From a virus (Duplodnaviria; Heunggongvirae; Uroviricota; Caudoviricetes): DNA of 34,565 nucleotides. Where the stretch lies: the IMG/VR virus record IMGVR_UViG_2896595138_000002, positions 1 to 34,565 of that record. The stretch is one strand, 5' to 3'. This document shows, piece by piece, positions 1 to 34,565 of the stretch; position 1 is the first letter of the stretch; every line of letters starts with the position of its first letter. The translations under genes were made by a program, and so were the position numbers. The notes beneath the pieces were generated by a model. The model had not been told where the DNA came from, ran no database searches, and worked only from the letters and a program-made list of their open reading frames with translations.

Positions 1-377
1 TTAACTGTCCGGTCCCGGAGAGTGGAAATACCCTTTTTCGGTGATTGTCAGAGAGACAATCGCGATTTGCGGTTCACACATCGCTGCCAACACGGTTTCT
101 AAGCCATCTATCTGTACGTGCAAGGCTTTTTTAACGACGCCAACGACGCGAGCCGTCCACACATCGGCCGACATTTCCGCAACGGTATAAAGATTATCTT
201 GCTGTTGTAAATCGGCAATTTGCTGTTCGCCGCCGATTAAGTTGACCTCATAATATCCCCAGTCACTGAAATGTTCTGTAGCAAGAATATCGGCATACAC
301 GCCCTGATGCGCACGGTGAAATGCACCAAAGCCTAAATGAACAATTCTTGGATTAAGGTGGTACAGATCCCCATCAT
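1..377 (-). CDS. ydfI: Mannitol/mannonate dehydrogenase-family oxidoreductase (YdfI/UxuB-like), N-terminal part; 3' end lies beyond window start
   Basis: ORF 1..300 plus upstream frame reads [16 protein letters not shown] (Rossmann motif of long-chain mannitol dehydrogenases). ATG-ATG at 377..372 is out of frame with the motif because the G-run is 4 long (plus-strand C-run 369..372). Confidence 0.7.
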
Positions 378-578
378 GGTGATGGTAATAAAGAGCACTT
401 TTTTACGCCCTATTCTGTCGCCCATTTTGCCGAAAATAAATGCTCCGACAATACGCGCCACATAACCTGCACCATAGGTTCCCATTGCCAGAATTAACGC
501 CATTGCCGTTGATGATTCAGGAAAAAATATTTCATGAAACACTAACGCTGCGCCGAGCGAATATAACTGGAAATCCAT
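333..578 (-). pseudogene. ydfJ: MFS (metabolite:H+ symporter, ProP-like) transporter remnant; internal N-terminal-half fragment only
   Basis: 81-aa ORF with the FFP...GxxGDRxGRKKxL signature of the TM2-TM3 loop. A stop lies 2 codons upstream of the first Met and the fragment ends about 30 bp before ydfI, so about 300 C-terminal codons are missing. Confidence 0.6.
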
Positions 579-1362
579 AATTCACAGGTATTTTTTCCCA
601 TCCTGTGGTTTCCTTGGCGTTTTCTAGTTTTTTTCAGATAGTTGCATTTTTTAAAAAGCATCCTAAGTTCGATCTCAGTGTCTATCTGGGGCCTATTTCT
701 GTCCCATATATGCCCCAAAAAAACTCCCCAACAGATAAGTAGTTTTTTCATGGATTTATGCGTAAAATCGATAATAGCTGGAAATAATTCAATACATGCA
801 CTCTCGAAAGTGCATCAGCCAGCCGCAGCACGTTCCTGCATAAGGCGTGCCTGCGGTTTTTCAACTATTCAGATACATCACTCCCATCACATTCATTCCT
901 CCGCATCAAAGGCATATAGGCTATATCACCTTGATATTTTTCTTTTTCAGATAAAAACTCTTATCTATGTATACTTTTAAACCCAATCCGTGTAGAGTCT
1001 CTGCATAAGATAGTTTGCAGTTGCCGCTTCAGCTTGCGCCATAAACCGCCTGATTTTTGCTGCCACCTGTTAGCATTCCTGTATACCTGAAACGACAATG
1101 TTTATCTACGAACTTTAAGAATACCCAAGATAAAAATTGTCAACTATATCATATATAACACATTACTAATTCGAGGCTATATGAACAGCATACTGATAAT
1201 CACATCTCTCCTTATCATATTCAGCATTTTTAGTCATGCCCTAATAAAATTAGGGATTGGCATATCCAATAACCCAGACAAAACCGATGTATAAGTCAAC
1301 ATATCCTGAATCAGACATACAATATCGCAATGAAAATCAATAATATTTTAAGGAATATCTTC

Positions 1363-1502
1363 ATGAAATCAAAAGACACCCTAAAGTGGTTCCCTGCGCA
1401 GCTTCCTGAAGTAAGAATTATCCTAGGGGATGCTGTAGTGGAAGTAGCAAAACAGGGAAGACCTATCAATACCAGAACATTGCTTGATTACATTGAAGGA
1501 AA
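1363..1502 (+). pseudogene. Small prophage protein (YdfK/YnaE-like), 3'-truncated at a deletion junction with the J gene
   Basis: ORF 1330..1635 begins MKSKDTLKWFPAQLPEV (from the internal Met) and loses protein-like character near 1502, where minus-strand J homology begins. Identity is from memory only. Confidence 0.4.
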
Positions 1503-3246
1503 CCGTCATCGTTCTCACGGATACTCACACAGCGGAACAGGCGCTGGCGCAACGTCGGCAACTTCAGCCCCCATACGCTGTATCCGGCAACGCCGTCAGG
1601 AACACGGCTCACTTTTACCTTCACGCCGTCGGTGACGGACTGAACCTCCACGCTGACCGGATTGCCACTTCCGTCAACCAGGCTTATCAGCCTGGTGCCG
1701 GAGGATGGCAGCGTGATTTCACGGTCGAGCGTCAGCGTCCGGGTCTGGCTGTTTACCGCCAGCACGCGCCCGCCGATGCTGATACCGGCATAGTCATCAT
1801 CGCAGATTTCAATGACATCACCCGGTACATGGCGAAGCCCTTCTGCGCCCACGCTGAAGTCCACGGTCTGCGTTTCCAGCAGTTCCGTTTTAATCAGCCA
1901 CAGCCCGGCGCGGTGTGCCTGCCCCCGGCTGGTACAGCCAAAGGCATCCATCTTCGTGACATTACGACCGTAACGGGCAATGGCCTGCGTATCTTCAACA
2001 AGCTCTGTCGCCGTCTCCCAGCCGTTGTTCGGGTCAATCCAGTTCACCTCAACGGCATTATGGCGGTCCTTCAGGGCGCTGAAGCTGTAGCGGAACGGCG
2101 CGCCATCATCCGGCATCACCACATTACTGCGGTTATAGGTCCACACCTTATCTGATGGTCGGTCCTGCACGAACGTCAGCGTCTGCCCGTTCCATACCGG
2201 CATACAGCGCATCGCCGAGCAGAAATCACTGAGCACATCCCACGCCTTACGCTGCGTGGTCAGCCAGGCATTACAGGTGATGCGCGGCTCCGTGCCGCCA
2301 AAACCGTCCGGCACCGACTGGTCGCAGTACTGGCCGATGACATACAGCGCCCATTTATCCACATCTGCCGCACCAAGACGTTTCCCCATGCCGTAGCGTG
2401 GATGGGTCAGCATATCCCACAGACACCAGGCCATGTTATTGCTGTATGCTGGCTTAAACGTTCCGTCCCAGATACCGCTGTATTGCCGCGTCTGCGGGTT
2501 ATAGTTCGACGGCACCTGCAGAATACGCCCGCGCAGATGATAATTACGGCTCACCTGCTGGCTGCCGAACTGCTCCGAATCCACCTGTACGCCGACCAGT
2601 GCCGTGTTCGGGTAGCACTGTTTCACATCGATGATTTCGGTGTATGACGACCAGAGCGTTTTGTTCTGCAGCTGGTCTGTGGTGCTGTCCGGCGTCATCC
2701 TGCGCATCCGGATATTGAACGGGCGCGGCGGCAGGTTACCCACCACCACCGATGCCAGATACTGTGAGGTGGTTTTGCCTTTAATGGTGATGTCTTTTTC
2801 CGTCACCCAGCCACCGTTACGCTGTATCTGAACCAGCAGGCGGACTTCCGACGGACTCCTGTCCCCCTTTGAGGTGGTTTCCACCAGTGCCTGCACACCG
2901 AAGGTCAGGCGCAGACGGTCGATATTTGCAGACGTGATGGTCCGGGTGATCGGCGTGTCATATTTCACTTCCGTACCCAGCACCGTCTCGGAGCCGGAGG
3001 ATTCAAATCCCTCCAGCGGAGTCTGCTCCTGCTCACCTGCCCGGAACACCACCGTGACGCCGGAGATATTGGTATTCCCCTCACTGTCCAGCACCGGCGT
3101 ACTGTTCAGCAGCACACTTTTTAATCCGTCCACCGGACCTTCAACCGGCCCTTCACTGATGACGTCTATCACGCTCAGCATCTGGGATGATTTCAGGTTG
3201 TCCTTCGCTTCGCGCGGGTATGCCCATTACTGCTACCTTTACCCAT
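1503..3246 (-). pseudogene. J: Lambda J-like tail tip / host-specificity protein, N-terminal ~580 codons only, with a frameshift near codon 10
   Basis: 571-aa ORF matches lambda gpJ N-terminus (LSVIDxISEGPxEGPVDGLKSVLLNSTPVLD...RCVSIRENDDG). The MGKGSSNGH start at 3246 is out of frame (GGG at 3216..3218 appears one base short). Homology ends at about 1503. Confidence 0.85.
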
Positions 3247-3306
3247 TCCTCACGCTCCATAAACGACAAAACCGCCCGGAGGCGGTTTCACATAAAACAT
3301 TTTGCA

Positions 3307-3954
3307 TCAACGACCAATCACCACAACCTGACCACCATCCCCTTCATCTGCCGTGCTGATCTCCTGAGAAACCACGCGTGACCCCACGCGCATTTCACCG
3401 TACAGAACAGGCAGAACATTGCCCTGGGCAACCATGTTATCCAGTGAGGAGAAATAGGTGTTCTGTTTGCCGTTATCTGTACTTGCTGCCGTGGGCGTCC
3501 TGGCTTTCGGTGCCAGCATCTGCGCCACTCCGCCCAGGATCATACTGGCCCCTGCCGCATACATGCCCGATACAGCCGCGGCACCCAGCCAGCCCACAGG
3601 GTTCCACCATGCCACCGCAATCAGCGCCGCCCCCAGCACCACCTGAAGCACACCGCCGCTTTTAGCTCCCGCCAGACGCGGCACGATGTGGATCACGGCA
3701 CCATTTGCCAGCGGCTCATTAAGACGGGCAGACAATTCGGTTTCACCTGCATCACGCCCGGCAATCCGTACCTGATACCAGCCGTCACTCAGTTTCTGAC
3801 GAAATGCCGGGACCTGTGTGGACAGCGCCCGGATGGCTTCAGCCCCCGTTTTTACACGAAGGTCGATGCGGCGGCCAAATCGTTGTAAATCCCCGTAAAG
3901 GCAGATGCGTGCCATGCCCGGTGACGCCAGAGGGAGTGTGTGCGTCGCTGCCAT
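3307..3954 (-). CDS. I: Lambda I-like tail assembly protein
   Basis: 215-aa ORF MAATHTLPLASPGMARICLYGDLQRFGRRIDLRV...GGQVVVIGR, gpI-like. Confidence 0.85.
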   Translation of the reverse strand: MAATHTLPLASPGMARICLYGDLQRFGRRIDLRVKTGAEAIRALSTQVPAFRQKLSDGWYQVRIAGRDAGETELSARLNEPLANGAVIHIVPRLAGAKSGGVLQVVLGAALIAVAWWNPVGWLGAAAVSGMYAAGASMILGGVAQMLAPKARTPTAASTDNGKQNTYFSSLDNMVAQGNVLPVLYGEMRVGSRVVSQEISTADEGDGGQVVVIGR

Positions 3955-4594
3955 TTGTCGGTATACCTCTCTCGTTTGCTCAGTTGTTCAGGAATATGGT
4001 GCAGCAGCTCGCCATCACCACAGTAAATGGCGGCATGATTCGGCACCGATGAACCAAAGCAGCACAGCAGCACGTCGCCAGGCTGCGCCTCTGTCAGTGC
4101 GACACGGTAAAAACCAGTCGCCTCCATATTGTCAAGATAGAGATTCTGACCGTTACGCCACCAGTCATCCCCGCGATGAAAATCCGGCATCTCAATCCCC
4201 GCCAGATGATAAGCATCCCGGAACAGCGTGTAACAGTCCGTCACCCCGTGCTCAAAGCGCCGCCCGGTGAGATGCGGCACACAGCGGAACTTGTGAATCG
4301 CCCCCCGGCAGACCAGCCACCACGGCAAATCACTCTGCACCTGCAGCCGCCGGTCAGCCTCACTCAGCCAGGGCAGACCACAGGGATGACTGTGGACCAG
4401 TGCCACAATCTCACCCTGCATCTCTGCCTGCAGCCAGTCTTCCGGCGACATCCGGAAATAATCCTCCGGCTCACCGGAAATATTCACGCAGGGAAAATAT
4501 CTTTCCCCTCCGGCGTGCTTACCACGAAGCCGCACGACTCCGCTGGCGCACATCGCCGGGCGTGCGCCAGAATCGCTGATTCTGTCTGTGTCAT
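3852..4594 (-). pseudogene. K: Lambda K-like tail assembly protein (JAB/MPN + NlpC/P60), frameshifted near codon 29
   Basis: MTQTESAILAHARRCAPAESCGFVVSTPEG from ATG at 4594 continues as GERYFPCVNISGEPE...HSHP... in another frame (ORF 3852..4637). The shift sits at a homopolymer, plus-strand C-run 4505..4508. Confidence 0.75.
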
Positions 4595-4599
4595 GGGAT

Positions 4600-6747
4600 T
4601 TACTGCGAAAGTTTGTTAATGGAAAGGAAGCCGCCAAAGTTGCCGACGTTATTGCGGAACTTACAACCGCTCAGGCATTTGCTGCATTTATCCTTCGTGA
4701 TATCGGACGTTGGCTGGTCATATTCATCCGCGACCGCCGGACCATGATAACCGCACTCATCGCCGCGATAGGTCCAGGTGCAGGTGTTGGCCAGCATGAT
4801 ACGTCCCGGAAAAACAGCGCCGTCCGTTTCCGTCGGCGTGGACAGTACAAAAGAGGCACTCACCGCGCTCAGTTCGCTGCACTGCTCAATGCGCCAGCGG
4901 CTGATCACCTCCTGCTCCGGATCGGCGTCACTGTTTCCGTTGACGAAGTTCACCGCATCCAGAAAACGGGCGTAAACCTTACGCCGGACCACCGTTCCGC
5001 CGACCAGACTCTGCAGATCTTCCGCCATCCCGGTGACCATACCGTACAGGTTAGAAACCGTCAGCGTGGGGCGCGTACTGGTGCCCTTGTCGCCAAGTGC
5101 AGCCAGCTGGTGTTTGTACTCCAGCGTCTCATCTTTATGCGCCAGCAGGGATTTCTCCTGTGCAGACAGCTGGCGACGTTGCGCCGCCTCCTCCAGTACC
5201 GCGAACTGACTCTCCGCCTTCCACAAATCCCGGCGCTGCTGGCTGATTTTCTCATTTGCTCCGGCATGCTTCTCCAGCGTCCGGAGTTCAGCCTGAAGCG
5301 TCAGCAGGGCAGCATGAGCACTGTCTTCCTGACGATCGCCCGCAGACACCTTCACGTCGAACTGTTTCGGCTTTTTCAGCGTCGCTTCATAATCCTTTTT
5401 CGCCGCCGCCATCAGCGTGTTGTAATCTGCCTGCAGAATTTTCCCGTCCTTCAGTGCCTTGTTCAGTTCTTCCTGACGGGCGGTATATTTCTCCAGCGGC
5501 GTCTGCAGGCGTTCATAAGCCTTCTGCGCCTCTTCGGTATATTTCAGCCGTGATGCCTCAGACTCGGCCCAGTCCTTTGCTGCCATCTCTCTGGCCTTTT
5601 CAAGATCGGCCTGCAACGTGCCGGCTGAAAGCCCAAGTTGCGCATTCGCTCTGTCCTCCCATGCTCCCCGGAGATTGGCAAGAAATGCGGATGTTTTACC
5701 GCGCCGGTGGCTCCGGCTCTGATACCACTGCCATTTTTTGTCCGCCTCATCAAAAGCCTTTTCTGCTTTCTCCAGCATTTCCCGGGCAGTGTCCGGGCGA
5801 CCAATATCCAGCACCGAATCCCACATGGATTTGAATGCCCGCGCTGTCCTGTCTGCCCAGGTCTCCAGCGTGCCCATGTTCTCTTTCAGGCGGCGGGTCA
5901 GGTCATCAAACCCTTTCGTTGCGGCCTCGTTCGCCGCCTGCAATGCCCCGGCTTCATCTCCGGAACGCTGCAACTGAGCAACATACGCAATCTGCTCCGC
6001 CGTCACGTTATGGAACTGACGTGCCATCGCTGTCAGTCCCGACGTCGGGTCTGTGGTCAGCTTCCCGAAGGCTTCAGCGACCTTGTCCACCTCCACGCCG
6101 GATGCAGAGGAGAAACGCGCCACACTCTGGCTGATCGCCTCAAACTGCTCACCACCACGCACACCTGCATTCACCAGCGCCGTCAGTGACTCGCTGGTCT
6201 GGTTAAACGTCAGCCCTGCCGCCTGCCCGGCTCTGGACAGGACCAGCATACGATCTGCCGTCAGTCCTGCCTGATTACCGGAAAGGACCAGCGTTTTATT
6301 GAAACTGGACAGGGTTGAGTCCCCCTGATACCAGGCATACGCCAGCGCACCGATCGCCACCGCCAGCGAGGTGGCCCCGACCATCGGCAGGGTGATCGCA
6401 CCGGCAAGCCCCCTGAACATGGGGATCATCCCGCCGAAGGAGTCCTTAACCTGACCACCCTGTTGCAGCAGGATCAGCCACGGACTTTGCCCGCCTGCAA
6501 GCTGCGTGGCCACGTCGGTGAACTGCGCAGGCAGCATACGCATGGCGGCTTTATACTGCCCGACGGAAATCCCCGCTTTCTGTGCAGCCAGCGCCTGTCG
6601 GCTCAGCGACTGTTCAACGACTGCCGCTGTTTTTTTCGCATCACTTTCCGTACCGGAAAAATGACGCCTGACTCTGGCCATCTGCTCGTCAAATCTGGCC
6701 GCATCCAGACTCAAATCAACGACCAGATCGCCTACCGGTTCAGCCAT
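4600..6747 (-). pseudogene. In-frame fusion of lambda H-like tape measure (N-terminal ~560 aa) to the C-terminal ~160 aa of lambda L-like tail protein
   Basis: 715-aa ORF: MAEPVGDLVVDLSLDAARFDEQMARVRRHF... (gpH) switches at ...LAALGDK|GTSTRPTLTVSNLYGMVTGMAED... to gpL C-terminus ending FGGFLSINKLSQ. H C-terminus, all of M and L N-terminus are absent. Confidence 0.8.
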
Positions 6748-7180
6748 ACCGGACTCCTCCTGCGATCCCTTCTGATACTGTCATCAGCATTACGTCATCC
6801 TCCGTCATATCCGCCACATCCGGGGAAGCGCGGATAACTTCATTCCCGTCCGGGCCAAAGCGGACGCCTCCGGCAAGCCCTGCCGCTTTCTGCATCAGCA
6901 CATCATCTTCAGGCTCTTCGTCAGCCTCGCGCCGGTTAAGCAGACTGAAATCCAGCGGATGCATATCCGGATCGCTGAAAAACAGGCTGAGGACGGTGTA
7001 TGTCAGCCCGGAAAAGTGCATATCCAGCAGAACATCATGAAAATAATGGGTACTGTAAAAGCGGTGCCAGTCGGCATACTCCGTGGATGACATCCCGGCA
7101 AGCATGGCACGCCAGTCGGGTCGCCCCATCTCACGCGCCAGTTTCAGGGCAAAACTCAGCTCACCGTCGAACACTTTCCC
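6740..7180 (-). CDS. T: T frame of the G-T tail assembly chaperone (reached by programmed -1 frameshift from G)
   Basis: ORF 6740..7174 (FDGELSFALKLAREMG...) overlaps the G 3' end and the H start. Confidence 0.75.
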   Translation of the reverse strand, partial: GKVFDGELSFALKLAREMGRPDWRAMLAGMSSTEYADWHRFYSTHYFHDVLLDMHFSGLTYTVLSLFFSDPDMHPLDFSLLNRREADEEPEDDVLMQKAAGLAGGVRFGPDGNEVIRASPDVADMTEDDVMLMTVSEGIAGGVRYG

Positions 7181-7578
7181 GCAGAAACAGGCTCTGCAGG
7201 CCCGGCGTCCTCTGTCTGTTCAGGAGCATCATTCACCACAAACTCAGACATTCCGGACAGACGTAACACCACGTTTTCAGCCTGAGCAATTGCCTCCGTG
7301 GGCCAGGTGGTAAGCACTTCCTGCTCAATCTGCGTAATGGCTTCATTCATGGACGGCAGCTTTGTCTTCTGTGGATGGTTATGCCACAGAGACATCGCCA
7401 CCAGAAACGCCCCGCCTCTGATAAGCTCCTCTACAGACACCTGCAGGTTGCCACTGGATTCAGCCTTTTTTTCCTGCTCTTTCAACCAGGCAAGATGCTC
7501 AATACGCTGCAGGGCTAACAGTTCAGAAAGCGTGACGGTCACACCGTTATGTTCAAATGATTCGGTTTTCAGGAACAT
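7156..7578 (-). CDS. G: Lambda G-like tail assembly chaperone
   Basis: 140-aa ORF MFLKTESFEHNGVTVTLSEL...GKCSTVS, gpG-like. Confidence 0.9.
   Translation of the reverse strand: MFLKTESFEHNGVTVTLSELLALQRIEHLAWLKEQEKKAESSGNLQVSVEELIRGGAFLVAMSLWHNHPQKTKLPSMNEAITQIEQEVLTTWPTEAIAQAENVVLRLSGMSEFVVNDAPEQTEDAGPAEPVSAGKCSTVS
7174..7180 (-). promoter_or_regulatory. Slippery heptamer GGGAAAG for the G-T programmed -1 ribosomal frameshift
   Basis: Minus-strand GCGGGAAAGTG at the G/T overlap. Confidence 0.7.
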
Positions 7579-7593
7579 CGCTGACTCTCCGGA

Positions 7594-8325
7594 TTAACGG
7601 GCGGTGACGTTGATTTCTGCAACCGCAGCAAGCTCACCATTACCGGATACGACCGGAATGTTGACCTTGCCTGCAGCAACACCTTTCACGGTGATGGTCA
7701 TACCACTGACCGACACGGTGGCTTTTGTTTTATCCGCAGACACCGCACGGAAGCTCTTGTCGGTTGCGCCTTCCGGCTGGAATGCCACGGTCAGCGTAGT
7801 GCTCTGTCCTTTCACCACCGAGGTGCTGGCAGGCGTCACGGTCATGCCGGTTGCCGCTGTTACCGTGCTGCGATCTTCTGCCATCGACGGACGTCCCACG
7901 TTGGTGACTTTCACCGTGCGGGTGATCACTTCCTTCGCCGTCACCGCCTTACCGATACTGCTGACCCAGCCGCGGAACACATCGACCGTGCCGTTCGGGA
8001 AGCGGATTTTATAGGCACGGGTATCACCTTCATTAAACCACGCCAGCAGCGCCTGCTCTCCGGGCATCCACGCCAGCGTGAAGCTGGTATCTCCGGCAGA
8101 TTTCTGCCCCTGTCCGGTCGCGGCCCAGTCCGCATCTTCATCATCGAGATAACTGTCGTCATAGGACTCAGCGGTCAGTTCGCCGGGCGTCAGGTCTTTA
8201 ACCTTTGCCAGACGCGACCAGTCATTGTCTGAAAGCGGGTTTGCATAAGGGTCGCCGCTCCCGTTATAAACCCACAGGGTGGTCCCGGCCCCTTTCACCG
8301 GTGCCAGAGGATTTGGTGTTGGCAT
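7594..8325 (-). CDS. V: Lambda V-like major tail protein
   Basis: [33 protein letters not shown]... with a C-terminal Ig-like region; start taken at the internal Met of ORF 7594..8355. Confidence 0.9.
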
Positions 8326-8332
8326 ATCGTCC

Positions 8333-8728
8333 TCACATTTCATAGGTAATGACATAAGTCAGATCGGCTGAACTCCACAGGCCCGCATCATCGTCGCGCC
8401 GGTAGTCATAGCCGCTGGCCACCATACTGGTGATCAAATCTGACAGTGCCGGGATATCACTCATCACCGGATAAATCCGGGACTCCATCCACGCATCCAG
8501 CTCTGAATCCGACACCTGAGCAGGCAGGAAAACTTCGATATGCAGCTCCGCCTGCCAGGTATCGCTGTCCAGCTCTTCGCCCGTGTATTCAGCGCCGGTG
8601 AGATAAACGGCAACTGCCGGAAAATCCGCCTCATCAAAAACAGCGGGGCGACCATCAAAAAACGTCGCCCCGGTGTCATGCTTCTCCAGTGCATCCAGTA
8701 CGGCTGCACGGAGTTCAGTATGTTTCAT
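8333..8728 (-). CDS. U: Lambda U-like tail terminator protein
   Basis: 131-aa [36 protein letters not shown]... Confidence 0.9.
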
Positions 8729-8754
8729 CGCTTTATTACCATCCTCAGTTGATG

Positions 8755-9302
8755 CTACAGCGCATAGTCCAGCGCTTTCGGAAGACGTTCACGCCGTATC
8801 CGCTCAATATTCTGTTTAAACGCCGTGGTCAGCGGCACCGCCATCGGGATTTTCACCACATCAATGGGGTAACGGTTTTTCCCGGCCACACGCTGCATGA
8901 CATGCCACCGGCCATTTTTCAGTTGCTGAATAAACGCGCCGGGAATACGACGGTTTCCCACCACAAGCACGCTGCCGCCACCTTTCAGGGCTGAACGCTG
9001 CCCCTTTTTACGACGCCTGCGTCGGGACAGGACAATCCGCGCGTTAACCAGCCTGATTACGGGCAAATCCCCCGGTTAACTTTGATTCTGGCCTGCGGAT
9101 TTTTTACCGTGGCCCTTTTCAGCCTGGCCCTTTCCTTTACCAGTTTCCGGCGTACCTTTGTCTCACGGGCAACCTGTGACGCCGACTGCGATATCGCGGA
9201 TGAAGCAACGCGGTTAATGGCCATTGCGGCGGCACCAGGCACCGCCGTTTTGCTGATACGGCTGAGGTTTTCAACGGCCTGCTCAAGACCTTTTATGGCC
9301 AT
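8755..9302 (-). pseudogene. Z: Lambda Z-like tail completion protein, split by a frameshift
   Basis: ORF 9057..9302 (MAIKGLEQAVENLSRISK...KVNRGICP*) and ORF 8755..9066 (PVIRLVNARIVLSRRRRRKKGQRS...) are the two halves of gpZ. The shift is in the G-run at plus-strand C5 9069..9073. Confidence 0.8.
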
Positions 9303-9313
9303 ACATCCCCCTT

Positions 9314-9667
9314 TCAGCGGCGACGGTTAACGGCAGGCGGTACGCCCCGCCCAAGCCAGAGATGACAGCTTCCACCATCATCCGGCGAAACCCGGTCTAT
9401 CCAGAAGTTTTCCTCACCGATGGTCAGCGTGTCTCCACGCCGCAGTTGCCGCACATCATCAGTCCGGACAAACAGGGACGGGCTGGAGCCTTCAACGCGC
9501 ACGCCCTGTCCGGCATAGCTGATATTTTCAGGGTCATCAAAAACACCACGTATTACTGCGCCGGACTGCTCACCGGATGTCATGGTAGCTGACGTTCCCA
9601 TGTACCCGCGTATCGTTTCATCGGCGCGGGCAATGGCAGCATCGAACAGGTTATCGAAATCAGCCAC
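9314..9667 (-). CDS. FII: Lambda FII-like head-tail connector protein
   Basis: 117-aa ORF MADFDNLFDAAIARADETIRGYMGTSAT... Confidence 0.9.
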   Translation of the reverse strand: MADFDNLFDAAIARADETIRGYMGTSATMTSGEQSGAVIRGVFDDPENISYAGQGVRVEGSSPSLFVRTDDVRQLRRGDTLTIGEENFWIDRVSPDDGGSCHLWLGRGVPPAVNRRR

Positions 9668-9678
9668 AGCGCCTCCCG

Positions 9679-10074
9679 TTATTGCATTCTGGCCAGGCCA
9701 CGTTCTGTCATTTCGGCTGCCACACCGGCAGAGACACGAAACGCCGTTCCCGGCAGCACAAATGCCACAGGTTCATCCCGCGTGGCGTGAAGTGCATCGG
9801 TATGCAGCGTCACCAGTGCCACGACCGTGACCAGAGCAGCCGTATCAGTCACGGTATCCGTCTGTTCTGATACCACCTCATTTTTATGTCCGGTCAGCGC
9901 ATTTTCCGGGCTGACAGACGTGTCCTGACCGGCTGCGTCATCCGTGTCATCAAGCTCCTCTTCCAGCTCTGCCACACGGAGCGCCAGTTCTTCTTTCGTC
10001 CCCGTCAGGCTGACATCACGGTTCAGTTGCTCACCCAGCACCTGAAGACGGGCAATCAGTTCATCTTTCGTCAT
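9679..10074 (-). CDS. FI: Lambda FI-like DNA packaging protein
   Basis: MTKDELIARLQVLGEQLNRDVSLTGTKEELALRVAELEEELDD...; start at the internal Met of ORF 9679..10113. Confidence 0.85.
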   Translation of the reverse strand: MTKDELIARLQVLGEQLNRDVSLTGTKEELALRVAELEEELDDTDDAAGQDTSVSPENALTGHKNEVVSEQTDTVTDTAALVTVVALVTLHTDALHATRDEPVAFVLPGTAFRVSAGVAAEMTERGLARMQ

Positions 10075-10115
10075 GGACTCCTCCACAGAGAGAAAATGGC
10101 CCCGAAGGGCCATGA

Positions 10116-11141
10116 TTACGCCAGTTGAACGGCCACGAACTCATCAGGATCAGCCAGCAGCATCAGCGGTGCTGACTGAATCATGGTGAACTCTCGCGCC
10201 GGATCGCCGGATGTCTTCCAGTTTTTCGGATAACGGGGAGACGCATTAATACCCTCACTCAATGCATCCGCATCCTGAATACAGCCATAGGAGCGCAGAC
10301 CGCGTGCATGAGTGTTACCCAGCACCATCGTGTTGTCCGGCAGGAAGTTCTTTTTGACGCCGTTTTCCACGTACTGTCCGGAATACACGACGATGGCCAC
10401 ATCGCCATACATTCCCTTATAAGACACCGCTTTGCCCAGGTCTTTTACCGCTGTCTCCAGTTCGGAATGAGAGCCGCGACGGGTATCCAGCTTCTCCCTG
10501 ACGGCTTTGAAGGAACGGAACAGCGCCCAGCCTTTCGGGTCAAACACGATGATATTCACCACGCCGCTGGCGTTCAGCGCGTAGGCTTCGATATCGTCGG
10601 TCGGGTCATACGTGGACTTGTCACGCTTGCTCCACTCCGTGCCGCCGGACTGCGTGATGTTGTTCGCCGCACTGCGGCCCATATCCACCTCAACCGGATC
10701 GAAGGCTTCACCGGTCATGGTGTATTTGCCCTTGAGCACGGCAGAAACGGCCTGCATCTCTTCGACCTGAGCAATGGCCAGCTCTTCGTCTCGCATGTTC
10801 TGCAGGATGATGCGACGGCGGCGGTAAGCCGGGTCCGCCAGATTCTGCGGATCTTCATCCGGCAGGCGACGCAGGGTCATCTGCGGATTCACCTCATGCT
10901 TGGGCTTGACATATCCCGGTGTAAATTCAGAGGTGGATCCGCCACGGGAACGGATAACCTCACCGGAAACAATCGGCGAAACGTACAGCGCCATGTTTAC
11001 CAGTCCCGGAATTTGTGAGAGATAGACTTTCTCCGTGGTGAAGGGATAGCTCTCACGGAAAAAGAGACGCAGAAACAGCGGATCAAACTTAAATTTCTGC
11101 TCATTTGCCGCCAGCAGCTGGGCGGTTGTGTACATCGACAT
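10116..11141 (-). CDS. E: Lambda E-like major capsid protein
   Basis: MSMYTTAQLLAANEQKFKFDPLFLRLFFRESYPFTTEKVYLSQIPGLVNMALYVSPIVSGEVIRSRGGSTSEF..., 341 aa from the internal Met. Confidence 0.95.
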   Translation of the reverse strand: MSMYTTAQLLAANEQKFKFDPLFLRLFFRESYPFTTEKVYLSQIPGLVNMALYVSPIVSGEVIRSRGGSTSEFTPGYVKPKHEVNPQMTLRRLPDEDPQNLADPAYRRRRIILQNMRDEELAIAQVEEMQAVSAVLKGKYTMTGEAFDPVEVDMGRSAANNITQSGGTEWSKRDKSTYDPTDDIEAYALNASGVVNIIVFDPKGWALFRSFKAVREKLDTRRGSHSELETAVKDLGKAVSYKGMYGDVAIVVYSGQYVENGVKKNFLPDNTMVLGNTHARGLRSYGCIQDADALSEGINASPRYPKNWKTSGDPAREFTMIQSAPLMLLADPDEFVAVQLA

Positions 11142-11196
11142 AAAAAAATCCCGTAAAAAAAGCCGCACAGGCGGCCTTTAGTGATGAAGGGTAAGG

Positions 11197-11529
11197 TTAA
11201 AGGATGCTGATTGCCGTTCCGGCAAACGCGGTCCGTTTTTTCGTCTCATCGCTGGCAGCCTCCGGCCAGAGCACATCCTCATAACGGAACGTGCCGGACT
11301 TGTAGAACGTCAGCGTGGTGCTGGTCTGGTCAGCAGCAACCGCAAGAATACCAACGGCAGCACCGTCGGTGGTGCCATCCCACGCAACCAGCTTACGGGT
11401 GGAGGTGTCCGGCATCAGCGGGGTCATTGCAGGCGCTTTCGCACTCAATCCGCCGGGCGCGGTTGCGGTATGAGCCGGGTCACTGTTGCCCAGCGGCTGG
11501 TAATGGGTAAAGGTTTCTTTGCTCGTCAT
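11197..11529 (-). CDS. D: Lambda D-like head decoration protein
   Basis: [39 protein letters not shown]..., 110 aa. Confidence 0.9.
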
Positions 11530-11552
11530 AAACATCCCTTACACTGGTGTGT

Positions 11553-12856
11553 TCAGCAAATCGTTAACGGCATCAGATGCCGGGTTACCTGCAGCCAGCG
11601 GTGCCGGTGCCCCTGCATCAGACGATCCAGCGCAGTGTCACTGCGCGCCTGTGCACTCTGTGGTGCAGCTGCCAGAATGCGGCGGGCCGTTTCCACGGTC
11701 ATACCAGGGGTTTCGGCCAGCACGCGTGCCTGTTCTTCGCGTCCGTGAGCCTCCTCACAGTTGAGGATCCCCATAATGCGACTGTTTTCTGCCGCAACCG
11801 CTGCGGTGATCTGCGCGTTCACGTCCGGCTGCGCAGCGCTGGCGTTCTCGCCCTCCGTCGCTTGCACCACGCCAGTAACGTCAGCCTGCGAAGCAGTGGC
11901 TGAAACAGTTGTTGATTGAGTCTCTTTGGTCATTCGCCCTCCTGAGAGACGGGATTTACGTGCATCCAGTGCATCACGCATGACGGTGATCGCATCGGTA
12001 CTGTTAACAAGTTCATCAGCCAGTCCGGCATCAATGGCCTCCTGACCGCTGTACACTGCAGCCTCGGTATCCAGCACAGCCTGCACGGACAGGCCGGTAT
12101 ATGCCGACACCTTCTGTGCAAACATCCGGCGGGTTGCATCCATCCGGGACTGCAGTGTTTCCCGGACATCATCCGGTAGATGGCTGTAGGGGTTGCCATC
12201 CACCTTATGGCTGCCGCTGTAAATCAGCGTGATTTCCACGCCCTGTTTCTCCAGCGCAGCACCGTAATTACTGTGAGCCATCATGACGCCGATGGAGCCT
12301 GTCCGGGCGGTCTGCGTGACCAGACGCCGGGAGGCGGCACTGGCAAGCAGCTGACCTGCGCTGCAGTTCATGTCATTGGCCAGCGCCCATACCGGCTTTA
12401 TGTCACGCACACGGGCGATGATGTCAGCGCAGTCAAATGCCCCTGCCACCATTCCGCCGGGCGTGTCCATATCCAGCAGAATGCCGTCCACCATCGGGTC
12501 GCTGGCAGCCTGTTGCAGACGGGCGATAATGCCGTTGTAACCGGTCATCCCGAATACGGCTGCAGCGCCCGCGTCCGGCTGACCAGCGTGCCGGAAACCG
12601 GCAGCACGGCGATGCCGTTCATGACCTGATAACTGCGGGCCTGTCGTGGTCCGTCATCATTAACGGATAACGCCAGCGGCGCGGGTGCCTCTCCGGCAGT
12701 CAGGCTGTCACCGGACACCGCATCCGTCAGGCGGCTGATCCCAAGCTGGCCTGCAAGCGCACAAAAGAAAACCCGCGCATAGGCGGGTTCAAGCATCAGC
12801 GGCTCATTAAAAGCCATGCTGGCAATATGCGGGAGATTACGCAGCTCTGCTGTCAC
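11553..12856 (-). pseudogene. C: Lambda C-like prohead protease / scaffold (S49 peptidase family), with two apparent frameshifts
   Basis: VTAELRNLPHIASMAF...RALQPYSG* (ORF 12545..12991) then MTGYNGIIARLQQAASDPMVDGILLDMDTPGG... (ORF 11553..12548) in another frame; C-terminus reads QGHRHRWLQV... instead of the expected QGAPAPLAAGNPASD. Shifts near 12552 and at C-run 11610..11613. Confidence 0.75.
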
Positions 12857-14121
12857 TCTTCTCCTCCTCTGTTGATTGTCGCAGTCCGGATTCAAATGCC
12901 GCAGCCGCCCAGGCGGGCGGTTTAAGACCGGCTGCACGGCGCTCCATCGTTTCACGGACCTGCTGGGCAAAAATTTCCTGATAGTCGTCACCGCGTTTTG
13001 CGCACTCTTTCTCGTAGGTACTCAGTCCGGCTTCTATCAGCATCACCGCTTCCTGTACTTCTTTCAGACCATCGATGGCCATACGACCGGAGCCTATCCA
13101 GTCACAGTTCCCCCAGGCGCTGCGGGCTTCCTGAAAGCTGAAACGCGCTTTTGAAGGTAACGTCACCACGCGGCGAACGATGGCCTCTTCCAGCCAGCAC
13201 AGAAACATCTGGCTCGCCTGACGGGATGCGACGAATTTTCGCCGCCCCATAAAGTACGCCCACGACTCGTTCGCACTGGCCCGTGCCGTGGAGTAGCTCA
13301 TCTGGGCGTAATTCCGGGAAAGCTGCTCATACGAGACACCCAGCCCGGCAGCGATATACCGCAACAGTGACTGCTCAAACACGGAGTAGCCGTTATCCGT
13401 GTCCTGAGCCGTCTGCAGGTTCAGTGAGTCCCCCGGCATCAGGTGCGGCACTTTTGCGCCTCCCAGACGGACCGGTGCTGCGGCGTAATACGCGGCAATT
13501 TCACCAATCCAGCCGGTCAGCTTGTCCCGCTGCTCCTTACTGTTCGCGCCCAGAATAAAATCCATCGCTGACTGCGTATCCAGCTCACTCTCAATGGTGG
13601 CGACATACATCGCCTTCACAATGGCGCTCTGCAGCTGCGTGTTCTGCAGTGTGTCGAGCATCTTCATCTGCTCCATCACGCTGTAAAACACATTTGCACC
13701 GCGGGTCTGCCCGTCCTCCACGGGTTCAAAAACGTGAATGAACGAGGCGCGCCCGCCGGGTAACTCACGGGGTATCCATGTCCATTTCTGCGGCATCCAG
13801 CCAGGATAGCCGTCCTCGCTGACGTAATATCCCAACGCCGCACCGCTGTCATTAATCTGCACACCGGCACGGCAGTTCCGGCTGTCGCCGGTATTGTTCG
13901 GGTTGCTGATGCGCTTCGGGCTGACCATCCGGAACTGTGTCCGGAACAGTCGCGAGGGACTGGTATCCCAGGTGGCCTGAACGAACAGTTCACCGTTAAA
14001 GGCGTGCATGGCCACACCTTCCCGAATCATCATGGTAAACGTGCGTTTCCGCTCAACGTCAATGCAGCAGCAGTCATCCTCGGCAAACTCTTTCCATGCC
14101 GCTTCAACCTCGCGGGAAAAA
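12837..14121 (-). pseudogene. B: Lambda B-like portal protein, 5'-truncated (about 105 N-terminal codons missing) by IS insertion
   Basis: ORF 12837..14165: gpB homology runs from ...FSREVEAAWKEFAEDDCCCIDVERKRTFTMMIREGVAMHAFNGELF... to ...EEEKSDSRAA; the first ~14 codons of the ORF are IS600-derived. Confidence 0.85.
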
Positions 14122-14941
14122 TTTCGCACGTATAAACATCTTTGATGCCAGCGAGGTACAACCATCCCTCCTGTGTGGCAACATACGTCAGGTCCGCCAC
14201 CCAGACCTGATTTGGTGCTGTAGGAGCGAACGTCTGGTTCAGCAGATTTGGCGCAACTGGCAGATTGTGGTTCGGGTTCGTAGTCGCTCTGAACTTGCGT
14301 TTCTGCTTACAGCGTAGCCTTAGCTCCTTACGAAGACGTGCCAGTCGGTCACGACCAACGATGATGCCATTCTCTGCCAGCTCCGTCTGGAGCCGCCGGG
14401 TTCCATATGTTTCGCGAGTGCGGATATGTGCCACCTTAATCTCCAGTTTTAGCCGCTCATCACTTTGTTTTCTGTCTGAGGGTTCATGCTGTACCCAGTT
14501 GTAATAACCGCTCCTGGATACACCAAATACCTGACACATCGCTTCAATGGGAAATTGTTGTCGCCATTGTTCGATTAACGCGTATTTTTCAGCGACTCCT
14601 GTGCAAAATACGCTGTTGCTTTTTTTAATATATCTCGCTCAAGGCGAGCTTCATTTAACGCCTTACGCAGTTGCAGAATTTCAGATTCCAGTTCAGCCAC
14701 CGTGCGGGAACCAGGAGTACCGAGCCCTTTTCTGGCGGCGGTAACCCATTGTCCTAAAGTGCCTTCAGGAAGGGATAATCGGGAAGCGCCTTCACTGATC
14801 GAAAGTTGATTTTCAAGAACCGTTCTGACAGCTTCGGCTTTGAACTCTTTAGAGTAACGTTGGGTTTTTCTGCTCATTATTAGCTCCTTCTGATGCCATT
14901 CTATTTCAGGAAGGAGTGTCCGTTAAACTCAGGCTACCTCA
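14122..14941 (-). mobile_element. IS600 (IS3 family), partial copy 1: left end + orfA + about 140 codons of orfB
   Basis: Left-end sequence TGAGGTAGCCTGAGTTTAACGGACACTCC (RC at 14919..14941); orfA at 14575..14877; identity to the other copies stops at 14122 where portal sequence begins. Confidence 0.85.
14575..14877 (-). CDS. IS600 OrfA (helix-turn-helix transposase subunit)
   Basis: 100-aa ORF MSRKTQRYSKEFKAEAVRTVLENQLSISEGASRLSLPEG...KKATAYFAQESLKNTR; A7 run at plus 14620..14626. Confidence 0.9.
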   Translation of the reverse strand: MSRKTQRYSKEFKAEAVRTVLENQLSISEGASRLSLPEGTLGQWVTAARKGLGTPGSRTVAELESEILQLRKALNEARLERDILKKATAYFAQESLKNTR

Positions 14942-15872
14942 GACTTTTGCTGGCCCGAAGACCAAATCCGAAGCGCCCGTTCTTTTCATCACGAAAGTTT
15001 TGCTCTATCTGCATTCGCCGACTGTATAACTTGATGATTTCTCGCGCTCTGAAGTCATTTGTACTGCTGAAGATCAACCAGGCTTCTTTTGCTGATTTGC
15101 TCTGTTCTTTGTCTGTTTTGTTTAAACCACTCTGACCTTTCGAACGTTTCTTTTTTCGCCCTTTTGCCGATTTCTTATAGGTGTAAAAATGCCCCCGGAT
15201 GCTTTTTTTCCTTTCTTTAACCAGCCTTCCAGCCCCCATATATTCCGGTGTTTTACATTCAGGGCTATCCGACACTTTTAACCATCTTTCAGGCGCGTTA
15301 TCGAGGCAATACTGAACGTTATTTCTGATCCGACCAATAAAATCCCAGCCCAGAGAAGTAATATGGTGAAACCATGCGCTCTGAAATCCAGCATCCGTGA
15401 CAATAATAACCCTGGCATCGGGGGGCAGGGATTGAGCAAGGGAATCAAGGAAATCATGTTGTATCAATGGATTATTTTGTTTTTCAGAAGGAACAACCTT
15501 ACTCAATAACGGAATGGAACGCCCGTCACACAGAAGGCTGGCACGAAGAACATGATGCTCCTGGGAGGGATAGCCACTCCAGTCTACGGCTATTACACAT
15601 AAAGATAACTGCCGTGTCAGCATTGAAGTGATATTCCTGAAAATCATTGGAATATCGCGATGGAGCGCCTCATTACCCATGAGGCGATCAATACGTTTGA
15701 TCTTATTCTTAACTTGTGCATTACCCGGCAAAAAACGTCCGATACTGGTCAGCGTCAGAGATGCTCCGTTGATTAACGCCACTGTGGCATCCATCAGGGC
15801 ATTTTGTCGGTACTGATGAAATGGTGCTAAGGCATCCCGGAAGAAATTCTGACATACTTTATGAACAGGCAT
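14942..15872 (-). pseudogene. IS10-like DDE transposase, C-terminal ~80 aa missing
   Basis: Homology ends at the IS600 junction, about 14941. Confidence 0.7.
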
Positions 15873-15954
15873 AGCAGTGATCTCATTGAATTGTTGGCAC
15901 AAATCAGTAGATCACATAATGCTATGTCTGTCTCGTTTTCTGGGGATTCCTCAG
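14942..15954 (-). mobile_element. IS4-family (IS10-like) element fragment, 3'-truncated by IS600 copy 1
   Basis: Transposase ORF 14934..15902 with IS10-like motifs (IKRIDRL, VDWS, LRAS, DAGF, KGRKKKRS, IYSKRMQIEQNFRD); terminus CTGAGGAATCCCC (RC) at about 15942..15954. Confidence 0.7.
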
Positions 15955-15982
15955 CCCAGAAGGGTGGGAATGGTGGACGTTT

Positions 15983-18084
<2,102 letters not shown>

Positions 18085-18110
<26 letters not shown>

Positions 18111-18630
18111 TCAGCAACCCCGGTATCAGTTCATCCAGCGCGGCTGCTTTGTTCATGGCTTTGATGATATCCCGTTTCAGGAAATCAACATGTCGGTTTT
18201 CCAGTTCCGGAAAACGCCGCTGCACCGACAGGGGGATCCCGTCGAGAATACTGGCAATTTCACCTGCGATCCGCGACAGCACGAAAGTACAGAATGCGGT
18301 TTCCACCACTTCAGCGGAGTCTCTGGCATTTTTCAGCTCCTGTGCGTCGGCCTGCGCACGCGTAAGTCGATGGCGTTCGTACTCAATAGTCCCTGGCTGG
18401 AGATCTGTCTCGCTGGCCCGCCGCAGTTCTTCAACCTCCCGGCGCAGCTTTTCGTTCTCAATTTCAGCATCCCTTTCGGCATACCATTTTATAACGGCGG
18501 CAGAGTCATAAAGCACCTCATTACCCTTGCCACCGCCTCGCAGAACGGGCATTCCCTGTTCCTGCCAGTTCTGAATGGTACGGATACTCGCACCGAAAAT
18601 GTCAGCCAGCTGCTTTTTATTGACTTCCAT
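18085..18630 (-). CDS. nu1: Lambda Nu1-like terminase small subunit
   Basis: 181-aa ORF MEVNKKQLADIFGASIRTIQNWQEQGMPVLRGGGKGNEVLYDSAAV... Confidence 0.9.
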
Positions 18631-18807
18631 TGTTCATTCCACGGACAAAAACAGAGAAAGGAAACGACAGAGGCCAAAAAGCTCGCTTTCAGCACCTGTC
18701 GTTTCCTTTCTTTTCAGAGGGTATTTTAAATAAAAACATTAAGTTATGACGAAGAAGAACGGAAACGCCTTAAACCGGAAAATTTTCATAAATAGCGAAA
18801 ACCCGCG

Positions 18808-18819
18808 AGGTCGCCGCCC
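18808..18819 (-). other. cos: cosN cohesive-end site, lambda type (GGGCGGCGACCT on minus strand), with cosB toward Nu1 and a cosQ-like region to the right
   Basis: Plus strand ...aaatagcgaaaacccgcgaggtcgccgcccgtaacctgtcggatcgccgg... is the reverse complement of the lambda left end joined to the lambda right end (recalled from memory). Confidence 0.85.
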
Positions 18820-19017
18820 GTAACCTGTCGGATCGCCGGAAAGGACCCGCAAAATGATAATAATTATCATCTACATGTCACAACGTGCATCTACGCCATC
18901 AAACCACGTCAAATAATCAATTATGACGCAGGTATCGTATTAATTGATCTGCATCAACTTAACGTAAAAAAAACTTCAGACAATACAAATCAGCAACACA
19001 GAATACGGGACAACCTC

Positions 19018-19212
19018 ATGTCAACGAAGAACAGAACCCGCAGAACAACAACCCGCAACATCCGCTTTCCTAACCAAATGATTGAACAAATTAACATCGC
19101 TCTTGATCAAAAAGGGTCCGGGAATTTCTCAGCCTGGGTCATTGAAGCCTGCCGTCGGAGACTAACGTCAGAAAAGAGAGCATATACATCAATCCAGAGT
19201 GATGATGGATGA
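19018..19212 (+). CDS. Small basic protein, hypothetical (resembles an ORF at the lambda right end)
   Basis: 64-aa ORF MSTKNRTRRTTTRNIRFPNQMIEQINIALDQKGSGNFSAW..., located just beyond cos. Confidence 0.5.
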   Translation: MSTKNRTRRTTTRNIRFPNQMIEQINIALDQKGSGNFSAWVIEACRRRLTSEKRAYTSIQSDDG

Positions 19213-19462
19213 ACATCCCGGTTTCTTTACCTTCCCTCCCTCCCCGCACAGAACTGGCGAGCGTGAGGGACCAATATGTGAGCCATAAATGCCTTATCTT
19301 CAGAAATGCAGTTGGTATCCGAATAGAACGATATTGTAAATTCACCTAAATACGAGGCATTGCTGTAGTTGAATTGCAGTACTGTATTAGCCTGACAGTG
19401 ACAGAATACGATATTGACTCTGTCACTTGTGAAATGGTCAGAATGGTTAGCAGTTATGGTGA

Positions 19463-19669
19463 TCAGTCAACCAACAGGGAATAATCCTTCGTATTCTTAT
19501 CGTGCTTTACTAACGCGGCCTCAATTGCCCTGAATGCTTCCAGAGATACTTGATGTTCTATACATGCAATTACAACATCCGGGTAACCCATCGAAATGGT
19601 GCTATTAAGCATAGTTTTTACACGAACCTGCTCCTGGGAGGGGGCATCAATGTATTGATCTTTATGCAT
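19463..19669 (-). CDS. Hypothetical protein
   Basis: 68-aa ORF with protein-like composition; no family recognised. Confidence 0.35.
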
Positions 19670-19964
19670 TTTGTCGCTCCATTCGTTTGCTCTTCACTTG
19701 CGGCTAAAAATATAACGTCAAATAACTCAGCATGAAAGAGTGAAAGTTTCAGCGCGTTTCCCTTACATAATCTGTCGTTTGTATTCTCTTCAGGCATACC
19801 GGAAAGACTAGGTATTGTCACACAACCAATACCATCGACAATCGAGATTTATATCTATTCGGTAATGTTTAAATATAACAAAACCCCGTAAAAACGAGGT
19901 TTATGGGTAATTTGTATTGTTGAATAGCATCTGATGAGAAATTGATGCTAATACTATAAACATA

Positions 19965-20135
19965 CTAGATTAAATCAATCTTGATATCATAGCTTTCAAG
20001 ACCAGTCATTTTTTCCCGTGCAGTAAACTGGATACTGGTAACTTCTTTCCCGGTCTTTTTCTTAAGCTCAATGATTTTTTTTGTTATATATTCAGAAATA
20101 TCTGCTTCTGTTTTTGTTTTTAGCTCTTCAATGTT
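19965..20135 (-). CDS. gnsB: GnsA/GnsB-family small protein
   Basis: MNIEELKTKTEADISEYITKKIIELKKKTGKEVTSIQFTAREKMTGLESYDIKIDLI (57 aa from the internal Met of ORF 19965..20231). Confidence 0.75.
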   Translation of the reverse strand, partial: NIEELKTKTEADISEYITKKIIELKKKTGKEVTSIQFTAREKMTGLESYDIKIDLI

Positions 20136-20310
20136 CATCATTTCCTCTTTTAGTCTGTTATGACTTTCCTGGTACACAGTAGTGTCAATTATATGGAGCA
20201 AACGTATAAAAGATAAGATGAAACATCGCAATAATCAACATACGACGGTCTAAATTTCACACAAACAGATAAAGATGATTATCATTTATTATCAATGCAT
20301 TAGAATCAAA

Positions 20311-20502
20311 TCAATTCAAGAGTCTCATTGCTGCTTCCAGAATTTCTTCTGAAGTTACATGTCGATCCGCTGTTACATAAATGACTTTATGATCTCCGGT
20401 CAGAGATGGAAACCCTGCAGCCATTACAGTGAGGTGTGTTGTTTCGCCATTTGGGTATTCACGCATGATGGTGTTAACTCCGGTCATCACTGGCACTACC
20501 AT
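20311..20502 (-). CDS. Hypothetical small protein
   Basis: 63-aa ORF MVVPVMTGVNTIMREYPNGETTHLTVMAAGFPSLTGDHKVIYVTADRHVTSEEILEAAMRLLN. Confidence 0.4.
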   Translation of the reverse strand: MVVPVMTGVNTIMREYPNGETTHLTVMAAGFPSLTGDHKVIYVTADRHVTSEEILEAAMRLLN

Positions 20503-20810
20503 TGCTGGTTCAGAGTTAAAAAAACTATTATTTTTTTCATATGTTACCGTAATATGTGAGTATCCATCGACTAGACACTAAGCAAAAAAGCTCCCGAAGG
20601 AGCCTTCATTTTCACTTTCTTAAATCTAACGACAGATGGCTAACATTTAAGTATTGTGAAATATTATCAAATGTAATCATCATTGATTTACAAAAGATAC
20701 ATTTTGCCCCGAAAGGATTTCTGTCAGAAACATCAAAAGATGTTGTTCTATACTGAGAACCATGGCAACACGGGCATCTAAAGTGAATATGGTTTGTAAT
20801 ATTTTCTACC

Positions 20811-21023
20811 TCAAAGTGCCACTACATGAACAGCTGCAGGGCCTTTAGGTCCGTTCTCAATACCAAATTCGACTTCCTGATTCTCAGTTAACGTTTTGAA
20901 ATCGTTGCTCTGAATAGCTGAGAAATGCACAAACACATCTTTGCTACCATCTTTCGGCGTGATGAAACCAAAACCTTTTTCAGGGTTAAACCATTTCACT
21001 AAACCAGTCATTTTGTTAGACAT
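20811..21023 (-). CDS. cspI: Cold-shock protein, CspA family
   Basis: 70-aa [70 protein letters not shown]; RNP1/RNP2 motifs. Confidence 0.9.
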
Positions 21024-21083
21024 TATTATTACCTTTTGAAGAAGTTACCCTTAAGATTTCAAGGATTTTGACTCATGGAAGAG

Positions 21084-22348
21084 TGAGGTAGCCTGAGTTT
21101 AACGGACACTCCTTCCTGAAATAGAATGGCATCAGAAGGAGCTAATAATGAGCAGAAAAACCCAACGTTACTCTAAAGAGTTCAAAGCCGAAGCTGTCAG
21201 AACGGTTCTTGAAAATCAACTTTCGATCAGTGAAGGCGCTTCCCGATTATCCCTTCCTGAAGGCACTTTAGGACAATGGGTTACCGCCGCCAGAAAAGGG
21301 CTCGGTACTCCTGGTTCCCGCACGGTGGCTGAACTGGAATCTGAAATTCTGCAACTGCGTAAGGCGTTAAATGAAGCTCGCTTTGAGCGAGATATATTAA
21401 AAAAAAGCAACAGCGTATTTTGCACAGGAGTCGCTGAAAAATACGCGTTAATCGAACAATGGCGACAACAATTTCCCATTGAAGCGATGTGTCAGGTATT
21501 TGGTGTATCCAGGAGCGGTTATTACAACCGGGTACAGCATGAACCCTCAGACAGAAAACAAAGTGATGAGCGGCTAAAACTGGAGATTAAGGTGGCACAT
21601 ATCCGCACTCGCGAAACATATGGAACCCGGCGGCTCCAGACGGAGCTGGCAGAGAATGGCATCATCGTTGGTCGTGACCGACTGGCACGTCTTCGTAAGG
21701 AGCTAAGGCTACGCTGTAAGCAGAAACGCAAGTTCAGAGCGACTACGAACCCGAACCACAATCTGCCAGTTGCGCCAAATCTGCTGAACCAGACGTTCGC
21801 TCCTACAGCACCAAATCAGGTCTGGGTGGCGGACCTGACGTATGTTGCCACACAGGAGGGATGGTTGTACCTCGCTGGCATCAAAGATGTTTATACGTGC
21901 GAAATTGTCGGCTACGCCATGGGAGCGCGCATGACAAAAGAGCTGACAGGTAAAGCCCTGTTTATGGCGCTCAGGAGCCAGCGCCCACCTGCCGGGCTAA
22001 TCCACCACCCTGATCGAGGTTCACAGTACTGCGCATACGATTACCGGGTCATACAGGAGCAGTTTGGTCTGAAAACATCAATGTCGCGTAAAGGTAACTG
22101 TTACGACAACGCTCCGATGGAAAGCTTCTGGGGAACGCTGAAAAATGAGAGCCTGAGCCACTATCGTTTTAATAACCGGGATGAAGCCATCTCAGTAATA
22201 CGGGAATACATTGAGATTTTCTACAATCGTCAGCGTCGTCACTCTCGTCTGGGGAATATCTCCCCGGCAGCCTTCAGGGAAAAATATCATCAGATGGCTG
22301 CTTAAAAAAAGAACAAATGGTAGTGTCCGCTATTGCCAGTACACCTCA
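21084..22348 (+). mobile_element. IS600 copy 2, complete, flanked by 3-bp direct repeat GAG
   Basis: Ends TGAGGTAGCCTGAG... and ...GCCAGTACACCTCA; GAG at 21081..21083 and 22349..22351; 1265 bp. Confidence 0.9.
21148..22305 (+). CDS. IS600 transposase as a single fused OrfAB reading frame (385 aa)
   Basis: A8 run at 21399..21406 (A7 in copies 1 and 3) joins orfA to orfB in one frame: ...DILKKSNSVFCTGVAEKYALIEQWRQQFPIEAMCQVFGVSR...; DDE domain present. Confidence 0.85.
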   Translation: MSRKTQRYSKEFKAEAVRTVLENQLSISEGASRLSLPEGTLGQWVTAARKGLGTPGSRTVAELESEILQLRKALNEARFERDILKKSNSVFCTGVAEKYALIEQWRQQFPIEAMCQVFGVSRSGYYNRVQHEPSDRKQSDERLKLEIKVAHIRTRETYGTRRLQTELAENGIIVGRDRLARLRKELRLRCKQKRKFRATTNPNHNLPVAPNLLNQTFAPTAPNQVWVADLTYVATQEGWLYLAGIKDVYTCEIVGYAMGARMTKELTGKALFMALRSQRPPAGLIHHPDRGSQYCAYDYRVIQEQFGLKTSMSRKGNCYDNAPMESFWGTLKNESLSHYRFNNRDEAISVIREYIEIFYNRQRRHSRLGNISPAAFREKYHQMAA

Positions 22349-22407
22349 GAGTCCTTTTTATTTAAATTTCACATTCAGCGCTAAAAATAATCCGATTTAA
22401 TATTAAT

Positions 22408-23434
<1,027 letters not shown>

Positions 23435-23539
23435 GGATATTTATCAGGATTTATCGGTTTCTGAACCCTAGATATGTTTATCTGTCCCGGCCTGTTGAAT
23501 CAGGCTGGGAAAAGGTAAAGACAATCAAGAGGATTATTT

Positions 23540-23812
23540 ATGGACAATAACACCATTTCTCTACAGGAGTTGCTCGACTGCATTTCCAGGCTTCGGGATG
23601 ATGTAAATGCCCTCACTGTTGCATTTTCATCTCTGGCCTTATCAATTCCCAGAGAACAAATGCAACCAACACTGGCATCGCTCCTGCTTGAATCACGCAA
23701 CCCCAAATGGTCCCAGGAACAACAAAATTCTTTCAAGTGGCTGGCGGCATTACTGGAAGAAAAATATGCTGGTAAAATTACCATTTCGGTGGAGTCTTCA
23801 GAGAATCAGTAA
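23540..23812 (+). CDS. Hypothetical 90-aa protein encoded antisense to the lysis cassette
   Basis: Strong SD (AAGAGG, 7 nt before ATG); predicted helical, non-membrane protein MDNNTISLQELLDCISRLRDDVNALTVAF... Confidence 0.5.
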   Translation: MDNNTISLQELLDCISRLRDDVNALTVAFSSLALSIPREQMQPTLASLLLESRNPKWSQEQQNSFKWLAALLEEKYAGKITISVESSENQ

Positions 23813-24122
23813 TTCTTCCTGGTAGCTTTCCTTTGTAGGTTATCCACACATTCTGCGCCTCTAAAATTATGGGGCGCTTTTCCGGCGACTGCTCATCCCC
23901 TTCACATAACCCGGCAGCAACATCCAGGAAGACCTGTCTGATGCTCATTCTGGCTGCTGCCTCATAAAACTCCAGCGCGGCACCTTCAACACGGTCCAGC
24001 GAGATGTCCAAGTCAAAAATTTCACCGTCAAAGCGTTTTTTGTCCCGTAACGCTAAAGTTACCGTAACTTTATTCTCAAAATTGCGGATCCCTTTCACAA
24101 TCAGTTCATAGTTTTGAGTCAT
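23778..24122 (-). CDS. Hypothetical 114-aa protein between holin and endolysin
   Basis: ATG 5 nt after the holin stop with GGGGAGAG SD; MTQNYELIVKGIRNFENKVTVTLALRDKKRFDGEIFDLDISLDRVEG... Confidence 0.6.
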   Translation of the reverse strand: MTQNYELIVKGIRNFENKVTVTLALRDKKRFDGEIFDLDISLDRVEGAALEFYEAAARMSIRQVFLDVAAGLCEGDEQSPEKRPIILEAQNVWITYKGKLPGRITDSLKTPPKW

Positions 24123-24126
24123 TGAA

Positions 24127-24342
24127 TTACTCTCCCCGTGCAGCCTTACGACGGTCCTCTCTGATTTTGAAATACAGGTTAGTCAGATATGTCAGCAGCC
24201 CAAACAGCCGACTCCCCAGCACGCCTATTGCCGCCCACTGAGACGGGGAAACCCTGTCCAGCAACTGCAGGAACCAGTAGCCCGTTCCCACCGCTGACGT
24301 GGTGTATGACACACCTGTTGTGATTTTTTCCATCTGGTCCAT
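24127..24342 (-). CDS. Class II holin (phage-21 S-type pinholin) with dual-start motif
   Basis: [44 protein letters not shown]...[21 protein letters not shown]; Met1 and Met4 dual starts. Confidence 0.85.
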
Positions 24343-24449
24343 ACCCCGTCTCCCGTTATCCGGAAGCTGACAACAATAAAAAAGCCACCAGTTAACTACT
24401 GATGGCTCTGATAACTCATGCAAGCGTCTCAGACGACCCACTGACACTA

Positions 24450-24853
24450 CCGGTGAGTTTAACGATACCTTCCATTTGACTGGCTCACTTTTTATGATGA
24501 TGCCGGTGCATTTATCTCCAGCACCAGACTTTCTATCTCAACGCCATACGTTGCATTTTTGGTAATATCCGTCAGCGTCAGTGCATTTAGTCCCACTGCC
24601 AGACTGTCTTTTATGGCCTGGAATGCCGGGCCAGTACGATGACGTAGTATCACTCCGGCTCAGTTGCACCACTGACCACCACATCACCTTCTGCTGCAAT
24701 CGCCTGCATCAGGGTATAAGGGGTTATGGCCACCGGACTACCAAACGGCTGCCAGCCCTCTTTCAGTTTATGTGTCAGCTTTTCCGCAAGATCTGACGGC
24801 GGCGCCGCCCTGACAACATCATAGTGTTTAAATGCCATGGTTCTTTCCACCAT
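24450..24853 (-). pseudogene. Small prophage protein (possibly DUF1737-type), apparently frameshifted
   Basis: ORF 24650..24853 (MAFKHYDVVRAAPPSDLAEKLTHKLKEGWQPFGSP...) stops, while protein-like sequence (...[45 protein letters not shown]) continues to 24450 in another frame. Confidence 0.45.
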
Positions 24854-25097
24854 CTGAAAAATAATTCTTTAAAATACCTGACATGTAATACAGAAAAAAC
24901 ACAAAACCATACCTTAAATAAAAACCTGATTATCAAGCAGATATGCATGGATAAACTACAAGACGAGATATAAACCACCCTGCATTTAAATAAACAATAA
25001 ACAACATCAGAAAAATAATTCTGCTCTATGGTTTAATTCAAAAATATCATTTATACTTTTCAGAACATCACCAGAAAGGCATAAACAAGGAAACTAA

Positions 25098-25433
25098 ATG
25101 AAGTGGATTGTGATTGATACAGTTATCCAGCCATCATGCGGAATATCTTTTTCAGTCATATGGAGTAAAATAAAATTAATAATCTGGTATCAATCGGATG
25201 CTTTCTTACCTCCTGAAAGTATATTTACACTGACTCACACAGGCATCATGCTCAATAACAAAGTGCTACCTGTAACCATTTACAACGTAGTACCATTCAA
25301 TAAAACATTCTGGAATTTAATCAAAAACAGCCAGGAATGCCCTACAAATACAGATAACGTATTGAATGAATGCTTTAATAACCGTTGCACTCTGCAAATA
25401 TGTCCTTATGGACTAAAACAACAAAGTCCATAA
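25098..25433 (+). CDS. Hypothetical Cys-rich 111-aa protein in an AT-rich island
   Basis: AGGA SD 6 nt before ATG; six Cys including [26 protein letters not shown]; no recognisable family. Confidence 0.35.
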
Positions 25434-25451
25434 GGAGTTTACTCACATCTG

Positions 25452-25489
25452 ACAAAATCAATATAAACAGCCCCTCCGGAGAGGGCTGG
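25452..25489 (-). terminator. Rho-independent terminator-like hairpin (minus strand)
   Basis: Near-palindrome CAGCCCCTCCGGAGAGGGCTGG followed on the minus strand by TTTATATTGATTTTGT. Confidence 0.45.
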
Positions 25490-26087
25490 AGAGTGGCGCT
25501 ATGTGCCATTGCATGGTGCCGGGTGCCTCCCGGTGAATTCAGTACCAGCACCTGAATCCGCGATTATCCCATATACCTACTCGCTGATTTCCCCTCCGCA
25601 CAGGGGGATTCACCATGCCAGTTTCTTTTAACAAACTCCCGCAAACCAGACAACAGTCAACCGCCTGAATTGTGAAGTATTTAAAAATTTCTCCCGCTAA
25701 CTGATACCCGGCTAACAGTCTGGCGTTTTCTTTTTCAGCAACGGGAAAGCAACAACCACCACACCCGCCACCAGCACACCGTCAGCCAGCACTGACATTA
25801 TCCGGCTGCTGCAATGCCATTCACAAAAACAGTAAGCAATCACTTTTTACCGTAACAGGTGATAATCCAGATATGTATCCTGAGGTGTACTGGCAATAGC
25901 GGACACTACCATTTGTTCTTTTTTTAAGCAGCCATCTGATGATATTTTTCCCTGAAGGCTGCCGGGGAGATATTCCCCAGACGAGAGTGACGACGCTGAC
26001 GATTGTAGAAAATCTCAATGTATTCCCGTATTACTGAGATGGCTTCATCCCGGTTATTAAAACGATAGTGGCTCAGGCTCTCATTTT

Positions 26088-26741
26088 TCAGCGTTCCCAG
26101 AAGCTTTCCATCGGAGCGTTGTCGTAACAGTTACCTTTACGCGACATTGATGTTTTCAGACCAAACTGCTCCTGTATGACCCGGTAATCGTATGCGCAGT
26201 ACTGTGAACCTCGATCAGAGTGGTGGATTAGCCCGGCAGGTGGGCGCTGGCTCCTGAGCGCCATAAACAGGGCTTTACCTGTCAGCTCTTTTGTCATGCG
26301 CTCTCCCATGGCGTAGCCGACAATTTCGCACGTATAAACATCTTTGATGCCAGCGAGGTACAACCATCCCTCCTGTGTGGCAACATACGTCAGGTCCGCC
26401 ACCCAGACCTGATTTGGTGCTGTAGGAGCGAACGTCTGGTTCAGCAGATTTGGCGCAACTGGCAGATTGTGGTTCGGGTTCGTAGTCGCTCTGAACTTGC
26501 GTTTCTGCTTACAGCGTAGCCTTAGCTCCTTACGAAGACGTGCCAGTCGGTCACGACCAACGATGATGCCATTCTCTGCCAGCTCCGTCTGGAGCCGCCG
26601 GGTTCCATATGTTTCGCGAGTGCGGATATGTGCCACCTTAATCTCCAGTTTTAGCCGCTCATCACTTTGTTTTCTGTCTGAGGGTTCATGCTGTACCCAG
26701 TTGTAATAACCGCTCCTGGATACACCAAATACCTGACACAT
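26088..26741 (-). CDS. IS600 OrfB (DDE integrase domain), 3' end frameshifted
   Basis: ORF ends ...ESFWER*, other copies read ...ESFWGTLKNESLSHYRF...; C-run 26089..26091 is 3 long. Confidence 0.8.
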   Translation of the reverse strand: MCQVFGVSRSGYYNWVQHEPSDRKQSDERLKLEIKVAHIRTRETYGTRRLQTELAENGIIVGRDRLARLRKELRLRCKQKRKFRATTNPNHNLPVAPNLLNQTFAPTAPNQVWVADLTYVATQEGWLYLAGIKDVYTCEIVGYAMGERMTKELTGKALFMALRSQRPPAGLIHHSDRGSQYCAYDYRVIQEQFGLKTSMSRKGNCYDNAPMESFWER

Positions 26742-26776
26742 CGCTTCAATGGGAAATTGTTGTCGCCATTGTTCGA

Positions 26777-27079
26777 TTAACGCGTATTTTTCAGCGACTC
26801 CTGTGCAAAATACGCTGTTGCTTTTTTTAATATATCTCGCTCAAGGCGAGCTTCATTTAACGCCTTACGCAGTTGCAGAATTTCAGATTCCAGTTCAGCC
26901 ACCGTGCGGGAACCAGGAGTACCGAGCCCTTTTCTGGCGGCGGTAACCCATTGTCCTAAAGTGCCTTCAGGAAGGGATAATCGGGAAGCGCCTTCACTGA
27001 TCGAAAGTTGATTTTCAGGAACCGTTCTGACAGCTTCGGCTTTGAACTCTTTAGAGTAACGTTGGGTTTTTCTGCTCAT
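26777..27079 (-). CDS. IS600 OrfA
   Basis: 100-aa ORF identical in pattern to copy 1 except L20P (RTVPENQ). Confidence 0.9.
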   Translation of the reverse strand: MSRKTQRYSKEFKAEAVRTVPENQLSISEGASRLSLPEGTLGQWVTAARKGLGTPGSRTVAELESEILQLRKALNEARLERDILKKATAYFAQESLKNTR

Positions 27080-27258
27080 TATTAGCTCCTTCTGATGCCA
27101 TTCTATTTCAGGAAGGAGTGTCCGTTAAACTCAGGCTACCTCAACAGGATGGACTTAGCAATGGCTGCTCCTGGCACAAAGCGGACAGTGATCACCGTTC
27201 TTACGACTACTTTCTGACTTCCTTCGTGACTTGCCCTAAGCATGTTGTAGTGCGATAC

Positions 27259-27282
27259 TTGTAATGACATTTGTAATTACAA
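27259..27282 (+). promoter_or_regulatory. relBE operator-like inverted repeats (TTGTAAT-N-ATTACAA) in the relB promoter region
   Basis: cTTGTAATgacatTTGTAATTACAAg 13 bp upstream of the relB start. Confidence 0.65.
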
Positions 27283-27294
27283 GAGGTGTAAGAC

Positions 27295-27534
27295 ATGGGT
27301 AGCATTAACCTGCGTATTGACGATGAACTTAAAGCGCGTTCTTACGCCGCGCTTGAAAAAATGGGTGTAACTCCTTCTGAAGCGCTTCGTCTCATGCTCG
27401 AGTATATCGCTGACAATGAACGCTTGCCGTTCAAACAGACACTCCTGAGTGATGAAGATGCTGAACTTGTGGAGATAGTGAAAGAACGGCTTCGTAATCC
27501 TAAGCCAGTACGTGTGACGCTGGATGAACTCTGA
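27295..27534 (+). CDS. relB: RelB antitoxin
   Basis: 79-aa ORF MGSINLRIDDELKARSYAALEKMGVTPSEALRLMLEYIADNERLPFKQTLLSDEDAELVEIVKERLRNPKPVRVTLDEL. Confidence 0.95.
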   Translation: MGSINLRIDDELKARSYAALEKMGVTPSEALRLMLEYIADNERLPFKQTLLSDEDAELVEIVKERLRNPKPVRVTLDEL

Positions 27535-27821
27535 TGGCGTATTTTCTGGATTTTGACGAGCGGGCACTAAAGGAATGGCGAAAGCTGGGCTCGACGGTAC
27601 GTGAACAGTTGAAAAAGAAGCTGGTTGAAGTACTTGAGTCACCCCGGATTGAAGCAAACAAGCTCCGTGGTATGCCTGATTGTTACAAGATTAAGCTCCG
27701 GTCTTCAGGCTATCGCCTTGTATACCAGGTTATAGACGAGAAAGTTGTCGTTTTCGTGATTTCTGTTGGGAAAAGAGAACGCTCGGAAGTATATAGCGAG
27801 GCGGTCAAACGCATTCTCTGA
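27534..27821 (+). CDS. relE: RelE mRNA interferase toxin
   Basis: 95-aa ORF MAYFLDFDERALKEWRKLGSTVREQLKKKLVEVLESPRIEANKLRGMPDCYKIKLRSSGYRLVYQVIDEKVVVFVISVGKRER...; ATGA overlap with relB. Confidence 0.95.
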   Translation: MAYFLDFDERALKEWRKLGSTVREQLKKKLVEVLESPRIEANKLRGMPDCYKIKLRSSGYRLVYQVIDEKVVVFVISVGKRERSEVYSEAVKRIL

Positions 27822-27892
27822 ACCAAAGCATGACATCTCTGTTTCGCACCGAAGGTGACACTTCTGCTTTGCGTTGACAGGAGAAGCAGGCT

Positions 27893-28048
27893 ATGAAGCA
27901 GCAAAAGGCGATGTTAATCGCCCTGATCGTCATCTGTTTAACCGTCATAGTGACGGCACTGGTAACGAGGAAAGACCTCTGCGAGGTACGAATCCGAACC
28001 GGCCAGACGGAGGTCGCTGTCTTCACAGCTTACGAACCTGAGGAGTAA
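27893..28048 (+). CDS. hokD: Hok-family type I toxin (HokD/RelF-like), 51 aa
   Basis: MKQQKAMLIALIVICLTVIVTALVTRKDLCEVRIRTGQTEVAVFTAYEPEE, translated directly from the sequence (below the ORF-track size cutoff). Confidence 0.85.
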   Translation: MKQQKAMLIALIVICLTVIVTALVTRKDLCEVRIRTGQTEVAVFTAYEPEE

Positions 28049-28116
28049 GAGACCCGGCGAGTGAGAAATCCCTCGCCACCTCTGATGTGGCAGGCATCCT
28101 CAACGCACCCGCACTT

Positions 28117-28147
28117 AACCCGCTTCGGCGGGTTTTTGTTTTTATTT
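28117..28147 (+). terminator. Rho-independent terminator after hokD
   Basis: AACCCGCttcgGCGGGTTTTTGTTTTTATTTT. Confidence 0.75.
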
Positions 28148-28265
28148 TCAACGCATTTGAAATTCTGGATGGTGCCGGAATAGAATCAAAAATACTTAAG
28201 TAGCGCGCAGGGATAAGAGGGATGGACCCCGAACAGGGGAGTGCTATTTATCTGGAAGGATTCTG

Positions 28266-28517
28266 ATGATGAACATCGAAGAACTGCGTAAAATTTTTTG
28301 TGAAGATGGCCTCTATGCTGTGTGCGTTGAAAATGGAAATATTGTTAGTCATTACCGCATTGTGTGTTTGCAAAAAAATGGGGCTGCGTTAATTAATTTT
28401 GTGGATGCCCGAGTGACGGACGGATTTATCTTGCGCGACGGTGAGTTTGTCACTTCATTACAGGCATTGAAAGAGATCGGAATAAAAGCTGGCTTTTCTG
28501 CTTTTTCAGAAGAATAA
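28266..28517 (+). CDS. rem: Small prophage protein of unknown function (Rem-like position and size)
   Basis: 83-aa ORF immediately downstream of relBE-hokD, as for rem in Qin; identity by position and length only. Confidence 0.5.
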   Translation: MMNIEELRKIFCEDGLYAVCVENGNIVSHYRIVCLQKNGAALINFVDARVTDGFILRDGEFVTSLQALKEIGIKAGFSAFSEE

Positions 28518-28582
28518 ACTCATCTACAATCTTGCGCGGGCTGAACTCCCGCTGAGTAACACCGTGCCACCGGAGAAAACCG

Positions 28583-28861
28583 ATGGCACGCAACGCAAAA
28601 TATTACAATCATGATAATTCGACCGTTCTTGCCCACACGCACGAGCGGTATTCTCACGCATTTAAGTCAGACTGGTACCAGCATCCCTCATGCACTGAAG
28701 AACAGGCCGAATGGCTCATTCAGTGTTACCGCAGGCGCGGATGCGAGGTTAAAAAAGCCCTTAGCCTCGACTACCGTCACTGGATAATCTCCGTCAGGCT
28801 CCCTTACTCCGAACAGCCACCGCGTCCGTCCCGCACATTCCAGCAACGGATCTGGAGGTAA
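28583..28861 (+). CDS. Hypothetical 92-aa protein, stop/start-coupled to the following gene
   Basis: ORF ends TAA 1 nt before the GTG start of the next gene; Cys/His-containing. Confidence 0.4.
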   Translation: MARNAKYYNHDNSTVLAHTHERYSHAFKSDWYQHPSCTEEQAEWLIQCYRRRGCEVKKALSLDYRHWIISVRLPYSEQPPRPSRTFQQRIWR

Positions 28862-28862
28862 C

Positions 28863-29912
28863 GTGCGGGTATTACTTCGACCTGTTCTGGTTCCGGAACT
28901 CGGGCTGGTGGTCCTTAAGCCCGGTCGTGAATCCATGCCGGTATTCCACAATACCCGGTTACTGGTGGAGCCGGAACCGAAAAGCATGCGTAATCTGCCG
29001 TCCGGGGTCGTTCCTGCCGCTCGCCAGCCGCTGGTGGAAGACAAAACATTGCTGCCGTTTTTCAGTAACGCACGGGTGATTCGTGCTGCTGGTGGTGCTG
29101 GTGCATTGTCTGACTGGCTGTTGCGCCATATTAAATCCTGCCAGTGGCCACACGGCGATTATCATCACAGCGAAACCGTCATTCACCGTTATGGTACCGG
29201 CGCAATGGTGTTGTGCTGGCACTGCGACAACCAGCTGCGTGACCAGACATCCGAATCACTCGAGCAACTTGCTCATCAAAACCTGTCAGCATGGATGATT
29301 GACGTCATCGGTCACGCAATAAGCGGTACGCAGGAGCGTGAACTATCTCTGGCTGAATTATCCTGGTGGGCGGTCCGCAATCAGGTGGCGGACGCGCTAC
29401 CGGAAGCGGTATTACGTCGTTCGCTGGGGTTGCGTGCGGAAAAAATCCGCTCAATGTTCCGTGAAAGCGACATCGTACCGGGAGAGCAGACCGCCACCAG
29501 CATACTGAAACAGCGCACAAAAAATCTTGCGCCGCTGCCTCACGCCCACCAGCAACAGAACCCACCACAGGAAAAGACGGTGGTCAGCATTGCCGTTGAT
29601 CCTGAGTCTCCGGAATCTTTCATGAAACGACCTAAACGTCGCCGCTGGGTTAACGAGAAATACAAACGCTGGGTGAAGACACAGCCGTGTGCGTGTTGTG
29701 GTAAGCCAGCCGACGATCCCCATCACCTGATTGGTCATGGTCAGGGCGGAATGGGGACAAAATCTCACGATATTTTCACGCTACCGCTGTGTCGGGAGCA
29801 TCACAACGAGCTTCATGCGGATCCTCTGGCGTTCGAAGAAAAGCATGGTTCTCAGGTTGATTTAATTTTTCGTTTTCTTGATCACGCCTTTGCAACTGGC
29901 GTGCTTGGGTAA
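28863..29912 (+). CDS. ydfU: DUF968-like protein with C-terminal HNH-type Cys/His motif (YdfU-like)
   Basis: 349-aa ORF; ...QPCACCGKPADDPHHLIGHGQGGMGTKSHDIFTLPLCREHHNELH...; sits between rem and rusA/Q. Confidence 0.6.
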   Translation: MRVLLRPVLVPELGLVVLKPGRESMPVFHNTRLLVEPEPKSMRNLPSGVVPAARQPLVEDKTLLPFFSNARVIRAAGGAGALSDWLLRHIKSCQWPHGDYHHSETVIHRYGTGAMVLCWHCDNQLRDQTSESLEQLAHQNLSAWMIDVIGHAISGTQERELSLAELSWWAVRNQVADALPEAVLRRSLGLRAEKIRSMFRESDIVPGEQTATSILKQRTKNLAPLPHAHQQQNPPQEKTVVSIAVDPESPESFMKRPKRRRWVNEKYKRWVKTQPCACCGKPADDPHHLIGHGQGGMGTKSHDIFTLPLCREHHNELHADPLAFEEKHGSQVDLIFRFLDHAFATGVLG

Positions 29913-29924
29913 AAGAGGTGACTG

Positions 29925-30282
29925 ATGCTCATAGATTTGGTTTTACCTTACCCGCCGACGGTGAACACTTACTGGCGACGCCGTGGCAGCACATATTTTA
30001 TCTCGGAGGAGGGAAAGCGTTATCGCCGGGCTGTGGCGCTTATTGTTCGCCAGCAGCGGCTGAAATTAAGCCTGTCCGGAAGGCTGGCGATAAAGGTGAT
30101 TGCAGAGCCACCGGATAAGCGTCGTCGCGACCTGCGACAATATCCTGAAAGCACCGCTGGATGCGCTGACGCATACGGGAGTGTTAATGGACGATGAGCA
30201 GTTTGATGAAATCAATATCGTTCGTGGTCAGCCAGTATCTGGTGGACGTCTGGGGGTGAAGATTTACCCCATAATGCATTAA
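29925..30282 (+). pseudogene. rusA: RusA-like Holliday junction resolvase, frameshifted
   Basis: ORF 29925..30197 (MLIDLVLPYPPTVNTYWRRRG...EPPDKRRRDL) then ORF 30100..30282 (...DNILKAPLDALTHTGVLMDDEQFDEINIVRGQPVSGGRLGVKIY) in the +1 frame; single-base insertion near 30121. Confidence 0.75.
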
Positions 30283-30296
30283 GAGCAGGTCAAAAA

Positions 30297-31118
30297 ATGA
30301 AACTGGAAGATTTACCGAAATACTACTCCCCAAAATCCCCTGGCCTGACCGATGCATCGGCCTCAACGTCAAAAGATGCGCTGAGTATCACTGATGTGAT
30401 GGCCGCGCAGGGCATGACACAGAATCGGGCTGAGATGGGTTTTTCTGCGTTCCTGGGGAAAATGGGCATCAGTATGAATGACAGGGCGCGGGCAACAGAA
30501 TTACTGGCAGATTATGCACTCAGTCGGTGCGATCGTGTGGCGGCGTTGAGAAAACTTCCGGCAGAAATAAAACCGGTAGTGATGCGCATTATGGCTTCGT
30601 ACGCTTTTGAGGATTATGCCCGCAGCGCAGCGAGTAAAAAGCAGTGCCCTTGTTGCTATGGGGAAAAATTTATTGAAAGCATAGTTTTTACAAACAAGGT
30701 CCAGTATCCGGATGGTAAGCCGCCGGTATGGGCAAAGTGTACGAAAGGTGTGTATCCGTCTTACTGGGAAGAATGGAAAAAAGTCAGGGAGGTGGTAAAA
30801 GTTGCCTGTCCGGAGTGTGGCGGAAAGGGTGAGGTTTCCACCGCCTGTAAGGATTGCCGTGGGCGTGGTGTCGCCATTCATCGTGAAGAGTCGGTAAAAC
30901 GTGGTATGCCTGTTATCAGAGACTGCCAGCGTTGTGGTGGTCGTGGCTATGAAAGACTACCATCAACGGAGGCATTTAATGCTATATGCGAGGTGACAAA
31001 CCAGATAACACGCGCGTCATGGGAAAAAACAGTTAAGAAATTTTATGATGCGCTGGTGACCCGGTTTGATATTGAAGAAGCATGGGCTGAGCGGCAGTTA
31101 AAAAAGGTAACTAGGTAA
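30297..31118 (+). CDS. Late-gene antiterminator Q-like protein with DnaJ-type CxxCxGxG zinc-finger repeats
   Basis: 273-aa ORF just upstream of a promoter/terminator pair and tRNAs; motifs CPECGGKG, CKDCRGRG, CQRCGGRG; placement after rusA typical of lambdoid Q. Confidence 0.6.
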   Translation: MKLEDLPKYYSPKSPGLTDASASTSKDALSITDVMAAQGMTQNRAEMGFSAFLGKMGISMNDRARATELLADYALSRCDRVAALRKLPAEIKPVVMRIMASYAFEDYARSAASKKQCPCCYGEKFIESIVFTNKVQYPDGKPPVWAKCTKGVYPSYWEEWKKVREVVKVACPECGGKGEVSTACKDCRGRGVAIHREESVKRGMPVIRDCQRCGGRGYERLPSTEAFNAICEVTNQITRASWEKTVKKFYDALVTRFDIEEAWAERQLKKVTR

Positions 31119-31131
31119 CAAGGTAACAAGG

Positions 31132-31159
31132 TTGATTTTTCCGGAATCTGTGGTAAATT
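31132..31159 (+). promoter_or_regulatory. Candidate late promoter (PR'-like): TTGATT-16 nt-TAAATT with TG extension
   Basis: Motif match 14 bp after the Q stop codon. Confidence 0.4.
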
Positions 31160-31208
31160 CGTCATAACGATGGGCGTTTTATGCCTGACGTTAGAAGAGT
31201 TTCTACAA

Positions 31209-31232
31209 CCCGCCGCTGAGCGGATTTTTTAT
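31209..31232 (+). terminator. Candidate tR'-like terminator (short GC stem + T-run)
   Basis: CCGCtgaGCGG then ATTTTTTATT. Confidence 0.35.
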
Positions 31233-31269
31233 TGCGAAATTAATTACGGACCGTTATTATTCTGCTCCC

Positions 31270-31345
31270 GGCCCTTTAGCTCAGTGGTGAGAGCGAGCGA
31301 CTCATAATCGCCAGGTCGCTGGTTCAAATCCAGCAAGGGCCACCA
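31270..31345 (+). tRNA. ileZ: tRNA with CAU anticodon (Ile2/ileZ-like, or Met)
   Basis: 76 nt GGCCCTTTAGCTCAGTGGTGAGAGCGAGCGACTCATAATCGCCAGGTCGCTGGTTCAAATCCAGCAAGGGCCACCA; cloverleaf folds with a 7-bp acceptor stem and encoded CCA. Confidence 0.85.
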
Positions 31346-31443
31346 TCACAAACCGGCATTAGCTTATCAGGAAGAGCAGACGACACGATAACAGGGTTGT
31401 TGGTGCGGGGCGGGTCCCGATGGCGGTCCATTATCGGTATTCA

Positions 31444-31520
31444 GCGTTGTTAGCTCAGCCGGACAGAGCAATTGCCTTCTAAGCAATCGGTCACTGGTTC
31501 GAATCCAGTACAGCGCGCCA
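31444..31520 (+). tRNA. argN: tRNA-Arg (anticodon UCU), argN/argU-like
   Basis: 77 nt GCGTTGTTAGCTCAGCCGGACAGAGCAATTGCCTTCTAAGCAATCGGTCACTGGTTCGAATCCAGTACAGCGCGCCA; anticodon loop CTTCTAA. Confidence 0.85.
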
Positions 31521-31630
31521 TATTCATTCTTCCAGATTCCTTCCGGCAGAGCCTTATACTGAAATATACTTGGCTCAGGATATTGTTGAAAATATTATAT
31601 GTTTGTCAAAAATAAAAGTTCTGTTAAGTA

Positions 31631-31984
31631 TTGATTGAGTATTTGTTATACGGTCTAATGGTTTTTTCAGCATTAAATATTTATCATTCATATGGTGCGG
31701 GTAGAGTGAATATTGATGAGGCGTCGGGGTGTTTCATCCTTAGGCAGCGTATTGATATAGTCAATGCAGCACGAGCAAAGGCCTTCAGCCGTTTGACAGT
31801 TTTGTTCTGTACTCCTGATCGTCTTTCGGGAAGAGACGTTATTATTCTGAATAGTGATGCTATACAGAGGGTTTGCGATGAGTTCATGGTTGCTAATTCA
31901 GAATTATTTGCTCTTGTTCAGGAGTACAACAGAATAGCCAGGACCTGTGGTATGGATGAACTTCGGATTACTCATCTGGGGTAG
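31631..31984 (+). CDS. Hypothetical protein (117 aa) in the Q/tRNA moron slot, probably 3'-truncated by IS600
   Basis: AT-rich ORF; its stop codon TAG ends 1 nt before the IS600 left end; no recognised family; first in-frame ATG at 31658. Confidence 0.35.
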   Translation: MIEYLLYGLMVFSALNIYHSYGAGRVNIDEASGCFILRQRIDIVNAARAKAFSRLTVLFCTPDRLSGRDVIILNSDAIQRVCDEFMVANSELFALVQEYNRIARTCGMDELRITHLG

Positions 31985-31985
31985 A

Positions 31986-33250
31986 TGAGGTAGCCTGAGT
32001 TTAACGGACACTCCTTCCTGAAATAGAATGGCATCAGAAGGAGCTAATAATGAGCAGAAAAACCCAACGTTACTCTAAAGAGTTCAAAGCCGAAGCTGTC
32101 AGAACGGTTCCTGAAAATCAACTTTCGATCAGTGAAGGCGCTTCCCGATTATCCCTTCCTGAAGGCACTTTAGGACAATGGGTTACCGCCGCCAGAAAAG
32201 GGCTCGGTACTCCTGGTTCCCGCACGGTGGCTGAACTGGAATCTGAAATTCTGCAACTGCGTAAGGCGTTAAATGAAGCTCGCTTTGAGCGAGATATATT
32301 AAAAAAAAGCAACAGCGTATTTTGCACAGGAGTCGCTGAAAAATACGCGTTAATCGAACAATGGCGACAACAATTTCCCATTGAAGCGATGTGTCAGGTA
32401 TTTGGTGTATCCAGGAGCGGTTATTACAACCGGGTACAGCATGAACCCTCAGACAGAAAACAAAGTGATGAGCGGCTAAAACTGGAGATTAAGGTGGCAC
32501 ATATCCGCACTCGCGAAACATATGGAACCCGGCGGCTCCAGACGGAGCTGGCAGAGAATGGCATCATCGTTGGTCGTGACCGACTGGCACGTCTTCGTAA
32601 GGAGCTAAGGCTACGCTGTAAGCAGAAACGCAAGTTCAGAGCGACTACGAACCCGAACCACAATCTGCCAGTTGCGCCAAATCTGCTGAACCAGACGTTC
32701 GCTCCTACAGCACCAAATCAGGTCTGGGTGGCGGACCTGACGTATGTTGCCACACAGGAGGGATGGTTGTACCTCGCTGGCATCAAAGATGTTTATACGT
32801 GCGAAATTGTCGGCTACGCCATGGGAGAGCGCATGACAAAAGAGCTGACAGGTAAAGCCCTGTTTATGGCGCTCAGGAGCCAGCGCCCACCTGCCGGGCT
32901 AATCCACCACTCTGATCGAGGTTCACAGTACTGCGCATACGATTACCGGGTCATACAGGAGCAGTTTGGTCTGAAAACATTAATGTCGCGTAAAGGTAAC
33001 TGTTACGACAACGCTCCGATGGAAAGCTTCTGGGGAACGCTGAAAAATGAGAGCCTGAGCCACTATCGTTTTAATAACCGGGATGAAGCCATCTCAGTAA
33101 TACGGGAATACATTGAGATTTTCTACAATCGTCAGCGTCGTCACTCTCGTCTGGGGAATATCTCCCCGGCAGCCTTCAGGGAAAAATATCATCAGATGGC
33201 TGCTTAAAAAAAGAACAAATGGTAGTGTCCGCTATTGCCAGTACACCTCA
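31986..33250 (+). mobile_element. IS600 copy 4, complete, no target-site duplication
   Basis: Both termini present; flanks AGA / TCA differ; 1265 bp. Confidence 0.9.
32050..33207 (+). CDS. IS600 fused OrfAB transposase (385 aa)
   Basis: A8 run at 32301..32308, as in copy 2. Confidence 0.85.
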   Translation: MSRKTQRYSKEFKAEAVRTVPENQLSISEGASRLSLPEGTLGQWVTAARKGLGTPGSRTVAELESEILQLRKALNEARFERDILKKSNSVFCTGVAEKYALIEQWRQQFPIEAMCQVFGVSRSGYYNRVQHEPSDRKQSDERLKLEIKVAHIRTRETYGTRRLQTELAENGIIVGRDRLARLRKELRLRCKQKRKFRATTNPNHNLPVAPNLLNQTFAPTAPNQVWVADLTYVATQEGWLYLAGIKDVYTCEIVGYAMGERMTKELTGKALFMALRSQRPPAGLIHHSDRGSQYCAYDYRVIQEQFGLKTLMSRKGNCYDNAPMESFWGTLKNESLSHYRFNNRDEAISVIREYIEIFYNRQRRHSRLGNISPAAFREKYHQMAA

Positions 33251-33531
33251 TCATGCTGTACAGTATCTGGTTTTTGTCGTTCTCCCCCAGTTCAAACCAG
33301 GTCACCACACCTTTCACCCGCCGCTGTACGTCATCGCCCTGCCATACCGTCAGGTATGGCCATTTTGTCCAGCACCTGCGCAAATTCAAGGGAAAGAAAC
33401 TGCTGACTGACCAGAGAAAGGTCGAGGGAAAAAAGTGAAGAGAGTGACTGGGTGAGATGAAAGGAAACCACCGCAAAAGCATCCGGTGGCAGGCCGTCCA
33501 CTTCCAGTGTGAAACGTAATCCGGTTGACAT
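33251..33531 (-). pseudogene. vgrG: VgrG (type VI secretion spike) N-terminal fragment, frameshifted and truncated by IS600
   Basis: MSTGLRFTLEVDGLPPDAFAVVSFHLTQSLSSLFSLDLSLVSQQFLSLEFAQVLDKMA then YLTVWQGDDVQRRVKGVVTWFELGENDKNQILYSM in the other frame; GGAGG SD before ATG at 33531; homology stops at the IS600 boundary. Confidence 0.7.
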
Positions 33532-34565
33532 AGCAACCTCCGTGAAAATGAATAATAATCCGCACATATTGCATGTACAACATGTCGGGCGGATGAGATA
33601 AGCGAGTCGACATCTGGCGTTACCGGGGAATATCAGAAAAATGTCATGGTTATGTGATGATTTAGTCTGGGATTTTACTTCAGAGAAACGGGTGTCTGTT
33701 TAGTCAACAAAATAATCACAAACGCAACGGATGGGTTCTCGACGTTATTCACGACAGGCTCGTACATTACAGCGAGTAATAAAAAACCTGATATGCAAAG
33801 TCAAACCAATATTCATAATGTCTTTTTATTCACAACAATAAATAATTCAATAACAATCATTGAAATGAATGATGGTTTGTATAAGGAATATACGCTACCG
33901 CCCCACTCTGATAACATGATCTGCACATTGCCATCTTAACGTCGTTAAACACTGGCTTAATAGTGGATATTTCAAATTAGGAATTTATTAAATTCACCTG
34001 ATGAATATAATAAGCAAATAGCATAGAAAATAATGACAACTCCCTCCGAGAGGACCATTTCCAAAGCACTGCACCACCACCTGGTGCCCGGATGATCTTG
34101 CTTCAGTGGTAAGAGTACCTGATTCATTGTTCCCAAAATGGTGTTTTCCCCTGCCCCTCCAATAATGTGTAGCTCTCACTTGATAATCTATTGATTAGGT
34201 TATATTAAGAATCAATATTTAAAATACATCCATTTCCTTGAATAAATCAACATGTTTATTTATCAATTGCTGTTTTAGCTCTGACTCATCAAGCTCTCCA
34301 TATTTGTACTACAGATAATCGCGAATAAATACAGAGAACGCCATTTATCCTTTTAGCATACCTGCCGGATATTTTTATTTGTATTAATATTAATTGCATC
34401 TCCAAGTCCGAGCATATCCATCATTAAAAACATTTTGAGATTATAGAATACCTGTGATAACAAGAGAAACATCTGCACAATGTGAATAGTTAGTTTCTTT
34501 TCAGAGGAAATGAAATAGACAAGCTGAATGAAAGGGAGAGTGATATAAATTAAAAAACATAACAT

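Follow-up and report, generated by a model that had tools for sequence, protein, structure and literature searches.

The Qin prophage of Escherichia coli K-12 is integrated in ydfJ, and an 11-bp direct repeat, GAAATCCATAA, coincides with both of its annotated ends. Qin keeps the full ydfK, pinQ, tfaQ and part of stfQ. Its stfQ adjoins nohA, no head or tail genes being found between them, and its intQ adjoins ynfP/rspB. The temperate phages mEp460_ev081, HannyBb, Tritos and PhiR42_1 are functional relatives of the element studied here. In mEp460_ev081, the gene order is J-lom-stf-tfa-pin-ydfK-ynfT-attP-int-xis. J is the lambda-type tail-tip/host-specificity gene, and the C-terminal portion of lambda J includes the receptor-binding end.

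The window, that is the whole 34,565-nt stretch of DNA analysed here, is 100% identical from base 1 to base 13,181 to CP026845.1 (GCA_002950375.1), a finished 4.93-Mb chromosome. Its first kilobases very probably come from a lambdoid prophage of the Qin/mEp460 type, integrated in ydfJ and now decayed, and represent the end with the tail genes, from which about 7.1 kb was lost by one illegitimate recombination. As in K-12 Qin, integration is in ydfJ at the same 11-bp core, and ynfT and ydfK have the same orientation, with 97.7% identity over 352..1503. Unlike K-12 Qin, the element has lost the region from the 3′ part of ydfK through the 3′ part of J, and between its J fragment and a nohA-homologous region (18102..19180) lies a lambda-like head/tail block, itself damaged. 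The four phages contain the whole of 579..1503 at 96-97.5% identity and a J at about 95%. Whereas these phages are complete, the window lacks 7.0-7.1 kb and has a host/phage hybrid att site, not attP.

To locate the host/phage junction, five sequences were aligned around att: the window, mEp460_ev081 attP, the attB of an uninterrupted ydfJ (WP3-S18-ESBL-08), and the left and right junctions of K-12 Qin. The 11-bp core GAAATCCATAA is found at 570..580 on the plus strand, inside ydfJ, on the side of the tail genes. The window is identical to attB left of the core and to attP right of it, the K-12 right junction being the reciprocal. In genomes with an uninterrupted ydfJ, the match with the window stops at base 584. 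The ATG with which the truncated ydfJ frame starts (576..578) lies within the core, and the phage-arm module ynfT-ydfK is adjacent to att. On this alignment, the true prophage boundary is an intact hybrid att site at 570..580, 923 bp to the left of the deletion. The first-pass annotation had equated the deletion with the left boundary of the prophage, a view that does not hold, as 581..1503 is still phage DNA. The same annotation had expected an att junction with ydfJ within 579..1330. This was nearly right, but the core overlaps only the first two bases of that interval. The core is present as a single copy in the window; 51 of 100 shuffled sequences also had one, so that a lone 11-mer is not significant by itself. 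A core shared with the other prophage end had also been envisaged. With at most one mismatch allowed, no second copy was found in the 34,565-nt window, and words of at least 11 nt common to 500..1330 and the rest of the window were of chance length only (at most 13 nt). The importance of these observations is mainly for annotation, the prophage boundary being fixed at 570..580.

On the host side of the core, a remnant of ydfJ occupies 353..578 on the minus strand. It corresponds to the first ~76 codons of the Qin-truncated frame (MDFQLYSLG...) and matches positions 6060..6286 of the K-12 sequence L003, at the 5′ end of ydfJ (b1543). The gene called at this place gave weak matches with Pfam MFS_1/Sugar_tr. 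It is followed, at 1..352 on the minus strand, by an internal fragment of ydfI, of the mannitol-dehydrogenase family, 99.2% identical to L003 4500..4852, inside ydfI (3454..4914). This fragment is without the first ~21 codons, including the start codon, and Pfam Mannitol_dh matched the called fragments. A three-way alignment showed a second clean deletion junction at 352..353, where the K-12 homology jumps from L003 4852 to 6060. Measured on K-12, 1,208 bp are missing, and the two sides share one A. The ydfJ remnant, which ends at about codon 76, runs here into ydfI at about codon 21 in a different reading frame, and the greater part of ydfJ is gone together with the start of ydfI. The gene ydfI is further split, with three called fragments to the left of the window.

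On the phage side of the core, window 567..1503 corresponds to mEp460_ev081 L007 10989..11927 with 97.4% identity, and the identity with HannyBb is 96.6%. The interval 579..1330 had been described as AT-rich and non-coding. The first part of this description is correct (37.5% GC, as compared to 50.6% for the whole window) but the second is not, since the interval contains ynfT. The AT-rich phage arm next to att extends over 581..1180 (38.2% GC), and no conserved gene was recognised in it. The arm might hold integrase or IHF binding sites. Short ATAGTTG-type repeats, without statistical support, are seen around attP, and one may speculate that they are integrase arm sites. Promoter and terminator scans did not exceed shuffled expectation, and an Rfam scan of 1..3500 returned two sub-threshold chance matches (CssrB, 19.4 versus 76 bits; mir-263, 18.7 versus 51.3 bits). 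The gene ynfT, at 1181..1294 on the plus strand, is an intact 37-codon ORF of the YnaM/YnfT small-protein family (NCBIfam NF041477; 63.9 bits for a cutoff of 35, E = 1.2e-17). Its product is identical to the 37-aa sequence listed for ynaM and for the copy in the ydfJ/ydfK interval of K-12 (PMC6001520). YnaM was among the small proteins identified by VanOrsdel et al. 2018, and was positive too in an independent ribosome-profiling screen (PMC6001520). The name ynfT is the one given by annotation in about 2,000 E. coli genomes.

The deletion junction between ydfK and J was then examined at the base level using a four-way alignment. K-12 ydfK reads ...GAAGGAAAC|ATAAAG, intact antisense J reads ...ACGTGC|CGTCGTCG, and the window reads ...GAAGGAAACCGTCATCG. 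The joint is at 1502..1504: ydfK, up to ...GAAGGAAAC, is joined onto J, from CCGTCATCG..., and the single C at 1503 is common to both sides. Neither inserted bases or filler nor an IS end or terminal repeat is seen at 1503. The K-12 homology, which starts at 352 and comprises the 5′ end of ydfJ, the Qin left end, ynfT and ydfK, ends exactly at 1503. Minus-strand J homology begins exactly at 1503 in all of the E. coli and lambda-type phage comparators (1502 in one phage). The first-pass annotation had proposed that a ydfK-like plus-strand ORF was fused at about 1502/1503 to minus-strand J, at J codon ~580. Both points are borne out, as the homologies to the K-12 Qin left end and to J meet at 1503 and the break corresponds to residue 582 of J. 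The ydfK-to-mid-J deletion junction is real and sited where it had been placed.

On the left of the junction, 1363..1503 on the plus strand encodes codons 1-47 of the 77-codon cold-shock gene ydfK, identical to K-12 YdfK at 47 of 47 residues. The other 30 codons are missing. Instead of a full-length 77-residue protein of the YdfK/YnaE type, residues 1-47 are followed by 43 residues unrelated to YdfK. The sequence is thus a gene remnant and not a YdfK member in the functional sense. Translation across the joint gives a chimeric 90-codon ORF (1363..1635, plus strand) made of YdfK residues 1-47 and 43 codons of antisense J, whose product is probably that of a pseudogene. This ORF has no NCBIfam family match, and chimeric products of 90 and 101 aa have no record in the protein collection searched. 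It keeps the native ydfK upstream region together with the first 47 codons. There is only a slim chance that it is a cold-shock-induced new protein of 90 residues, or that it drives antisense transcription into the J′-I-K remnant; if so, the deletion scar would have gained a regulatory or neo-functional role in the lineage. Here, ydfK and J are pseudogene remnants and should not be called as genes.

On the right of the junction, codons 1-582 of J are found at 1503..3246 on the minus strand (58.2% GC), with about 97% identity to E. coli J genes. From the ATG of this J, at 3246..3244, 581.7 codons lead to the break; on the intact J of strain DCE7 (1137 aa), the break falls at residue 582. Translation comparison showed that the distal 555 codons, present in intact relatives, are missing. 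Pfam FNIII-A_GpJ and Phage-tail_3 match the N-terminal part of the remnant. Alignment of the 5′ region revealed a 1-bp deletion near 3217, at J codon 10/11. A TipJ protein would have an uninterrupted frame of ~1130 codons and a C-terminal receptor-binding region, whereas the frame is here shifted at codon 10/11 and broken at 582. J is therefore inactivated at its 5′ end by the frameshift and cut short at its 3′ end. The 571-aa ORF in the remnant occurs in one contig only. The N-terminal 582 codons are collinear with J of lambda-type phages (95.5% DNA identity with Lambda_ev203), but the C-terminal 555 codons are absent and the frameshift at codon 10/11 is a further difference.

The phages mEp460_ev081 and HannyBb were used to evaluate what had been lost. 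In both, the two flanks are collinear with the window, orientation is preserved, and homology breaks at 1503 on both sides; window 1503..5064 corresponds to mEp460_ev081 L007 19074..22637. With neither flank turned around, the arrangement can be explained by a simple deletion alone and does not call for an inversion. The gap between the flanks is 7,147 bp on mEp460_ev081 and 6,988 bp on HannyBb, the content and size of the deletion being deduced from related phages whose stf regions vary in length. According to the mEp460 annotation, the gap contains the ydfK 3′ end, the serine recombinase gene pin, tfa, a 3-kb stf, lom and the distal part of J. The missing ~7-kb block was not found elsewhere in the window. 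Distal J, tail fibres, att and int/xis had all been listed as absent in the first-pass annotation. Distal J and the tail-fibre genes are indeed gone, but the att junction on this side is intact, and int/xis belong to the other end of the prophage. Since int-xis lie beyond attP in the phage, they are at the opposite prophage end after integration and were not removed by the ydfK/J deletion. No homology to K-12 intQ, ynfP or rspB, nor to mEp460 int/xis, was detected in the window. Likewise, an opposite end with int/xis and a second att junction, next to ynfP (the ydfJ 5′ fragment) and rspB, was not observed within the window.

These data lead us to favor the following scenario. A Qin/mEp460-type prophage would have integrated in ydfJ, giving, from left to right, the ydfJ remnant, the hybrid att site, the AT-rich arm, ynfT and ydfK. 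One illegitimate recombination would have removed ~7.1 kb, from ydfK codon 47 to J codon 582, with loss of the ydfK 3′ end, the pin invertase gene, tfa, stf, lom and the distal half of J, which binds the receptor. The joint at the single shared C is directly seen in the sequence, and it required no IS, site-specific recombinase or substantial homology. Because none of these elements is needed, we infer that the deletion most likely arose by replication slippage or by end-joining after a double-strand break, though a 1-nt overlap cannot specify the mechanism. Several successive deletions could also have occurred in place of one. As a consequence, neither a functional tail tip nor side fibres can be made by the prophage, YdfK is cut to the chimeric 90-codon ORF, and the element is one more immobilised cryptic prophage. 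The event is ordinary prophage decay in an Escherichia/Shigella chromosome, of a kind already known.

Other origins of the junction were considered. Four IS600 copies or fragments make the window rich in IS sequences, and other rearrangements in the prophage are IS600-bounded, which would fit an adjacent deletion made by an IS, IS600 or another, that is no longer present. However, the IS stays at the joint after a deletion of this type, whereas no IS end is seen at the junction: the ydfK and J homologies meet at 1503 without an intervening base, IS sequence or terminal repeat. Moreover, the nearest IS600 material is at ~14,120, about 12.6 kb away. We consider this origin very unlikely.

Even less credit can be given to the idea that the Pin invertase recombined two direct quasi-crossover sites and thereby excised a segment including its own gene. 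It is true that pin lies inside the deleted interval according to the mEp460 annotation, and that the junction has a GGAAACC sequence resembling a half-site end. Din-family invertases can act on quasi-sites, as documented for P1 Cin. Nevertheless, comparison with a Din-type 26-bp consensus, a weak test, gave agreement at 9 of the 18 specified positions, and neighbouring non-junction positions scored equally. In addition, the parental sites have one base in common at the crossover, in place of the identical central 2-bp core that Din-family enzymes need, and no convincing crossover-site inverted repeat was found in mEp460.

An assembly artefact joining two lambdoid prophages of the genome is just as improbable. 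Genomes of E. coli/Shigella carry the ydfK/ynaE modules and J in multiple copies, so that window 1..3400 can match a single genome at as many as 16 places, and the junction was found in one assembly only. Misassembly, however, arises in shared repeats and not at a 1-nt overlap of unrelated sequences. CP026845.1 is a finished chromosome, and a simple deletion would bring together just these two flanks in just this orientation. Assembly error is excluded by argument only, a misassembly at a non-repeat joint being implausible. Finally, the possibility already raised in the first-pass annotation that ydfK was wrongly assigned and that J ends at a natural gene boundary can be practically dismissed: the minus-strand ORF does reach a stop at 1466, but this stop belongs to antisense ydfK sequence, 12 codons beyond the homology break, intact J in relatives reads ...RENDDGTYAITAVQ... 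for 555 codons more, and the upstream ORF is identical to K-12 YdfK at all 47 residues.

The source chromosome, CP026845.1, was the sole place where the exact junction was found. A 251-bp query straddling it gave no match covering at least 80% of its length among 5,426 complete E. coli genomes, a junction 35-mer was absent from species-representative genomes, and a junction 24-mer was absent from metagenome contigs. Nor did any of the 5,426 complete RefSeq E. coli genomes match the window contiguously. This absence, together with the numerous IS600 copies and pseudogenes, suggests a Shigella-type genome. The ydfJ′-att-ynfT-ydfK arrangement is present in about 2,000 of the 5,426 genomes, and none has the ydfK′::J′ junction. 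Being unique, the junction could be used as a marker of the clade to which the strain belongs.

Other strains show other losses at this end. In O55:H7 DEC5A (L006 3004..7202), a truncated J abuts a more deeply truncated ydfJ, and ynfT, ydfK and the att junction are lost. In CFSAN061772 (L001 6812..8672), pinQ and tfaQ are kept, and tfaQ is next to a C-terminally truncated J whose break is ~35 or more bases further along than that of the window. These deletions are independent and differ in their breakpoints, but the kind of decay is the same, with loss of genes on the tail-fibre side, and the ydfJ prophage end is repeatedly eroded. The window adds one more independent breakpoint at a locus where K-12, O55:H7 and others each lost different parts.

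Further decay is visible in the same prophage: besides the J frameshift, the window has an ORF fusing H to L, a split Z, the IS600 copies and many broken genes. At 4600..6747 (minus strand), one 715-aa ORF matches both Pfam TMP_2 (tape measure) and Phage_tail_L, which indicates a putative in-frame internal deletion fusing H to L with removal of M. At ~8755..9302 (minus strand), two called ORFs of 81 and 71 aa, each matching PF06763, take the place of a single minor tail gene Z, implying a probable frameshift or stop.

The four IS600 copies or fragments are located at ~14120..14942, 21084..~22340, 26284..27143 and 31986..~33240. The copy tested was 99% identical to annotated IS600, and two copies hold a continuous 385-codon ORF for an IS3-family transposase. 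The ydfU-rem-hokD-relE-relB block (27144..29912) is inverted with respect to K-12 Qin, with 92.7% identity. Its position between oppositely oriented IS600 copies suggests an IS600-mediated inversion. The last 1.3 kb of the window (33241..34565), directly behind an IS600, is chromosomal yncH/vgrG DNA, 98.3% identical to that of many E. coli. The right end of the window is therefore not the dicB-int end of the prophage, and the int-side end appears to have been separated from this block by rearrangement. Inside the prophage region, an ORF at 25098..25433 (plus strand), with lysis-gene homologues on one side and an IS600 on the other, matches the model of the anti-adapter IraM with 162 bits, for a cutoff of 121.

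Follow-up and report, generated by a model that had tools for sequence, protein, structure and literature searches.

In lambda-type phages, the tape measure (H), the distal tail protein (M) and the tail-tip hub protein (L) are encoded by separate tail genes, and their structural roles have been described. gpM forms the hexameric distal tail ring that joins the tube to the tip, and residues 818-849 of gpH constitute a helix which, within the tip, docks on gpI (PMC10721106, PMC12617516). In gpL, residues 1-166 form the hub beta-sandwich and residues 154-232 the Fe-S domain, with cysteines at positions 173, 182, 205 and 212 (PMC10721106). The stretch of viral DNA analyzed here (IMG/VR record IMGVR_UViG_2896595138_000002, 34,565 nucleotides, hereafter called the window) departs from this arrangement, as one ORF of 715 codons on the minus strand (4600..6747; ATG at 6747-6745, stop codon at 4602-4600) joins the beginning of H to the end of L. 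We are highly confident that this ORF is a deletion-scar pseudogene, carried by a defective lambdoid prophage at the ydfJ site of Shigella boydii and created by a single, nearly homology-free event of 1,456 bp.

The fusion is composed of H residues 1-554 followed by L residues 72-232. Its H-derived part (codons 1-554; 5086..6747, minus strand) matched H with 98% identity by tblastn, and its L-derived part (codons 555-715 plus the stop codon; 4600..5085, minus strand) matched L with 99.4% identity, the two meeting at a deletion junction located at 5084..5086. The start of the H part overlaps the end of gene T, as it does in intact phages. In the Pfam analysis, TMP_2 (PF06791) was found at fusion residues 54-256 with a score of 236.7 bits against a cut-off of 30.2, and Phage_tail_L (PF05100), of which profile positions 42-206 of 206 were matched, at residues 553-713. 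The NCBIfam model phage_tail_L (TIGR01600) was likewise matched at positions 59-224 of 224, while tape_meas_lam_C (TIGR01541) was matched only at positions 2-79 of 332, with 65.1 bits, below its cut-off of 104.75. The H part thus holds the TMP_2 domain and the mere start of the lambda C-terminal domain. A first-pass annotation of this DNA, which left the strand unstated, had described a single 715-residue ORF running from H to L with a junction at ...LAALGDK/GTSTRPTL...; the ORF, the domain matches and the BLASTN pieces described below agree with this description, and the junction, spanned by the peptide ...LAALGDKGTSTRPTL..., was placed exactly to the residue.

To measure the deletion, the ORF was aligned to its intact lambda-type relatives. 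Against phage YDC107_1, BLASTN returned two gapless pieces, each with 98.2% identity, in which nucleotides 1-1663 of the ORF correspond to nucleotides 1-1663 of H and nucleotides 1659-2148 to nucleotides 210-699 of L. These two pieces are spaced 1,456 bp wider in YDC107_1 than in the window. The same breakpoints were obtained with Kati, PhiR34_1, phiSTEC1575-Stx2k and a prophage of Escherichia coli N1193, making five relatives with YDC107_1, and the relatives are ~98% identical to the window on both sides of the junction. The alignment therefore fixes the breakpoint, with H residue 554 joined to L residue 72 and 1,456 bp lost: H codons 555-859, all of M (109 residues) and L codons 1-71. None of these three segments was found elsewhere in the window by tblastn, the best match being a chance alignment of 17 amino acids (E = 0.034). 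Together, the gap and the tblastn result bear out the earlier claim that the H C-terminus, the whole of M and the L N-terminus are gone. The frame is also kept across the junction, as had been claimed, because 1,456 is of the form 3n+1 and L lies one frame off H in the relatives. A megablast search of phage records returned 185 matching records, of which 114 cover at least 80% of the ORF. Every one of the 25 matches listed out of these 185 aligned as two pieces spanning ~3.6 kb and carried separately annotated H, M and L genes, and by this measure all 25 have an intact H-M-L arrangement.

The window derives from the S. boydii chromosome CP026845.1, with 100% identity over the 16.7 kb that it shares with the fetched locus; a literature search on accession CP026845 found nothing. 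NCBI lists the 715-residue protein in two assemblies, namely, this chromosome and the draft contig AAVFAP010000100.1 (L004). Its 90% protein cluster contains two members that share the name 'phage minor tail protein L [Shigella boydii]'; the other member is a variant recorded under four further S. boydii accessions. The finding of the identical protein on an independent contig of S. boydii rules out an assembly artefact. The junction is real and common to one S. boydii lineage, which answers the question, raised by the first-pass annotation, of whether other isolates share the deletion. Beyond this lineage, a 401-bp junction probe matched by one flank or the other in 4,319 of 5,426 complete E. 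coli genomes, none of which contained the contiguous junction. Both flanks lay within 700 bp of each other only in N1193, where the breakpoints differ. Searches with an exact 38-mer spanning the junction gave no match in GTDB species representatives or IMG/VR, and a 24-mer gave none in JGI metagenomes. With a 20-mer, two matches were obtained, one in a MAG of Conexibacteraceae and the other in a MAG of Chthonomonas; we dismissed both, given that about one chance match is expected in 596 Gb and that the organisms are unrelated.

Comparison of the two assemblies also allowed us to evaluate the quality of the window. Over 11.3 kb, the window and the L004 contig differ by no substitution and by five one-base deletions, all of which are in the window and fall in G/C runs (12551, 11613, 9073, 4508 and 3218). 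C, Z and K are full length in the draft contig, and the two assemblies agree completely over the fusion ORF. Terminase gene A is split in the window (421 + 230 aa) at ~16860, again in a G run. The one-base deletions are probably homopolymer undercalls of long-read sequencing, and their exclusive occurrence in G/C runs suggests that the frameshifts in C/Nu3, Z, K, the N-terminus of J and A are probably not real. Several apparent frameshifts of this finished genome would thus be sequencing errors rather than genuine pseudogenes.

The sequence at the junction was next compared with that of four intact phages. On the H side, these read ...GGCGACAAGG followed by TTACG, and on the L side ...TGGCAAAG followed by GCACC, while the window reads GGCGACAAGGGCACC. 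The exact DNA overlap at the breakpoint is 1 bp, a G at 5085 that can be assigned to either side. An overlap of this size or better was found in 45% of 200,000 random pairs of breakpoints drawn from H and from M or L, and in-register similarity around the breakpoints amounts to 8 of 16 bases (nominal P ~0.04). Microhomology at the DNA level is therefore no more than chance would give. The first-pass annotation had proposed an illegitimate-recombination deletion at a GxK(G/V)T microhomology. The illegitimate deletion stands, but the microhomology does not: the GxK(G/V)T resemblance is a peptide-level coincidence with almost no counterpart in the DNA, and an overlap of a single base pair points to illegitimate recombination with essentially no homology rather than to a microhomology-guided event. 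GxK(G/V)T was also considered as a recombination hotspot and rejected, given the 1-bp overlap and the different breakpoints of other, independent fusions.

The surroundings of the fusion are those of a prophage integrated at the ydfJ (Qin) site, the low end of the window corresponding to ydfJ'/ydfI and the Qin attachment region. Just beyond this end, ydfI, a gene of the mannitol dehydrogenase family (16448-17795 of the fetched locus L003), is annotated in CP026845.1 as three pieces (99, 149 and 200 aa), reflecting either a genuine Shigella pseudogene or further homopolymer errors. The tail genes follow the usual lambda order on the same strand, with U, V, G and T upstream of the fusion and K, I and J downstream. 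The chaperone genes G (7156-7578, minus strand) and T (6740-7174, minus strand) appear intact over the region 6740..7578. Gene K, which encodes JAB and NlpC/P60 domains (3852..4594, minus strand), starts 6 nt past the fusion stop codon; the one-base loss in a G run at 4508 puts it out of frame in the window, and L004 has an intact copy of 247 aa.

Several other genes of the prophage are damaged independently of the fusion. The truncated J (1466..3181, minus strand) matches only positions 23-583 of the 1163 of the TipJ profile. By comparison with phage mEp460_ev081, J codon ~582 is joined at 1503 to DNA from the ydfK-side end of the prophage (region 570-1503), and the J' ORF continues past this join to a stop codon at 1466. 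Approximately 7.1 kb is missing at the join, comprising the C-terminal, receptor-binding half of J as well as lom, stf, tfa and pin. The portal gene (region 12837-15902) is interrupted by IS elements and has lost its N-terminus, its Pfam profile being matched from position 73; next to it lie an incomplete IS600 (14120-14946) and, at 14934-15902, a transposase gene of the IS4 family. Finally, within the region 25880-33250, the segment that carries ydfU, rusA and Q (27879-31986) has been inverted with respect to the lysis and structural genes. Both breakpoints of this inversion fall at one phage coordinate (~40000 of mEp460_ev081) and adjoin inverted IS600 copies C and D, which points to an IS600-mediated inversion. 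It would uncouple the late operon from Q and probably also from pR', and late transcription is presumably lacking. An integrated element with several independent lesions in essential genes corresponds to a defective (cryptic) lambdoid prophage, and this one is dead and decaying. The window contains four IS600 copies in all. Copies B (21148-22305) and D (32050-33207) carry one extra A at the A-run of the programmed orfA/orfB frameshift (TTAAAAAAAAGCA) and therefore encode OrfAB as one fused ORF of 385 aa each, orfA and orfB being separate in copies A and C; the extra A could be a real constitutive-transposase variant or a homopolymer miscall.

What the hybrid protein could still do was evaluated from the roles of its parts. 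It retains the N-terminal two thirds of H and, from L, only the Fe-S domain as a complete unit, the L sandwich being cut mid-domain. Judged as a tape measure, it has the TMP_2 N-terminal domain; of the 853-866 aa of a full-length gpH followed by separate M and L, 554 H residues are left, and the complete lambda-type C-terminal domain is absent. The fusion should therefore not be usable as a tape measure, because it has lost the Gly-rich region as well as the gpI-docking helix at the C-terminus. Judged as gpL, it lacks the start codon of L and residues 1-71 and should not be usable either, because the hub beta-sandwich is deprived of these 71 residues. The C-terminal Cys-rich Fe-S domain of L (...NTCTWTYRGDECGYHG...KDKCSKCLSGCKF), 99.4% identical to that of intact L, is kept in the predicted protein. 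The hybrid would thus probably provide neither tape-measure nor hub function, with its M partner absent too. According to the first-pass annotation, a tail, if formed, would be without M and its tape measure would be shortened. M is indeed absent and H shortened, but the point is moot, since no tail is expected from a prophage in which J is truncated, the portal broken and Q/pR' inverted away from the late genes.

Other tape-measure fusions were found in E. coli-type prophages. In the N1193 prophage (NZ_CP189449.1; L005, 7554-9950), an in-frame H::L ORF of 798 aa joins H (~1-572) to L (~3-232) with a one-residue overlap at the junction (...ALAQQAD/IRQETLNE...), and PGAP annotates it as an H pseudogene and a 213-aa L CDS. 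This prophage also has a deletion from the terminase to D. A protein search identified two further H::L fusions, the proteins P0033 (L012; 632 aa) and P0045 (657 aa), together with P0038 (L013; 725 aa), a fusion of H::K type whose prophage looks otherwise intact on its contig, and P0005 (827 aa), a probable H::J-type fusion in which H is joined to J-type C-terminal domains. Each of these is a singleton with its own breakpoint, and none has the S. boydii junction. As a protein search detects only in-frame cases, this recurrence shows that deletions strike this region frequently and not that hybrids are favored. A further protein of 645 aa, P0004, scores near the E. coli tape measures and is labelled 'tail component, partial [Bacillus thuringiensis Sbt003]'; it probably reflects enterobacterial or lambda contamination of that assembly.

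Different explanations could account for the fused ORF. In the one we favor, a single illegitimate-recombination event with virtually no homology (1 bp) deleted 1,456 bp, beginning at H codon 555 and ending with L codon 71. The C-terminal third of H, M as a whole and the N-terminus of L were lost, and the remnants fell in frame by chance, a one-in-three outcome. The first-pass annotation had itself named another possibility, that of a natural single gene of a distinct phage lineage with M located elsewhere. Such a gene would encode a short but functional tape measure into which a hub domain is built. Only the observed open frame speaks for it, however: both halves share ~98% DNA identity with phages in which H, M and L are separate, the window contains no M, and the L beta-sandwich is interrupted mid-domain. 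Moreover, the junction is confined to S. boydii, appearing in no IMG/VR contig, GTDB representative, JGI metagenome or listed phage match (25 of 185 records), and no fused tape-measure/hub gene with M elsewhere emerged from these sources in viable phages or diverse lineages. The alignments thus already refute a natural gene, which we regard as extremely improbable. A collapse or mis-join in the long-read assembly deserves equally little credence. The window does hold systematic one-base errors in G/C runs, but homopolymer undercalls cannot yield a loss of 1,456 bp, and the identical junction and protein are present in the independent draft, with the variant under four more S. boydii accessions.

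Exaptation of the fusion requires a closer look, because some observations run against a simple scar: no isolate seen has a disrupted ORF, and the upstream genes U, V, G and T are undamaged. The hybrid might be expressed and kept as useful, for example, as a dominant-negative poison of tail assembly by superinfecting or co-resident lambdoid phages; the N-terminal H portion would then act on the G/GT chaperones and on the initiation of the tail tube, and the C-terminal L portion on the tip. The sharing of an intact ORF by several S. boydii isolates, the preserved start codon and T overlap, the intact G and T genes upstream and the independent recurrence of in-frame H fusions are all compatible with such a role, and the fusion may be expressed through read-through transcription. 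However, the intactness of the ORF carries no weight, because isolates without a single substitution over 11.3 kb are near-identical clones that leave no time for decay. The sequence differs from all five relatives at 22 positions (12 synonymous and 10 non-synonymous changes), some of which are polymorphisms shared with other sequences (e.g., P0038); as these changes cannot be dated relative to the deletion, they are uninformative on post-fusion selection. Accordingly, neither the near-clonal isolates nor the 22 lineage-specific changes, undatable as they are, gave any sign of selection on the fusion. The recurrence, for its part, consists of singletons with their own breakpoints and reflects how they were found, by a protein search that sees in-frame fusions only. 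When the two cases of juxtaposed flanks detected regardless of frame (the window and N1193) are considered, both are in frame, an outcome with a chance probability of 1/9 that is not significant. Adding the inversion of Q/pR' away from the late genes, we judge an exapted fusion to be very unlikely. Slightly less likely again is the broader proposal that the hybrid is retained as a tail-assembly interferer or for a benefit to the host, with the recurring E. coli and Shigella fusions attesting to selection for hybrids. We infer instead that the deletion scar is neutral.

The fusion has little biological weight, and its interest is that of a precisely mapped case of prophage decay by homology-independent deletion. 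A third of such deletions would yield a chimeric ORF that looks plausible, with consequences for annotation: the public name of this protein is 'phage minor tail protein L', yet 78% of it is tape measure. The junction also provides a specific marker of one S. boydii lineage.

Compared with known systems, the locus resembles the lambda-type H/M/L region of YDC107_1, Kati, PhiR34_1 and phiSTEC1575-Stx2k in that the H start overlaps T and K follows L, but it differs from these phages in having one fused ORF in place of three genes, with 1,456 bp gone. The prophage as a whole is reminiscent of cryptic Qin of the E. coli K-12 type (e.g., CFSAN061772), sharing with it the ydfI/ydfJ' and ydfK-side site, a truncated J and the condition of a defective lambdoid remnant. 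Unlike Qin, the S. boydii element keeps most head and tail genes (Nu1 to J'), carries four IS600 copies and an IS-mediated inversion, and lacks tfaQ/pinQ. The fusions of N1193, P0033, P0045 and P0038 represent the same kind of event in the same gene neighborhood, with M lost, while their breakpoints, hosts and prophages all differ from those described here. Katsura and Hendrix in 1984, and Katsura in 1987, reportedly shortened the lambda tail by engineering in-frame internal deletions in H. As in those deletions, tape-measure sequence has been lost in frame; in contrast, the engineered deletions keep both ends of gpH, with M and L intact, whereas the S. boydii fusion lacks the gpI-docking C-terminal end, M and part of L. 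Set against these systems, the fusion is a lineage-specific deletion pseudogene and an instance of ordinary prophage decay.

Follow-up and report, generated by a model that had tools for sequence, protein, structure and literature searches.

Nested ISSfl1 and IS600 remnants within the portal gene of a lambda-like prophage

In the prophage described here, the portal gene B is broken after its first 32 nt by a remnant of ISSfl1, which is itself cut by a truncated IS600 that runs directly into the rest of B. The DNA analysed, called the window below, is a stretch of 34,565 nucleotides covering the whole of IMG/VR record IMGVR_UViG_2896595138_000002. Very probably (we put the probability at roughly 0.85) the arrangement arose when ISSfl1 inserted into B, IS600 then inserted into ISSfl1, and an illegitimate deletion of about 1.03 kb followed. 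The outcome, on this best explanation, is a portal gene that has lost codons 11-106 and is cut off from its own start codon.

The prophage and its portal gene

From about position 1503 to 19785 the minus strand of the window is collinear with phage lambda at 95-98% identity, matching lambda nt 17249 back to 1 and then 48502 back to 47629. The block starts with J, continues with the tail and head genes as far as Nu1 and cos, and extends into the lambda right end, and tblastn searches with the lambda proteins found Nu1, W, D, E, FI, FII, U, V, G, T, K and I at full length. The leftmost 1.5 kb of the window matches the ydfJ/ydfI/ydfK/ynfT region in more than 1,900 E. coli genomes. J adjoins DNA that matches E. 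coli ynfT/ydfK/ydfI/ydfJ, and the prophage is therefore best explained as a lambda-like remnant at the ydfJ/Qin locus. The host genome is IS-rich and probably of the Shigella type, to judge by its Shigella-like load of IS elements. The prophage resembles Qin of E. coli K-12 in its ydfJ, ydfK and ynfT neighbourhood and in being a defective lambdoid prophage with cold-shock and gns-type genes. Qin of K-12 has lost most of the lambda head and tail genes; the window prophage, in contrast, keeps most of them and is riddled with IS600.

Collinearity with lambda is interrupted exactly at window 14120 and 15955. Read 5' to 3' on the minus strand, the order is W, the start of B, ISSfl1, IS600 and the rest of B, and the features are as follows.

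15983-16189, minus strand: gene W (head-tail joining), intact, 68 of 68 residues identical to lambda gpW
15955-15986, minus strand: start of B, first 32 nt (10 codons plus 2 nt), adjoining W, aligned with lambda 2836-2867 and with E. coli EH2252
14942-15954, minus strand: ISSfl1 remnant comprising nt 1-1013 of 1301, with 100% identity to intact copies
14120/14121-14941, minus strand: truncated IS600, nt 1-822 of 1264, 99.8% identical over 822 nt to IS600 copies
14575-14877, minus strand: IS600 orfA, intact, 100 aa, from the ORF list, with an IS3-family N-terminal match to NF033516
14030-14539, minus strand: IS600 orfB fragment, 140 of 140 residues identical to a full-length copy, then 29 residues from out-of-frame portal DNA
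14120-14121, no strand: joint J1, where IS600 (about nt 822) meets portal codon 107 (B nt 319), from three-way comparison
12837-14120, minus strand: B remnant, codons 107-533 plus stop (lambda nt 3154-4437), from tblastn, profile match and comparison of the joint

A first-pass annotation, made from the letters alone, had placed the nest of insertions between W and B. The two genes overlap (the W stop and the B start share ATGA at 15983-15986), and the nest instead sits inside B, after codon 10, i.e., after nt 32. That annotation's figure of about 105 removed portal codons was also too high, as the absent portal DNA is lambda 2868-3153, a segment of 286 bp holding B codons 11-106, or about 95 codons. 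The first base of codon 107, lambda nt 3154, is window 14120. By tblastn, the B remnant is 98.6% identical to lambda gpB over residues 105-533. It scored 405.7 bits with TIGR01539 (portal_lambda) over profile positions 75-457 of 457 only, and it matched PF05136 over profile positions 73-354 of 354 only; a full-length match to either portal family is not found, the N-terminal part being absent. The frame of the remnant is open for 427 codons. An ATG inside IS600 (14163-14165) starts a 442-aa frame that is in frame with the portal remnant (window 12837-14165, minus strand), and an exact-protein look-up gave no record of this ORF as a called gene.

The ISSfl1 remnant

The limits of ISSfl1 were defined from two intact copies, one in yqeC of E. 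coli FDAARGOS_943 and the other on a plasmid of S. boydii ATCC 49812; the first, used as the reference, is 99.9% identical to the second. Intact copies carry the RefSeq annotation 'IS4-like element ISSfl1 family transposase', and ISSfl1 is present at four places on one S. boydii plasmid. The intact element is 1301 bp long, belongs to the IS4 family, and has the termini CTGAGGAATCCCCAG... and ...GGGGATCCCTCAG. Around the yqeC copy the 9-bp target duplication is CCCCTGAGG, and around the plasmid copy it is CCCCGTACT.

The copy in the window has the same left terminus, CTGAGGAATCCCCAG, at 15954, and is identical at 1013 of 1013 nt to the copy in E. coli FDAARGOS_943, but it lacks the last 288 bp of the intact element (nt 1014-1301), right inverted repeat included. 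Its transposase is identical at 310 of 310 residues and is then cut, the full length being 397. It scored 283.3 bits with NF033591 (cut-off 152), and Pfam DDE_Tnp_1 (E = 3.9e-18) identifies the product as an IS4-type DDE transposase. The pair of inverted repeats and the 9-bp duplication of a complete element are not found here, the right terminus and the second target copy being deleted; this copy of ISSfl1 is therefore a remnant. In the first-pass annotation it was an 'IS10-like' remnant at 14942-15954. Those limits are exact at the level of the base, and the description is a fair one in that ISSfl1, an IS4-family element, is related to IS10 and, as IS10 does, makes 9-bp target duplications. 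The element is nevertheless ISSfl1, and IS10 proper was rejected as its identity, the transposase having only 35-37% amino acid identity to those of IS10A/ISVsa5 over more than 90% of its length.

The truncated IS600 and the other IS600 copies

Intact IS600 is an IS3-family element of 1264 bp. The truncated copy has the left inverted repeat TGAGGTAGCC... (also given as TGAGGTAGCCTGAG...) at 14941 and an intact orfA, but lacks the right 442 bp (nt 823-1264) and with them the right inverted repeat. Nucleotide identity and the orfA/orfB organisation both assign it to IS600; with the right end absent, neither TG...CA at both ends nor a 3-bp duplication is seen. The orfB fragment is cut past the region of the first catalytic Asp and covers Pfam rve profile positions 2-45 of 102 only. 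Earlier limits of 14122-14941 for the partial IS600 were exact at the 14941 end and 1-2 nt off at the start, the joint with the portal lying at 14120/14121. The two nested copies have each lost the right end and some of the transposase, and should therefore be immobile. The truncated IS600 remains open to recombination with other copies, and the window has four IS600 copies within 34 kb, three of them full-length.

21084-22348, plus strand: full-length IS600, copy a, with a 3-bp GAG duplication
25881-27143, minus strand: full-length IS600, copy b, oriented like the truncated copy
31986-33250, plus strand: third full-length IS600 (copy c), flanks without a match

The GAG duplication indicates that copy a is a simple insertion, while the lack of matching flanks indicates that copies b and c took part in rearrangements.

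Two further observations concern the surroundings of these copies. The genes for DUF968, RusA and antiterminator Q (28583-31118, plus strand) are opposite in orientation to the lysis and morphogenesis genes that they should precede, and this Q segment is bracketed by inverted IS600 copies. A simple inversion between copies b and c was considered for the Q segment and rejected, as the 3-bp flanks do not pair in the way that such an inversion predicts.

The three joints at base level

The joints were set by a three-way comparison of the window with intact portal genes (lambda, E. coli EH2252) and with intact IS copies. Alignment to the lambda W-B region and to reference elements had been proposed in the first-pass annotation as the way to place the breakpoints, and it did define every one of them at the level of the base. 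In the sequences below, a slash marks the site of the joint. At J3, 15954/15955, the terminal repeat of ISSfl1 (...CCTCAG) reaches 15954, next to portal nt 32 at 15955; intact portals read ...GGCCCCAGAAGG at this site, and the window reads ...CCTCAG/CCCAGAAGG. At J2, 14941/14942, the left terminus of IS600 (...ACCTCA) occupies the positions up to 14941, and 14942 is ISSfl1 nt 1013, the site in intact ISSfl1 being ...GTTGAAC/GACTTTTGC. The 3' end of the transposase gene is thus cut by the partial IS600, as had been noticed earlier, and J2 puts the cut at residue 310 of 397. The left ends of ISSfl1 and IS600 are, accordingly, clean termini that abut broken target sequence.

J1 is of another sort. 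A single A at 14120 is common to both partners, while 14121 belongs to IS600 only and 14119 to the portal only. At this site the portal reads ...CGCGGGAAAA/GGCACG, IS600 reads ...GCCGACA/ATTTCGC, and the window reads ...CGCGGGAAAAATTTCGC. J1 is internal to both partners, and no element terminus lies there. The earlier observation that IS600 is itself truncated where portal sequence begins was therefore correct, and the truncation is at IS600 nt 822.

Order of events

Two clean termini on broken targets, together with one joint that is internal on both sides, argue for two insertions and a deletion, and the joints thereby support the two sequential insertions plus deletion that had been proposed from the sequence at first sight. 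In the first step, ISSfl1 would have inserted into B after nt 32, with B nt 24-32 (CCTTCTGGG) as its target. IS600 would then have inserted between ISSfl1 nt 1013 and 1014, cutting the transposase after residue 310. In the third step, a single illegitimate deletion with 1 nt of microhomology would have removed IS600 nt 823-1264, the last 288 bp of ISSfl1, the second target copy and B nt 33-318. Neither ISSfl1 nt 1014-1301, nor the remainder of the nested IS600 (nt 823-1264), nor lambda 2868-3153 is found elsewhere within the window, so the missing DNA was not moved nearby; the segment may instead have been relocated outside the window rather than deleted.

The joints were searched for in several collections. 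None of the three was found in 5,426 complete E. coli genomes. J2 was absent from 72,556 plasmids, among them 140 Shigella records that matched in part, J3 and J1 were absent from species-representative genomes, and J3 and J2 were absent from metagenome contigs and from IMG/VR, where J1 matched once, in the contig described below. An exact-protein look-up found the 169-aa and 312-aa ORFs that run across J1 and J2 in a single NCBI assembly, the same for both (GCA_002950375.1, contig CP026845.1). Being absent from those 5,426 E. coli genomes, the joints are markers specific to a lineage, and they could be used for strain typing or for dating events on a phylogeny. They also call for caution in automated annotation, as the chimeric ORFs that span them are not genes.

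No intermediate, i.e., neither an intact ISSfl1 in B nor an intact IS600 in ISSfl1, was found in any collection searched, and for that reason the order of events rests on parsimony. The ISSfl1::IS600 nest might have formed elsewhere and reached B as a composite, either moved by a transposase acting in trans or brought in through homologous recombination of one ISSfl1 copy with another, with the deletion coming later. Several ISSfl1 copies occur in Shigella replicons, so that both transposase in trans and partners for recombination would have been available, and the failure to find an in-place intermediate is in keeping with such a route. However, J2 was not found in E. coli genomes, plasmids, or viral and metagenome collections, no donor copy is known, and the route needs more steps than insertion in place. 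We regard formation of the nest outside B as unlikely, and successive insertion of the two elements within B as the better account.

The related contig and the origin of J1

J1 recurs base for base, at position 4473, in the IMG/VR contig IMGVR_UViG_2850808358_000003. In that contig, the sequence ahead of the truncated IS600 is not ISSfl1; it matches the DNA that flanks copy b in the window (27144-30793, 99.87% identity). This contig is exactly what one would expect from homologous recombination between the truncated IS600 and the directly repeated copy b. In the history proposed above, this would be a later step that took place in a relative, where recombination of the truncated IS600 with a copy 12.2 kb away would have deleted the segment between them. 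Relative to the window, the contig lacks 14942-27143, or 12,202 bp, and the absent segment holds the ISSfl1 remnant, the start of B, W, A, Nu1, cos, and the cold-shock and gns genes, as well as another IS600, the lysis genes and iraM. At IS600 nt 126 the contig has the allele of copy b, which fits a recombinant, this being a single SNP only. The contig may derive from a second locus of the same strain. Wherever it originates, J1 is present in two different sequence contexts, and it is consequently not an artefact of assembly.

This last point matters because a false truncated IS600 at the portal might have come from IS600 repeats that were collapsed or wrongly joined, or from a consensus that is chimeric. 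Assembly collapse had been named at the outset as something that would overturn the interpretation, and the four IS600 copies in the window offer the opportunity for it. In addition, the frames of A, C (twice) and Z are interrupted by four single-base deletions in C/G homopolymers, a pattern that errors in a long-read consensus typically leave. Repeat collapse, however, joins two unique flanks by way of a complete repeat, whereas J1 joins IS600 nt 822 to unrelated portal DNA. Moreover, the identical J1 is found in a second contig that has different surroundings and SNPs of its own, and the source contig of the window is a closed sequence of 4.93 Mb. The collapse was thus not borne out, and we consider an artefactual origin of the truncated IS600 very improbable.

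IS elements, including IS10 and members of the IS3 family, promote adjacent deletions, and the truncation of IS600 might accordingly be due to transposase acting at an internal pseudo-end, or to an IS-promoted adjacent deletion, rather than to transposase-independent illegitimate recombination. There is only a slight chance of this, since adjacent deletions begin exactly at a terminus and leave the IS whole, while both endpoints here are internal; and pseudo-end transposition was rejected on the breakpoint sequence, as IS600 at the break (...GCGAAATT/GTCGGC) lacks the CA end of the IS3 family and is unlike the inverted repeat.

Comparison with IS-driven decay in Shigella

In Shigella and enteroinvasive E. 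coli (EIEC), expansion of IS1, IS2, IS4, IS600 and IS911 has been accompanied by IS-driven pseudogenes and IS-mediated deletions (Hawkey et al. 2020, PMC7373316). The window is similar in that IS600 is present in high copy (four in 34 kb), genes are inactivated, and a deletion between copies (12.2 kb) is seen in the related contig. The decay of this prophage is the same in kind, although this particular nest was found in no other record searched. It is ordinary, step-wise, IS-driven prophage decay, a textbook instance of what is already known and nothing new in kind. It is of interest as a clean illustration, resolved to the base, of one insertion, a second within the first, an illegitimate deletion and then recombination between IS copies, and its importance beyond annotation is small.

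Other lesions and minor observations

The first-pass annotation concluded from the damaged portal that packaging is not possible. This is a reasonable and sound inference, and loss of packaging would indeed be over-determined, given the deletion that made an H::L fusion and the truncation of J besides the portal lesion. A truncated portal might be expressed and be dominant-negative, blocking head assembly of superinfecting lambdoid phages, in which case it would be an accidental, IS-created exclusion factor against such phages. We give this suggestion almost no credence. The open portal frame carries no weight as a sign of selection, because a recent event would equally leave it open.

The H::L fusion is in frame, with its joint at about 5085-5089 in an ORF at 4600-6747 (minus strand), and links residues 1-550 of the tape-measure protein H to residues 68-232 of the minor tail protein L. 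The fusion lacks lambda 12186-13638, a loss that takes in the whole of M, and its joint shows microhomology of about 4-5 nt. The exact H::L joint had no match in IMG/VR; a follow-up H::L pattern matched 95 unrelated lambda-like contigs. Of the tail fibre gene J, only residues 1-582 are left, and the window 1-1503 side has neither the 3' part of J nor the genes beyond it. The attachment site is presumably lost on the J side too.

Relative to lambda, frameshifts are found at 16871 (in A), at 12552 and 11614 (in C) and at 9074 (in Z), each of them a single-base deletion in a C/G homopolymer. Deletions of this sort look more like errors of a long-read consensus than like true pseudogenes; the 'split' terminase gene A (421 + 230 aa), C and Z may in reality be intact, and on the unpolished sequence these frameshifts should not be scored as decay. 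A further frameshift-type difference, at 18683, is non-coding and near cos, and it stands apart from the C/G-homopolymer set.

An iraM-like anti-adapter gene (25098-25433, plus strand) lies between the lysis genes and IS600 and scored 162 bits with NF007393 (cut-off 121). An independent case of IS600 in lambda-type packaging genes was seen in E. coli EH2252 (NZ_AP027176.1, 2527196-2536425), where the terminase gene A is split by IS600. The two halves of A are in opposite orientations there, beside two IS600 copies, which suggests an IS600-mediated inversion.

Follow-up and report, generated by a model that had tools for sequence, protein, structure and literature searches.

An IS600 insertion and a separate 246-bp deletion upstream of the prophage cold-shock gene cspI

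How did an insertion sequence come to stand directly in front of a cold-shock gene, and what has become of the promoter and the long 5' leader on which such a gene depends? The question is raised by a stretch of 34,565 nucleotides (referred to throughout as the window), part of NCBI assembly GCA_002950375.1, record CP026845.1, in which one end of an IS600 element faces the start codon of cspI at close range. IS600 belongs to the five insertion sequences that have expanded in every species of Shigella and also in EIEC lineages, and is a known driver of strain-to-strain variation and gene loss (PMC7373316); from the density of IS600 in the window, read together with that paper, we infer a source genome of Shigella/EIEC type. 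The initial annotation held that the element had inserted into the 5' leader of cspI, and that the insertion had probably removed or replaced the native promoter and leader. The comparisons given below point to a different course of events, with an older insertion farther upstream and a later deletion that did the damage.

The cspI locus and its IS600 copy

The features that bear on the question are given here one to a line, with positions in the window and strand.

20590-20603, minus strand: G+C-rich hairpin GCTCCTTCGGGAGC followed by TTTTTT (as read on the csp strand), 9 bp past the ynfQ stop
20612-20800, minus strand: ynfQ/ymcF-like gene for a "cold shock small protein", 62 aa, ATT start, intact, 10 bp 3' of cspI
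20811-21023, minus strand: cspI coding sequence, 70 aa, intact (from the ORF, PF00313 CSD and nucleotide identity)
21024-21047, minus strand: last 24 nt of the native cspI 5' UTR, TAACTTCTTCAAAAGGTAATAATA, with the Shine-Dalgarno AAGG at 21032-21035
21045-21052: deletion junction, with AAGGG (21052-21048) and TAA (21047-21045) as merged direct repeats
21048-21083, minus strand: 36 nt of native far-upstream intergenic DNA joined to the IS end, including the duplication copy at 21081-21083
21084-22348, plus strand: IS600 (IS3 family), 1265 bp, left end (IRL) toward cspI, transposase reading away
21148-22305, plus strand: OrfAB, a single 385-aa reading frame (Pfam HTH_Tnp_1, HTH_21, rve)
22352-22407, minus strand: remaining native rzpQ-cspI intergenic DNA beyond the IS, a 100% match to the IS-free E. 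coli locus L001
22408-22905, minus strand: rzpQ (DUF2514, Rz-like), closing the lysis cassette of the prophage; same strand as cspI and upstream of it

The cspI DNA of the window is 100% identical to the cspI coding sequence of E. coli NZ_CP018995 (WP_000066495.1), and the copy in a related genome, GCA_031665755.1 (here L004), is likewise a 100% nucleotide match. Together with the PF00313 domain and the rzpQ-cspI-ynfQ context, this identifies the gene as the cspI orthologue of the CspA family. On the csp strand, the order is holin, lysozyme, rzpQ, the IS600, cspI, ynfQ, ynfN and gnsB, which is that of E. coli Qin-type prophages; the K-12-type Qin locus has the same order rzpQ-cspI-ynfQ-ynfN, a cspI that is 100% identical, and flanks that are 99-100% identical.

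The small gene ynfQ is annotated at the same place in E. coli, and the corresponding gene call in L004, whose sequence here is that of the window, carries PF23641. It has an ATT start and was missed by the ORF listing; it is absent from the gene table of GCA_002950375.1 (loci L002 and L003) and present in that of L004. The hairpin at 20590-20603 is likely the intrinsic terminator of a cspI-ynfQ unit, and ynfQ probably shares the fate of cspI.

The element upstream of cspI, copy c2, is the second of four IS600 copies within the window, one of which is truncated. Its termini read TGAGGTAGCC...CACCTCA, with TG...CA ends, and over its full length it is 99.5-99.6% identical to 1264-bp elements annotated by PGAP as "IS3-like element IS600 family transposase". 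The triplet GAG is found on both sides (21081-21083 and 22349-22351). In the empty E. coli site it occurs once (as CTC when read on the csp strand), which makes the pair a genuine target-site duplication of 3 bp and not a chance match. The distance from the IS600 end to the cspI ATG is exactly 60 bp (21024-21083); the initial annotation had put it at about 60 bp, with a GAG duplication, and in both respects was correct. The span that it singled out, 20811-21090, takes in the cspI coding sequence and the spacer, and reaches 7 bp into the IS.

The A-run at 21399-21406 is A8 in c2, as against A7 in c1 and c3, and orfA and orfB are thus fused in one frame, with no frameshift needed. This is a variant of the layout usual in the family, in which orfA and orfB are joined by -1 frameshifting at the A-run to give a DDE (rve) transposase. 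Copy c4 (31986-33250, plus strand; ORF 32050-33207), like c2, has an A8 run and a fused 385-aa OrfAB, and the exact transposase proteins of c2 and c4 are each found in this assembly only. Sequencing error in the A8 runs is less likely, since ORFs of 385 aa are also present in the orthologous copies of L004. Fusion of this kind could make a copy hyperactive, or reliant on transcriptional slippage.

Empty-site comparison and the 246-bp deletion

With the two flanks of the IS joined and searched against 5,426 complete E. coli genomes, the locus was found in 2,166 of them, and every best match spans about 249 bp more than the query. BLAST against the IS-free E. coli locus L001, where the rzpQ-cspI spacer is 363 bp, locates the difference: the flank on the rzpQ side stops at a CTC that is present once; from that CTC the csp-side flank runs on directly for its first 39 nt, and its remainder picks up about 240 bp further along, with 246-247 bp nearer to cspI absent from the window. 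The continuation from the same CTC makes the IS600 a clean insertion with a 3-bp duplication, while the gap that follows it indicates a second lesion, a deletion starting 33-36 bp from the IS terminus. This fixes the insertion point at 306 bp before the cspI ATG, where it touches neither promoter nor leader. Comparison with IS-free homologous loci, the check that the initial annotation had itself proposed, thus bore out the end state that it described (promoter and leader missing) and not the cause, and brought the second lesion to light.

The spread of both events across Shigella was sampled through protein look-ups. That with the RzpQ protein led to L004, where this IS600 occupies the identical site and lies 246 bp farther from cspI. 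Aligned with the window, L004 differs by four substitutions within the IS and one in ynfN, and the window has just one gap, of 246 bp. Searching with the ynfN allele of the window brought up one contig, L008, a short-read contig from Logan ERR5888622, which begins in the left end of IS600 and has the same CTC duplication and the full 306-bp interval to cspI. In L004 and L008 alike, 306 bp separate the IS from the ATG and about 127 bp separate it from the -35 sequence, with promoter and leader complete, so that IS600 did not land in the 5' leader as the initial annotation had it. The arrangement which that annotation had regarded as incompatible with its reading, a native promoter and full leader between the IS and the start codon, is what these two relatives carry; the window does not have it.

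Two further short-read contigs, L006 and L007, break within the right end of IS600 at the same site. L007 and L008, both from ERR5888622, show no base substitutions against the window and differ from it, apart from the deletion, by one base in an A-run. A homopolymer at 20075-20082, in the gnsB region, has 8 bases in the window and in L004 and 7 in L008, and is, the deletion aside, the sole difference between the window and ERR5888622 in 1 kb. The junction between IS and flank had 0 exact matches among GTDB species representatives. The IS600 insertion is shared between strains and is older than the deletion, which is private to the window's assembly; in the relatives that have the IS only, it should at most block read-through from the lysis genes.

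The endpoints of the deletion lie in short direct repeats, AAGGG-TAA and AAGGGC-TAA, which agree in 8 of 9 nt and have been merged to AAGGGTAA at 21052-21045. The junction reads CTTAAGGGTAACTTCTTC, and the deleted DNA corresponds to L004 5859-6104, running TAAGATAAAAGG...CCCAAGGGC. Judged by its junction alone, the deletion looks like the product of replication slippage or of microhomology-type illegitimate recombination between short repeats; it has in common with slippage deletions at short direct repeats its endpoints in the repeats, the one merged copy left behind and the clean loss, and nothing about the window's case is unusual. Two other origins were considered and rejected. IS-adjacent, transposase-mediated deletions begin at the IS terminus; here both copies of the duplication are kept, with 33 further native bases beside the IS end, and the 36 nt at 21048-21083 match the IS-free L001, as well as L004 and L008, at 100%. 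Recombination with the leader of another csp paralogue is countered by the perfect match of both flanks to the cspI locus, which leaves a simple loss.

The deletion is known from a single assembly. A 94-nt query across its junction, for which the deletion allele, if present, would rank first, was run against 5,426 E. coli genomes (2,083 of them with the sequence), and the allele was not among the matches listed; the best E. coli matches listed all consist of two pieces spanning 341 nt. Nor was any exact match to the junction found in GTDB representatives or in JGI metagenomes.

The native promoter and leader

The cspI 5' UTR is given as 145 nt long, with a cold box, in a statement of PMC6719143 that cites Wang 1999, and it has been described as an RNA thermometer, in which at 37 C a long stem-loop formed by the UTR and the start of the coding sequence sequesters the ribosome-binding site and AUG (PMC13271884). 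In L004, where the ATG is at 6129, the UTR length from that secondary citation would put the transcription start site near 5985; the Rfam cspA model has its position 1 at L004 5972, 157 nt upstream of the ATG and in the same neighbourhood. The native interval from IS to ATG contains a sole TTGACA/TATAAT-like pair, TTGCTA (L004 5950-5955), 17 nt, and TGc-GTTAAT (5973-5978). It is preceded by an AT-rich, UP-like stretch (78% A+T), its end is 7 nt short of the start site that follows from the UTR length, and the deleted block contains it. We take TTGCTA-17-TGcGTTAAT to resemble a promoter of the cspA type with an extended -10, and from one UTR length, secondarily cited, and the match to consensus it is predicted to be the cspI promoter.

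With the deletion went the AT-rich region, the predicted promoter (-35, -10 and extended -10) and the start site, together with about 120 of the 144-145 or so leader bases, among them the segment that pairs with the Shine-Dalgarno sequence and start codon. When the native leader is folded together with 72 nt of coding sequence, it gives one long stem-loop (-51.1 kcal/mol, z = -2.85), in which the Shine-Dalgarno/AUG region is paired with UTR bases around ACCUCUU; in the remnant found in the window, by contrast, the Shine-Dalgarno and AUG are unpaired and the structure is like that of shuffled sequence (z = -0.35), which supports the loss of the thermosensor. The initial annotation was therefore right that promoter and leader are gone, the 24 nt at 21024-21047 being what is left of the latter, and mistaken as to the agent, which was the separate 246-bp deletion and not IS600. 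Set against the K-12-type Qin locus, the window is without 246 bp (with the promoter and some 120 of the 144 or so leader bases) and has, in addition, an IS600 that went in far upstream.

A cspA thermoregulator (RF01766) has a long 5' UTR with a cold box (145-160 nt), which folds with the Shine-Dalgarno and AUG into alternative structures according to temperature; of this UTR, 24 nt are left here. The Rfam model still matches the window at 20780-21131 (minus strand), with 105 bits as against a gathering score of 78 and 111.6 bits in L004; the 5' third of the match is aligned to the left end of IS600, and the score comes from the coding region. As evidence of an intact thermoregulator the match has been rejected, the leader being deleted and the UTR part aligned to IS600; the false "intact" call arises because the model covers the whole coding sequence.

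Expression after the deletion and the setting of the locus

The reading that we favor, and hold with good confidence, is that an older IS600 insertion was followed by a separate 246-bp deletion which removed the cspI promoter and leader, with probable loss of expression. Both events struck the DNA between rzpQ and cspI in a defective lambdoid prophage of Qin-like type, each independently of the other. In the first, IS600 transposed in 306 bp upstream of the ATG, with its 3-bp duplication, sparing promoter and leader, and this state persists in related strains. In the second, confined to this strain, 246 bp were lost between AAGGG-TAA and AAGGGC-TAA, leaving 60 bp between IS and ATG. This would leave cspI and ynfQ without a promoter and RNA thermosensor of their own, and with cold induction gone; the two genes would be silent or transcribed by weak read-through only, and in any transcript of that kind the ribosome-binding site would be unstructured and independent of temperature. 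As far as sequence allows a prediction, cspI is most likely no longer cold-inducible and largely silent, and the same is probably true of ynfQ. The intact coding sequences of both fit a very recent deletion, and fit equally well the continued use of the genes.

An alternative that we regard as unlikely is that cspI has been rewired, and is transcribed from or through IS600, by antisense or outward transcription that crosses its left end, or by read-through from the lysis cassette, giving constitutive CspI at 37 C. The residual leader does retain its Shine-Dalgarno sequence, unpaired in the fold, and neither cspI nor ynfQ is damaged in its coding sequence. The situation also has something in common with the hybrid or outward promoters made by IS1, IS2 and IS5 upstream of silent operons, in that an IS end stands 60 bp from a promoterless, intact gene; it differs from them in that, on the csp strand, no match to a -35 or -10 lies across the IS end or next to it, and in that it is the left end that faces the gene. 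In IS3-family elements (IS911, IS2 and IS3), junction promoters have their outward -35 in the right end, not the left, and in the literature no paper was found on an outward promoter of IS600. All that a consensus scan detected was the inward transposase promoter of the left end, TTAACG-17-TAGAAT, at 21099-21127 on the opposite strand. The standard promoter scan and a first relaxed scan both missed the promoter of native cspI, since A is lacking at position 2 of the -10 box in csp-type promoters (GTTAAT); a third scan recovered it. With the scan this loose, five 8-of-12 promoter-like matches appear on the antisense strand of the IS, which would favor rewiring, but all are at chance level and the csp strand shows no promoter-like site in the 415 nt or so before the ATG. 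Consensus scans being insensitive, this is moderate evidence, and not proof, that a promoter is absent from the window. No sign is evident that IS600 supplies a substitute, and the suggestion in the initial annotation that it replaces the native promoter found nothing to match it on the csp strand within that distance.

Read-through fares no better. There are three terminator-like hairpins inside the IS on the csp strand, and the Q antiterminator gene (30297-31118, plus strand) lies on the strand opposite to the lysis cassette, beyond another IS600, which makes it unlikely that terminator-resistant late transcription reaches cspI. The more specific proposal that the deletion turned cspI and ynfQ from cold-only to temperature-independent expression, by way of low-level transcription from or through IS600 onto an open ribosome-binding site freed of its thermosensor, seems to us improbable. 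Were it true, the locus would be a natural "thermometer knockout" produced by an IS and a deletion, with CspI made constitutively at 37 C by a host-restricted pathogen.

It is also quite improbable that the 246-bp deletion is an artefact of assembly or consensus, and that the real strain has the cspI promoter and leader intact, as its relatives do. The allele does occur in one assembly only, and the closest sample available, ERR5888622, shares the window's private ynfN allele and is without the deletion. Against this, the breakpoints fall in a direct repeat of 8 of 9 nt, as is typical of real slippage deletions, the flanks are without base substitutions as compared with the relatives, and a clean loss of 246 bp from unique, non-repetitive DNA would be unusual for a long-read assembly error. 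Scarcely credible, finally, is removal or replacement of promoter and leader by the IS600 insertion itself, whether through insertion in the leader or an IS-adjacent deletion: it would account for an IS end just 60 bp from the ATG and for the missing promoter and leader, but not for an insertion point 306 bp upstream and outside both, for the identical insertion in L004 and L008 with everything intact (if those two assemblies are right), or for the 36 nt of native DNA, duplication included, still attached to the IS end.

Several features elsewhere in the prophage were recorded along the way. IS600 copies c3 (25881-27143, minus strand) and c4 (31986-33250, plus strand) are without target-site duplications, and Q, together with two tRNA genes (31270-31342 and 31444-31517, plus strand), is on the strand opposite to the lysis cassette (22408-24342, minus strand), which suggests that the late region of the prophage was rearranged by IS600-IS600 recombination or by inversion. 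When the flanks of c3 and c4 were matched crosswise, a simple exchange did not fit, implying a more complex history of rearrangement. The truncated copy, c1 (14120-14941, minus strand), has only the first 822 bp from the left end and adjoins an ORF for a DDE_Tnp_1-type transposase (14934-15902) in the head/packaging region. The terminase large subunit (GpA) is split into overlapping ORFs at 16186-16878 and 16845-18110 (minus strand; 230 and 421 aa), likely a frameshift pseudogene, which fits a defective prophage. Upstream of the holin gene, a match to the STnc100 sRNA family (117 bits, 25459-25647, minus strand) adjoins a pmrD-like ORF (25098-25433, plus strand).

The window resembles the IS600 expansion of Shigella and EIEC (PMC7373316) in the IS family, the 3-bp duplication, the several copies in a 34.5 kb decayed prophage, and the site shared between strains. 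It differs from the IS-linked degradation of those genomes in that the IS beside cspI interrupts no gene or promoter, the damage having come from a nearby deletion independent of it. None of this is novel in kind: the locus of cspI and its leader have been well described, and microhomology deletions are routine. The allele combining IS600 with the 246-bp deletion was not found in any other record searched, and its interest is local. Under the two-step reading of insertion and later deletion, the lesion at cspI is ordinary Shigella-type regulatory decay in an IS-laden prophage. It carries a general caution, in that the closeness of an IS to a gene does not prove that the IS caused the damage; here it was the empty site and the IS-only relatives that exposed the deletion. 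Automated annotation would report an intact cspI at this locus, and Rfam a cspA thermoregulator, so that tables of gene content would overstate the cold-shock repertoire of this strain. The IS-free E. coli locus, the relatives with the IS only, and the window with both IS and deletion make up a natural allelic series for the contribution of the leader to cspI.

Follow-up and report, generated by a model that had tools for sequence, protein, structure and literature searches.

A one-base insertion in the frameshift run of IS600 is predicted to hard-wire OrfAB in an inherited sub-lineage of a Shigella boydii-type chromosome

Four copies of IS600 (c1 to c4) lie among Qin-type lambdoid prophage genes, of the kind carried on E. 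coli and Shigella chromosomes, in the window, by which we mean the whole 34,565-nucleotide stretch of DNA that was analyzed. The explanation that we prefer, and that taken as a whole we consider likely, is that one extra A in an A7 run hard-wires the OrfAB transposase of c2 and c4 at the level of sequence, that this A8 allele is real, inherited, carried on one haplotype and present at several loci, and that c2 and c4 are members of an IS600 sub-lineage in a Shigella boydii-type chromosome (CP026845.1). Genome decay in Shigella is driven by the expansion of insertion sequences (ISs), five of which, IS600 among them, have expanded in all Shigella species (PMC7373316); little is understood of what determines how fast such expansions proceed. 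In the IS3 family, transposase is throttled mainly by the efficiency of frameshifting, and the A8 copies appear to have lost that throttle through a natural one-base insertion.

Results and discussion

Four IS600 copies with two layouts

IS600, a member of the IS3 group of the IS3 family, is canonically 1264 bp long and is found in Shigella and E. coli. The copies in the window (Table 1) share with it ~99% nucleotide identity (99.0-99.3% to RefSeq loci annotated as "IS3-like element IS600 family transposase"), the 3-bp target duplication (at c2), OrfA and OrfB, the DDE domains and the ends, which in all full copies were located as imperfect terminal inverted repeats (5'-TG...CA-3') reading TGAGGTAGCCTGAG... 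and ...CCAGTACACCTCA. Ten aligned IS600 copies show 0-9 differences. In the fused protein, HTH_Tnp_1, HTH_21, rve, rve_2 and rve_3 all score above their Pfam cut-offs, and the catalytic residues D229, D289 and E325 are invariant in an alignment of relatives. Whereas c1 and c3 have the canonical A7 run and the two-ORF (0/-1) frameshift layout, c2 and c4 are 1265 bp long and have A8, a single ORF resulting from it, the substitutions L79F and W128R, and private substitutions in the catalytic core. IS600 is defined by sequence, and by sequence the A8 copies are still IS600 despite their lack of a two-ORF layout. A weak sigma-70-like site inside the left end of c2 is at most suggestive of an indigenous promoter, matching the consensus at 9 of 12 positions, no higher than shuffle expectation in the same consensus scan.

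Table 1. Positions in the window of the IS600 copies, their parts and the one-base deletions of the source assembly.
Feature	Position	Strand	Basis
IS600 copy c1, A7, intact 100-aa OrfA, ends after IS position 822 (822 bp)	14120-14941	-	alignment
c1 A7 run	14620-14626	-	sequence; orthologue also A7
IS600 copy c2, full length, 1265 bp, A8 allele	21084-22348	+	ends located; alignment; 99% identity to annotated IS600
GAG target duplication of c2, left and right copies	21081-21083; 22349-22351		flanks and empty sites
Candidate indigenous promoter of c2, sigma-70-like, TTAACG-17-TAGAAT	21099-21127	+	consensus scan
c2 uninterrupted OrfAB ORF, 385 aa	21148-22305	+	ORF list; translation; Pfam
c2 haplotype markers, C>T (OrfA L79F) and T>C (W128R)	21382; 21529	+	variable-site table
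c2 A8 run	21399-21406	+	sequence; same in orthologous copy
Stem-loop, 9-bp stem, kept in A8 copies	21413-21446	+	RNA fold
c2 private substitutions, A>C (E260A) and T>C (S288P)	21926; 22009	+	variable-site table
IS600 copy c3, A7, 100-aa OrfA	25881-27143	-	alignment; translation
c3 A7 run	26822-26828	-	sequence; orthologue also A7
IS600 copy c4, full length, 1265 bp, A8	31986-33250	+	alignment; ends; flanks
c4 uninterrupted OrfAB ORF, 385 aa	32050-33207	+	ORF list; translation
c4 haplotype markers, L79F and W128R	32284; 32431	+	
c4 A8 run	32301-32308	+	sequence; same in L045 orthologue
c4 private substitution, C>T (S311L)	32981	+	variable-site table
One-base deletions in the source, mostly 4>3 or 5>4 G/C runs	16871; 18820; 21048; 25486; 25641; 26099; 28541; 31411; 31416		

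Both exact 385-residue proteins are public on one contig only, CP026845.1 (GCA_002950375.1, 4.93 Mb), and related proteins on this contig carry the name Shigella boydii from their depositors. The junction of c2 was matched by no genome in the E. coli complete-genome set.

The extra A encodes the transframe junction

A sequence-only reading of the window had described A7 with a 100-residue OrfA in c1 and c3 and A8 with a 385-residue ORF in c2 and c4, and had proposed that the continuous ORF mimics the product of frameshifting; the sequence is as described, and the comparison with the frameshift product extends to an identical junction, LKK|SNS. In the orfA frame, the A7 copies read TTA AAA AAA GCA and thus contain the heptamer A_AAA_AAA, on which a -1 slip yields L-K-K-S-N-S. 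The A8 DNA encodes L-K-K-S-N-S directly, and the junction of its ORF, ...DILKK|SNSVF..., is the exact -1 transframe product of the A7 copies. A8 places orfB in frame with orfA, and ordinary decoding from the orfA start would therefore give OrfAB without frameshifting.

The surrounding signal supports A7 as a slippery site in IS600. A_AA.A_AA.A is one of the two commonest heptamers in the IS3 family (PMC4066793). Beginning 6 nt 3' of the A-run is a stem-loop with a predicted folding energy of -14 kcal/mol (z = -1.67), likely a frameshift stimulator on the basis of this fold, and its spacing conforms to the 4-10 nt rule for hairpins in the family (PMC4066793). The searchable literature yielded no description of the IS600 A8 allele or its strains, or of frameshifting in IS600.

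Long A-runs between the DNA-binding and catalytic frames are also a feature of IS elements that use transcriptional slippage at A9 or T9 runs (Baranov et al. 2005, PMC1088944), which are recognized by an A/T run of at least 9 (8 in some organisms) and by ORFs that need an mRNA indel (PMC1088944). Those elements require slippage on the mRNA to join their frames, whereas the run in c2 and c4 is one of 8 and their frames are continuous in the DNA itself, such that slippage would separate them.

At the protein level, we used DILKK versus DIFKK as a marker of A8 versus A7 (in database proteins P0003-P0014 and others). An ORF that is truly A8 reads DILKK (DILKKSNS). Slippage-joined IS600 products of A7 copies are annotated with DIFKK (F84, DIFKKSNS), which is encoded by no DNA and, as judged from the sequences, is an artefact of where the annotation places the join; older annotations of A7 copies give KKH, KKN or KKG at the junction. 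Pipelines give A7 slippage joins and true A8 ORFs the same product name, and A8 is invisible unless the junction is inspected.

A8 is found at orthologous loci in a second strain

The assembly of a different S. boydii strain (GCA_031665755.1, locus L045; the sister) shares its gene order and all four insertions with the window. At c2 and c4 its orthologous copies have A8 with both marker SNPs, and at c1 and c3 they have A7, such that all four loci match. The sequence-only reading had allowed that A8 could be a homopolymer overcall, the true c2 and c4 being ordinary A7 copies of IS600. This worry was reasonable, given that the assembly from which the window comes (the source) does contain errors: comparison with the sister over 20 kb revealed nine one-base indels, and comparison with Illumina-based contigs of the same lineage over ~7.7 kb revealed three differences, at which the contigs side with the sister (three of the nine sites). 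Every one of these discrepancies, however, is a deletion in a G/C run of the source (that at 21048 being a single C lost after a G run) rather than an insertion in an A-run, and neither comparison revealed any discrepancy in an A/T run. At c2 and c4, where an overcall would have predicted A7 in the sister, it reads A8 at both loci; A8 is, moreover, perfectly linked to two flanking SNPs, and true A8 proteins of the same haplotype have been deposited from several other genomes. We therefore regard an overcall as highly improbable, even allowing that the A8 singletons of E. coli described below could be assembly errors. Because an independent assembly has A8 at both orthologues and the errors of the source are confined to G/C-run deletions, the A8 runs of c2 and c4 are, on the comparison of these assemblies, real and inherited at orthologous loci.

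The G/C-run deletions do affect other features of the record, in which pseudogene calls need caution. Owing to the deletion at 16871, the terminase large subunit (641 residues in the sister) is read as two products of 421 and 230 residues. We considered c3 to be a decayed copy with a broken orfB, which is probably wrong: the apparent frameshift coincides with a G3 at about 26096-26098 that is a G4 in the sister orthologue, and because this G4>G3 change, the deletion at 26099, fits the error type of the source, the frameshift is probably an assembly error.

A8 arose on a haplotype that still exists as A7

Among the ten aligned copies, the changes at IS positions 299 (C>T, L79F) and 446 (T>C, W128R) are found only in c2 and c4. 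Database proteins contain both markers in other combinations. R128 is a widespread sub-family state that occurs with A7, as a separately called 272-residue OrfB, on 30 contigs; F79 occurs with A7 in P0046 (a separate OrfA-F79 protein, on two contigs) and in P0064; and the full F79/R128 haplotype occurs with A7 in P0064 alone, on one contig. The same haplotype with A8, but lacking the changes private to c2 and c4, is represented by P0063 on six contigs and by P0183 (other S. boydii genomes), the latter encoded at three loci in the sister genome and also on the source contig outside the window. As read from these sequences, the background on which A8 arose is a single IS600 haplotype (L79F, W128R), and A7 forms of it persist. 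We rejected the idea that L79F and W128R were acquired after A8 to compensate for it, as both occur with A7 and F79 is natural in a relative.

There are at least four A8 loci in the sister genome (MDS1503231, 292, 308 and 345) and at least three in the source (c2, c4 and the P0183 copy outside the window), both counts being lower bounds. The four sister accession numbers span ~115 genes, and the spacing between 292 and 308 matches the distance in genes between c2 and c4, suggesting, as judged solely from accession numbering, that the A8 loci are clustered.

Elsewhere, A8 is rare. Among full-length sites matched by a 68-bp probe around the run, A8 was present in 3 of ~1,330 E. coli records and in 3 of ~262 plasmids, and the remainder are A7. 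The E. coli A8 copies are mutually identical and each has a target duplication, but for every one of them related strains have an orthologous A7 copy in the same place; these comparisons indicate that A8 is there an in-situ singleton each time, whether through recent slippage mutation or through error. We therefore rejected them as proof of transposition by A8 elements. More independent cases were seen in two S. flexneri pINV copies and in one chromosomal copy, and A7>A8 has arisen independently on at least four IS600 haplotypes. Among the cases found, A8 is inherited and multi-copy only in the S. boydii lineage.

Recurrent origins of A8, its appearance in E. coli in situ at pre-existing A7 copies, and the description of long A/T runs as hypermutable (PMC1088944; PMC4066793) are what would be expected of a reversible switch, in which A7 and A8 interconvert by replication slippage and thereby toggle between low-level and constitutive transposase, providing mutational on/off control of transposition bursts. 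We consider such a switch quite improbable, since the state of the A-run is stable at four loci across two strains, A8 accounts for well under 1% of sites, and sequencing errors may account for some of the E. coli singletons.

Insertion, recombination and conversion at the four loci

The c2 site is empty in five genomes (L016, L017, L019, L020 and L021), which read CATGGAAGAGTCCTTTTT with a single GAG, bearing out the sequence-only reading of an intact GAG duplication at c2. That reading had taken the duplication to suggest a recent insertion, which is not so. The sister strain has this insertion too, within the same flanking sequence and likewise with A8, and in further isolates short-read contigs stop at the right end of c2. 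Because the insertion is shared with the sister and the contigs of other isolates break at the same IS end, c2 predates the divergence of these strains.

Neither c3 nor c4 has a target duplication. The left flank of c4 and the right flank of c3 are contiguous in intact prophages (...GGGGTAGA|TACATATC..., with AGA/GGA at the junction), indicating that recombination between IS600 copies in inverted orientation produced c3 and c4 as a reciprocal pair. The relB-relE-hok-rem-ydfU-rusA-Q block that they bound (25881-33250) is inverted relative to the lysis genes, with the same arrangement in the sister, and the sequence points to recombination between inverted IS600 copies as the origin of this relB-Q inversion. 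On its right, c4 is flanked (33251-34565) by the N-terminus of vgrG, comprising its first ~66 codons, and then by the yncG/ansP/yncE/yncD neighbourhood; other genomes have an intact VgrG-Rhs locus at the corresponding place. The vgrG flank implies that a junction through IS600 now links the Qin prophage to a distant part of the chromosome.

The Q antiterminator and the 66-residue vgrG fragment are widespread, and the truncated RusA of this region matched only short-read relatives. This RusA is truncated to 90 residues at 29925-30197 (118-120 residues in other prophages), and because the identical 90-residue protein is present in the Logan short-read assemblies ERR200279, ERR200280 and SRR18964995, the truncation is real and a marker of the lineage.

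Although their A-runs agree between the two strains, c1 and c3 differ at the W128R marker (IS position 446; 14496 in c1 and 26698 in c3), where the source has T (W) and L045 has C (R) in both copies. This pattern suggests that, since the two strains diverged, gene conversion has taken place among IS600 copies.

Predicted consequences of the fusion

Fusion of orfA and orfB by one base is a classic laboratory manipulation of IS3 family elements. IS911 with one base inserted in its frameshift region produces OrfAB alone, its amino-acid sequence unchanged (PMC2909936); in IS2, conversion of A6G to A7G makes the fused transposase the main product, at a high level (PMC3219604); and in ISSau2, OrfAB was made by the same kind of insertion (A6G to A6G2), with OrfA and OrfB inhibiting transposition (PMC5771124). 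The level of frameshifting sets the level of transposition, and the transposase acts ~200-fold better in cis (PMC5009743). As in these constructs, a one-base insertion in A8 IS600 fuses the frames and leaves the OrfAB sequence unchanged; unlike them, it is natural, inherited and multi-copy and has its own, predicted weak promoter, whereas the constructs usually have strong ones. In sequence, then, A8 IS600 is a natural, inherited, multi-copy counterpart of the engineered mutation.

By analogy with the engineered elements, an A8 copy is expected to raise transposase; increased transposase, circle formation or transposition after fusion are known only from engineered IS911, IS2, IS3 and ISSau2. 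The sequence-only reading had put forward constitutive production of transposase, which for c2 and c4 is an overstatement, as these two copies may be disabled (see below). Standard decoding from its own weak promoter would yield OrfAB as the main product, and the copy would make more cis-acting transposase and no OrfA or OrfB of its own. Because the frameshift signal is kept in the A8 copies, a minority -1 slip on A8 could produce a 96-residue OrfA-like protein with a new tail ending in KQQRILHRSR. The sequence-only reading had proposed that the OrfA regulator is removed, which would apply in cis but not in trans: the 100-residue OrfA is still encoded by c1 and c3 and by other A7 copies, among them A7 copies of the same haplotype in the sister genome.

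Fate of the A8 copies

Three private substitutions distinguish c2 and c4, a number too small for any statistical claim of selection, and two of these affect invariant residues of the catalytic core. S288P of c2 adjoins the catalytic D289, at a position where S or T is invariant in relatives down to 60% identity, and S311L of c4 lies within the SMSRKGNCYDN block that precedes E325, S311 being invariant over the same range of relatives. The third, E260A of c2, introduces a residue that is natural in some relatives. E260A, S288P and S311L are all absent from the orthologous c2 copy (L045), and S288P and S311L are absent from the ancestral A8 forms P0063 and P0183. These substitutions suggest that c2 and c4 may be attenuated or disabled as sources of transposase, and the two copies are probably weakened or dead descendants of a fused element and not active hyper-transposers.

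The spread of A8 to several neighboring loci is consistent with transposition by the fused element, without proving it. A different possibility, which we consider rather unlikely, is that A8 is real but functionally inert, such that the copies are decaying relics that reached several loci by gene conversion or recombination or were mobilized by the transposase of other copies. Neither A8 copy in the window shows recent activity, c2 being old, stable and fixed across strains, and c4, like c3, being a product of homologous recombination between IS600 copies; conversion between nearby copies could have carried A8 to several loci, and the strain difference of c1 and c3 at marker 446 suggests that such conversion occurs; the core residues altered by S288P and S311L are otherwise invariant; and the A8 copies of E. 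coli give no sign of ever having spread. Set against these points, no damaging change sets the ancestral forms P0063 and P0183 apart from the A7 copies of their haplotype, A8 occupies at least four loci in one genome whereas A7 with the full haplotype is found on one contig (P0064), with two more for P0046, and engineered fusions are active in three other IS3 family elements.

A second fused relative of IS600 also bears on the inert reading. In a 1247-bp IS600-like element of E. coli, a 17-nt deletion (ATATTAAA[AAAAGCAACAGCGTATT]TTGCAC) fuses orfA and orfB into a 379-residue ORF (e.g., P0102 and P0006). This element is present at a Lip_A_acyltrans | IS | BCCT locus (L038-L042) in many NCBI, ENA and Logan assemblies, with short-read support. 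It resembles A8 IS600 in being a natural orfA-orfB fusion; it differs in that its deletion takes out the slippery run together with half of the stem and in that it occupies one fixed locus in all places examined and is thus a fossil. We therefore rejected the 379-residue ORFs as an active fused sub-family, and their confinement to a single locus speaks for the inert reading.

Within our preferred explanation, in which A8 is a real and inherited allele that hard-wires OrfAB, a more specific scenario can be drawn that we think doubtful. The A8 copies would be remnants of a self-amplifying "master" IS600, in which slippage hard-wired OrfAB and cis-acting transposase seeded nearby copies (the four loci across ~115 genes in the sister), and whose copies are now being silenced by missense changes in the catalytic core (S288P and S311L). 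Were this so, the window would be a natural snapshot of how a one-base change at a frameshift site could start, and end, an IS burst in Shigella. More generally, fused copies would be candidate drivers of local IS bursts if they are active, and if they are tolerated only after mutation of the catalytic core, they show how a conflict between host and element is resolved.

IS-associated damage near c1

The cut-off of c1 at IS position 822 is a feature absent from the sequence-only reading. The cut end abuts the phage portal gene, and a gene encoding a DDE_Tnp_1 (IS4-type) transposase lies directly beside the left end of c1; across 14030-15902, IS-mediated damage is clustered in the head genes of the prophage.

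Follow-up and report, generated by a model that had tools for sequence, protein, structure and literature searches.

Organization of the Lysis Cassette

The window analyzed here is a stretch of 34,565 nucleotides (positions 1 to 34,565 of IMG/VR record IMGVR_UViG_2896595138_000002, Caudoviricetes) that carries, on its minus strand, a class II (phage 21 S-type) holin gene and a lysozyme-family endolysin gene separated by a gap of 692 bp. The 71-residue holin (24127..24342), which has Met codons at positions 1 and 4, matches "P21 holin S" in Pfam (PF04971, E 2.8e-31) as well as PHROG holin families, and it is from this family membership that we infer the label pinholin. The 169-residue endolysin (22925..23434; PF00959, E 2.3e-24) begins with an Ala/Ser-rich, SAR-like segment, and beyond it on the same strand lies the gene for an Rz-like i-spanin (DUF2514, 22408..22905; PF10721, E 6e-38; phrog_312 "Rz-like spanin"). 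Judged by alignment, the Rz reading frame likely starts at a GTG overlapping the position of the normal endolysin stop of its relatives, and a candidate Rz1-like ORF with an LTSC lipobox is embedded within 22458..22754.

Two ORFs occupy the gap, a minus-strand ORF of 114 codons (23778..24122; hereafter ydfR) and a plus-strand ORF of 90 codons (23540..23812; hereafter orf90), which converge and share 35 nt at their 3′ ends. The coordinates that a first-pass annotation had assigned to the holin, the endolysin, and both gap ORFs were all reproduced in the program-made ORF list, and its view of the translation signals is borne out: the ATG of ydfR lies 4 nt past the holin stop with GGGGAGAG upstream within the holin 3′ end, as expected of coupling to the holin, while orf90 is indeed convergent on the plus strand, with an AAGAGG Shine-Dalgarno sequence at 23527..23532, 7 nt ahead of its ATG. 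Both are genuine genes, being intact in nearly all relatives, evolving with dN/dS well under 1, and matching known families. It is on this last point that the annotation, which had found a recognizable family for neither ORF, needs correction, as the 114-residue product belongs to the DUF1327/YdfR family of Pfam and the 90-residue product matches PHROG 2411 over its full length. The homology searches it had proposed for both ORFs returned these sequence and profile families; fold searches returned nothing specific for either protein.

The annotation had further regarded the gap as an anomaly, on the premise that the holin and endolysin genes are normally adjacent. This premise fails for S21-type cassettes, in which the normal order is holin-ydfR-lysozyme, since YdfR is annotated between the lysozyme and the class II holin in all of the E. 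coli matches listed, in deposited phages, and in the Qin prophage of E. coli K-12. The Qin cassette (holin-ydfR-rrrQ-rzpQ, the holin being labeled essD in its record) encodes the same succession of class II holin, DUF1327/YdfR protein, lysozyme, and DUF2514 Rz-like spanin. It differs from the window in having no orf90 insert and a direct overlap of ydfR with rrrQ, and in the YdfR protein itself, which in K-12 comprises 103 residues and ends in a C-terminal tail unrelated to that of the 114-residue form. The window, for its part, has an insertion sequence beyond Rz, and the 3′ end of its endolysin gene is frameshifted. Alignments with relatives at both the protein and the DNA level place a 1-nt deletion and substitutions near this end (~22925..22950), by which the endolysin comes to 169 instead of 177 residues, the last 10 residues are replaced (...RRDQEMH in place of ...RRDQESALACWGIDQ), and the stop/start overlap with Rz is lost.

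Functional Shiga toxin phages share the arrangement. Both Stx2 phage 86 and phiSTEC1575-Stx2k possess an S21-type holin gene followed by ydfR and then by a small ORF on the opposite strand. In phage 86, however, YdfR has 268 residues and the slot is filled by an unrelated antisense ORF of 104 codons, whereas phiSTEC1575-Stx2k carries orf90 itself (87% identity) and differs in what comes after it (L177, 1285..3303), namely two further holin-like genes, which form a second set, and an M15 metallopeptidase gene in place of the lysozyme gene. The latter phage thus has two holin systems in tandem. The gap genes are, in short, members of catalogued families in a very common and already known arrangement, and the window itself adds little to the normal layout of phage 21/Qin-type cassettes, both proteins being in databases under their family names.

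YdfR, a Conserved Cassette Member

The ydfR product matches PF07041 (E 1.3e-41; 141.2 bits against a cut-off of 25) across residues 1-112, in addition to several PHROGs, and "YdfR family protein" is the NCBI annotation in thousands of genomes. Megablast of the region retrieved related DNA from 4411 of 5426 complete E. coli genomes, K-12 Qin included. Selection on both gap genes was assessed with 47 distinct sequences from 80 viral contigs; ydfR is intact in every one of them, with dN/dS of ~0.38-0.40. The N-terminal domain (~residues 1-74) is conserved, 80% of residues 1-74 being identical and 95% similar to those of K-12 YdfR, and the C-terminal tail is variable. Past an SLKTPP motif the terminus depends on lineage, reading KW where orf90 follows and ESQP where the slot is empty, and longer forms of YdfR exist besides that of phage 86, with 176-183 residues and an extension of 60-70 residues. 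The AF2 model consists of three strands and a long helix (residues 5-73, moderate confidence), with residues 74-114 modeled at low confidence. The maximum 19-residue Kyte-Doolittle hydropathy is 1.03, and no transmembrane or signal segment is present. YdfR matched none of the holin, antiholin, or lysis families of Pfam and PHROG and none of the PADLOC anti-phage defense models, and a sequence search against solved structures found no relative.

Functional information comes from the K-12 protein. Residues 1-72 of K-12 YdfR bind the catalytic half of RNase E (residues 1-597) in a two-hybrid assay, Rne 1-598 is recovered together with Strep-tagged YdfR from affinity columns, RNA co-purifies with YdfR as well, and overexpression of YdfR changes few transcripts (PMC13232886, 2026). 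Our literature search on the two families found no functional work beyond this study. By position, ydfR would be a constant part of the late transcription unit, co-transcribed with the holin gene S and translated just after it to give a cytoplasmic product. The most likely activity, extrapolated from homology, is binding of the conserved N-terminal domain, late in infection, to the catalytic half of the host RNase E, to RNA, or to both; the link to RNase E is reported for K-12 YdfR, from which the 114-residue variant differs at its C-terminus. The product would then be an accessory of RNA metabolism standing outside the holin-endolysin-spanin machinery.

Several phage proteins modulate RNase E, among them phiKZ Dip, T7 gp0.7, and T4 Srd. 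YdfR resembles these by analogy, as a phage or prophage protein whose K-12 form is reported to bind the host enzyme. The K-12 protein is unlike them in that the reported contact is with the catalytic N-terminal half and not with the scaffold, and in its small effect on the transcriptome.

orf90, a Member of a Small Protein Family

The 90-residue protein aligns from residue 1 to residue 90 with positions 1-90 of the 90-position phrog_2411 profile (E 9.5e-56) and is annotated in databases as a hypothetical protein (e.g., WP_000370546.1). Its reading frame is intact at 89-90 codons in 46 of the 47 sequences, with dN/dS of ~0.36 and an excess of variable sites at third codon positions (15/12/34), and substitutions are conservative across 25 sequences. 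A profile search of 1.84 billion representatives yielded only 20 matches, which include full-length relatives of 81-97 residues with 26-56% identity; the distant ones come from Klebsiella, Atlantibacter, Sodalis, and Brenneria. The relatives share the pattern ELLxxIxxLRxxVNxLxxAFSYLAFS...E...T.A.L.FES.N. Taken together, the pattern of substitution and the distant homologues identify orf90 as a real protein-coding gene of a small uncharacterized family.

The product is acidic (pI 4.6) and soluble, with a maximum 19-residue Kyte-Doolittle hydropathy of 0.96 and no transmembrane segment, and its AF2 model has four helices (pLDDT 71); it would accordingly be described as a small acidic four-helix cytoplasmic protein. 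The last ~9 codons of orf90 are antisense to the 3′ end of ydfR, in a stretch of ydfR found in cassettes both with and without the insert, and the C-terminal tail of the protein, unconserved and modeled with low confidence, fits a tail that is read through this sequence. Truncated variants of 50-61 residues are common in databases, and selection on orf90 in cryptic prophages may accordingly be weak. Searches of orf90 against Pfam, NCBIfam, PADLOC, and the PDB gave no match, and its distant relatives gave nothing significant in Pfam, NCBIfam, or PADLOC, where five of them had no match and the protein P0197 had one marginal match (E 0.005). Fold searches were uninformative, the search against BFVD giving nothing with E below 0.001. 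An origin of orf90 as an inverted copy of the C-terminal extension of the long YdfR forms (176-183 residues) was considered and rejected (BLASTP E 1.6).

The Insert Carrying orf90

Alignment with a cassette without orf90 (L003) delimits an insert of ~293 bp (~23494..23786) that consists of a 46-bp leader and orf90 codons 1 to ~82. Empty cassettes are otherwise collinear, with ydfR ending ...TPPESQP and the lysozyme gene following after 63 bp. Among 80 viral contigs chosen by YdfR similarity, the slot contains orf90 in 36, is empty in 33, and holds 520-550 bp in seven and ~930 bp in one, with no lysozyme match in the remaining three. The insert is found in 1221 of 5426 E. coli genomes, about one in five, and orf90 occurs in three deposited phages (Chlobot, 783R2, and phiSTEC1575-Stx2k). 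The GC content of the insert, 43.0%, stands in small contrast to the 48.0% of the cassette, the 46.1% of ydfR, and the 51.2% of the endolysin gene R. The insert would have entered the ydfR-endolysin spacer in the opposite orientation, bringing orf90 with it.

At the left edge of the insert, the sequence reads as an inverted repeat, CCCGGCCTG-TTGAAT-CAGGCTGGG (23486..23509), and the TTGAAT of its loop is the only −35-like hexamer upstream of orf90. The weak promoter-like pair to which it belongs, TTGAAT-N19-(T/G)ACAAT, scores within the range of shuffled sequences. A scan for consensus σ70 promoters and terminators in the window and in loci L001, L164, and L167 detected none upstream or downstream of the orf90 gene, and a weight-matrix promoter scan of the same loci and four more gave no candidate above shuffled background. 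Homology to the copies of orf90 on islands begins only ~17 nt upstream of the ATG, which argues that no promoter travels with the gene. The literature search found no expression data for orf90.

The orf90 Family in Other Genomic Contexts

Relatives of orf90 are found well away from lysis cassettes. In a Klebsiella-type phage (L164), one runs antisense close to the terminase genes, another is antisense between the tail genes M and L in Atlantibacter (L167), and a third lies in the Sodalis chromosome beside a P-type ATPase gene. Solitary paralogues are next to an autotransporter gene on plasmid pBCE049-1 and next to iha on an E. coli chromosomal island (the pair L175, 3014..3283, and L176, 3017..3289); they share ~56% protein identity and 73-74% DNA identity with orf90, both are flanked by IS remnants, and one cluster member occurs on at least 1000 contigs.

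The distant family members have a common hairpin just ahead of the Shine-Dalgarno sequence (L164, ~3930..3990; L167, ~3935..3990; L170, ~770..812). Its stems covary (GCGGAG/CTCTGC, AAAGAGG/CCTCTTT, CCGAAG/CTTCGG), its loop is conserved as G(G/A)ATGGCTGATTA, and a second hairpin with the loop GTGGGA is common to L164 and L167. These leader hairpins have no match in Rfam, and the leader of orf90 in the window is without the element. GGA in the hairpin loops together with GGA in the Shine-Dalgarno sequence recalls CsrA-type sites, and a structured leader of this kind would suggest post-transcriptional control in some distant members of the family.

Accessory Genes or Lysis Regulators

We think it fairly probable that the two gap genes, the fixed member ydfR and a moron-type orf90, are accessory genes without relation to each other in a lysis cassette of the standard lambdoid (phage 21/Qin) type. 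The principal competitor has one or both genes tuning lysis, with orf90 RNA or protein damping leaky expression of S, ydfR, and R or delaying triggering, or with YdfR regulating the pinholin/SAR-endolysin pair from the cytoplasm. The position of ydfR inside the cassette is fixed in thousands of genomes, S, ydfR, and orf90 were kept together in phiSTEC1575-Stx2k despite replacement of the endolysin module, and orf90 points toward ydfR, overlaps it by 35 nt, and is followed by no predicted terminator, so a plus-strand transcript would run antisense into ydfR and S. This evidence is offset by the properties of the proteins: neither has a transmembrane or signal segment, and neither resembles, in sequence or fold, a known antiholin or lysis regulator, the category of S107, T4 RI, and P1 LydB. 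The distribution of orf90 also counts against lysis tuning, since its relatives reside in tail operons and islands, on plasmids, and in the Sodalis chromosome, where the surroundings contain no lysis genes. Roughly half of the most closely related cassettes do without orf90, which must therefore be dispensable for lysis. We consider lysis tuning unlikely on balance; the suggestion of the first-pass annotation that the antisense gene might modulate lysis timing finds no support here, and such a role for orf90 is disfavored. The cargo gene that it had named as the other option is the reading favored by the evidence for the plus-strand ORF.

A different role for the overlap would be that orf90 and the C-terminal part of its convergent neighbor form a two-gene module whose products interact or cross-regulate through overlapping 3′ ends. 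Genes of the orf90 family do overlap a small convergent minus-strand ORF in four unrelated contexts (ydfR itself and ORFs of 62, 71, and 85 codons in L164, L167, and L170, respectively), and the 71-residue partner ends in ...KGNIFSDQIFGDLKKPPSY (DLKKPPSY), resembling the ...KGKLPGRITDSLKTPPKW (SLKTPPKW) of YdfR. However, hhalign comparisons of the partners with YdfR are not significant (probabilities of 2.9%, 0.4%, and 1.9%), and with values of at most 3% the idea that the partners are YdfR homologues is unsupported. The SLKTPP motif is present in ydfR with or without orf90, the island, plasmid, and Sodalis copies of orf90 have no such partner, and most genomes with YdfR are without orf90 (4411 against 1221), all of which makes the module improbable. 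The broader proposal that orf90 represents an undescribed, Enterobacterales-only helical family, antisense in late operons and converging on a small late gene, which perhaps works with RNase E-binding YdfR, as protein or as antisense transcript, on the stability of lysis mRNA or its leakiness in lysogens, strikes us as very improbable. Barely credible is the view that the true gene of the insert is a 94-codon minus-strand ORF (23500..23784) co-directional with the lysis genes, or that the insert is noncoding and orf90 a database artifact. The ATG of this ORF overlaps the ydfR stop (AAATGGTAA), and because the two frames have wobble positions in common, its statistics mimic those of orf90, with the third-position pattern repeated and dN/dS apparently at 0.26. 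Yet its frame is interrupted in 7 of the 47 sequences, and that of orf90 in 1; in a set of 13 chosen regardless of orf90, the interrupted frames number 4 and 2, respectively. The Cys/Ser-rich product of the 94-codon ORF matches no family. Protein relatives as distant as 26% identity that keep the length and motifs exist for the plus frame alone, and since those distant loci have no open antisense frame, the plus frame is the coding frame; the 94-codon ORF was rejected on the grounds of ORF integrity and the distant protein homologues of orf90.

Returning to the accessory-gene reading, orf90 is read as a moron-type cargo gene on the basis of its distribution and orientation, with the definition of a moron taken from PMC2629481. 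The family moves between late-operon sites of enterobacterial prophages and sites on pathogenicity islands and plasmids, which suggests that its expression is probably uncoupled from the late operon and may come, for instance, from the prophage; the target of orf90 is probably the host cell and not lysis. Lambda bor/iss, which lie downstream of Rz, and IraM, which lies upstream of the holin, offer parallels, each being, like orf90, a single small gene opposed to late transcription, located in or beside the lysis cassette, and present or absent among collinear relatives. The bor and iss products are lipoproteins, and bor has a documented lysogen promoter. Unlike these, orf90 encodes a soluble acidic helical protein and has no detectable promoter or terminator. 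The residual value of the locus lies in how common YdfR and PHROG 2411 are as prophage genes, orf90 alone being carried by roughly 1 in 5 E. coli genomes, with Stx phages and iha/autotransporter islands among the carriers.

State of the Prophage and Neighboring Features

Proteins identical to the YdfR and orf90 products of the window have been deposited from Shigella (flexneri/boydii). By sequence, the window contains three near-identical IS3-family copies, presumably IS600-like, at 21084..22349 (plus strand), 25880..27143 (minus), and 31986..33250 (plus). The Q antiterminator gene (30297..31118), RusA, DUF968, tRNA-Met, and tRNA-Arg lie on the plus strand (27144..31985), and the lysis and packaging genes lie on the minus strand (on the 22350..25879 side) with an IS copy between them and the Q region, whereas in the relative L001 a single strand carries Q, the tRNAs, IraM, and S in collinear order. 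By this comparison, the lysis cassette of the window appears cut off from its late promoter. The earlier description of orf90 as antisense to late transcription consequently stands with respect to its orientation relative to S and R, but here no late promoter is visible upstream, Q being on the other strand beyond the IS. A single IS-mediated inversion as the source of the Q/tRNA orientation was rejected, as the 3-bp flanks of the second and third IS copies (TCC/ACA and AGA/TCA) do not fit it.

The large terminase gene (gpA-like, 16186..18110, minus strand) is split into ORFs of 421 and 230 codons that overlap at ~16845..16878, which suggests a frameshift in a defective prophage. The prophage as a whole looks defective or decaying, and late transcription at this cassette would in that case be historical.

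The IS copies differ in detail. The first and third have A8 at the slippery run (~21392..21399 in the first), by which orfA and orfB are fused into one ORF of 385 codons, and the second has A7 at this run and lacks one G at the equivalent of position 22130. The first copy is bounded by a clean GAG target duplication, and the second and third are without matching flanks.

Just ahead of the holin region, on the opposite strand, is an IraM anti-adapter gene (25098..25433, plus strand) that shows 100% identity to the annotated E. coli SCU-105 copy. It is adjoined by an Rfam match to the STnc100 sRNA (25459..25647, minus strand, 117 bits). A second Rfam match, to the cspA thermoregulator (20780..21131, minus strand, 105 bits), reaches slightly into the left end of the first IS copy and suggests that this copy sits in or beside the leader of a prophage cold-shock gene.

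Follow-up and report, generated by a model that had tools for sequence, protein, structure and literature searches.

IraL is an IraM-family anti-adaptor of RssB. It co-purifies with RssB, and its activity was characterised by co-purification, two-hybrid and sigma-S stability assays (Hryckowian 2014, mBio, PMC4045071). [quoted passage not shown] The gene is enriched in UPEC and Shigella (PMC4045071), its mRNA goes up after a shift from 23 to 37 °C (PMC12890032), and higher IraL levels are found in a fur mutant (PMC7157518). The identity between IraL and K-12 IraM was given as 58.9% (PMC4045071). In contrast to IraL, K-12 IraM (YcgW), whose structure with RssB is available as 8TWD, binds both domains of RssB. 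The induction also differs: iraM responds to Mg2+ starvation, whereas IraL acts in log phase without added stress (PMC4045071, PMC10844676). In K-12, iraM sits beside e14, while iraL is found at a different genomic site.

STnc_100 is a small RNA that is located 75 nt downstream of stx2 in Stx2 phages (PMC12370729). STnc100 is related to PasD, an sRNA of EPEC prophages, for which the gene order pasD, sialate esterase, pasA/C, holin has been reported (2026 preprint, Storz laboratory). The third type of related element is the lambdoid moron. Morons such as stx, bor and lom have a deviant GC content and their own promoter, are placed between Q and the lysis cassette, and benefit the lysogen rather than the phage.

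The locus described here is part of a 34,565-nt stretch of DNA, called the window, which covers positions 1 to 34,565 of the IMG/VR record IMGVR_UViG_2896595138_000002 (Caudoviricetes). An earlier note, made from the letters alone, had described an orphan ORF and GC-rich hairpins of unrecognised content. The features it listed are present, but their content is recognisable: the ORF is iraL, known since 2014 (PMC4045071) and labelled anti-adapter protein IraM in RefSeq, and the hairpins match the Rfam family STnc100. In addition, a DUF3927 ORF had been missed, and it had been overlooked that both hairpins belong to one RNA gene. The locus is very probably a prophage accessory element (moron) made of known parts, namely iraL, the STnc100 sRNA and the DUF3927 ORF (Table 1). 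Because the ORF is the characterised iraL and the hairpins are a known prophage sRNA, both of which had already been described, the locus is ordinary. The analysis established sequence identities, family memberships, synteny and selection.

Table 1. Coordinates of the features at the iraL locus and of the tandem sRNA copies in two related loci (window positions unless another locus is named)
Feature	Position	Strand	Basis or remark
IS600 copy A	21084..22349		
Lysozyme	22925..23434	-	late gene
DUF1327/YdfR	23778..24122	-	late gene
Holin	24127..24447	-	late gene
nanS-p (sialate O-acetylesterase) remnant	24492..24853	-	Pfam DUF1737, phrog_143
AT-rich upstream region of iraL	24854..25097	+	244 bp, 27.9% GC
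iraL sigma-70 promoter and TSS	25032..25065	+	published 5'-RACE match; predicted hexamers
iraL CDS, 111 aa, IraM-family RssB anti-adaptor	25098..25433	+	identity to CFT073, NF007393, 8TWD
Rho-independent terminator of the sRNA	25459..25488	-	stem 25488..25468, U-rich tail; terminator scan, folds
STnc100-family sRNA gene (related to PasD), about 190 nt	25459..25647	-	Rfam RF02076
DUF3927/TciB-like ORF, 43 aa, directly upstream of sRNA	25712..25843	-	Pfam PF13064, 95.6 bits
IS600 copy B, bounds the locus	25880..27143	-	repeat analysis, junctions, Pfam HTH_Tnp_1 and rve
IS600 copy C	31986..33250		
Tandem STnc100, E. albertii NBRC 107761 locus	4362..4550, 4826..5019		upstream of iraL
Tandem STnc100, phage vB_EcoS-640R1 locus	3261..3449, 3725..3918		upstream of iraL

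Composition and gene order of the iraL slot

The earlier note had taken about 1 kb as an AT-rich stretch, which holds for its first part only. The GC content is 31.7% at 24854..25433, below every sampled 580-bp segment of the 50.6%-GC window, but 49% at 25434..25880, which is ordinary for the window. The region upstream of iraL (24854..25097) is near-identical to CFT073 and E. coli 042 by alignment. The ORF itself has an ATG start and a Shine-Dalgarno sequence (AAGGA, 8–12 nt 5' of the start), as the earlier note had read it. Its placement between the minus-strand lysis genes and the IS600 end at 25880/25881 was also confirmed.

The gene order in intact relatives is Q, tRNAs, DUF3927 (or stx), STnc100, iraL where present, nanS-p and holin, which agrees with the proposed lambdoid moron slot, a late-operon accessory position. 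On the late strand of 042 and CFT073 the order is Q, tRNAs, DUF3927, STnc100, iraL (opposite strand), DUF1737 remnant and holin. The iraL locus occupies the slot that stx fills in Stx phages. In phage JLK-2012, nanS-p is intact and iraL is absent, and 171 unrelated bp replace 670 bp corresponding to 24832..25501 of the window. The island therefore has the properties used to define a moron, which are the deviant GC content, the absence from JLK-2012 and the position between Q/tRNAs and holin. Unlike stx, bor and lom, iraL opposes the late operon, and its product acts on host proteolysis control and is neither a toxin nor a surface protein. Its transcription runs against that of the late operon and is therefore independent of Q. 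The gene is best read as a horizontally acquired, AT-rich cassette that has a sigma-70 promoter of its own. The DUF3927/TciB-like ORF and the STnc100 sRNA are located on the late-operon strand and are convergent with it.

The 43-aa ORF upstream of the sRNA belongs to phrog_1470 ("TciB-like", category moron) and to the DUF3927 family proteins of RefSeq. On the other side of iraL, nanS-p is left as an N-terminal DUF1737 piece (24650..24853, about 67 codons) and a C-terminal piece (24492..24653, about 53 codons), which correspond to positions 1–58 and 582–632 of the 634 positions of phrog_143. About 1.5 kb are deleted internally: compared with JLK-2012, positions 929–2419 are missing, and the two BLAST matches overlap by 16 bp at 24619..24634. 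The same remnant is found in CFT073 and 042, where RefSeq annotates a DUF1737 pseudogene and a "hypothetical protein".

The CFT073 locus carrying c1429 (WP_000871291.1; iraL at locus positions 23466–23801, potB-island prophage) shares with the window the 5' UTR/TSS region and the synteny of DUF3927, STnc100, iraL, DUF1737 remnant and holin, and the two IraL proteins are identical over 111/111 residues. The window copy is set apart by the abutting IS600 and by a Q/tRNA segment that is inverted away, as well as by two 5' UTR substitutions and a 1-bp deletion in the predicted -35 element. The iraL module (at least 99% identity over at least 80% of the query 24700..25950, megablast) was detected in 1135 of 5426 complete E. 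coli genomes, which carry iraL under the RefSeq label "anti-adapter protein IraM", and the exact IraL protein is present on at least 1000 contigs. The module also occurs in deposited phage records, such as vB_EcoS-640R1.

E. albertii NBRC 107761 and vB_EcoS-640R1 each have STnc100 twice in tandem, one copy with 97% and the other with 77% identity to that of the window. The block of high identity shared by the window and these two loci stops near 25675. From the tandem copies and this block end, iraL appears to travel with its own sRNA copy, and the sequences suggest that recombination within the sRNA genes shuffles iraL/STnc100 modules.

IS600 rearrangement and the state of the window copy

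Three IS600 copies are present within 12 kb of the window, with copy B inverted. They were recognised by orfA with HTH and orfB with rve, by ends starting with TGAGGT, and by 98–99% identity to the RefSeq "IS3-like element IS600 family transposase". The sequence that follows the insertion point (after 25879) in 042 is located next to copy C in the window, at 31967..31981 of the minus strand, and Q (30297..31118) and the two tRNAs (31270, 31444) point the other way in the window. The displaced flank and the reversed Q and tRNAs indicate that an IS600-flanked inversion severed DUF3927, the sRNA, iraL and the lysis genes from Q/pR'. The segment with Q, the tRNAs, RusA, DUF968 and RelBE (27144..31985) is inverted relative to the lysis side. 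At copies B and C the target duplications deviate from clean 3-bp repeats, which makes the exact history of the IS600 insertions and the inversion uncertain. None of the 5426 complete E. coli genomes contains the DUF3927/IS600 junction, and this absence, taken with the density of IS600 copies, makes Shigella the probable source of the window prophage.

Other genes near the IS600 copies were also recognised. A prophage cold-shock gene (ORF 20811..21023, minus strand; Pfam CSD, 108 bits) has a cspA-thermoregulator 5' UTR (Rfam RF01766, 105 bits; region 20780..21131, minus strand). IS600 copy A, with a GAG target duplication, sits in the upstream part of this cspA-type leader, and the end of IS600 makes up the first ~47 nt of the RF01766 match. 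Copy B is adjoined by a toxin–antitoxin pair (27295..27821, plus strand), consisting of RelB (Pfam, 112 bits) and a RelE/ParE-type toxin, as in Qin-type prophages.

The published 5'-RACE sequence of iraL, ACATCACCAGCAAGGCATAAACAAGGAAACCA (PMC4045071), agrees with CFT073 at every position and with the window at 30 of 32. This places the window TSS at about 25065, with an intact -10 element TATACT at 25052..25057. The -35 element is predicted to be TTTACA in CFT073 and TTTA-A in the window, and the 1-bp deletion also shortens the spacer; the assignment of both hexamers is a prediction from the letters. The same deletion is carried by a further iraL locus (L004). It is therefore inherited rather than a sequencing error, and the allele need not be dead.

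The sRNA also differs from CFT073 and 042 by two 1-bp deletions, one in the terminator stem, where it produces a bulge, and one in the 5' helix. The window sRNA scores 117 bits compared with 132 for CFT073, and its MFE is -67.4 compared with -74.6 kcal/mol, about 7 kcal/mol weaker. Both deletions fall within homopolymers and may reflect sequencing errors. With the Q/pR' drive removed by the inversion and no consensus sigma-70 promoter found upstream of the sRNA, the sRNA and the DUF3927 ORF could be silent in the window prophage.

The window prophage is decayed and rearranged by IS600, and a tentative alternative to an active module is that the whole locus is a decaying relic, with iraL poorly transcribed, the sRNA and DUF3927 silent and little control over sigma-S. 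This is possible though doubtful. The -35 deletion fits it, as iraL -35 variants of unknown activity exist (PMC4045071), and so do the lesions in the terminator stem and 5' helix of the sRNA, the internally deleted nanS-p, the inversion of Q and the tRNAs away from the locus, and the density of IS600 copies. In contrast, the iraL CDS is identical at the nucleotide level in the window, 042 and CFT073, whose allele is functional, the -10 element and TSS region are intact, the -35 allele recurs in L004, and iraL is enriched in Shigella (PMC4045071). The iraL copy of the window is presumably still expressed.

The convergent STnc100 small RNA

A search of the hairpin region against RNA families, which the earlier note had proposed, gave a match to STnc100 (RF02076) with 117.1 bits against a gathering score of 47, covering the full model (positions 1–206). 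The identification of STnc100 rests on this covariance model, and the MFE z-scores of the sRNA (-0.8 and -1.9) are unimpressive. The MFE fold has the Rfam architecture, in which a long closing helix surrounds three hairpins and is followed by the terminator. The hairpin at 25468..25488 had been read as an intrinsic terminator of the minus strand. Consistently, TTTATATTGA follows the stem and the element scores on the minus strand only, whereas the plus-strand sequence after the stem is GAGAGTGGCG, with no T-run. The second hairpin that had been pointed out, at about 25595..25612 (CCCCT/AGGGG), is the first internal stem of STnc100. The published STnc_100 qPCR primers (PMC12370729) match the window exactly.

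STnc100 adjoins iraL in all six iraL-type loci that were scanned with Rfam (the window, 042, CFT073, E. albertii, L004 and 640R1), and the scores in the five other loci are 124–138 bits. The window copy is similar to STnc100 and to the related PasD sRNAs of EPEC prophages in the full-length model match, the multi-hairpin fold and the terminator. It also has the same lambdoid place, with stx or tRNAs on its upstream side and the nanS-p esterase on its downstream side, except that the 3' end of the window copy abuts iraL instead of nanS-p. In the place of PasA/PasC (24448..24650, minus strand), no Rfam model match and no minus-strand terminator were detected. In 042 and CFT073, RefSeq annotates a partial pseudogene for a plus-strand "hypothetical protein" that corresponds to 25503..25631 of the window. 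It is probably an annotation artefact, since it lies wholly antisense to STnc100 and has no family match.

The promoter scan detected no consensus sigma-70 promoter within 200 nt upstream of the sRNA. A minus-strand match at 25826..25797 was rejected, as it is inside the DUF3927 ORF and at chance level. A conserved block is located upstream of the sRNA at 25670..25706, where candidate hexamers are weak by eye. The sRNA starts 64 nt past the stop codon of the DUF3927 ORF. Given this position and the lack of a consensus promoter, the sRNA may be expressed either from a weak promoter of its own or as part of a transcript from further upstream.

In phage lambda, the terminator tR' follows Q directly and lies no more than about 200 nt from pR'. 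It is very improbable that the hairpins at the iraL locus are such a late terminator (with a 6S-like leader) or the terminator of iraL itself, without any sRNA gene. On the late strand the locus does follow Q, the terminator stem begins just 35 nt beyond the iraL stop (34 nt between), and no other plus-strand terminator was found for iraL in the terminator scan. However, a lambda-type tR' does not fit the distance, as in intact relatives the element is ~1.1 kb from the end of Q and is separated from it by two or three tRNA genes and the DUF3927 ORF. A terminator of iraL does not fit the T-run, which is on the minus strand only, or the occurrence of the element without iraL in JLK-2012, phi296 and Stx phages. 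Neither explains the match to all 206 positions of the STnc100 model. The element is best read as the STnc100 sRNA gene with its own terminator.

IraL, RssB binding and the cysteine-rich tail

The homology search that had been suggested for the 111-aa protein placed it in the IraM family. NCBIfam NF007393 (IraM) matched residues 1–110 with 162 bits (cutoff 121), and a PDB sequence search returned the crystallised IraM(1–78), 8TWD, with E=9e-32. The window IraL is 62% identical to K-12 IraM (66/107 residues), and the two proteins share NF007393, the length class, the contact cluster I for RssB and the C-terminal Cys4 motif. The dN/dS ratio between iraL and K-12 iraM is 0.155, with dS near saturation (1.6). 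The conservation in related prophages, also raised in the earlier note, was thus positive: the ORF is kept and is under purifying selection. The 5' region of iraL gave no real alignment with that of K-12 iraM; these unrelated upstream regions are in line with the different regulation of the two genes. In E. coli ECGI0523, a disrupted iraM-like gene was observed at the chromosomal position of K-12 iraM (locus positions 4001..4159). It looks like a pseudogene, since its frame is open for only 52 codons.

Annotation of the family varies between resources. The full-length family of IraL in PHROGs v4, phrog_4407 (244 bits), is still labelled "unknown function", so the PHROGs annotation lags the literature. 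Pfam hmmscan of IraL and IraM gave no match even at E<=10. Kti11/Dph3 matches to residues 9–47 in the PDB search (E 0.26–0.9) were rejected as chance level. An AlphaFold2 model from a 10-sequence IraL alignment had a pLDDT of 40.5, too poor for structural support, and for this reason no fold search was made from it.

[quoted passage not shown] In contact clusters II and III, IraL differs from IraM by T13S, L75I, H63N and I64V. An intact cluster I with substituted clusters II and III fits the published binding of IraL to the RssB N-terminal domain alone. The window IraL would bind RssB and protect sigma-S from ClpXP, as the literature has shown for the identical protein. Bound by IraL at its N-terminal receiver domain, the adaptor RssB would no longer deliver sigma-S (RpoS) to ClpXP. 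With this delivery blocked, sigma-S would accumulate, even during exponential growth.

A PmrD-like connector function, in which IraL would act on another two-component regulator such as PmrA instead of RssB, is suggested by the IraM core fold, which superposes on PmrD with an rmsd of 1 Å (PMC10844676), and by a PF11183 tag on IraL homologues in precomputed tables. This function is hardly credible, as hmmscan at E<=10 found no PmrD domain (PF11183) in either protein, co-purification with RssB and stabilisation of sigma-S were shown for the identical protein (PMC4045071), and the RssB-contact cluster I is fully conserved. The relation of IraL and IraM to PmrD is one of fold only (PMC10844676).

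That the ORF is a chance open frame of AT-rich DNA without a gene product, for which its equal GC content at all three codon positions (about 35%) and a stop-free run of iraL length in 24 of 3000 shuffles of the AT-rich stretch (0.8%) could be quoted, is next to impossible and is refuted, at the level of sequence, by homology and selection, namely the identity of its product to the experimentally studied IraL, the curated HMM score above the cutoff, the solved-structure match, the dN/dS ratio, and 95 family representatives across Enterobacteriaceae with conserved motifs.

IraL has five cysteines (C14, C81, C92, C97 and C102), one less than the six counted in the earlier note, whose C-terminal cluster is nevertheless real, with four of the five in the C-terminal tail. 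The motif C81-x10-C92-x4/5-C97-x4-C102-P is the most conserved feature of the IraM family. In an alignment of 32 sequences with 20–62% identity to IraL, the invariant columns are M1, P12, W72, C81, C97 and C102, those nearly invariant are W30, C92 and P103, and C14 alternates between Cys and Ser. The Cys4 tail of these 32 members is kept down to 20–40% identity, from Escherichia to Klebsiella and Franconibacter. The 95 representatives were collected at E<=1e-3 by a profile search of 1.84 billion cluster representatives, and the members looked up were from Salmonella salamae, Citrobacter, Enterobacter, Klebsiella, Intestinirhabdus, Dryocola and Franconibacter. A word-indexed search returned Escherichia clusters only.

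In the structural work on IraM the tail (residues 79–107) was cut off as proteolytically unstable and was termed less conserved and flexible (PMC10844676). The conservation of the Cys4 tail is not discussed in the IraM and IraL papers (PMC4045071, PMC10844676), and the cysteines go unmentioned in the structure paper. When the Cys-rich tail alone was searched against PDB sequences, only chance matches were returned (all E>0.5). As a reasonable though speculative idea from the conserved pattern, the Cys4 tail might be a metal-binding or redox-sensing module that sets the stability or activity of the anti-adaptor; or, on the same footing, read-through of iraL antisense to STnc100 might couple the two regulators.

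As a discovery the locus has little weight, since iraL and STnc100 had been described and RefSeq annotates iraL; its value is that of a worked annotation. The leads that remain are the Cys4 tail, the co-inherited convergent iraL–STnc100 pair and the expression of the lesioned copy. The invariant Cys4 tail is a cheap and testable lead on how the IraM family is regulated or degraded. The lesions in the promoter and the sRNA and the IS600 rearrangement bear on IraL-dependent stabilisation of sigma-S in the strain of the window, where the stx-equivalent slot of a lambdoid prophage holds a modulator of the host stress response together with an sRNA.

Follow-up and report, generated by a model that had tools for sequence, protein, structure and literature searches.

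In a Qin-type prophage, exchange between copies of the IS600 insertion sequence probably reversed the block with the antiterminator gene Q relative to the lysis and head/tail genes, through a chromosomal inversion of about 118 kb combined with a local flip of 4.8 kb. The stretch of DNA analysed here (34,565 nucleotides, hereafter the window) matches CP026845.1 at 100% identity; the locus is a heavily decayed Qin-like prophage in a Shigella-type chromosome. The left end of the window corresponds to the Qin attachment region ydfI-ydfJ-ydfK-ynfT. The int-cI-replication portion of the prophage is missing from this locus and, apart from the flipped block, the prophage is badly damaged, with a heavily deleted lambda-like morphogenesis module.

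In lambdoid phages, the Q antiterminator gene is followed by its late promoter/qut site and, in the same orientation, by the lysis-morphogenesis operon. In the window, Q is present, yet an IS600 copy separates it from the lysis and morphogenesis genes, which are encoded on the other strand; the original prediction had described this inverted arrangement, and its coordinates proved exact. The block ydfV'-relBE-hokD-rem-ydfU-rusA-Q-two tRNAs lies on the plus strand and is bracketed by two inverted IS600 copies, c3 and c4:

27144-27270, minus strand, ydfV 5' fragment, at breakpoint T1
27295-27534, plus strand, relB, Qin-type toxin-antitoxin
27534-27821, plus strand, relE, Qin-type toxin-antitoxin
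27893-28048, plus strand, hokD, in the Qin-type toxin-antitoxin/moron gene group relB-rem
28266-28517, plus strand, rem, in the same group
28583-30282, plus strand, a 92-aa ORF, ydfU and rusA
28863-29912, plus strand, ydfU (DUF968)
29925-30197, plus strand, rusA as called (90-aa product, frameshifted)
30297-31118, plus strand, Q antiterminator, 273 aa; Pfam PF03589 (Antiterm), E 6e-55
31119-31528, plus strand, Q-linked conserved segment: a 150-bp spacer and two tRNAs, with conservation ending at about 31528
31270-31345, plus strand, tRNA(CAT)
31444-31520, plus strand, tRNA-Arg(TCT)
31631-31984, plus strand, ORF117, TTG start, no Pfam match, uncalled in the source record; runs up to the left half of breakpoint T2

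Everything from the J fragment through the holin is on the minus strand, and the lysis side of the locus is laid out as follows:

Minus strand, Nu1, A, W, portal, capsid and tail genes and a J fragment
22408-25433, minus strand, orphaned lysis region
22408-22905, minus strand, Rz-like gene
22925-23434, minus strand, lysozyme
23778-24122, minus strand, DUF1327 gene
24127-24342, minus strand, holin
24650-24838, minus strand, DUF1737 gene
25098-25433, plus strand, iraM/PmrD-like gene
25459-25880, minus strand, late side of T2, in which the IS end is followed by GGATACAT; contains the next two features
25459-25647, minus strand, STnc100 sRNA match, terminator at 25488-25468
25712-25843, minus strand, DUF3927 ORF

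Self-BLAST and a repeat finder revealed four IS600 copies in the window:

14120-14941, minus strand, c1, partial (IS positions 1-822 only)
21084-22348, plus strand, c2, between the Rz-like gene and cspI; a simple insertion with the 3-bp duplication GAG/GAG
25881-27143, minus strand, c3, 1263 bp; right end adjoins the late side of T2, left end ydfV'
26777-27079, minus strand, orfA of c3
31986-33250, plus strand, c4, 1265 bp; left end adjoins ORF117, right end vgrG
32050-33207, plus strand, continuous OrfAB ORF of c4, 385 aa, with an A8 run at the slippery site

IS600, a member of the IS3 family, contains orfA (HTH) and orfB (DDE/rve), whose reading frames are joined by -1 frameshifting on a slippery A7G run. 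The copies fit IS600, for which a length of about 1264 bp, TG...CA terminal inverted repeats and DNA identity of 95% or more were taken as diagnostic: c2, c3 and c4 measure 1263-1265 bp and have the ends TGAGGTAGCC and ACACCTCA, the copies are 99.5-99.7% identical to Shigella and E. coli plasmid features annotated as "IS3-like element IS600 family transposase", and their ORFs contain the Pfam domains HTH_Tnp_1, HTH_21, rve, rve_3 and rve_2. The slippery run reads A7G in c1 and c3 and A8G in c2 and c4, where it fuses the frames into one 385-aa ORF; the A8G form may be either a real allele or a homopolymer error. In c3, loss of 1 bp at IS position 1047 disrupts orfB. As anticipated, c3 and c4 are oppositely oriented at the block edges and closely similar (99.6% identity, three substitutions and two single-base indels). 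The c2 haplotype A8/299T/446C is shared with part of c4, which has a c2-like patch at positions 299-446, while in the sister genome CP026846.1 the c2 ortholog has none of the six c2-specific changes; such mosaic copies show that exchange among them took place. In the same sister genome, the lysis cassette has IS600-like joints to other partners, pqqL-gadBC on one side and ydfJ on the other, which identifies the region as a recombination hotspot. Look-ups for other IS600 copies with both 385-aa transposase variants returned the window's own copies only.

Comparison with syntenic prophages, as called for by the original prediction, shows the co-oriented arrangement in relatives without these IS copies. 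K-12 Qin, E. coli GB089 and all ten loci found with an identical Q have Q and the lysis genes on the same strand, with relB-Q-tRNA and lysis genes contiguous; the arrangement in the window is not a product of chance. Window positions 27144-31986 align with 20001-24836 of locus L001 on the plus strand, and positions 25510-25879 with 25204-24834 on the minus strand, so that both breakpoints coincide. The E. coli loci L004 and L007 match the sequences to either side of T2 without interruption, at 98.5-98.9% identity. When the junction was rebuilt from 600 nt on each side with the IS removed and the block un-flipped, a single-piece match (at least 80% query coverage, 99.2% identity) was found in 1110 of 5426 E. 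coli genomes.

Three breakpoints were mapped at base resolution. T1 interrupts ydfV immediately upstream of relB, T2 separates the Q-tRNA module from the DUF3927/STnc100/lysis region, and the third falls in vgrG. At T1, it is the left end of IS600 that borders the ydfV sequence; the reference here reads CACAAT followed by ACAGGATGG. At T2, the right flank of c3 and the left flank of c4 converge on a single reference site, GGGGTAGA followed by TACAT; ten references read GGGGTAGATACAT here, whereas the window has GGGGTAGA followed by the IS left end at c4, and the IS right end followed by GGATACAT at c3. This convergence indicates one ancestral IS600 insertion at T2 that was split by later recombination. 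The third breakpoint falls where the reference vgrG reads CATACCT followed by TCATGC, next to yncH and about 118 kb from ydfV on the K-12 map.

Read in IS orientation, the flanks are TGT and GGA for c3 and AGA and TCA for c4. Neither copy has a duplication of its own, as had been noted and as expected after recombination; the simple insertion c2 retains a clean 3-bp duplication. That the flanks also fail to reconstitute duplications between copies, as first proposed, stands for the pair TGT (c3 left, ydfV) and TCA (c4 right, vgrG) but not for the T2 pair, which forms a near 3-bp duplication: AGA at the left of c4, as in the ten references, and GGA at the right of c3, with two of three bases matching. 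The mismatch in this presumed duplication counts against the recombination reading, as it calls for either a base change since the insertion or an insertion that was itself imprecise. Synteny with E. coli prophages and the breakpoint map together uphold a flip by recombination between inverted IS600 copies. They also bear out the suspicion that more than one event was needed, as the right flank of c4 is vgrG and the three changed adjacencies imply at least two inversions, one large and chromosomal, the other the local 4.8-kb flip.

Beyond the earlier reading, the evidence supports a large chromosomal rearrangement as the additional event, the DNA to the right of c4 being chromosomal. It consists of the 5' end of vgrG followed by yncH-yncG-ansP-yncE-pqqU, with no phage DNA, and the orientation of this segment from vgrG to pqqU relative to ydfI-ydfJ at the window's left end is opposite to that in K-12:

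33251-33531, minus strand, vgrG 5' fragment (chromosomal T6SS), a frameshift allele common in E. coli
34353 onwards, yncH, beyond the vgrG fragment

These observations can be accommodated in a single history. A Qin-type lambdoid prophage at ydfJ would have gained IS600 at T2, T1 and vgrG, and RecA-type homologous recombination between the 1.26-kb repeats would have rearranged the DNA. Exchange between the ydfV and vgrG copies would produce the chromosomal inversion of about 118 kb and split off the int-cI-replication half, and exchange between inverted copies flanking ydfV'-relB...Q-tRNA would flip the 4.8-kb block; either inversion could have come first. Q and its putative late promoter would thereby be directed into IS600 and the vgrG antisense strand, leaving the holin-lysozyme-Rz and morphogenesis genes without a Q-dependent promoter. 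The model predicts a reciprocal junction elsewhere in the genome, in which the 3' part of vgrG, IS600 and the 3' part of ydfV/flxA follow one another, with IS600 flanks CATACCTTCA on the vgrG 3' side and TGT on the ydfV 3' side. An exact-pattern scan of a representative-genome collection from which the source lineage is absent matched neither the predicted ydfV-side junction nor the existing IS600/ydfV' junction, and the large inversion is deduced from one side only.

The position of the late promoter bears on how far Q is functionally uncoupled. The promoter/qut site presumably lies within 31119-31269 and would have been carried along with Q; a sigma-70-like match at 31232-31260, inside the 150-bp Q-tRNA spacer, is weak, and consensus promoter scans gave weak matches only, with no qut/PR' site located. 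The possibility that STnc100, which lies on the late side of T2, acts as a PR'-tR' leader RNA was weighed as well; upstream of it there is no convincing promoter, and the literature consulted makes no such statement. Q acts in trans, so a promoter on the late side of T2 would make the uncoupling weaker.

It is unlikely that the observed orientation is an assembly artefact or one state of a mixed population, the true or majority order being a co-oriented yncH-vgrG'-IS600-relB...Q-IS600-lysis. The assembler would have misthreaded the two IS600 copies or chosen one of two coexisting orientations. A crossover within the IS body leaves all four flank/IS-end junctions unchanged, so that short-read contigs of related isolates cannot discriminate between orientations, and inverted 1.26-kb repeats 4.8 kb apart could flip repeatedly. 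Moreover, look-ups with rare protein variants (lysozyme, truncated RusA and the VgrG fragment) found this layout in only one complete assembly, CP026845.1; further matches came from one sister genome, differently rearranged, and from short contigs ending at IS ends. Against an artefact, five positions tell c3 from c4, and a 1.26-kb repeat is short relative to long reads, if such reads underlie CP026845.1.

A single in-situ inversion between c3 and c4 in an otherwise intact prophage is very unlikely. Such an event would account for inverted IS600 copies exactly at the block edges and for the flank pair that maps to one site; however, the TGT/TCA pair fails, the DNA beyond c4 is chromosomal backbone rather than the prophage early region, and one inversion cannot yield three changed adjacencies. 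There is a similarly slight chance that the Q block is a reversible flip-flop between the inverted IS600 copies, giving RecA-dependent, stochastic on/off control of lysis. With the block in one orientation, transcription by Q-modified RNA polymerase would run from the late promoter across IS600 into the lysis cassette; in the other, the cassette would be silent, and a clonal Shigella population would hold both states. The cassette (holin, lysozyme and Rz-like gene) is still largely intact.

Still less probable is an origin of the Q block and the lysis/morphogenesis genes in two lambdoid prophages, each with its own IS600, united by chromosomal rearrangement. The region is widespread in lambdoid prophages, block B being matched in 4816 of 5426 E. 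coli genomes, and the T2 trinucleotides are one base apart; yet IS600 would have had to insert twice, independently, at one and the same nucleotide with the same orientation, the two sides of T2 match uninterrupted single loci of E. coli at about 98.5-99% identity, and the window's left end is the Qin attachment site ydfJ-ydfK-ynfT. Least probable of all is a programmed invertible segment or a composite IS600-block-IS600 transposon: despite the inverted repeats at the block edges and the invertase PinQ encoded by K-12 Qin, both models were rejected on flanks and gene content, since no recombinase domains except those of IS transposases occur among the genes called between positions 12925 and 40197 of the source record, the window has no pin gene (pinQ is missing from the left end, unlike in K-12 Qin), TCC and TCA at the outer edges do not form a duplication, the outer sequences are not contiguous in any reference, and homologous exchange accounts for inner and outer flanks alike.

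With IS600-mediated recombination as the preferred reading, the locus offers a base-resolution case in which two or more recombination events would have hinged on one IS600 insertion downstream of Q, cutting a lambdoid prophage apart and turning its late-gene activator from its target genes. Because an IS insertion alone might permit read-through by Q-modified polymerase whereas the inversion cannot, the flip would effectively ground the prophage, consistent with known IS-driven genome decay in Shigella. In practice, synteny-based prophage callers will mis-delimit such loci, and short reads cannot verify the orientation of IS-bounded blocks.

The event is of an already known kind, the ordinary IS scrambling of Shigella genomes, and introduces no new principle. 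Shigella branches hold 103 of 114 reconstructed inversions, and IS-mediated inversions are far commoner there than in E. coli (Seferbekova et al., 2021; PMC8072062). The present locus resembles those inversions in having inverted copies of an abundant IS3-family element at the breakpoints, lost target duplications, a segment that is colinear in E. coli relatives, and reuse of the same locus for other rearrangements in a sister genome. It differs in the small size of the flip, 4.8 kb, which borders a rearrangement of about 118 kb (K-12 map) within which it is nested at the margin, and in its location within a regulatory module of a prophage; that study worked with synteny blocks of at least 5 kb and does not describe this case (Seferbekova et al., 2021; PMC8072062). 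With K-12 Qin and relatives such as the GB089 prophage at ydfJ/rspB, the locus shares the attachment region, the relBE-hokD-rem-ydfU-rusA-Q block (97% DNA identity to GB089), cspI-gnsB and an essQ/rrrQ/rzpQ-type lysis region. Unlike these relatives, it has its Q block flipped, its int-cI half detached and a lambda-like morphogenesis module (Nu1, A, W, B, C, D, E ... J). Finally, it is akin to lambdoid prophages immobilised by IS insertion and subsequent rearrangement, although here without toxin cargo and with an inactivation that includes inversion of the Q module, not just insertions and deletions.

The window matches CP026845.1 (assembly GCA_002950375.1) at 100% identity over the 20.5 kb compared and, computed by offset, corresponds to approximately positions 536,595-571,159 on the plus strand of the chromosome. 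All phage genes from the left-end attachment region to about 25,880 are carried on the minus strand, and those between the third and fourth IS600 copies (c3 and c4 of c1-c4) on the plus strand.

Features of the window (IS600 flanks of c3 and c4 in IS orientation)
Left end: ydfI, ydfJ (internal deletion), ynfT and ydfK; attachment region of the cryptic prophage Qin
Minus strand, first in order: J fragment, I, K, in-frame tape-measure/L fusion, G/T, V, U
Minus strand, second: split Z, head genes, portal gene truncated by IS600, partial ISSfl1
Minus strand, third: W, split terminase A, Nu1, gnsB-cspI
Minus strand, fourth: Rz-like gene, lysozyme, DUF1327 gene, holin, DUF1737 gene
14120-14941, minus: IS600 c1, first 822 bp only
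21084-22348, plus: IS600 c2, simple insertion with 3-bp duplication GAG
25881-27143, minus: IS600 c3, flanks TGT/GGA
Between c3 and c4, plus: ydfV 5' stump, relB, relE, hokD, rem, 92-aa ORF
Between c3 and c4, plus: ydfU, frameshifted rusA, Q (273 aa, PF03589)
Between c3 and c4, plus: tRNA(CAT), tRNA-Arg(TCT), uncalled 117-codon ORF (ORF117)
31986-33250, plus: IS600 c4, flanks AGA/TCA

In K-12 Qin, unlike in the window, relB-relE-hokD-rem-ydfU-Q and essQ-ydfR-rrrQ-rzpQ share one strand, and in the intact relative from E. coli GB089 a single direction is kept from int through cI, relB, Q, the tRNAs and the lysis, terminase and tail genes. An identical Q protein was retrieved in ten genomic contexts, every one of them co-oriented as well. 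Judged by these sequences, the orientation of the Q block in the window is unusual; synteny with K-12 Qin, GB089 and the ten Q contexts thus bears out the original prediction that the block is inverted relative to the lysis and morphogenesis genes, and the IS600 coordinates and orientations proposed there were exact. Within the block, rusA (29925-30282) bears a lineage-specific frameshift, and apart from this genome its 90-aa product was seen in nine short contigs only; ORF117 has no Pfam match. The CAT-anticodon tRNA at 31270-31345 is called tRNA-Met by ARAGORN; its GB089 ortholog is a tRNA-Ile in RefSeq (ileX-like, with lysidine-type reading).

Breakpoint mapping showed that window positions 27144-31986 align to 20001-24836 of the GB089 locus on the plus strand, and 25510-25879 to 25204-24834 on the minus strand, which brings the c3 right flank and the c4 left flank to a single reference site, between the Q-tRNA module and the DUF3927/STnc100/lysis region. 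Ten references read ...CATCTGGGGTAGATACATATC... at this site, where the window has ...GGGGTAGA followed by the left end of c4, and the right end of c3 followed by GGATACATATC. By sequence, this is the signature of a single IS600 insertion that duplicated 3 bp (AGA, one copy now GGA) and whose halves were later separated. Both sides are continuous in two further E. coli loci (98.5-98.9% match). When the junction was rebuilt from the window sequence (600 nt per side, IS removed and block un-flipped), it matched as a single piece at 99.2%, and 1110 of the 5426 complete E. coli genomes cover 80% or more of it. Immediately beyond this breakpoint, on its late side, Rfam gives a strong hit (117 bits) to the prophage sRNA STnc100 at 25459-25647, minus strand, which ends in a GC-rich terminator at 25488-25468.

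The outer flanks lead elsewhere. At its left end, c3 interrupts ydfV (reference ...CACAAT followed by ACAGGATGG); at its right end, c4 adjoins chromosomal rather than phage DNA, namely the 5' part of the T6SS gene vgrG, beyond which are yncH, yncG, ansP, yncE and pqqU. The frameshift in this vgrG fragment (33331-33531; 66-aa product) is an allele found widely across E. coli, so the gene was already a pseudogene when IS600 inserted. The K-12 map places yncH at 1.527 Mb and ydfV at 1.646 Mb; there, the orientation of yncH relative to ydfI-ydfJ is opposite to that in the window. All three ancestral adjacencies (vgrG5'/vgrG3', ORF117/DUF3927 and ydfV5'/ydfV3') have been replaced; vgrG5'/ORF117 and ydfV5'/DUF3927 are observed in the window, and a third, vgrG3'/ydfV3', is predicted and was not seen, its IS600 junctions being expected to read ...CATACCTTCA joined to TGAGGTAGCC (vgrG 3' side and left end) and CTGCACAATACA joined to TGAGGTGTACTGG (ydfV 3' side and right end).

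A minimum of two inversions is required to produce such a three-break cycle. In the simplest history, exchange between a ydfV copy and a vgrG copy of IS600 would have inverted approximately 118 kb (K-12 scale), giving a still co-oriented intermediate, yncH-vgrG'-IS600-relB...Q-IS600-lysis, and the 4.8-kb block would have flipped between its two now-inverted IS600 copies; the two steps could equally well have come in the opposite order. The observed IS600 orientations fit those that the model requires, as derived from the flanks. The proposed inversion between IS600 copies is thus supported and made more precise, and more than one event, as had been suspected, is needed to change three adjacencies. 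The accompanying claim that flanks do not confirm a two-copy exchange holds for the ydfV/vgrG pair; the other pair maps to one reference site and nearly restores a duplication.

The arrangement is seen in one complete assembly only; exchange within IS bodies alters none of the four flank/IS-end junctions, and short-read contigs of related isolates stop at IS ends and so cannot confirm orientation. A mis-threaded assembly or mixed population is an improbable alternative; c3 and c4 are distinguishable at five positions. The four copies are 99.5-99.7% identical to elements annotated "IS3-like element IS600 family transposase", and HTH and rve domains are present in them, as expected. Copy c3 matches the IS600 consensus except for a 1-bp deletion, and c4 contains a c2-like patch (299T, +A, 446C) amid consensus-like stretches. 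Between c2 (21084-22348) and its ortholog in the sister genome CP026846.1 (11086-12345 of the locus compared) there are six differences, and the ortholog follows the consensus each time, a pattern suggestive of gene conversion from another IS600 variant. Together with the c4 patch, these differences are supporting signs of probable IS-IS exchange.

Both c2 and c4 have A8, not A7, at the orfA/orfB frameshift site (slippery run approximately 21399-21406 and 32301-32308), and the resulting continuous 385-aa OrfAB ORFs (21148-22305 and 32050-33207) would encode a constitutive fused transposase. In both copies the additional A accompanies SNPs 299T and 446C. The protein index lists neither 385-aa protein in any other genome, and three plasmid IS600 copies elsewhere align gap-free across the run, apparently also with A8; a genuine hyperactive allele and a homopolymer error are both conceivable explanations. 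A cspA-type thermoregulator match (20780-21131, minus strand) spans the cspI 5' region, and its final ~48 nt extend into the left end of c2, placing that insertion at or in the cspI leader/promoter. Nested IS debris occupies 14120-15970 between gpW and the portal gene: the 5' 822-bp stump of c1 is fused directly to the truncated portal gene, and its left end adjoins partial ISSfl1 (IS4 family).

The cognate late promoter/qut most likely lies inside the 150-bp Q-tRNA spacer, because the similarity to a locus with the same Q and a different downstream region stops at window position 31528; the spacer contains a weak sigma-70 match (31232-31260). In that case, the promoter would now drive transcription into IS600 and the vgrG antisense strand, leaving the lysis and head-tail genes without a Q-dependent promoter. 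Polymerase modified by lambdoid Q resists terminators; the IS insertion alone might therefore have been tolerated, whereas the inversion would be decisive. The practical consequence today is small; the prophage's early half is also absent at this locus, and other lesions are many. Decay of the morphogenesis region (1466-18110) is extensive: J is cut down to 571 aa, tape-measure H and L form an in-frame fusion (4600-6747), Z is split (8755-9302) and terminase A is two ORFs of 421 and 230 aa (16186-18110). At the left end, ydfJ has an internal deletion of ~1.2 kb, at about 352, relative to E. coli.

In CP026846.1 (2622838-2643347), this lysis cassette adjoins pqqL-gadB-gadC on one side through an IS600-like copy (96% identical) inserted elsewhere, 385 bp nearer iraM; on the other, the c2 ortholog connects it straight to ydfJ and the morphogenesis genes are all gone. 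This is a separate IS-mediated parting of lysis genes from Q and morphogenesis genes. The altered lysozyme C-terminus (22925-23434; 169 aa versus 177 aa), another lineage-specific lesion, is common to both genomes. Shigella branches hold 103 of 114 reconstructed inversions, with independently inserted ISs recurring at rearrangement hotspots (PMC8072062), and lambdoid prophages of Shigella grounded by ISs have been described (PMC6379469). The flip of the Q block is an ordinary IS-mediated rearrangement in a Shigella-type genome, an event of a kind already known.

Follow-up and report, generated by a model that had tools for sequence, protein, structure and literature searches.

An intact relBE-hokD operon of Qin type beside a probable IS600 inversion scar

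The window (the whole stretch of DNA analysed, 34,565 nucleotides) very probably carries the canonical relBEF operon of a Qin-type lambdoid cryptic prophage, and the IS600 copy adjacent to it is, in the same reading, the scar of an inversion and without effect on the operon. The operon is an already-known system and nothing in it is new in kind. Its importance is slight; the case shows that a textbook toxin-antitoxin operon has stayed intact (100% protein identity, operator kept) inside a prophage scrambled by IS600, a survival that fits a self-contained operon. The analysis also has corrective value. The original prediction had described a type II and a type I toxin module in tandem, with an IS600 inserted upstream that could supply read-in transcription or separate the operon from upstream elements; here the hok gene is not a stand-alone type I module, the IS is best read as an inversion breakpoint and not as a promoter-proximal insertion, and the orientation of the IS argues against read-in.

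Genes of the operon

The following features were recognised downstream of the promoter region.

27295-27534, plus strand: relB, antitoxin and repressor, 79 aa (NCBIfam, K-12 comparison)
27534-27821, plus strand: relE, mRNA-interferase toxin, 95 aa (NCBIfam, K-12 comparison, PDB matches)
27893-28048, plus strand: hokD (relF), 51-aa Hok-family membrane toxin, third gene of the operon (family models, K-12)
28117-28144, plus strand: terminator-like hairpin and T-run in the 3' region of the hok mRNA (conserved with hok/sok loci)
28266-28517, plus strand: rem, 83 aa, the following gene of Qin type, preceded by a promoter-like site of its own (28157-28186)

RelB, an antitoxin of the RelB/DinJ ribbon-helix-helix family, matched the NCBIfam equivalog NF008412 over its full length (133 bits; cutoff 96). 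RelE, of the RelE/StbE family of ribosome-dependent mRNA interferases, matched TIGR02385 (54.7 bits; cutoff 27.9) and was aligned over its full length with the RelE chains of PDB entries 4v7k and 4fxe (E down to 1e-57). HokD scored 48.5 bits against NF007279, under the curated cutoff of 73, and a Pfam HOK_GEF match was recorded for the same 51-aa product. Each of the three proteins is identical to that of E. coli K-12 MG1655, and the DNA between 27144 and 28150 matches that of K-12 at 99.8% identity, with 2 mismatches over 1007 nt. The full segment 27144-28520 was present in 1111 of 5426 complete E. coli genomes, which is well past chance.

The stop codon of relB (TGA, 27532-27534) overlaps the start codon of relE (ATG, 27534-27536) in the sequence TGATG and the antitoxin gene comes first, an arrangement of translational coupling. 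As the last cistron behind relB and relE, hokD has historically gone by the name relF. The transcript of relB, relE and hokD probably ends at the hairpin at 28117-28144. Judged on these comparisons, the operon agrees with the K-12 relBEF family in every respect that can be tested on sequence. The identities originally proposed for relB, relE, hokD, relO and IS600 are right, and every coordinate given with them was confirmed.

Promoter and operator region

The control region of the operon and the start of the divergent ydfV gene overlap.

27231-27236 and 27254-27259, plus strand: inferred relBE promoter, with the -35 hexamer TTGCCC, a 17-nt spacer and the -10 hexamer GATACT
27259-27282: relO operator, four hexads TTGTAA / TGACAT / TTGTAA / TTACAA (sequence and published core)
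27144-27270, minus strand: ydfV remnant, codons 1-42 of 101 (comparison with L001 and with K-12 ydfV)

Positions 27259-27282 read TTGTAATGACATTTGTAATTACAA; all four hexads are intact, and the half-sites follow one another without spacing and overlap the promoter. An intact relO-like operator had been predicted at exactly this place, and the four hexads fit the published relO core, [A/T]TGT[A/C]A (PMC2812701). We infer the two promoter hexamers and, because the published relO footprint spans -10 to +17 (PMC2812701), a transcription start near 27266.

The distance from the end of the IS600 to the promoter and operator is 88-139 bp, the -35 hexamer being 88 bp away, and positions 27178-28053 are identical to the IS-free locus of E. 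coli S1 (L001). In K-12 the operon is repressed through conditional cooperativity, with RelB2-RelE complexes bound to the four relO hexads. Since the sequence is identical, the regulation of the K-12 operon is taken to apply here: the operon would be driven by its own promoter, from about 27266, under autorepression by RelB2-RelE as in K-12, and Lon-dependent activation and mRNA cleavage would likewise be expected.

hokD as a distal cistron

A search with the Rfam model of sok (RF01794) returned no match in 27100-28300 at E<=1. As a positive control, positions 5460-5634 of L002, a homologous prophage, scored 105 bits; that prophage is without relBE and has a complete sok/mok/hok locus. In a pairwise alignment of the window with the hok locus of L002, near-identity sets in at 27879, 14 nt ahead of the hokD start codon; upstream of that position the two show no similarity, and the window has the 3' end of relE instead. 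The mok start, the hok promoter and the 5' leader were absent before hokD in the alignment with the mok-hok locus. By these alignments hokD is a toxin gene with its 3' end only, not a complete type I module, and with sok, mok and the hok promoter replaced by relBE a self-contained type I function would be impossible for it. The tandem arrangement of type II and type I modules thus holds in part: relBE and a Hok toxin gene are there, but a type I module is not, sok and mok being absent.

In the history suggested by this comparison, relBE would have replaced the 5' region of a hok locus; hokD would have lost its promoter, mok and sok, and would now be the distal cistron of a transcript reaching 28117-28144. 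An Rfam match to isrK at 28057-28138 scored 20.7 bits against a gathering threshold of 50; since the corresponding region of L002 matches too, it was set aside as a resemblance to the hairpin and terminator at the hok 3' end.

The adjacent IS600 and the inverted segment

The limits and orientation of the adjacent element, copy 3, were set by BLAST and by alignment of four IS600 copies.

25881-27143, minus strand: IS600 copy 3, IS3 family, 1263 bp, with IRR at 25881 and IRL at 27143
27079->26777, minus strand: IS600 orfA, 100 aa (ORF list, NCBIfam IS3 transposase match)
26741->26088, minus strand: IS600 orfB, truncated, 217 aa (copy alignment, NCBIfam match)
31986-33250, plus strand: IS600 copy 4, proposed recombination partner of copy 3 (copy alignment, flank comparison)
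27144-31985: 4.8-kb segment ydfV'-relBE-hokD-rem-orf92-ydfU-rusA'-Q-tRNA-Met-tRNA-Arg, in inverted orientation with respect to the late genes, between IS600 copies 3 and 4
24181-25880, minus strand: lysis-region DNA (holin start, DUF1737, iraM-like ORF, STnc100 sRNA, DUF3927), left flank of copy 3

The matching sequence is named 'IS3-like element IS600 family transposase' in the E. coli RefSeq annotation. The last base of copy 3 (27143) lies 151 bp upstream of the relB ATG, in agreement with the distance of about 150 bp given originally, and its terminal inverted repeats, TGAGGTAGCC...GTACACCTCA, are present at both ends and of the IS3 type (TG...CA). Copy 3 has an intact orfA and an intact A7 slippery window; in orfB, a 1-bp deletion (G4 to G3) near 26098, just past the ...MESFW motif, removes the C-terminal ~55 aa, and the NCBIfam match covers profile positions 106-322 of 369. 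The transposase of copy 3 is probably defective. The 217-aa orfB product recurs, at four sites across two genomes as well as in metagenome contigs, so that the truncated orfB is a circulating variant and not a one-off error. In copies 2 and 4 an A8 run fuses orfA and orfB into a single frame of 385 aa. Copies 3 and 4 are inverted relative to each other and 99.6% identical, with five differing positions.

Copy 3 interrupts ydfV after codon 42. It has no target-site duplication, the flanks in the orientation of the IS being TGT at IRL and GGA at IRR, and the missing 3-bp duplication indicates later recombination; copy 2 has a perfect duplication (GAG/GAG). The DNA on the far side of copy 3 pointed to the other end of the segment. 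In four other loci (L002, L003, L006 and L009) the uninterrupted site reads ...ctggggtaGATacatatc... and joins the flank found here at the IRL of copy 4 (..ggggtaga) to that found at the IRR of copy 3 (ggatacatatc). On this comparison, 24181-25880 lay ancestrally directly after position 31985. The ancestral contiguity of these two flanks implies that two IS600 copies recombined and turned 27144-31985 around. The strands can be set beside this: in 352-25880 every gene for lysis, head and tail is encoded on the minus strand, opposite to Q, ydfU, rem and relBE with their plus-strand orientation; K-12 has Q, ydfU, rem, hokD, relE and relB all on a single strand.

On its right, copy 4 is flanked by yncH-vgrG backbone DNA. 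A one-step inversion was therefore rejected as the whole history, the remaining C-terminal part of ydfV being expected at that flank, and at least one extra IS600 event is implied. The predicted reciprocal junction, between the C-terminal part of ydfV and the IRR end of an IS600, was absent from the window. In the proposed sequence of events, one IS600 would have entered the divergent ydfV gene at codon 42/43 and another would have entered where the Q-tRNA region meets the lysis genes; these inverted copies would then have recombined and flipped 27144-31985, and at least one further IS600 event would have joined copy 4 to yncH-vgrG. The target duplication inferred at the Q/lysis site is imperfect (AGA and GGA). 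A composite transposon made of copy 3, the segment and copy 4 was also considered and rejected: its outer flanks, TCC (25878-25880) and TCA (33251-33253), form no duplication, and the left outer flank was ancestrally contiguous with the inner right end.

Two loci (L015 and L021) match the window at 100% identity and place it at 536595-571159 of the chromosome record CP026845.1, an IS600-rich and probably Shigella genome, to judge from its IS600 load and neighbours. A 37-mer across the IS600/ydfV' junction was found neither in the GTDB representative genomes nor in metagenome contigs, and the ORF formed by fusion of ydfV' with the IS was not found as a called gene. The copy 3 junction is a strain-level rearrangement scar.

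Other accounts of this arrangement have to meet the same flanks. The presence of an IS600 'inserted' upstream of relB would most simply mean a single insertion with no other rearrangement, and the ends of the IS are indeed complete, with K-12 homology picking up exactly at 27144. This account is almost certainly wrong, however: the missing duplication, in contrast to that of copy 2, is joined by a left flank that is iraM/DUF3927 lysis-region DNA instead of the remainder of ydfV and that continues from the copy 4 flank in the four other loci, and neither junction occurs in any of the 5426 complete E. coli genomes. The comparison of flanks refutes it, and what stands of the original wording is that an IS600 adjoins the operon; the flanks of copy 3 are not neighbours in the other genomes examined. 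The orientation of 27144-31985 might instead be an artefact of assembly, or the segment might flip within the population, given that it is bounded by 1.26-kb inverted repeats of 99.6% identity, that its orientation consequently depends on the quality of the assembly, and that these junctions are known from one public record only. We regard either as exceedingly improbable, since the record is a single contig of 4.93 Mb and copies 3 and 4 can be told apart at their five differing positions; both orientations would in any case leave relBE beside the IS600 IRL end at 27143. Copy 3 is thus best read, on its flanks, as the scar of a recombination junction in a decaying genome and not as a regulatory insertion.

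Expected effect of IS600 on relBE expression

The IRL of copy 3 abuts the operon, and orfA and orfB are transcribed away from relB. A promoter-like site for the transposase (27128->27100, minus strand) is likewise directed away from relB. In the IS3 family the outward-reading -35 element is located in the IRR and an inward -10 element in the IRL (PMC3219604). Standard scans of the plus strand returned no promoter-like site, either within the IS or where it joins the operon; a relaxed scan (8/12) of the plus strand of 26600-27262 gave only the relBE promoter and a weak site at 26763. Copy 3 also has three terminator-like hairpins on the path of any read-through toward relB. Beyond it, the iraM-like ORF (25098-25433, plus strand) now points toward relB from a distance of 1.9 kb, and may give weak read-through across the antisense IS.

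Read-in transcription into relB from the IS600 side is unlikely, because the IS faces away and meets the operon with its IRL, a frameshift disrupts its orfB, and the plus strand has no promoter-like site at or close to the junction. With the IRL end against the operon, the IS pointing away from it and the promoter and operator untouched, expression of relBE is expected to be that of the IS-free locus, and the IS is most likely without effect.

Three accounts would nevertheless give the rearrangement a role in expression. That IS600, or the genes beyond it, gives read-in that raises or deregulates expression of relBE-hokD is suggested by the mere 88 bp between the IS and the -35 hexamer, by the iraM-like ORF made co-directional with relB by the rearrangement, and by the weak site at 26763 within the IS. 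It is very unlikely nonetheless: the transposase genes and their promoter-like site face away, the end on the relB side is the IRL and not the IRR that carries the outward -35 in this family, the junction forms no hybrid promoter, and the path leads through 1.26 kb of untranslated antisense IS with its terminator-like hairpins. Co-transcription of relB with relE and autorepression at relO would moreover be expected to buffer extra transcription (from PMC2812701). Should read-in be shown after all, the locus would offer a modest case of a toxin-antitoxin operon deregulated by an IS.

The remaining two accounts centre on ydfV, which is divergent from relB and whose ATG (27270-27268, minus strand) is located inside the second relO hexad. 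Its mRNA would start within relB, antisense to it, so that the loss of ydfV, or of transcription through it, might alter the regulation of relBE; the gene keeps 42 codons here and 86 native codons in L003, L004 and L009, where a different IS600 is involved. Such an effect is scarcely to be expected, as no function or family is known for ydfV, and the truncation leaves unchanged both its 5' part and any promoter it has (inside relB), the C-terminus alone being affected. In the broadest form of the argument, the rearrangement rewired relBE-hokD and was selected: truncation of ydfV and the co-directional iraM-like and antisense IS600 DNA would add transcription or lift interference at relO, and the IS600 junctions that two Shigella-type lineages acquired independently in ydfV, a gene of 306 bp, would speak for selection rather than chance. 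We find this highly improbable as well. As for separation of the operon from upstream elements by the IS, it is correct that ydfV is cut and that the DNA on the flxA side has been exchanged for lysis-region DNA, but ydfV and flxA are divergent in the IS-free loci, and we know of no upstream regulatory element at IS-free ydfV-flxA loci. The reading preferred here remains that of an operon under its own control beside a scar.

Comparison with known systems

The closest known system is relBEF of the Qin cryptic prophage of K-12 MG1655 (b1564-b1562), in which the proteins are identical and the promoter, relO and terminator agree within the 99.8% given above; rem, ydfU and a Q-type antiterminator follow downstream in both. 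The two differ upstream, where K-12 has intact ydfV and flxA, whereas here ydfV is cut and is followed by lysis-region DNA in inverted relation. Downstream, Rem differs from that of K-12 at 5 residues and YdfU at 50, and the Q gene here is of the 273-aa PF03589 type.

Three other loci, L003, L004 and L009 (CP102209.1, NEDR01000002.1 and CP044155.1), likewise have an intact relBE-hokD with an IS600 beside ydfV and are 99.1% identical to the window over 27144-31986. In contrast to the window, their IS600 has the opposite orientation, abuts with its IRR at ydfV codon 86, which truncates the gene to 86 native codons, and lies 132 bp farther from relB; their Q-tRNA region continues unbroken into the lysis region. 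The IS600 in these loci is an independent event.

With hok/sok loci the operon shares the Hok coding sequence, the Shine-Dalgarno region, the 3' UTR and the terminator, almost base for base from 27879, but here these are without the sok gene, the mok start, the hok promoter and the 5' fold-back partner. Copy 3 differs from the typical IS600 in its frameshifted orfB and in its want of a duplication. The elements of the window otherwise correspond to IS600 of the IS3 family in their TGAGG...CCTCA ends, in the overlap of orfA and orfB at the A7 run and in the 3-bp duplication seen at copy 2, and multiple copies mediate inversions and deletions, as described for Shigella chromosomes.

Decay of the prophage and further breakpoints

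The truncated IS600 copy 1 is cut off at 14120, within the portal gene region, and is adjoined by a transposase ORF (DDE_Tnp_1; 14934-15902), the element of which is also present elsewhere in the same genome (locus L014).

14120-15957, truncated IS600 copy 1 with the adjoining transposase ORF

In the 715-aa ORF at 4600-6747 (-), an N-terminus of the tape-measure type (TMP_2) is fused to a C-terminal portion of minor tail protein L. Such a hybrid indicates an internal deletion of the tail module, and thus a defective prophage. The rusA homologue at 29925-30197 (+) is truncated (90 aa, versus 118-124 aa in related loci). At the left end, the sequence begins within a fragment of a ydfI-like mannitol dehydrogenase gene (1-351), to which the tail genes are joined at about 352; at the right end, yncH-vgrG backbone DNA (33251-34565) is joined to IS600 copy 4 and runs to the end of the window. 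Both junctions are additional breakpoints of rearrangement.

Genes adjoining the IS600 copies

A cspI-like cold-shock gene is preceded, at a distance of 60 bp, by IS600 copy 2, which is flanked by a perfect GAG duplication.

20811-21023 (-), cspI-like cold-shock gene
20780-21131 (-), Rfam cspA thermoregulator match, containing the start of copy 2 (21084)

Since copy 2 begins inside the thermoregulator match, the native promoter of the cspI-like gene is probably gone, together with some of the 5' leader.

A full-length Rfam match to the STnc100 sRNA (117 bits) was located between the iraM-like ORF and a DUF3927 ORF. This block is the DNA now upstream of IS600 copy 3.

25098-25433 (+), iraM-like ORF
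25459-25647 (-), STnc100 sRNA (Rfam)

Two tRNA genes lie directly downstream of the 273-aa Q antiterminator gene; as a result of the inversion, they no longer adjoin the lysis genes.

31270-31345 (+), tRNA-Met(CAT)
31444-31520 (+), tRNA-Arg(TCT)

In three related loci (L003, L004 and L009), the 101-aa 'ydfV' call (4700-5005) is a fusion ORF. IS600 interrupts ydfV at codon 86, and the frame extends 15 codons into the element; by chance, these codons restore the native length.

IS600 transposase variants

In copy 3, a G4 to G3 deletion near 26098 shifts the frame of orfB (26088-26741, -), giving a truncated product of 217 aa. Two genomes (CP026824.1 and CP026845.1) encode an identical product at four sites altogether, and it is also found in Logan/ENA contigs; given this recurrence, the frameshifted form is a predicted defective variant that has spread.

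The frameshift window of IS600 contains an A7 run in copies 1 and 3 and an A8 run in copies 2 and 4, by which orfA and orfB are joined as a single 385-aa frame. Such 385-aa products are also present in L003 and L004.

21084-22348, IS600 copy 2 (ORF 21148-22305)
31986-33250, IS600 copy 4 (ORF 32050-33207)

Comparison with known systems

Frame-fused IS3-family transposases have been made by engineering (PMC3219604); the A8 copies are their equivalent in nature. Tyrosine sites in a UACG context in hok mRNAs are reported to be A-to-I edited by TadA, yielding cysteine (recent preprint, 10.1101/2025.08.07.668861). Codon 47 of hokD (28031-28033) is the tyrosine codon TAC in CUUACGAA, in the UACG context; this site is kept in the window.

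Follow-up and report, generated by a model that had tools for sequence, protein, structure and literature searches.

A Small Basic Protein and a Predicted His-Me Finger Nuclease Encoded Side by Side in a Qin-Type Prophage

The DUF968 and DUF1364 protein families have been placed in group 7 of the His-Me finger superfamily, a superfamily in which Rap (NinG) is also classed (PMC5714182). Rap is a DNA branch-specific endonuclease (PMC4118853). YbcO has been assigned to the Ref-like nucleases (PMC4999995), and a role like that of the RecA-dependent endonucleases has been suggested (PMC5714182). The nuclease role of DUF968 is predicted only (PMC5714182, PMC4999995), and the DUF968 protein YdfU is listed as uncharacterized in the 2024 survey of the y-ome (PMC11551758).

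In the window (the whole stretch of DNA that was analyzed, 34,565 nucleotides in length), the gene for a 349-amino acid DUF968 protein is found directly behind a small open reading frame of 92 codons, denoted here as ORF92. An initial annotation of this DNA had noted that the function of the DUF968-like family is not established, in agreement with the literature (PMC11551758, PMC5714182, PMC4999995). It had also taken the tight coupling of the two genes to suggest a two-component unit. ORF92 and ydfU were found to be already catalogued prophage genes and ordinary members of a nin region. The sole modest lead is the association of the small protein with nucleases.

Gene Order and Gene Boundaries

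A direct read of the window places the ATG of ORF92 at position 28583 and its TAA at 28859–28861. The 349-amino acid ORF extends from a GTG at 28863 to 29912 in a reading frame that differs from that of ORF92, and the C at 28862 is the sole spacer base between the TAA and the GTG. The initial annotation had put the stop codon of ORF92 one nucleotide before the GTG of the DUF968 protein, and this is confirmed. The gene order in the window is rem-ORF92-ydfU-rusA-Q, with the following features.

28266..28517, + strand: rem, the upstream neighbor of ORF92 in Qin-type prophages, at a gap of 65 nt ("protein Rem" in RefSeq relatives)
28572..28575, + strand: Shine-Dalgarno sequence GGAG of ORF92, 7 nt 5' of the ATG (read from the sequence)
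28583..28861, + strand: ORF92, a 92-amino acid member of phrog_1212, "hypothetical protein" in RefSeq (homologues; dN/dS of 0.19)
28583..28660, + strand: N-terminal extension of ORF92, codons 1–26 (absent from homologues of 66–69 amino acids; low pLDDT)
28661..28807, + strand: predicted beta-alpha-beta-beta core domain of ORF92, residues 27–75 (AlphaFold2 model, invariant residues, dN/dS)
28808..28858, + strand: basic C-terminal tail of ORF92, PPRPSRTFQQRIWR (its protein sequence is kept even in phage N15)
28830..28869, + strand: predicted RNA hairpin that joins the 3' end of ORF92 with the Shine-Dalgarno sequence and GTG of ydfU (minimum-free-energy fold)
28854..28858, + strand: Shine-Dalgarno sequence GGAGG of ydfU, within the final codons of ORF92 (unchanged in all 75 related loci)
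28863..29912, + strand: ydfU orthologue, 349-amino acid DUF968 protein with a GTG start (Pfam, PHROG, position in K-12)
28863..29537, + strand: N-terminal domain of YdfU, residues 1 to approximately 225 (phrog_11007 match, model, conservation)
29139..29240, + strand: predicted beta-beta-alpha element of the YdfU N-terminal domain, residues 93–126 (model and conserved Cys)
29541..29582, + strand: disordered interdomain linker of YdfU, residues 227–240 (pLDDT below 50; length varies in the alignment)
29595..29909, + strand: predicted C-terminal His-Me finger (HNH) domain of YdfU, residues 245–349 (motif, model, hhalign)
29688..29816, + strand: HNH core motif of YdfU, residues 276–318 (conserved motif)
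29925..30300, + strand: rusA (Holliday-junction resolvase), disrupted (Pfam RusA on a 90-amino acid N-terminal fragment)
30297..31118, + strand: late antiterminator gene of the Q type, which closes the nin-like operon (Pfam Antiterm, E = 6e-55)

The disruption of rusA is due to a 1-nt insertion near position 30135, one extra C relative to the intact 124-amino acid gene of strain MLI110. In RefSeq, strain MLI110 and K-12 Qin are annotated with these five genes. At least 80% of the 2.1-kb region is present in 3327 of 5426 complete E. coli genomes, and the ORF92-ydfU pair is also found in phage genome records, such as those of the HannyBb, Tritos, and PPompW phages. With any match counted, the region extends to 4562 of these 5426 genomes, the majority, and yet YdfU, Rem, and the ORF92 family are functionally blank.

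The junction TGGAGGTAA(C/T)GTG is identical in all 75 related IMG/VR loci. The dN/dS ratio of ORF92 was determined to be 0.19 in frame versus 1.4–1.5 in the two other frames. Because of these two results and the many clusters of homologues described below, ORF92 is judged to be a genuine small basic protein and a coding sequence rather than a chance ORF. The same results bear on whether a frameshift or sequencing error has broken a single gene into ORF92 and the 349-amino acid ORF, a possibility raised in the initial annotation, or whether ORF92 is a leader ORF with an irrelevant peptide. A 438-amino acid in-frame ORF92-YdfU fusion is on record (P0204), the ydfU frame is open for 13–26 codons upstream in some alleles, and the predicted hairpin would tie the translation of ydfU to ribosomes at the end of ORF92. 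The fusion is a singleton (one member on one contig), however, and the two-gene junction is invariant. The members of the ORF92 family are free-standing proteins of 66–92 amino acids beside varied downstream genes, and the YdfU homologues begin at an aligned M1 and do not possess an ORF92-like N-terminus. The homologues of ORF92 itself are 90–92 amino acids in length, and the E. coli DUF968 clusters, which have thousands of members, contain separate proteins of 348–352 amino acids. The selection on ORF92 is strongly purifying at the protein level. The junction, homologue, and selection evidence already refutes the split-gene version, and we regard either version as hardly credible. ORF92 and ydfU are instead two distinct genes, located in the early-right (nin-like) operon of a defective lambdoid prophage of the Qin type.

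The GGAGG of ydfU at 28854–28858 ends 4 nt before the GTG. Since residues 1–24 of YdfU are conserved in full-length homologues down to 26–30% identity and are confidently modeled (pLDDT 87–91), the GTG at 28863 is taken from alignment and model to be the true start. With a ribosome binding site in the last codons of ORF92 and a start codon one base after the TAA, ydfU would be translated by termination-reinitiation coupling, and a hairpin that masks both the GGAGG and the GTG may add to this coupling. In 15 variants, 13 pairs of the hairpin at 28830–28869 are 98.5% paired, and the only changes are one-sided, from C-G to U-G. No covariation was found in these 15 variants, and the z-score for the fold of a 111-nt segment (−0.46) is not significant. 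The hairpin is thus, by inference only, a possible basis of translational coupling. The coupling of ydfU to ORF92 is ordinary operon compaction.

Properties of YdfU and of ORF92

Remote homology searches and structure prediction for both proteins, which the initial annotation had recommended, led to DUF968 and the His-Me finger for the longer protein and to phrog_1212 for ORF92. The 349-amino acid protein matches Pfam DUF968 (PF06147) with a score of 254.9 bits against a cutoff of 27.8 (E = 5.3e-76), and its residues 160–346 cover positions 1–171 of the 171-position model. It is matched over its full length by phrog_96 and is 79–97% identical to E. coli DUF968 protein clusters, among the matches listed. 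Besides DUF968, Pfam gave a weak match to HNHc_6. From these comparisons and its position, the protein is the orthologue of YdfU (b1560) from the Qin prophage of E. coli K-12. The NCBIfam models returned nothing above noise for the locus, and the PADLOC defense models matched neither ORF92 nor YdfU.

The CxxC...HH...H...H (HNH-like) motif that had been noticed at the C-terminus of the DUF968 protein is present and intact, as C276-x2-C279, H287-H288, C310-x2-H313-H314, and H318. In an alignment of 40 homologues, down to approximately 24% identity, C276 and D303 are invariant, and conservation is 90% or higher at H287, H288, H314, and H318. The structural model of YdfU has a pLDDT of 85 and contains a beta-beta-alpha unit at residues 285–319, composed of strands 285–288 and 306–309 and helix 311–319, with pLDDT values of 92–96 around these elements. 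The model has the characteristics by which a His-Me finger is recognized: the beta-beta-alpha arrangement, a histidine at the end of the first strand, zinc ligands, and a histidine in the helix. When the model was compared with solved structures in the PDB using Foldseek, the best matches were to HNH domains at E-values that are not significant (1.4 or higher), and PDB sequence searches with YdfU and with the family profile gave nothing useful. We consider it probable that YdfU is a DNA nuclease, with an intact Ref/YbcO-type His-Me finger (HNH) as its C-terminal domain. The literature that was searched holds no biochemical report for YdfU, YbcO, or the ORF92 family, and the nuclease activity and the substrate of YdfU are therefore predictions.

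The N-terminal domain of YdfU is conserved in the full-length homologues and is modeled mostly with pLDDT values of 79–94, which drop to 65–67 around residues 191–210. Residues 2–135 match phrog_11007, a family of unknown function, and as far as sequence comparison indicates, the domain is confined to this family. It contains a smaller element with modeled strands at residues 105–110 and 113–118 and a helix at residues 119–125. Zinc may be bound in this element by C93, H101 (replaced by Cys in the majority of homologues), C118, and C121. Among its residues, C93 and C118 do not vary, and W119 and D122 hardly do. This pattern is HNH-like, and since the element does not have a conserved catalytic histidine, the putative beta-beta-alpha zinc element is probably structural. 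A second active HNH site in the N-terminal domain was rejected for the same reason, and the hhalign comparison with the C-terminal domain (E = 0.059) is not significant. Proteins in which the N-terminus of YdfU is fused to tail-fiber, portal, or capsid domains look like chimeras from prophage deletions and are uninformative about function.

Residues 27–92 of ORF92 match positions 1–66 of the 66-position profile of phrog_1212 (E = 3.5e-35), and no Pfam family was matched. Homologues were identified in 127 close clusters and 530 profile-level clusters, and the family is found in enterobacterial temperate phages. An intact homologue, missing from the RefSeq annotation, is encoded in K-12 MG1655 (NC_000913.3, 1644306–1644584, minus strand). 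The dN/dS ratio is 0.095 for codons 27–66 and 0.10 for codons 67–92 (pS of 0.215). For codons 1–26, which occur in the Escherichia/Shigella clade only and are predicted to be disordered, no purifying selection was detectable (dN/dS of approximately 1.9 on few sites). The AlphaFold2 model has pLDDT values of 90–93 for residues 31–70 and below 50 for residues 1–23. As modeled, ORF92 (pI 9.5) is a small basic beta-alpha-beta-beta domain followed by a conserved basic and aromatic C-terminal tail. A Foldseek search with this model found no fold match in the PDB, and Orf QD1 of phage N15 is its only significant structural neighbor in BFVD (E = 7e-4).

The invariant residues of ORF92 are H34, C37, T38, Q41, A42, Y49, G53, L60, D63, W67, S70, and L73. 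The protein contains three cysteines and six histidines, and only H34 and C37 are conserved family-wide; C48, C54, and the N-terminal histidines vary, even in K-12. With two rather than four conserved Cys/His ligands, ORF92 lacks the signature of a Cys/His metal site. The description of ORF92 as a Cys/His ORF does not hold as a functional label, and a zinc-finger protein was rejected on the same grounds.

Several other assignments for ORF92 were considered and set aside. In a profile search of the PDB, the SH2 domain of TXK was matched at E = 0.41, which is not significant. The pattern W[FY]H..T..QAE..L is suggestive of SH2, but an SH2 domain is twice as large as the domain of ORF92, and no SH2 domain was found among the 50 Foldseek PDB matches listed. 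A glyoxalase-like fold was rejected as well, since the matches to PF00903 in 22 of 59 family members are weak and below threshold (best E of 0.021). These weak matches are a mere hint of a half module of the beta-alpha-beta-beta-beta type in the ORF92 family. ORF92 has no homology to NinD, NinE, NinF, NinH, NinB, or Ren of phage lambda; for the small Nin proteins (NinD, NinE, NinF, and NinH), hmmsearch gave E-values of 0.3 or higher and hhalign gave probabilities of 0.2% or lower. The likeness between the KPKPIPK..KTF..W of NinE and the tail of ORF92 is visual and carries no statistical support. A clamp-binding motif in the C-terminal QQRIW is speculation, and its first position is R or Q across the family and thus not conserved.

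Association of the ORF92 Family with Nuclease Genes

In 49 diverse loci, the gene that follows the ORF92-family gene encodes NinG, YbcO, or a DUF968 protein in approximately 45 cases (about 92%), with NinG in 21, YbcO in 15, and DUF968 in 9 (the YbcO and DUF968 matches partly overlap). The spacing to the nuclease gene is −25 to +2 nt, again in approximately 45 of the 49. This regularity favors a reading in which ORF92 is a dedicated partner of His-Me nucleases, with a regulatory, targeting, or inhibitory function, that recognizes a surface common to NinG, YbcO, and YdfU and is supplied in fixed proportion through coupling. Further points in its favor are a pairing with a Klebsiella YdfU-like gene in phage Kp4865-4 (small gene at 11396–11593, YdfU-like match from 11656), the nuclease (a DEDDh exonuclease) encoded downstream in N15, the basic character of ORF92 with its strongly conserved tail as a possible docking peptide, and the one natural in-frame fusion to YdfU. 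Within the Escherichia clade, ORF92 and YdfU were never seen apart.

The converse does not hold. Of 80 YdfU-like loci, the small gene is present in 19, each of them Escherichia-type, and in 0 of the 61 others. In phage records, the ORF92 family was counted 54–59 times versus 748, 309, and 263 times for the nucleases, which are thus 5–14 times more frequent and occur mostly without it. The E. coli phages Ayreon and PPyecE contain YdfU and do not contain an ORF92-family gene; their ydfU genes, like lambda NinG, are preceded by other, nonhomologous genes. Close relatives among the small proteins are paired with NinG in some loci and with YbcO in others, and one cluster has 14 YbcO and 20 NinG partners. 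The spacing is generic: among the 61 YdfU-like genes, 43 share a 4-nt overlap with an unrelated gene upstream, and near-zero spacing to any upstream gene is the norm for the YdfU family. Taken together, a dedicated partnership is a tentative reading that we would not favor. The reciprocal co-occurrence expected of an obligate two-subunit nuclease or of an immunity pair was not found.

An immunity pair, in which ORF92 would neutralize a toxic HNH nuclease in the manner of the colicin immunity proteins or an antitoxin, deserves separate mention. The small gene adjoins the HNH nuclease gene upstream and is translationally coupled to it, and prophage genes behind a strong Rho-dependent terminator upstream of ydfU have been described as toxic (PMC9160355). 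The excess of nucleases over the small gene and the 61 loci from which the small gene is absent argue against such a pair, as does the lack of a PADLOC match for either protein. The only toxin- or antitoxin-related match in NCBIfam is below threshold and on rem, not ORF92, and the label "toxin to Rem" that one GenBank record gives was assigned automatically and has no support. Colicin immunity proteins are four-helix proteins, and the fold modeled for ORF92 is unlike theirs. We consider an immunity pair very unlikely.

The ORF92-family gene usually has an Orf/NinB-like DUF1367 gene before it and the nuclease gene after it. The DUF1367 gene is conserved in approximately 32 non-Escherichia loci, within a few bases upstream. 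When a YbcO locus was compared with a NinG locus, a homology block of approximately 810 nt was found to span the DUF1367 gene and the small gene and to break off at the nuclease gene, precisely on the stop codon that closes the small gene. Downstream of the family gene in Erwinia phage 59, PY54, and N15 lies a gene that does not encode a His-Me nuclease. The small gene travels with DUF1367, which speaks against a dedicated nuclease partner and for a function of ORF92 with the upstream recombination-mediator module, or for a host-directed role, with the nuclease adjacency as inherited gene order. In the Escherichia clade, including the window, however, the upstream gene is rem or hok and not DUF1367, and the link to DUF1367 is therefore not obligatory either. 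A function with DUF1367 or the host appears improbable as the whole account, and it is not exclusive of the accessory role outlined below.

The association of the ORF92 family with nucleases is, on these gene-neighborhood comparisons, real but one-sided. The proposed two-component unit stands insofar as a nuclease gene regularly follows ORF92-family genes. It does not stand in the other direction, given that the spacing is generic, that nucleases are far more frequent, and that the breakpoint lies exactly between the two genes. Since the small gene is apparently exchanged independently of the nuclease and is dispensable for nucleases, the ORF92 family would not be an obligate subunit. The frequency with which a nuclease follows, over three Pfam families, is beyond confident attribution to synteny and leaves room for a functional link.

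Proposed Roles and Comparison with Known Systems

YdfU would be a two-domain protein, with a C-terminal His-Me finger nuclease and an N-terminal domain that most likely binds the substrate or a partner. Next to RusA, it occupies a position where related phages have Rap/NinG or YbcO. Judged from family and position, its most likely job would be the cutting of branched or recombination-intermediate DNA in phage recombination and replication. The ORF92 family would be a portable accessory gene of the recombination region, and the best guess for ORF92 is that it modulates the recombination module by binding DNA or a partner. This explanation as a whole, with two genes of a nin-like operon, a nuclease YdfU, and an accessory ORF92, is the one that we hold to be probable. 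It is possible, though doubtful, that ORF92/phrog_1212 is more specifically a portable accessory factor of the phage His-Me finger recombination nucleases (Rap/NinG, YbcO, and YdfU), one that docks via its C-terminal PRPSRTxQQRIW tail and tunes, targets, or restrains the cleavage of recombination intermediates. If so, the pair in the window would be a facultative two-component nuclease module.

Part of the value of these results is in what they clear away: no frameshift has split the pair from a single gene, ORF92 does not belong to the zinc-finger proteins, and tight spacing is not evidence of a complex. What is gained is a homologue of ORF92 that is intact in K-12 MG1655, under purifying selection in relatives, and lacking from the annotation of that genome. 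An uncharacterized small-protein family found preferentially before three predicted or known families of recombination nucleases is also a testable candidate, of interest to work on phage recombination of the Rap, RusA, and Orf type.

The YdfU of K-12 is approximately 86% identical to the protein from the window (K-12-type sequences P0204 and P0222), has the same length of 349 amino acids and the same C-terminal motif, and is encoded in the same place between rem and the Q antiterminator gene. In K-12 Qin, rusA has been lost between ydfU and the Q gene (ydfT), whereas the window retains a frameshifted rusA. The family phrog_1212, known too as Orf QD1 of N15, has a profile that is covered in whole by residues 27–92 of ORF92; the disordered N-terminal extension of 26 residues is confined to the Escherichia/Shigella clade.

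Among the proteins compared, the best profile match for the C-terminal domain of YdfU is Ref from phage P1, a RecA-dependent HNH endonuclease (PDB id: 3PLW). The hhalign comparison, which is pairwise and made with small alignments, gave E = 2.1e-5, a probability of 77%, and 35% identity over 55 columns that span the CxxC, HH, and LPLCxxHH elements. The N-terminus of Ref is disordered and basic, and is thus unlike the folded N-terminal domain of YdfU. YbcO (DUF1364, PF07102, PDB id: 3G27), a predicted His-Me finger nuclease from prophage DLP12, belongs to the same superfamily group and shares the slot of YdfU upstream of rusA and Q. It is a single-domain protein of approximately 96 amino acids, whereas YdfU has an additional N-terminal domain of approximately 225 residues and a linker. 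Proteins of the YbcO type were matched by the C-terminal domain of YdfU at E = 1.2e-4. Because this relation is at the profile level and YdfU does not match the Pfam model for YbcO, the YdfU family would be a sister of YbcO/DUF1364 and not a member. Lambda Rap (NinG) fills the same genomic slot before Q, and its sequence is not significantly related to that of YdfU outside the CxxC element; YdfU does not match Pfam NinG (PF05766), and the hhalign probability is 9.6%. By this comparison, NinG/Rap is a positional analogue of YdfU only, and the gene before it in lambda encodes NinF, a protein with no relation to ORF92.

Genomic setting of the gene pair

The gene pair lies in the right arm of a Qin-type lambdoid prophage, with the following features:

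27295: relB, upstream of ORF92
27534: relE, upstream of ORF92
27893: hokD, upstream of ORF92
28266-28517: rem, directly before ORF92
28583-28861 (+): ORF92, ATG start, 92 codons, TAA stop
28854-28858 (+): Shine-Dalgarno sequence GGAGG of the DUF968 gene, within the last codons of ORF92, 4 nt 5' of the GTG
28863-29912 (+): DUF968 gene (ydfU), GTG start, 349 codons, in a different reading frame from ORF92
29925-30300: rusA, after the DUF968 gene
30297-31118: Q antiterminator, after rusA
31270-31345: tRNA-Met (CAT), just 3' of Q
31444-31520: tRNA-Arg (TCT), just 3' of Q, after tRNA-Met

Many Stx-type and Qin-type lambdoid phages likewise have tRNA-Met and tRNA-Arg genes 3' of Q. A strong hairpin resembling an intrinsic terminator (28117-28134) follows the toxin-antitoxin genes relB-relE and hokD (27295-28048), and a promoter-like site (28157-28186) is found ahead of rem. 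Relative to the intact 124-aa gene of E. coli MLI110, rusA contains an extra C near 30135 that leaves ORFs of 90 and 60 aa; this 1-nt insertion reflects either a pseudogene or a sequencing error.

The RefSeq genome of MLI110 has the identical gene order, with ORF92 as hypothetical protein WP_001515373.1 followed by a "DUF968 domain-containing protein". The DUF968 gene of K-12 MG1655 is ydfU (b1560). The 2.1-kb region was matched in 4562 of 5426 complete E. coli genomes, 3327 of which carry at least 80% of it, and the pair also occurs in phage records (e.g., HannyBb, mEp460_ev081, Tritos, and the PPompW phages). ORF92 and ydfU are already catalogued, very common prophage genes, and the interest of the pair is low to modest. 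An intact 92-aa homologue of ORF92 lies between rem and ydfU in K-12 MG1655 (NC_000913.3, 1644306-1644584 (-); 4307-4585 (-) of our K-12 comparison locus, L002). That RefSeq record leaves it unannotated; in other strains its counterpart is called by PGAP.

Elsewhere the window consists of rearranged lambdoid structural genes riddled with IS elements, and heavy IS disruption of a prophage region is typical of Shigella. A 385-aa IS3-family transposase, as a single fused ORF, is present in two copies (21148-22305 and 32050-33207), a partial IS3-family element adjoins relB (26088-27079 (-)), and a DDE_Tnp_1 transposase lies within the structural genes (14934-15902 (-)). The large terminase gene (16845-18110 (-)) is truncated inside its nuclease domain. 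A 715-aa ORF (4600-6747 (-)) joins the N-terminus of the tape-measure protein to minor tail protein L, implying an internal deletion. The structural genes and the nin-like operon are on opposite strands, so the region is either rearranged or made up of two prophage remnants.

The junction of ORF92 and ydfU

The coordinates, 1-nt spacing, GTG start, and C-terminal HNH-like motif described in the initial annotation were found to be accurate by ORF reading and Pfam. A single base, C 28862, separates the ORF92 stop codon from the GTG of ydfU. ORF92 has its own GGAG, 7 nt 5' of its ATG.

The two ORFs might be a single gene split by a frameshift, and one in-frame fusion was found: P0204, a 438-aa singleton from one K-12-like contig. 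This fusion was caused by a small deletion that took out the ORF92 stop codon together with the three codons before it and the spacer base after it. The remaining long DUF968 variants are internal duplications or gene calls extended upstream. All 75 IMG/VR loci that bear the ORF92 tail share the junction TGGAGGTAA(C/T)GTG and its 1-nt spacer. DUF968 proteins in clusters of thousands measure 348-352 aa, and ORF92 homologues 90-92 aa. The single-gene reading fails, and ORF92 and ydfU are separate genes. The true start of ydfU is the GTG and not codon 25, an ATG chosen in one phage annotation: the first 24 residues are conserved, the model is confident there, and full-length distant homologues align from Met1.

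The spacing and the Shine-Dalgarno position are consistent with termination-reinitiation coupling of ydfU to ORF92. In a predicted hairpin (28830-28869), the ydfU Shine-Dalgarno sequence and GTG are base-paired with the final stretch of ORF92. Natural variants preserve 98.5% of its pairs, solely through C-G to U-G changes; no compensatory change was found among them, and the fold energy is not unusual. We treat this hairpin over the ydfU start as hypothetical. A strong Rho-dependent terminator "upstream of ydfU" has been published for K-12 (PMC9160355), and by that wording it should fall within or close to the ORF92 homologue that lacks annotation there. A 118-aa antisense ORF (28688-29044 (-)) that crosses the junction matched no family and most likely only mirrors the coding strand.

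The ORF92 family and its neighbours

ORF92 is a genuine gene, and its core is portable. An overall dN/dS of 0.19 was obtained from 35 distinct 92-codon alleles, with lower values over codons 27-66 (0.095) and codons 67-92 (0.10); the two other reading frames give 1.4-1.5. No purifying selection was detected over codons 1-26 (dN/dS ~1.9, few sites), which are modelled as disordered. Residues 27-92 match the whole phrog_1212 profile, whose function is unassigned. By tblastn and profile search, homologues of 66-69 aa were found in temperate phages and prophages of Salmonella (Gifsy-1, Gifsy-2), Klebsiella, Citrobacter, Enterobacter, Kluyvera, Cronobacter, Edwardsiella, Erwinia, and Yersinia (PY54), and in N15. 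None of the family members in the 530 clusters has a Pfam domain or name.

The invariant positions are H34, C37, T38, Q41, A42, Y49, G53, L60, D63, W67, S70, L73, R81, and W91. ORF92 had been described as a Cys/His protein; Cys and His residues other than H34 and C37 vary, and it is therefore not a Cys/His metal site. Protein-level conservation of the C-terminal tail, PRPSRTxQQRIW, extends as far as N15. The AlphaFold2 model (mean pLDDT 72, about 90-93 at residues 31-70) is a beta-alpha-beta-beta fold with a weakly predicted terminal helix. A structure search returned no solved structure with E <0.4, and the sole BFVD match was the N15 homologue, "Orf QD1". In N15 the ORF for this protein (~75 aa; 2992-3219 of our N15 locus, about 35930-36157 of NC_001901.1) is unannotated in RefSeq and shares 10 nt with the beginning of gene 41, which encodes a DEDDh exonuclease carrying a Lar-like zinc ribbon. 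ORF92 (pI 9.5) is a conserved small basic protein whose role is unassigned.

The tight coupling had been taken to suggest a two-component unit. We examined 49 diverse loci with an ORF92-family gene, 9 from phages and 40 from genomes of different species. In nearly all of them the following gene begins -25 to +2 nt from the small gene, and it belongs to one of three Pfam families of His-Me finger nucleases: NinG (21), YbcO (15), or DUF968 (9), the last two partly overlapping. The other loci have the N15 exonuclease, a Dcm methylase, one RusA, or PY54 ORF48 in this position. A His-Me nuclease comes next in ~92% of the loci, and the association with the ORF92 family is therefore real.

The association runs in one direction. 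Among 80 YdfU-like IMG/VR loci, the small gene is present in 19, all Escherichia-type, and in 0 of the other 61, where an antirepressor, methyltransferase, RusA, or other gene is upstream. The nuclease gene overlaps its upstream neighbour by 4 nt in 43 of these 61, so that close packing is generic. E. coli phages Ayreon and PPyecE lack the small gene and encode a YdfU of 54% identity. Of 50,697 phage records, 54-59 contain the small family, compared with 748 for NinG-like, 309 for YbcO-like, and 263 for YdfU-like genes. In lambda the protein encoded just ahead of NinG is NinF, and it has no relation to ORF92. The 66-69 aa genes usually sit a few bases 3' of a DUF1367 (Orf/NinB-like) gene, and one small-protein cluster at 65% identity has 14 YbcO and 20 NinG partners. 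Two Klebsiella loci, L090 (YbcO) and L127 (NinG), share ~97% identity across 810 nt that take in DUF1367 and the small gene up to its stop codon; from the first base beyond it, identity is ~25%, a very sharp mosaic boundary at which NinG takes the place of YbcO.

The small gene is exchangeable as a cassette of its own, for which a following His-Me nuclease is preferred and not required, and the nucleases are independent of it. We consider a two-component ORF92-YdfU system unlikely; most of the evidence favours ordinary operon neighbours.

YdfU as a predicted nuclease

The 349-aa product matches Pfam DUF968 at 254.9 bits (cut-off 27.8), with a weak match to HNHc_6. In its model (mean pLDDT 85), a disordered linker (residues 227-240) separates an N-terminal domain (1 to about 225) from a C-terminal domain (245-349). 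A beta-beta-alpha element at residues 285-319 bears the conserved Cys and His in the model and alignment; the motif is C276-x2-C279, H287-H288, C310-x2-H313-H314, H318. A second beta-beta-alpha at residues 105-125 of the N-terminal domain has invariant C93 and C118 and nearly invariant W119 and D122. The alignment revealed no conserved catalytic His in it and profile comparison no significant similarity to the C-terminal domain; we read it as a structural zinc element.

Full-length homologues, 26% identical, were found in P1-like phages (e.g., MH445381.1, 58689-59609; "PdcB" in one record), and the family therefore extends past lambdoid nin regions. In five database proteins (P0309, P0358, P0359, P0293, and P0338) the YdfU N-terminus is fused to a tail-fibre, tip-attachment, portal, or capsid domain; they look like products of large prophage deletions starting within ydfU.

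We found no functional study of YdfU in the literature searched, and it was listed as uncharacterised in 2024 (PMC11551758). DUF968, with YdfU by name, has been grouped with DUF1364/YbcO (PDB 3G27) in His-Me finger group 7 (PMC5714182), and YbcO is a predicted nuclease related to P1 Ref (PMC4999995). Profile comparison of the YdfU C-terminal domain gave E 2.1e-5 with P1 Ref (35% identity, 55 columns) and 1.2e-4 with YbcO-type proteins, in modest agreement, at the sequence level, with the published placement. Foldseek matches of the whole-length query to HNH domains (IscB, Cap5, Cascade-HNH, and Gme HNH) were non-significant. YdfU is best regarded as a predicted Ref/YbcO-type His-Me nuclease with an added N-terminal domain, in the Rap/YbcO position of the nin recombination module, next to RusA.

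Follow-up and report, generated by a model that had tools for sequence, protein, structure and literature searches.

The vgrG fragment at the right end of the 34,565-bp stretch of viral DNA analysed here (the window; its features are collected in Table 1) is a non-functional scar that consists of the first 93 codons of the gene and still lies in its native position, while the foreign partner at the junction is the prophage at the Qin site. The joint between prophage and vgrG is best modelled as the outcome of two inversion steps rather than of one fusion, and we regard this explanation of the scar as probable. No working T6SS role is expected of the remnant. The host is probably Shigella boydii, judging from the 100% identity of the window over 11.2 kb to the 4.93-Mb chromosome CP026845.1 and from the name 'DUF5445 family protein [Shigella boydii]' under which the window's exact YncH allele is publicly recorded.

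Table 1. Features of the window in order of position (strand relative to the sequence as presented)
Feature	Position	Strand	Evidence and remarks
ydfI', ydfJ' remnant, prophage tail and head genes	left end of the window	-	
IS600 copy 1, truncated	14120-14941	-	
nohA, gnsB, cspI	right of copy 1	-	
IS600 copy 2	21084-22348	+	GAG target duplication
rzpQ, rrrQ, ydfR, holin, iraM-like gene, STnc100	right of copy 2	mostly -	
TCC, half of split target duplication	25878-25880	+	IS600 first inserted between tRNA-Arg and the DUF3927/iraM region
IS600 copy 3	25881-27143	-	1263 bp; 7 A; 1-nt deletion in orfB G run
Prophage segment relB, relE, hokD, rem, ydfU, rusA (truncated), Q antiterminator, tRNA (CAT), tRNA-Arg	27144-31985	+	
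ydfV 5' part	27144-27270	-	within the prophage segment 27144-31985
AGA (reverse complement of TCT), other half of split duplication	31983-31985		left flank of copy 4
IS600 copy 4	31986-33250	+	1265 bp; both terminal repeats intact
vgrG' and yncH	33251-34565	-	
vgrG 5' remnant, pseudogene	33251-33531	-	alignment to intact E. coli vgrG; translation; Pfam Phage_GPD
Perfect 8-bp hairpin GCCATACC-TGAC-GGTATGGC	33341-33360	-	due to the +1 insertion at 33357 (A on the sense strand)
yncH-vgrG intergenic region, native, 821 bp	33532-34352	.	36.9% GC; no gene annotated in RefSeq E. coli records
Shine-Dalgarno sequence GGAGG of vgrG	33537-33541	-	read from the sequence; 5-nt spacer to the ATG
yncH, intact, 70 aa, DUF5445	34353-34565	-	Pfam 131.9 bits; 30% GC

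The identity and extent of the remnant were established by alignment to the intact vgrG of E. coli strain 07-4299 (locus L001). The homologous stretch begins upstream of the start codon (ATG at 33531-33529, minus strand) and ends exactly at base 33251, the right inverted repeat of IS600 (...ACACCTCA) ending at 33250. What is left of the gene amounts to 280 native nucleotides (93 codons) and one inserted base. Orthology to the yncH-linked vgrG of E. coli is indicated by DNA that is 98% identical in the remaining 280 nt and upstream of them, by the same 821 bp upstream of the gene and by the shared neighbours yncH, yncG and ansP; moreover, the 1315 bp from 33251 to 34565 are covered to at least 80% in 2974 of 5426 complete E. 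coli genomes. After correction of the frameshift, the 93 residues match positions 2-65 of the 305 positions of Pfam Phage_GPD (30.9 bits; cut-off 30.1 bits), while the intact orthologue matches positions 2-303 (249.9 bits) and possesses Phage_base_V and Gp5_trimer_C as well. The remnant, which reaches position 65 only, hence lacks a complete gp27-like N-terminal domain, and since its vgrG sequence stops at codon 93 it has neither the gp5 OB-fold (Phage_base_V) nor the C-terminal beta-helix (Gp5_trimer_C). No further vgrG or rhs DNA was found within the window.

An earlier note, made from the letters alone, had described a vgrG-like 5' fragment on the minus strand with a good Shine-Dalgarno sequence, which agrees with the ATG, the GGAGG motif, the sequence identity and the Phage_GPD match given above. 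The note also assigned to the fragment about 107 codons ending at the IS boundary. The end point is right, but the number of codons is really 93, the larger figure arising because an out-of-frame ORF (33204-33536) continues into IS600. The internal frameshift suspected near 33350 exists as a +1 insertion at 33357. The vgrG frame is thereby interrupted by a stop after 66 aa, and the present ORF is 66 aa long.

The order of the E. coli locus, ...ansP-yncG-yncH-vgrG-rhs-(immunity/H-repeat genes), with no hcp close by, implies that vgrG is at home here and that its 'orphan' state is normal: the gene is an orphan by nature, heading a vgrG-rhs island beside yncH, apart from the hcp/T6SS core. In EDL933, rhsE sits downstream of its own vgrG (PMC7216683). 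The yncH-linked vgrG-rhs (RhsE) island of E. coli occupies the same chromosomal position by yncG and yncH and is likewise distant from hcp and the T6SS core, in keeping with the previous remark that no such genes are nearby; neither hcp nor other T6SS genes are present in the window or within 10 kb on both sides of it. Compared with that island, however, the window keeps only 93 of 702 codons, and the remainder of the gp27 domain, the OB fold, the spike and the rhs effector are missing at this position. The rhsE locus of E. coli K-12 has decayed from this island as well and retains an intact yncH, but there a plain deletion, with no IS or inversion, took vgrG together with the 5' half of rhsE, and the window ceases to match K-12 at 33599, 68 bp ahead of the vgrG ATG. 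The comparison of locus order with K-12 that had been suggested is accordingly useful for the order itself but poor for vgrG, which K-12 does not have.

On the yncH side, the about 1 kb of AT-rich DNA that had been taken as non-coding is so over its intergenic part, but the rest is the intact gene yncH, whose start codon forms the final three bases of the window. A search of 33200-34565 against Rfam gave no match, and promoter-like sites in the same interval showed no excess over chance. To the right of the window in CP026845.1, pqqU, which encodes a TonB-dependent receptor (L003, 2991-5251), is broken up into ORFs of 375 and 378 aa and is probably a pseudogene, and mnaT is followed by an IS transposase gene some 9 kb past the window end.

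The element that abuts the remnant, IS600 copy 4, has the termini TGAGGTAGCC...ACACCTCA and a length of 1265 bp, as expected for IS600 (about 1264 bp, terminal inverted repeats TG...CA). Features annotated as 'IS3-like element IS600 family transposase' share 97-98% identity with it, and it encodes the transposase domains HTH_Tnp_1 (70.5 bits) and rve (DDE; 88.3 bits). Its flanks, AGA to the left and TCA to the right, do not form a 3-bp target-site duplication, which is the expected result for a recombinant copy. Copy 3 has no target duplication either; copy 2 has GAG on both sides, and this clean duplication indicates that the IS boundaries used here are right. Of the sequences flanking copy 4, the left one belongs to the prophage at the Qin site (in ydfJ) and the right one to the native yncH-vgrG locus. 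Both the rearrangement breakpoint and the joining of a prophage to a vgrG/rhs-type locus by IS600, as they had been proposed, are thus supported.

The way in which the two sides came together can be deduced from the flanks of the IS copies. Copies 3 (minus strand) and 4 (plus strand) constitute an inverted pair around 27144-31985, and the segment between them is inverted relative to the remaining prophage. When the tRNA-side flank of copy 4 is reverse-complemented and set beside the lysis-side flank of copy 3, the two form one contiguous match in intact E. coli prophages, where the sequence reads ...GTATCTACCCC... (1110 genomes cover at least 80% of the synthetic junction). The flanks overlap by TC(T/C), suggesting that an IS600 first entered at TCT and that its recombination with an inverted copy then flipped relB-Q-tRNA; the two halves of the split duplication (TCC and TCT) differ by one mismatch. 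The other flank of copy 3, window base 27144, corresponds to K-12 position 1,646,023, in ydfV codon 42. In the state that preceded the flip between copies 3 and 4, vgrG' must have adjoined ydfV'.

The orientation of the surrounding genes bears on how that earlier junction arose. The convergent genes ydfI and vgrG are separated by 103-128 kb in K-12 and in E. coli UMB200201_11. The window has both in one orientation and keeps ydfI-ydeE, together with the entire late prophage region, beside the prophage. Such an order cannot result from a deletion, but it can from an inversion through IS600 copies in vgrG and ydfV. Placed on the K-12 map, and assuming a K-12-like ancestral order, the inferred inverted block extends over 1.528-1.646 Mb (about 118 kb) and contains dif (1,590,750-1,590,777), which is 62.8 and 55.3 kb away from the two breakpoints. 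All sequenced Shigella chromosomes are reported to carry IS-mediated inversions at oriC and terC and nested re-inversions, IS600-mediated ones included (PMC1550401), and a block that spans dif fits this habit of IS-mediated, roughly symmetric terminus inversions. For instance, those between S. flexneri 5b 8401 and 2a 301 occurred by recombination between inverted IS copies, among them IS600 (PMC1550401), and as here the breakpoints have no target duplications, re-inversion is nested and the terminus is spanned. The present case differs in that the reciprocal junction was not seen. One literature search specific for the joining of vgrG codon 93 to ydfV in the Qin-site prophage gave no match.

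The same observations bear on a simpler scenario, a single IS600-mediated deletion between vgrG codon 93 and the prophage, after which the rest of vgrG and rhs would be gone. Such an event would agree with the failure of every search to recover the vgrG remainder and with the frequency of IS-flanked deletions in Shigella. It does not account for vgrG' and yncH being inverted relative to ydfI and the prophage by comparison with K-12 and UMB200201_11, nor for ydfI-ydeE and the late prophage region, which lie between the two K-12 positions and are nevertheless still next to the prophage; moreover, in CP049278.1 vgrG' is joined to ydfV' with the prophage reading away. We therefore consider a deletion of this kind distinctly improbable, and the simple model is rejected on the gene orientations annotated in K-12 and UMB200201_11. 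The vgrG remainder may have been lost after the inversion.

According to the two-inversion model, inverted IS600 copies in vgrG and in ydfV of the prophage would have recombined in a first step and inverted the dif-containing block of about 118 kb (K-12 coordinates), which would have produced the order yncH-vgrG'-IS600-ydfV'-relB...Q-tRNA-lysis-tail-ydfJ'-ydfI. In a second step, recombination between the junction IS600 and another IS600, situated between tRNA-Arg and the lysis module (target TCT), would have turned the 4.8-kb relB-Q-tRNA segment round, giving the order of the window, lysis-copy 3-relB..Q..tRNA-copy 4-vgrG'. A third, later step, restricted to this strain, would be a template switch at a quasi-palindrome that added the base at 33357 to an already dead remnant. 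More than two rearrangements may have been involved, and the vgrG remainder may since have been moved or deleted. About 8 kb beyond the left end of the window, a truncated ydeE is followed by an IS3-family element.

The successive states predicted by this model are represented among relatives that share the YncH allele. An exact look-up of the window's YncH returned nine other loci that fall into three classes. Four loci (L024, L029, L026 and L032) are ancestral in form, with an intact vgrG of 702-726 aa; rhs follows vgrG in the first two, which are 99.5% identical to the window, and the loci of the other two stop within or at vgrG. In another four assemblies (CP119446.1, JARKNR01, CP026846.1 and CP026877.1) the arrangement is that of the window, and the breakpoint is identical, with ...TACAGCATGA on one side and TGAGGTGT... 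on the other. The ninth locus, in CP049278.1, is intermediate and reads yncH-vgrG'-IS600-ydfV'-relB-relE-hokD-rem-ydfU, and the flank of its IS600 at IRL (CATTGCTAAGTCCATCCTGT) is identical to the IRL flank of window copy 3. The identical breakpoint between vgrG' and IS600 is thus shared by five related complete or near-complete assemblies, the last four and CP049278.1. For tracing CP049278.1 beyond ydfU, IraM is too widespread, and among long contigs the RusA allele of the window occurs in the source genome alone.

Since CP049278.1 possesses the intermediate that the two-inversion model predicts, a misassembly is very unlikely. The earlier note had allowed for an intact vgrG continuing across a misassembled repeat, that is, a misjoin across the 1.26-kb IS600 repeats, and four copies within 34 kb make misjoins conceivable, all the more as a segment between inverted repeats can be placed either way round. 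However, the identical junction in the five further assemblies, four of them of 4.7-5.1 Mb (CP119446.1, CP026846.1, CP026877.1 and CP049278.1), speaks against that case, as do the exchange of flanks at the exact IS boundaries with a split target duplication and the expected behaviour of short-read assemblies, in which the relB-Q segment is interrupted at each IS end. An artefact here seems to us barely credible.

We also looked for the missing part of vgrG, as had been proposed. The reciprocal junction, in which the 3' part of vgrG, IS600, the 3' part of ydfV and flxA would follow one another, was not found. The predicted junction of IS600 with vgrG nucleotide 278 had no matches in species-representative genomes; the window's own junction had none there either, indicating that this collection contains no close relative. 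A search with VgrG residues 94-702 revealed no fragment of 610 aa or less on a megabase contig among the best 120 homologues, and none of the four predicted remainder ORFs was found in the protein collection by exact look-up.

The inserted base at 33357 has a history of its own. The wild-type sequence, GCC-TACC TGAC GGTATGGC, is a quasi-palindrome with one unpaired T, and the insertion turns it into a perfect hairpin. None of the five sister genomes that share the truncation has the insertion, nor do the intact relatives; over this 1.3 kb, one substitution is the only other difference between the window and CP026877.1. The same insertion with the same 66-aa product does occur in E. coli with a full-length vgrG annotated as 'frameshifted', where carriers are rare (5 of the 3382 complete genomes with this stretch match all 71 nt exactly) and reside on at least four unrelated flanking haplotypes, none of them closest to the window. 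Judging from these sequence comparisons, the best reading appears to be a recurrent template-switch mutation at the quasi-palindrome, private to this strain within its lineage, while an assembly error is possible but less likely, the site not being a homopolymer. Mutations of this type have been described in E. coli (PMC7202029), in which an imperfect inverted repeat is made perfect by a templated single-base insertion that recurs at one site; the window case differs in being known from comparative genomics alone and in affecting a natural gene, here already dead DNA. One could also suppose that vgrG had come from an E. coli-like ancestor as a frameshifted pseudogene before IS600 cut it, as the identical insertion and product in full-length E. 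coli genes might suggest. Given the five sister genomes and the intact relatives without the insertion, as well as the carriers on at least four haplotypes of which none is closest to the window, this is very improbable, and a frameshift older than the truncation was rejected because the sister genomes have the same IS600 breakpoint without it.

The IS600 copies themselves show further variation. In copy 4, a run of 8 A at 32301-32308 joins orfA and orfB into a single ORF of 385 aa (32050-33207), instead of the usual two-frame arrangement of IS600 with -1 frameshifting at A7G. Copy 2 also has 8 A and a continuous 385-aa ORF, whereas copies 1 and 3 have 7 A. Copies 2 and 4 have two linked substitutions in common (alignment columns 299 and 446), and each of the 385-aa transposase sequences is found in one place only in the whole gene collection. 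An 8-A run is the best match in 2 of the 628 E. coli records with IS600; 8 A at the junction copy is also present in one sister assembly, but that assembly is homopolymer-noisy. The 8-A runs could be real or could be homopolymer assembly errors. Two further readings are doubtful: that the +1 site in vgrG is a true recurrent quasi-palindrome hotspot at which yncH-linked vgrG is repeatedly silenced in natural E. coli and Shigella populations, and that the 8-A copies are natural mutants making a constitutive fused OrfAB transposase, which might help to explain four IS600 copies within 34 kb. Near its right end, the junction IS600 comes in two variants, GGTAGTATCAGC and GGTAGTGTCCGC, in a comparison of L025, L028 and L031 with L023, L027 and L030. 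Which variant is present does not track the orientation of the relB-Q segment, a hint that IS copies have undergone gene conversion or that relB-Q has flipped repeatedly.

A vgrG pseudogene made by IS600 at the breakpoint of nested inversions belongs to a well-known kind of event and counts as ordinary genome decay in Shigella. The value of the site is that it records, base by base, the erosion of a T6SS effector island by IS600 and the reshuffling of the terminus in one Shigella lineage. Its ancestral, intermediate and final states are all extant in public genomes, so that it can serve as a lineage marker and as a clean example for teaching, and the recurrent frameshift that perfects a hairpin is a small natural case of template-switch mutagenesis.

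Several other features of the window can be mentioned. Copy 1 of IS600 is without its right 441 bp and adjoins a PF01609-type transposase gene (14934-15902) inside the head/terminase region of the prophage. Copy 2 lies about 60 bp upstream of the cspI start codon, within the 5' UTR region that matches the Rfam cspA thermoregulator (105 bits; window 20780-21131), and cspI has probably lost its native promoter and leader to it. In copy 3, the deletion in the G run of orfB leaves a truncated ORF of 217 aa; next to this copy, just inside the prophage, an iraM/PmrD-like gene of 111 aa, whose exact protein is listed in 34,862 contig-collection blocks, and a match to the STnc100 sRNA (117 bits) lie side by side within 25098-25647. 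Deletions show that the prophage is clearly defective. Relative to K-12 and strain 2018-05-5CC, they are seen at three window positions, 351/352, 1503 and about 5085: the first, of 1.2 kb, removed the ydfI start and most of the ydfJ remnant; the second, of 7.5 kb, removed pinQ, tail fibre genes, lom and part of J; and the third, of 1.45 kb, joins the tape-measure and tail-L genes. Finally, the prophage tRNA at 31270-31345 is called Met (CAT) by ARAGORN and tRNA-Ile in its RefSeq orthologue, and is presumably of the lysidine-modified Ile2 type common in lambdoid prophages.
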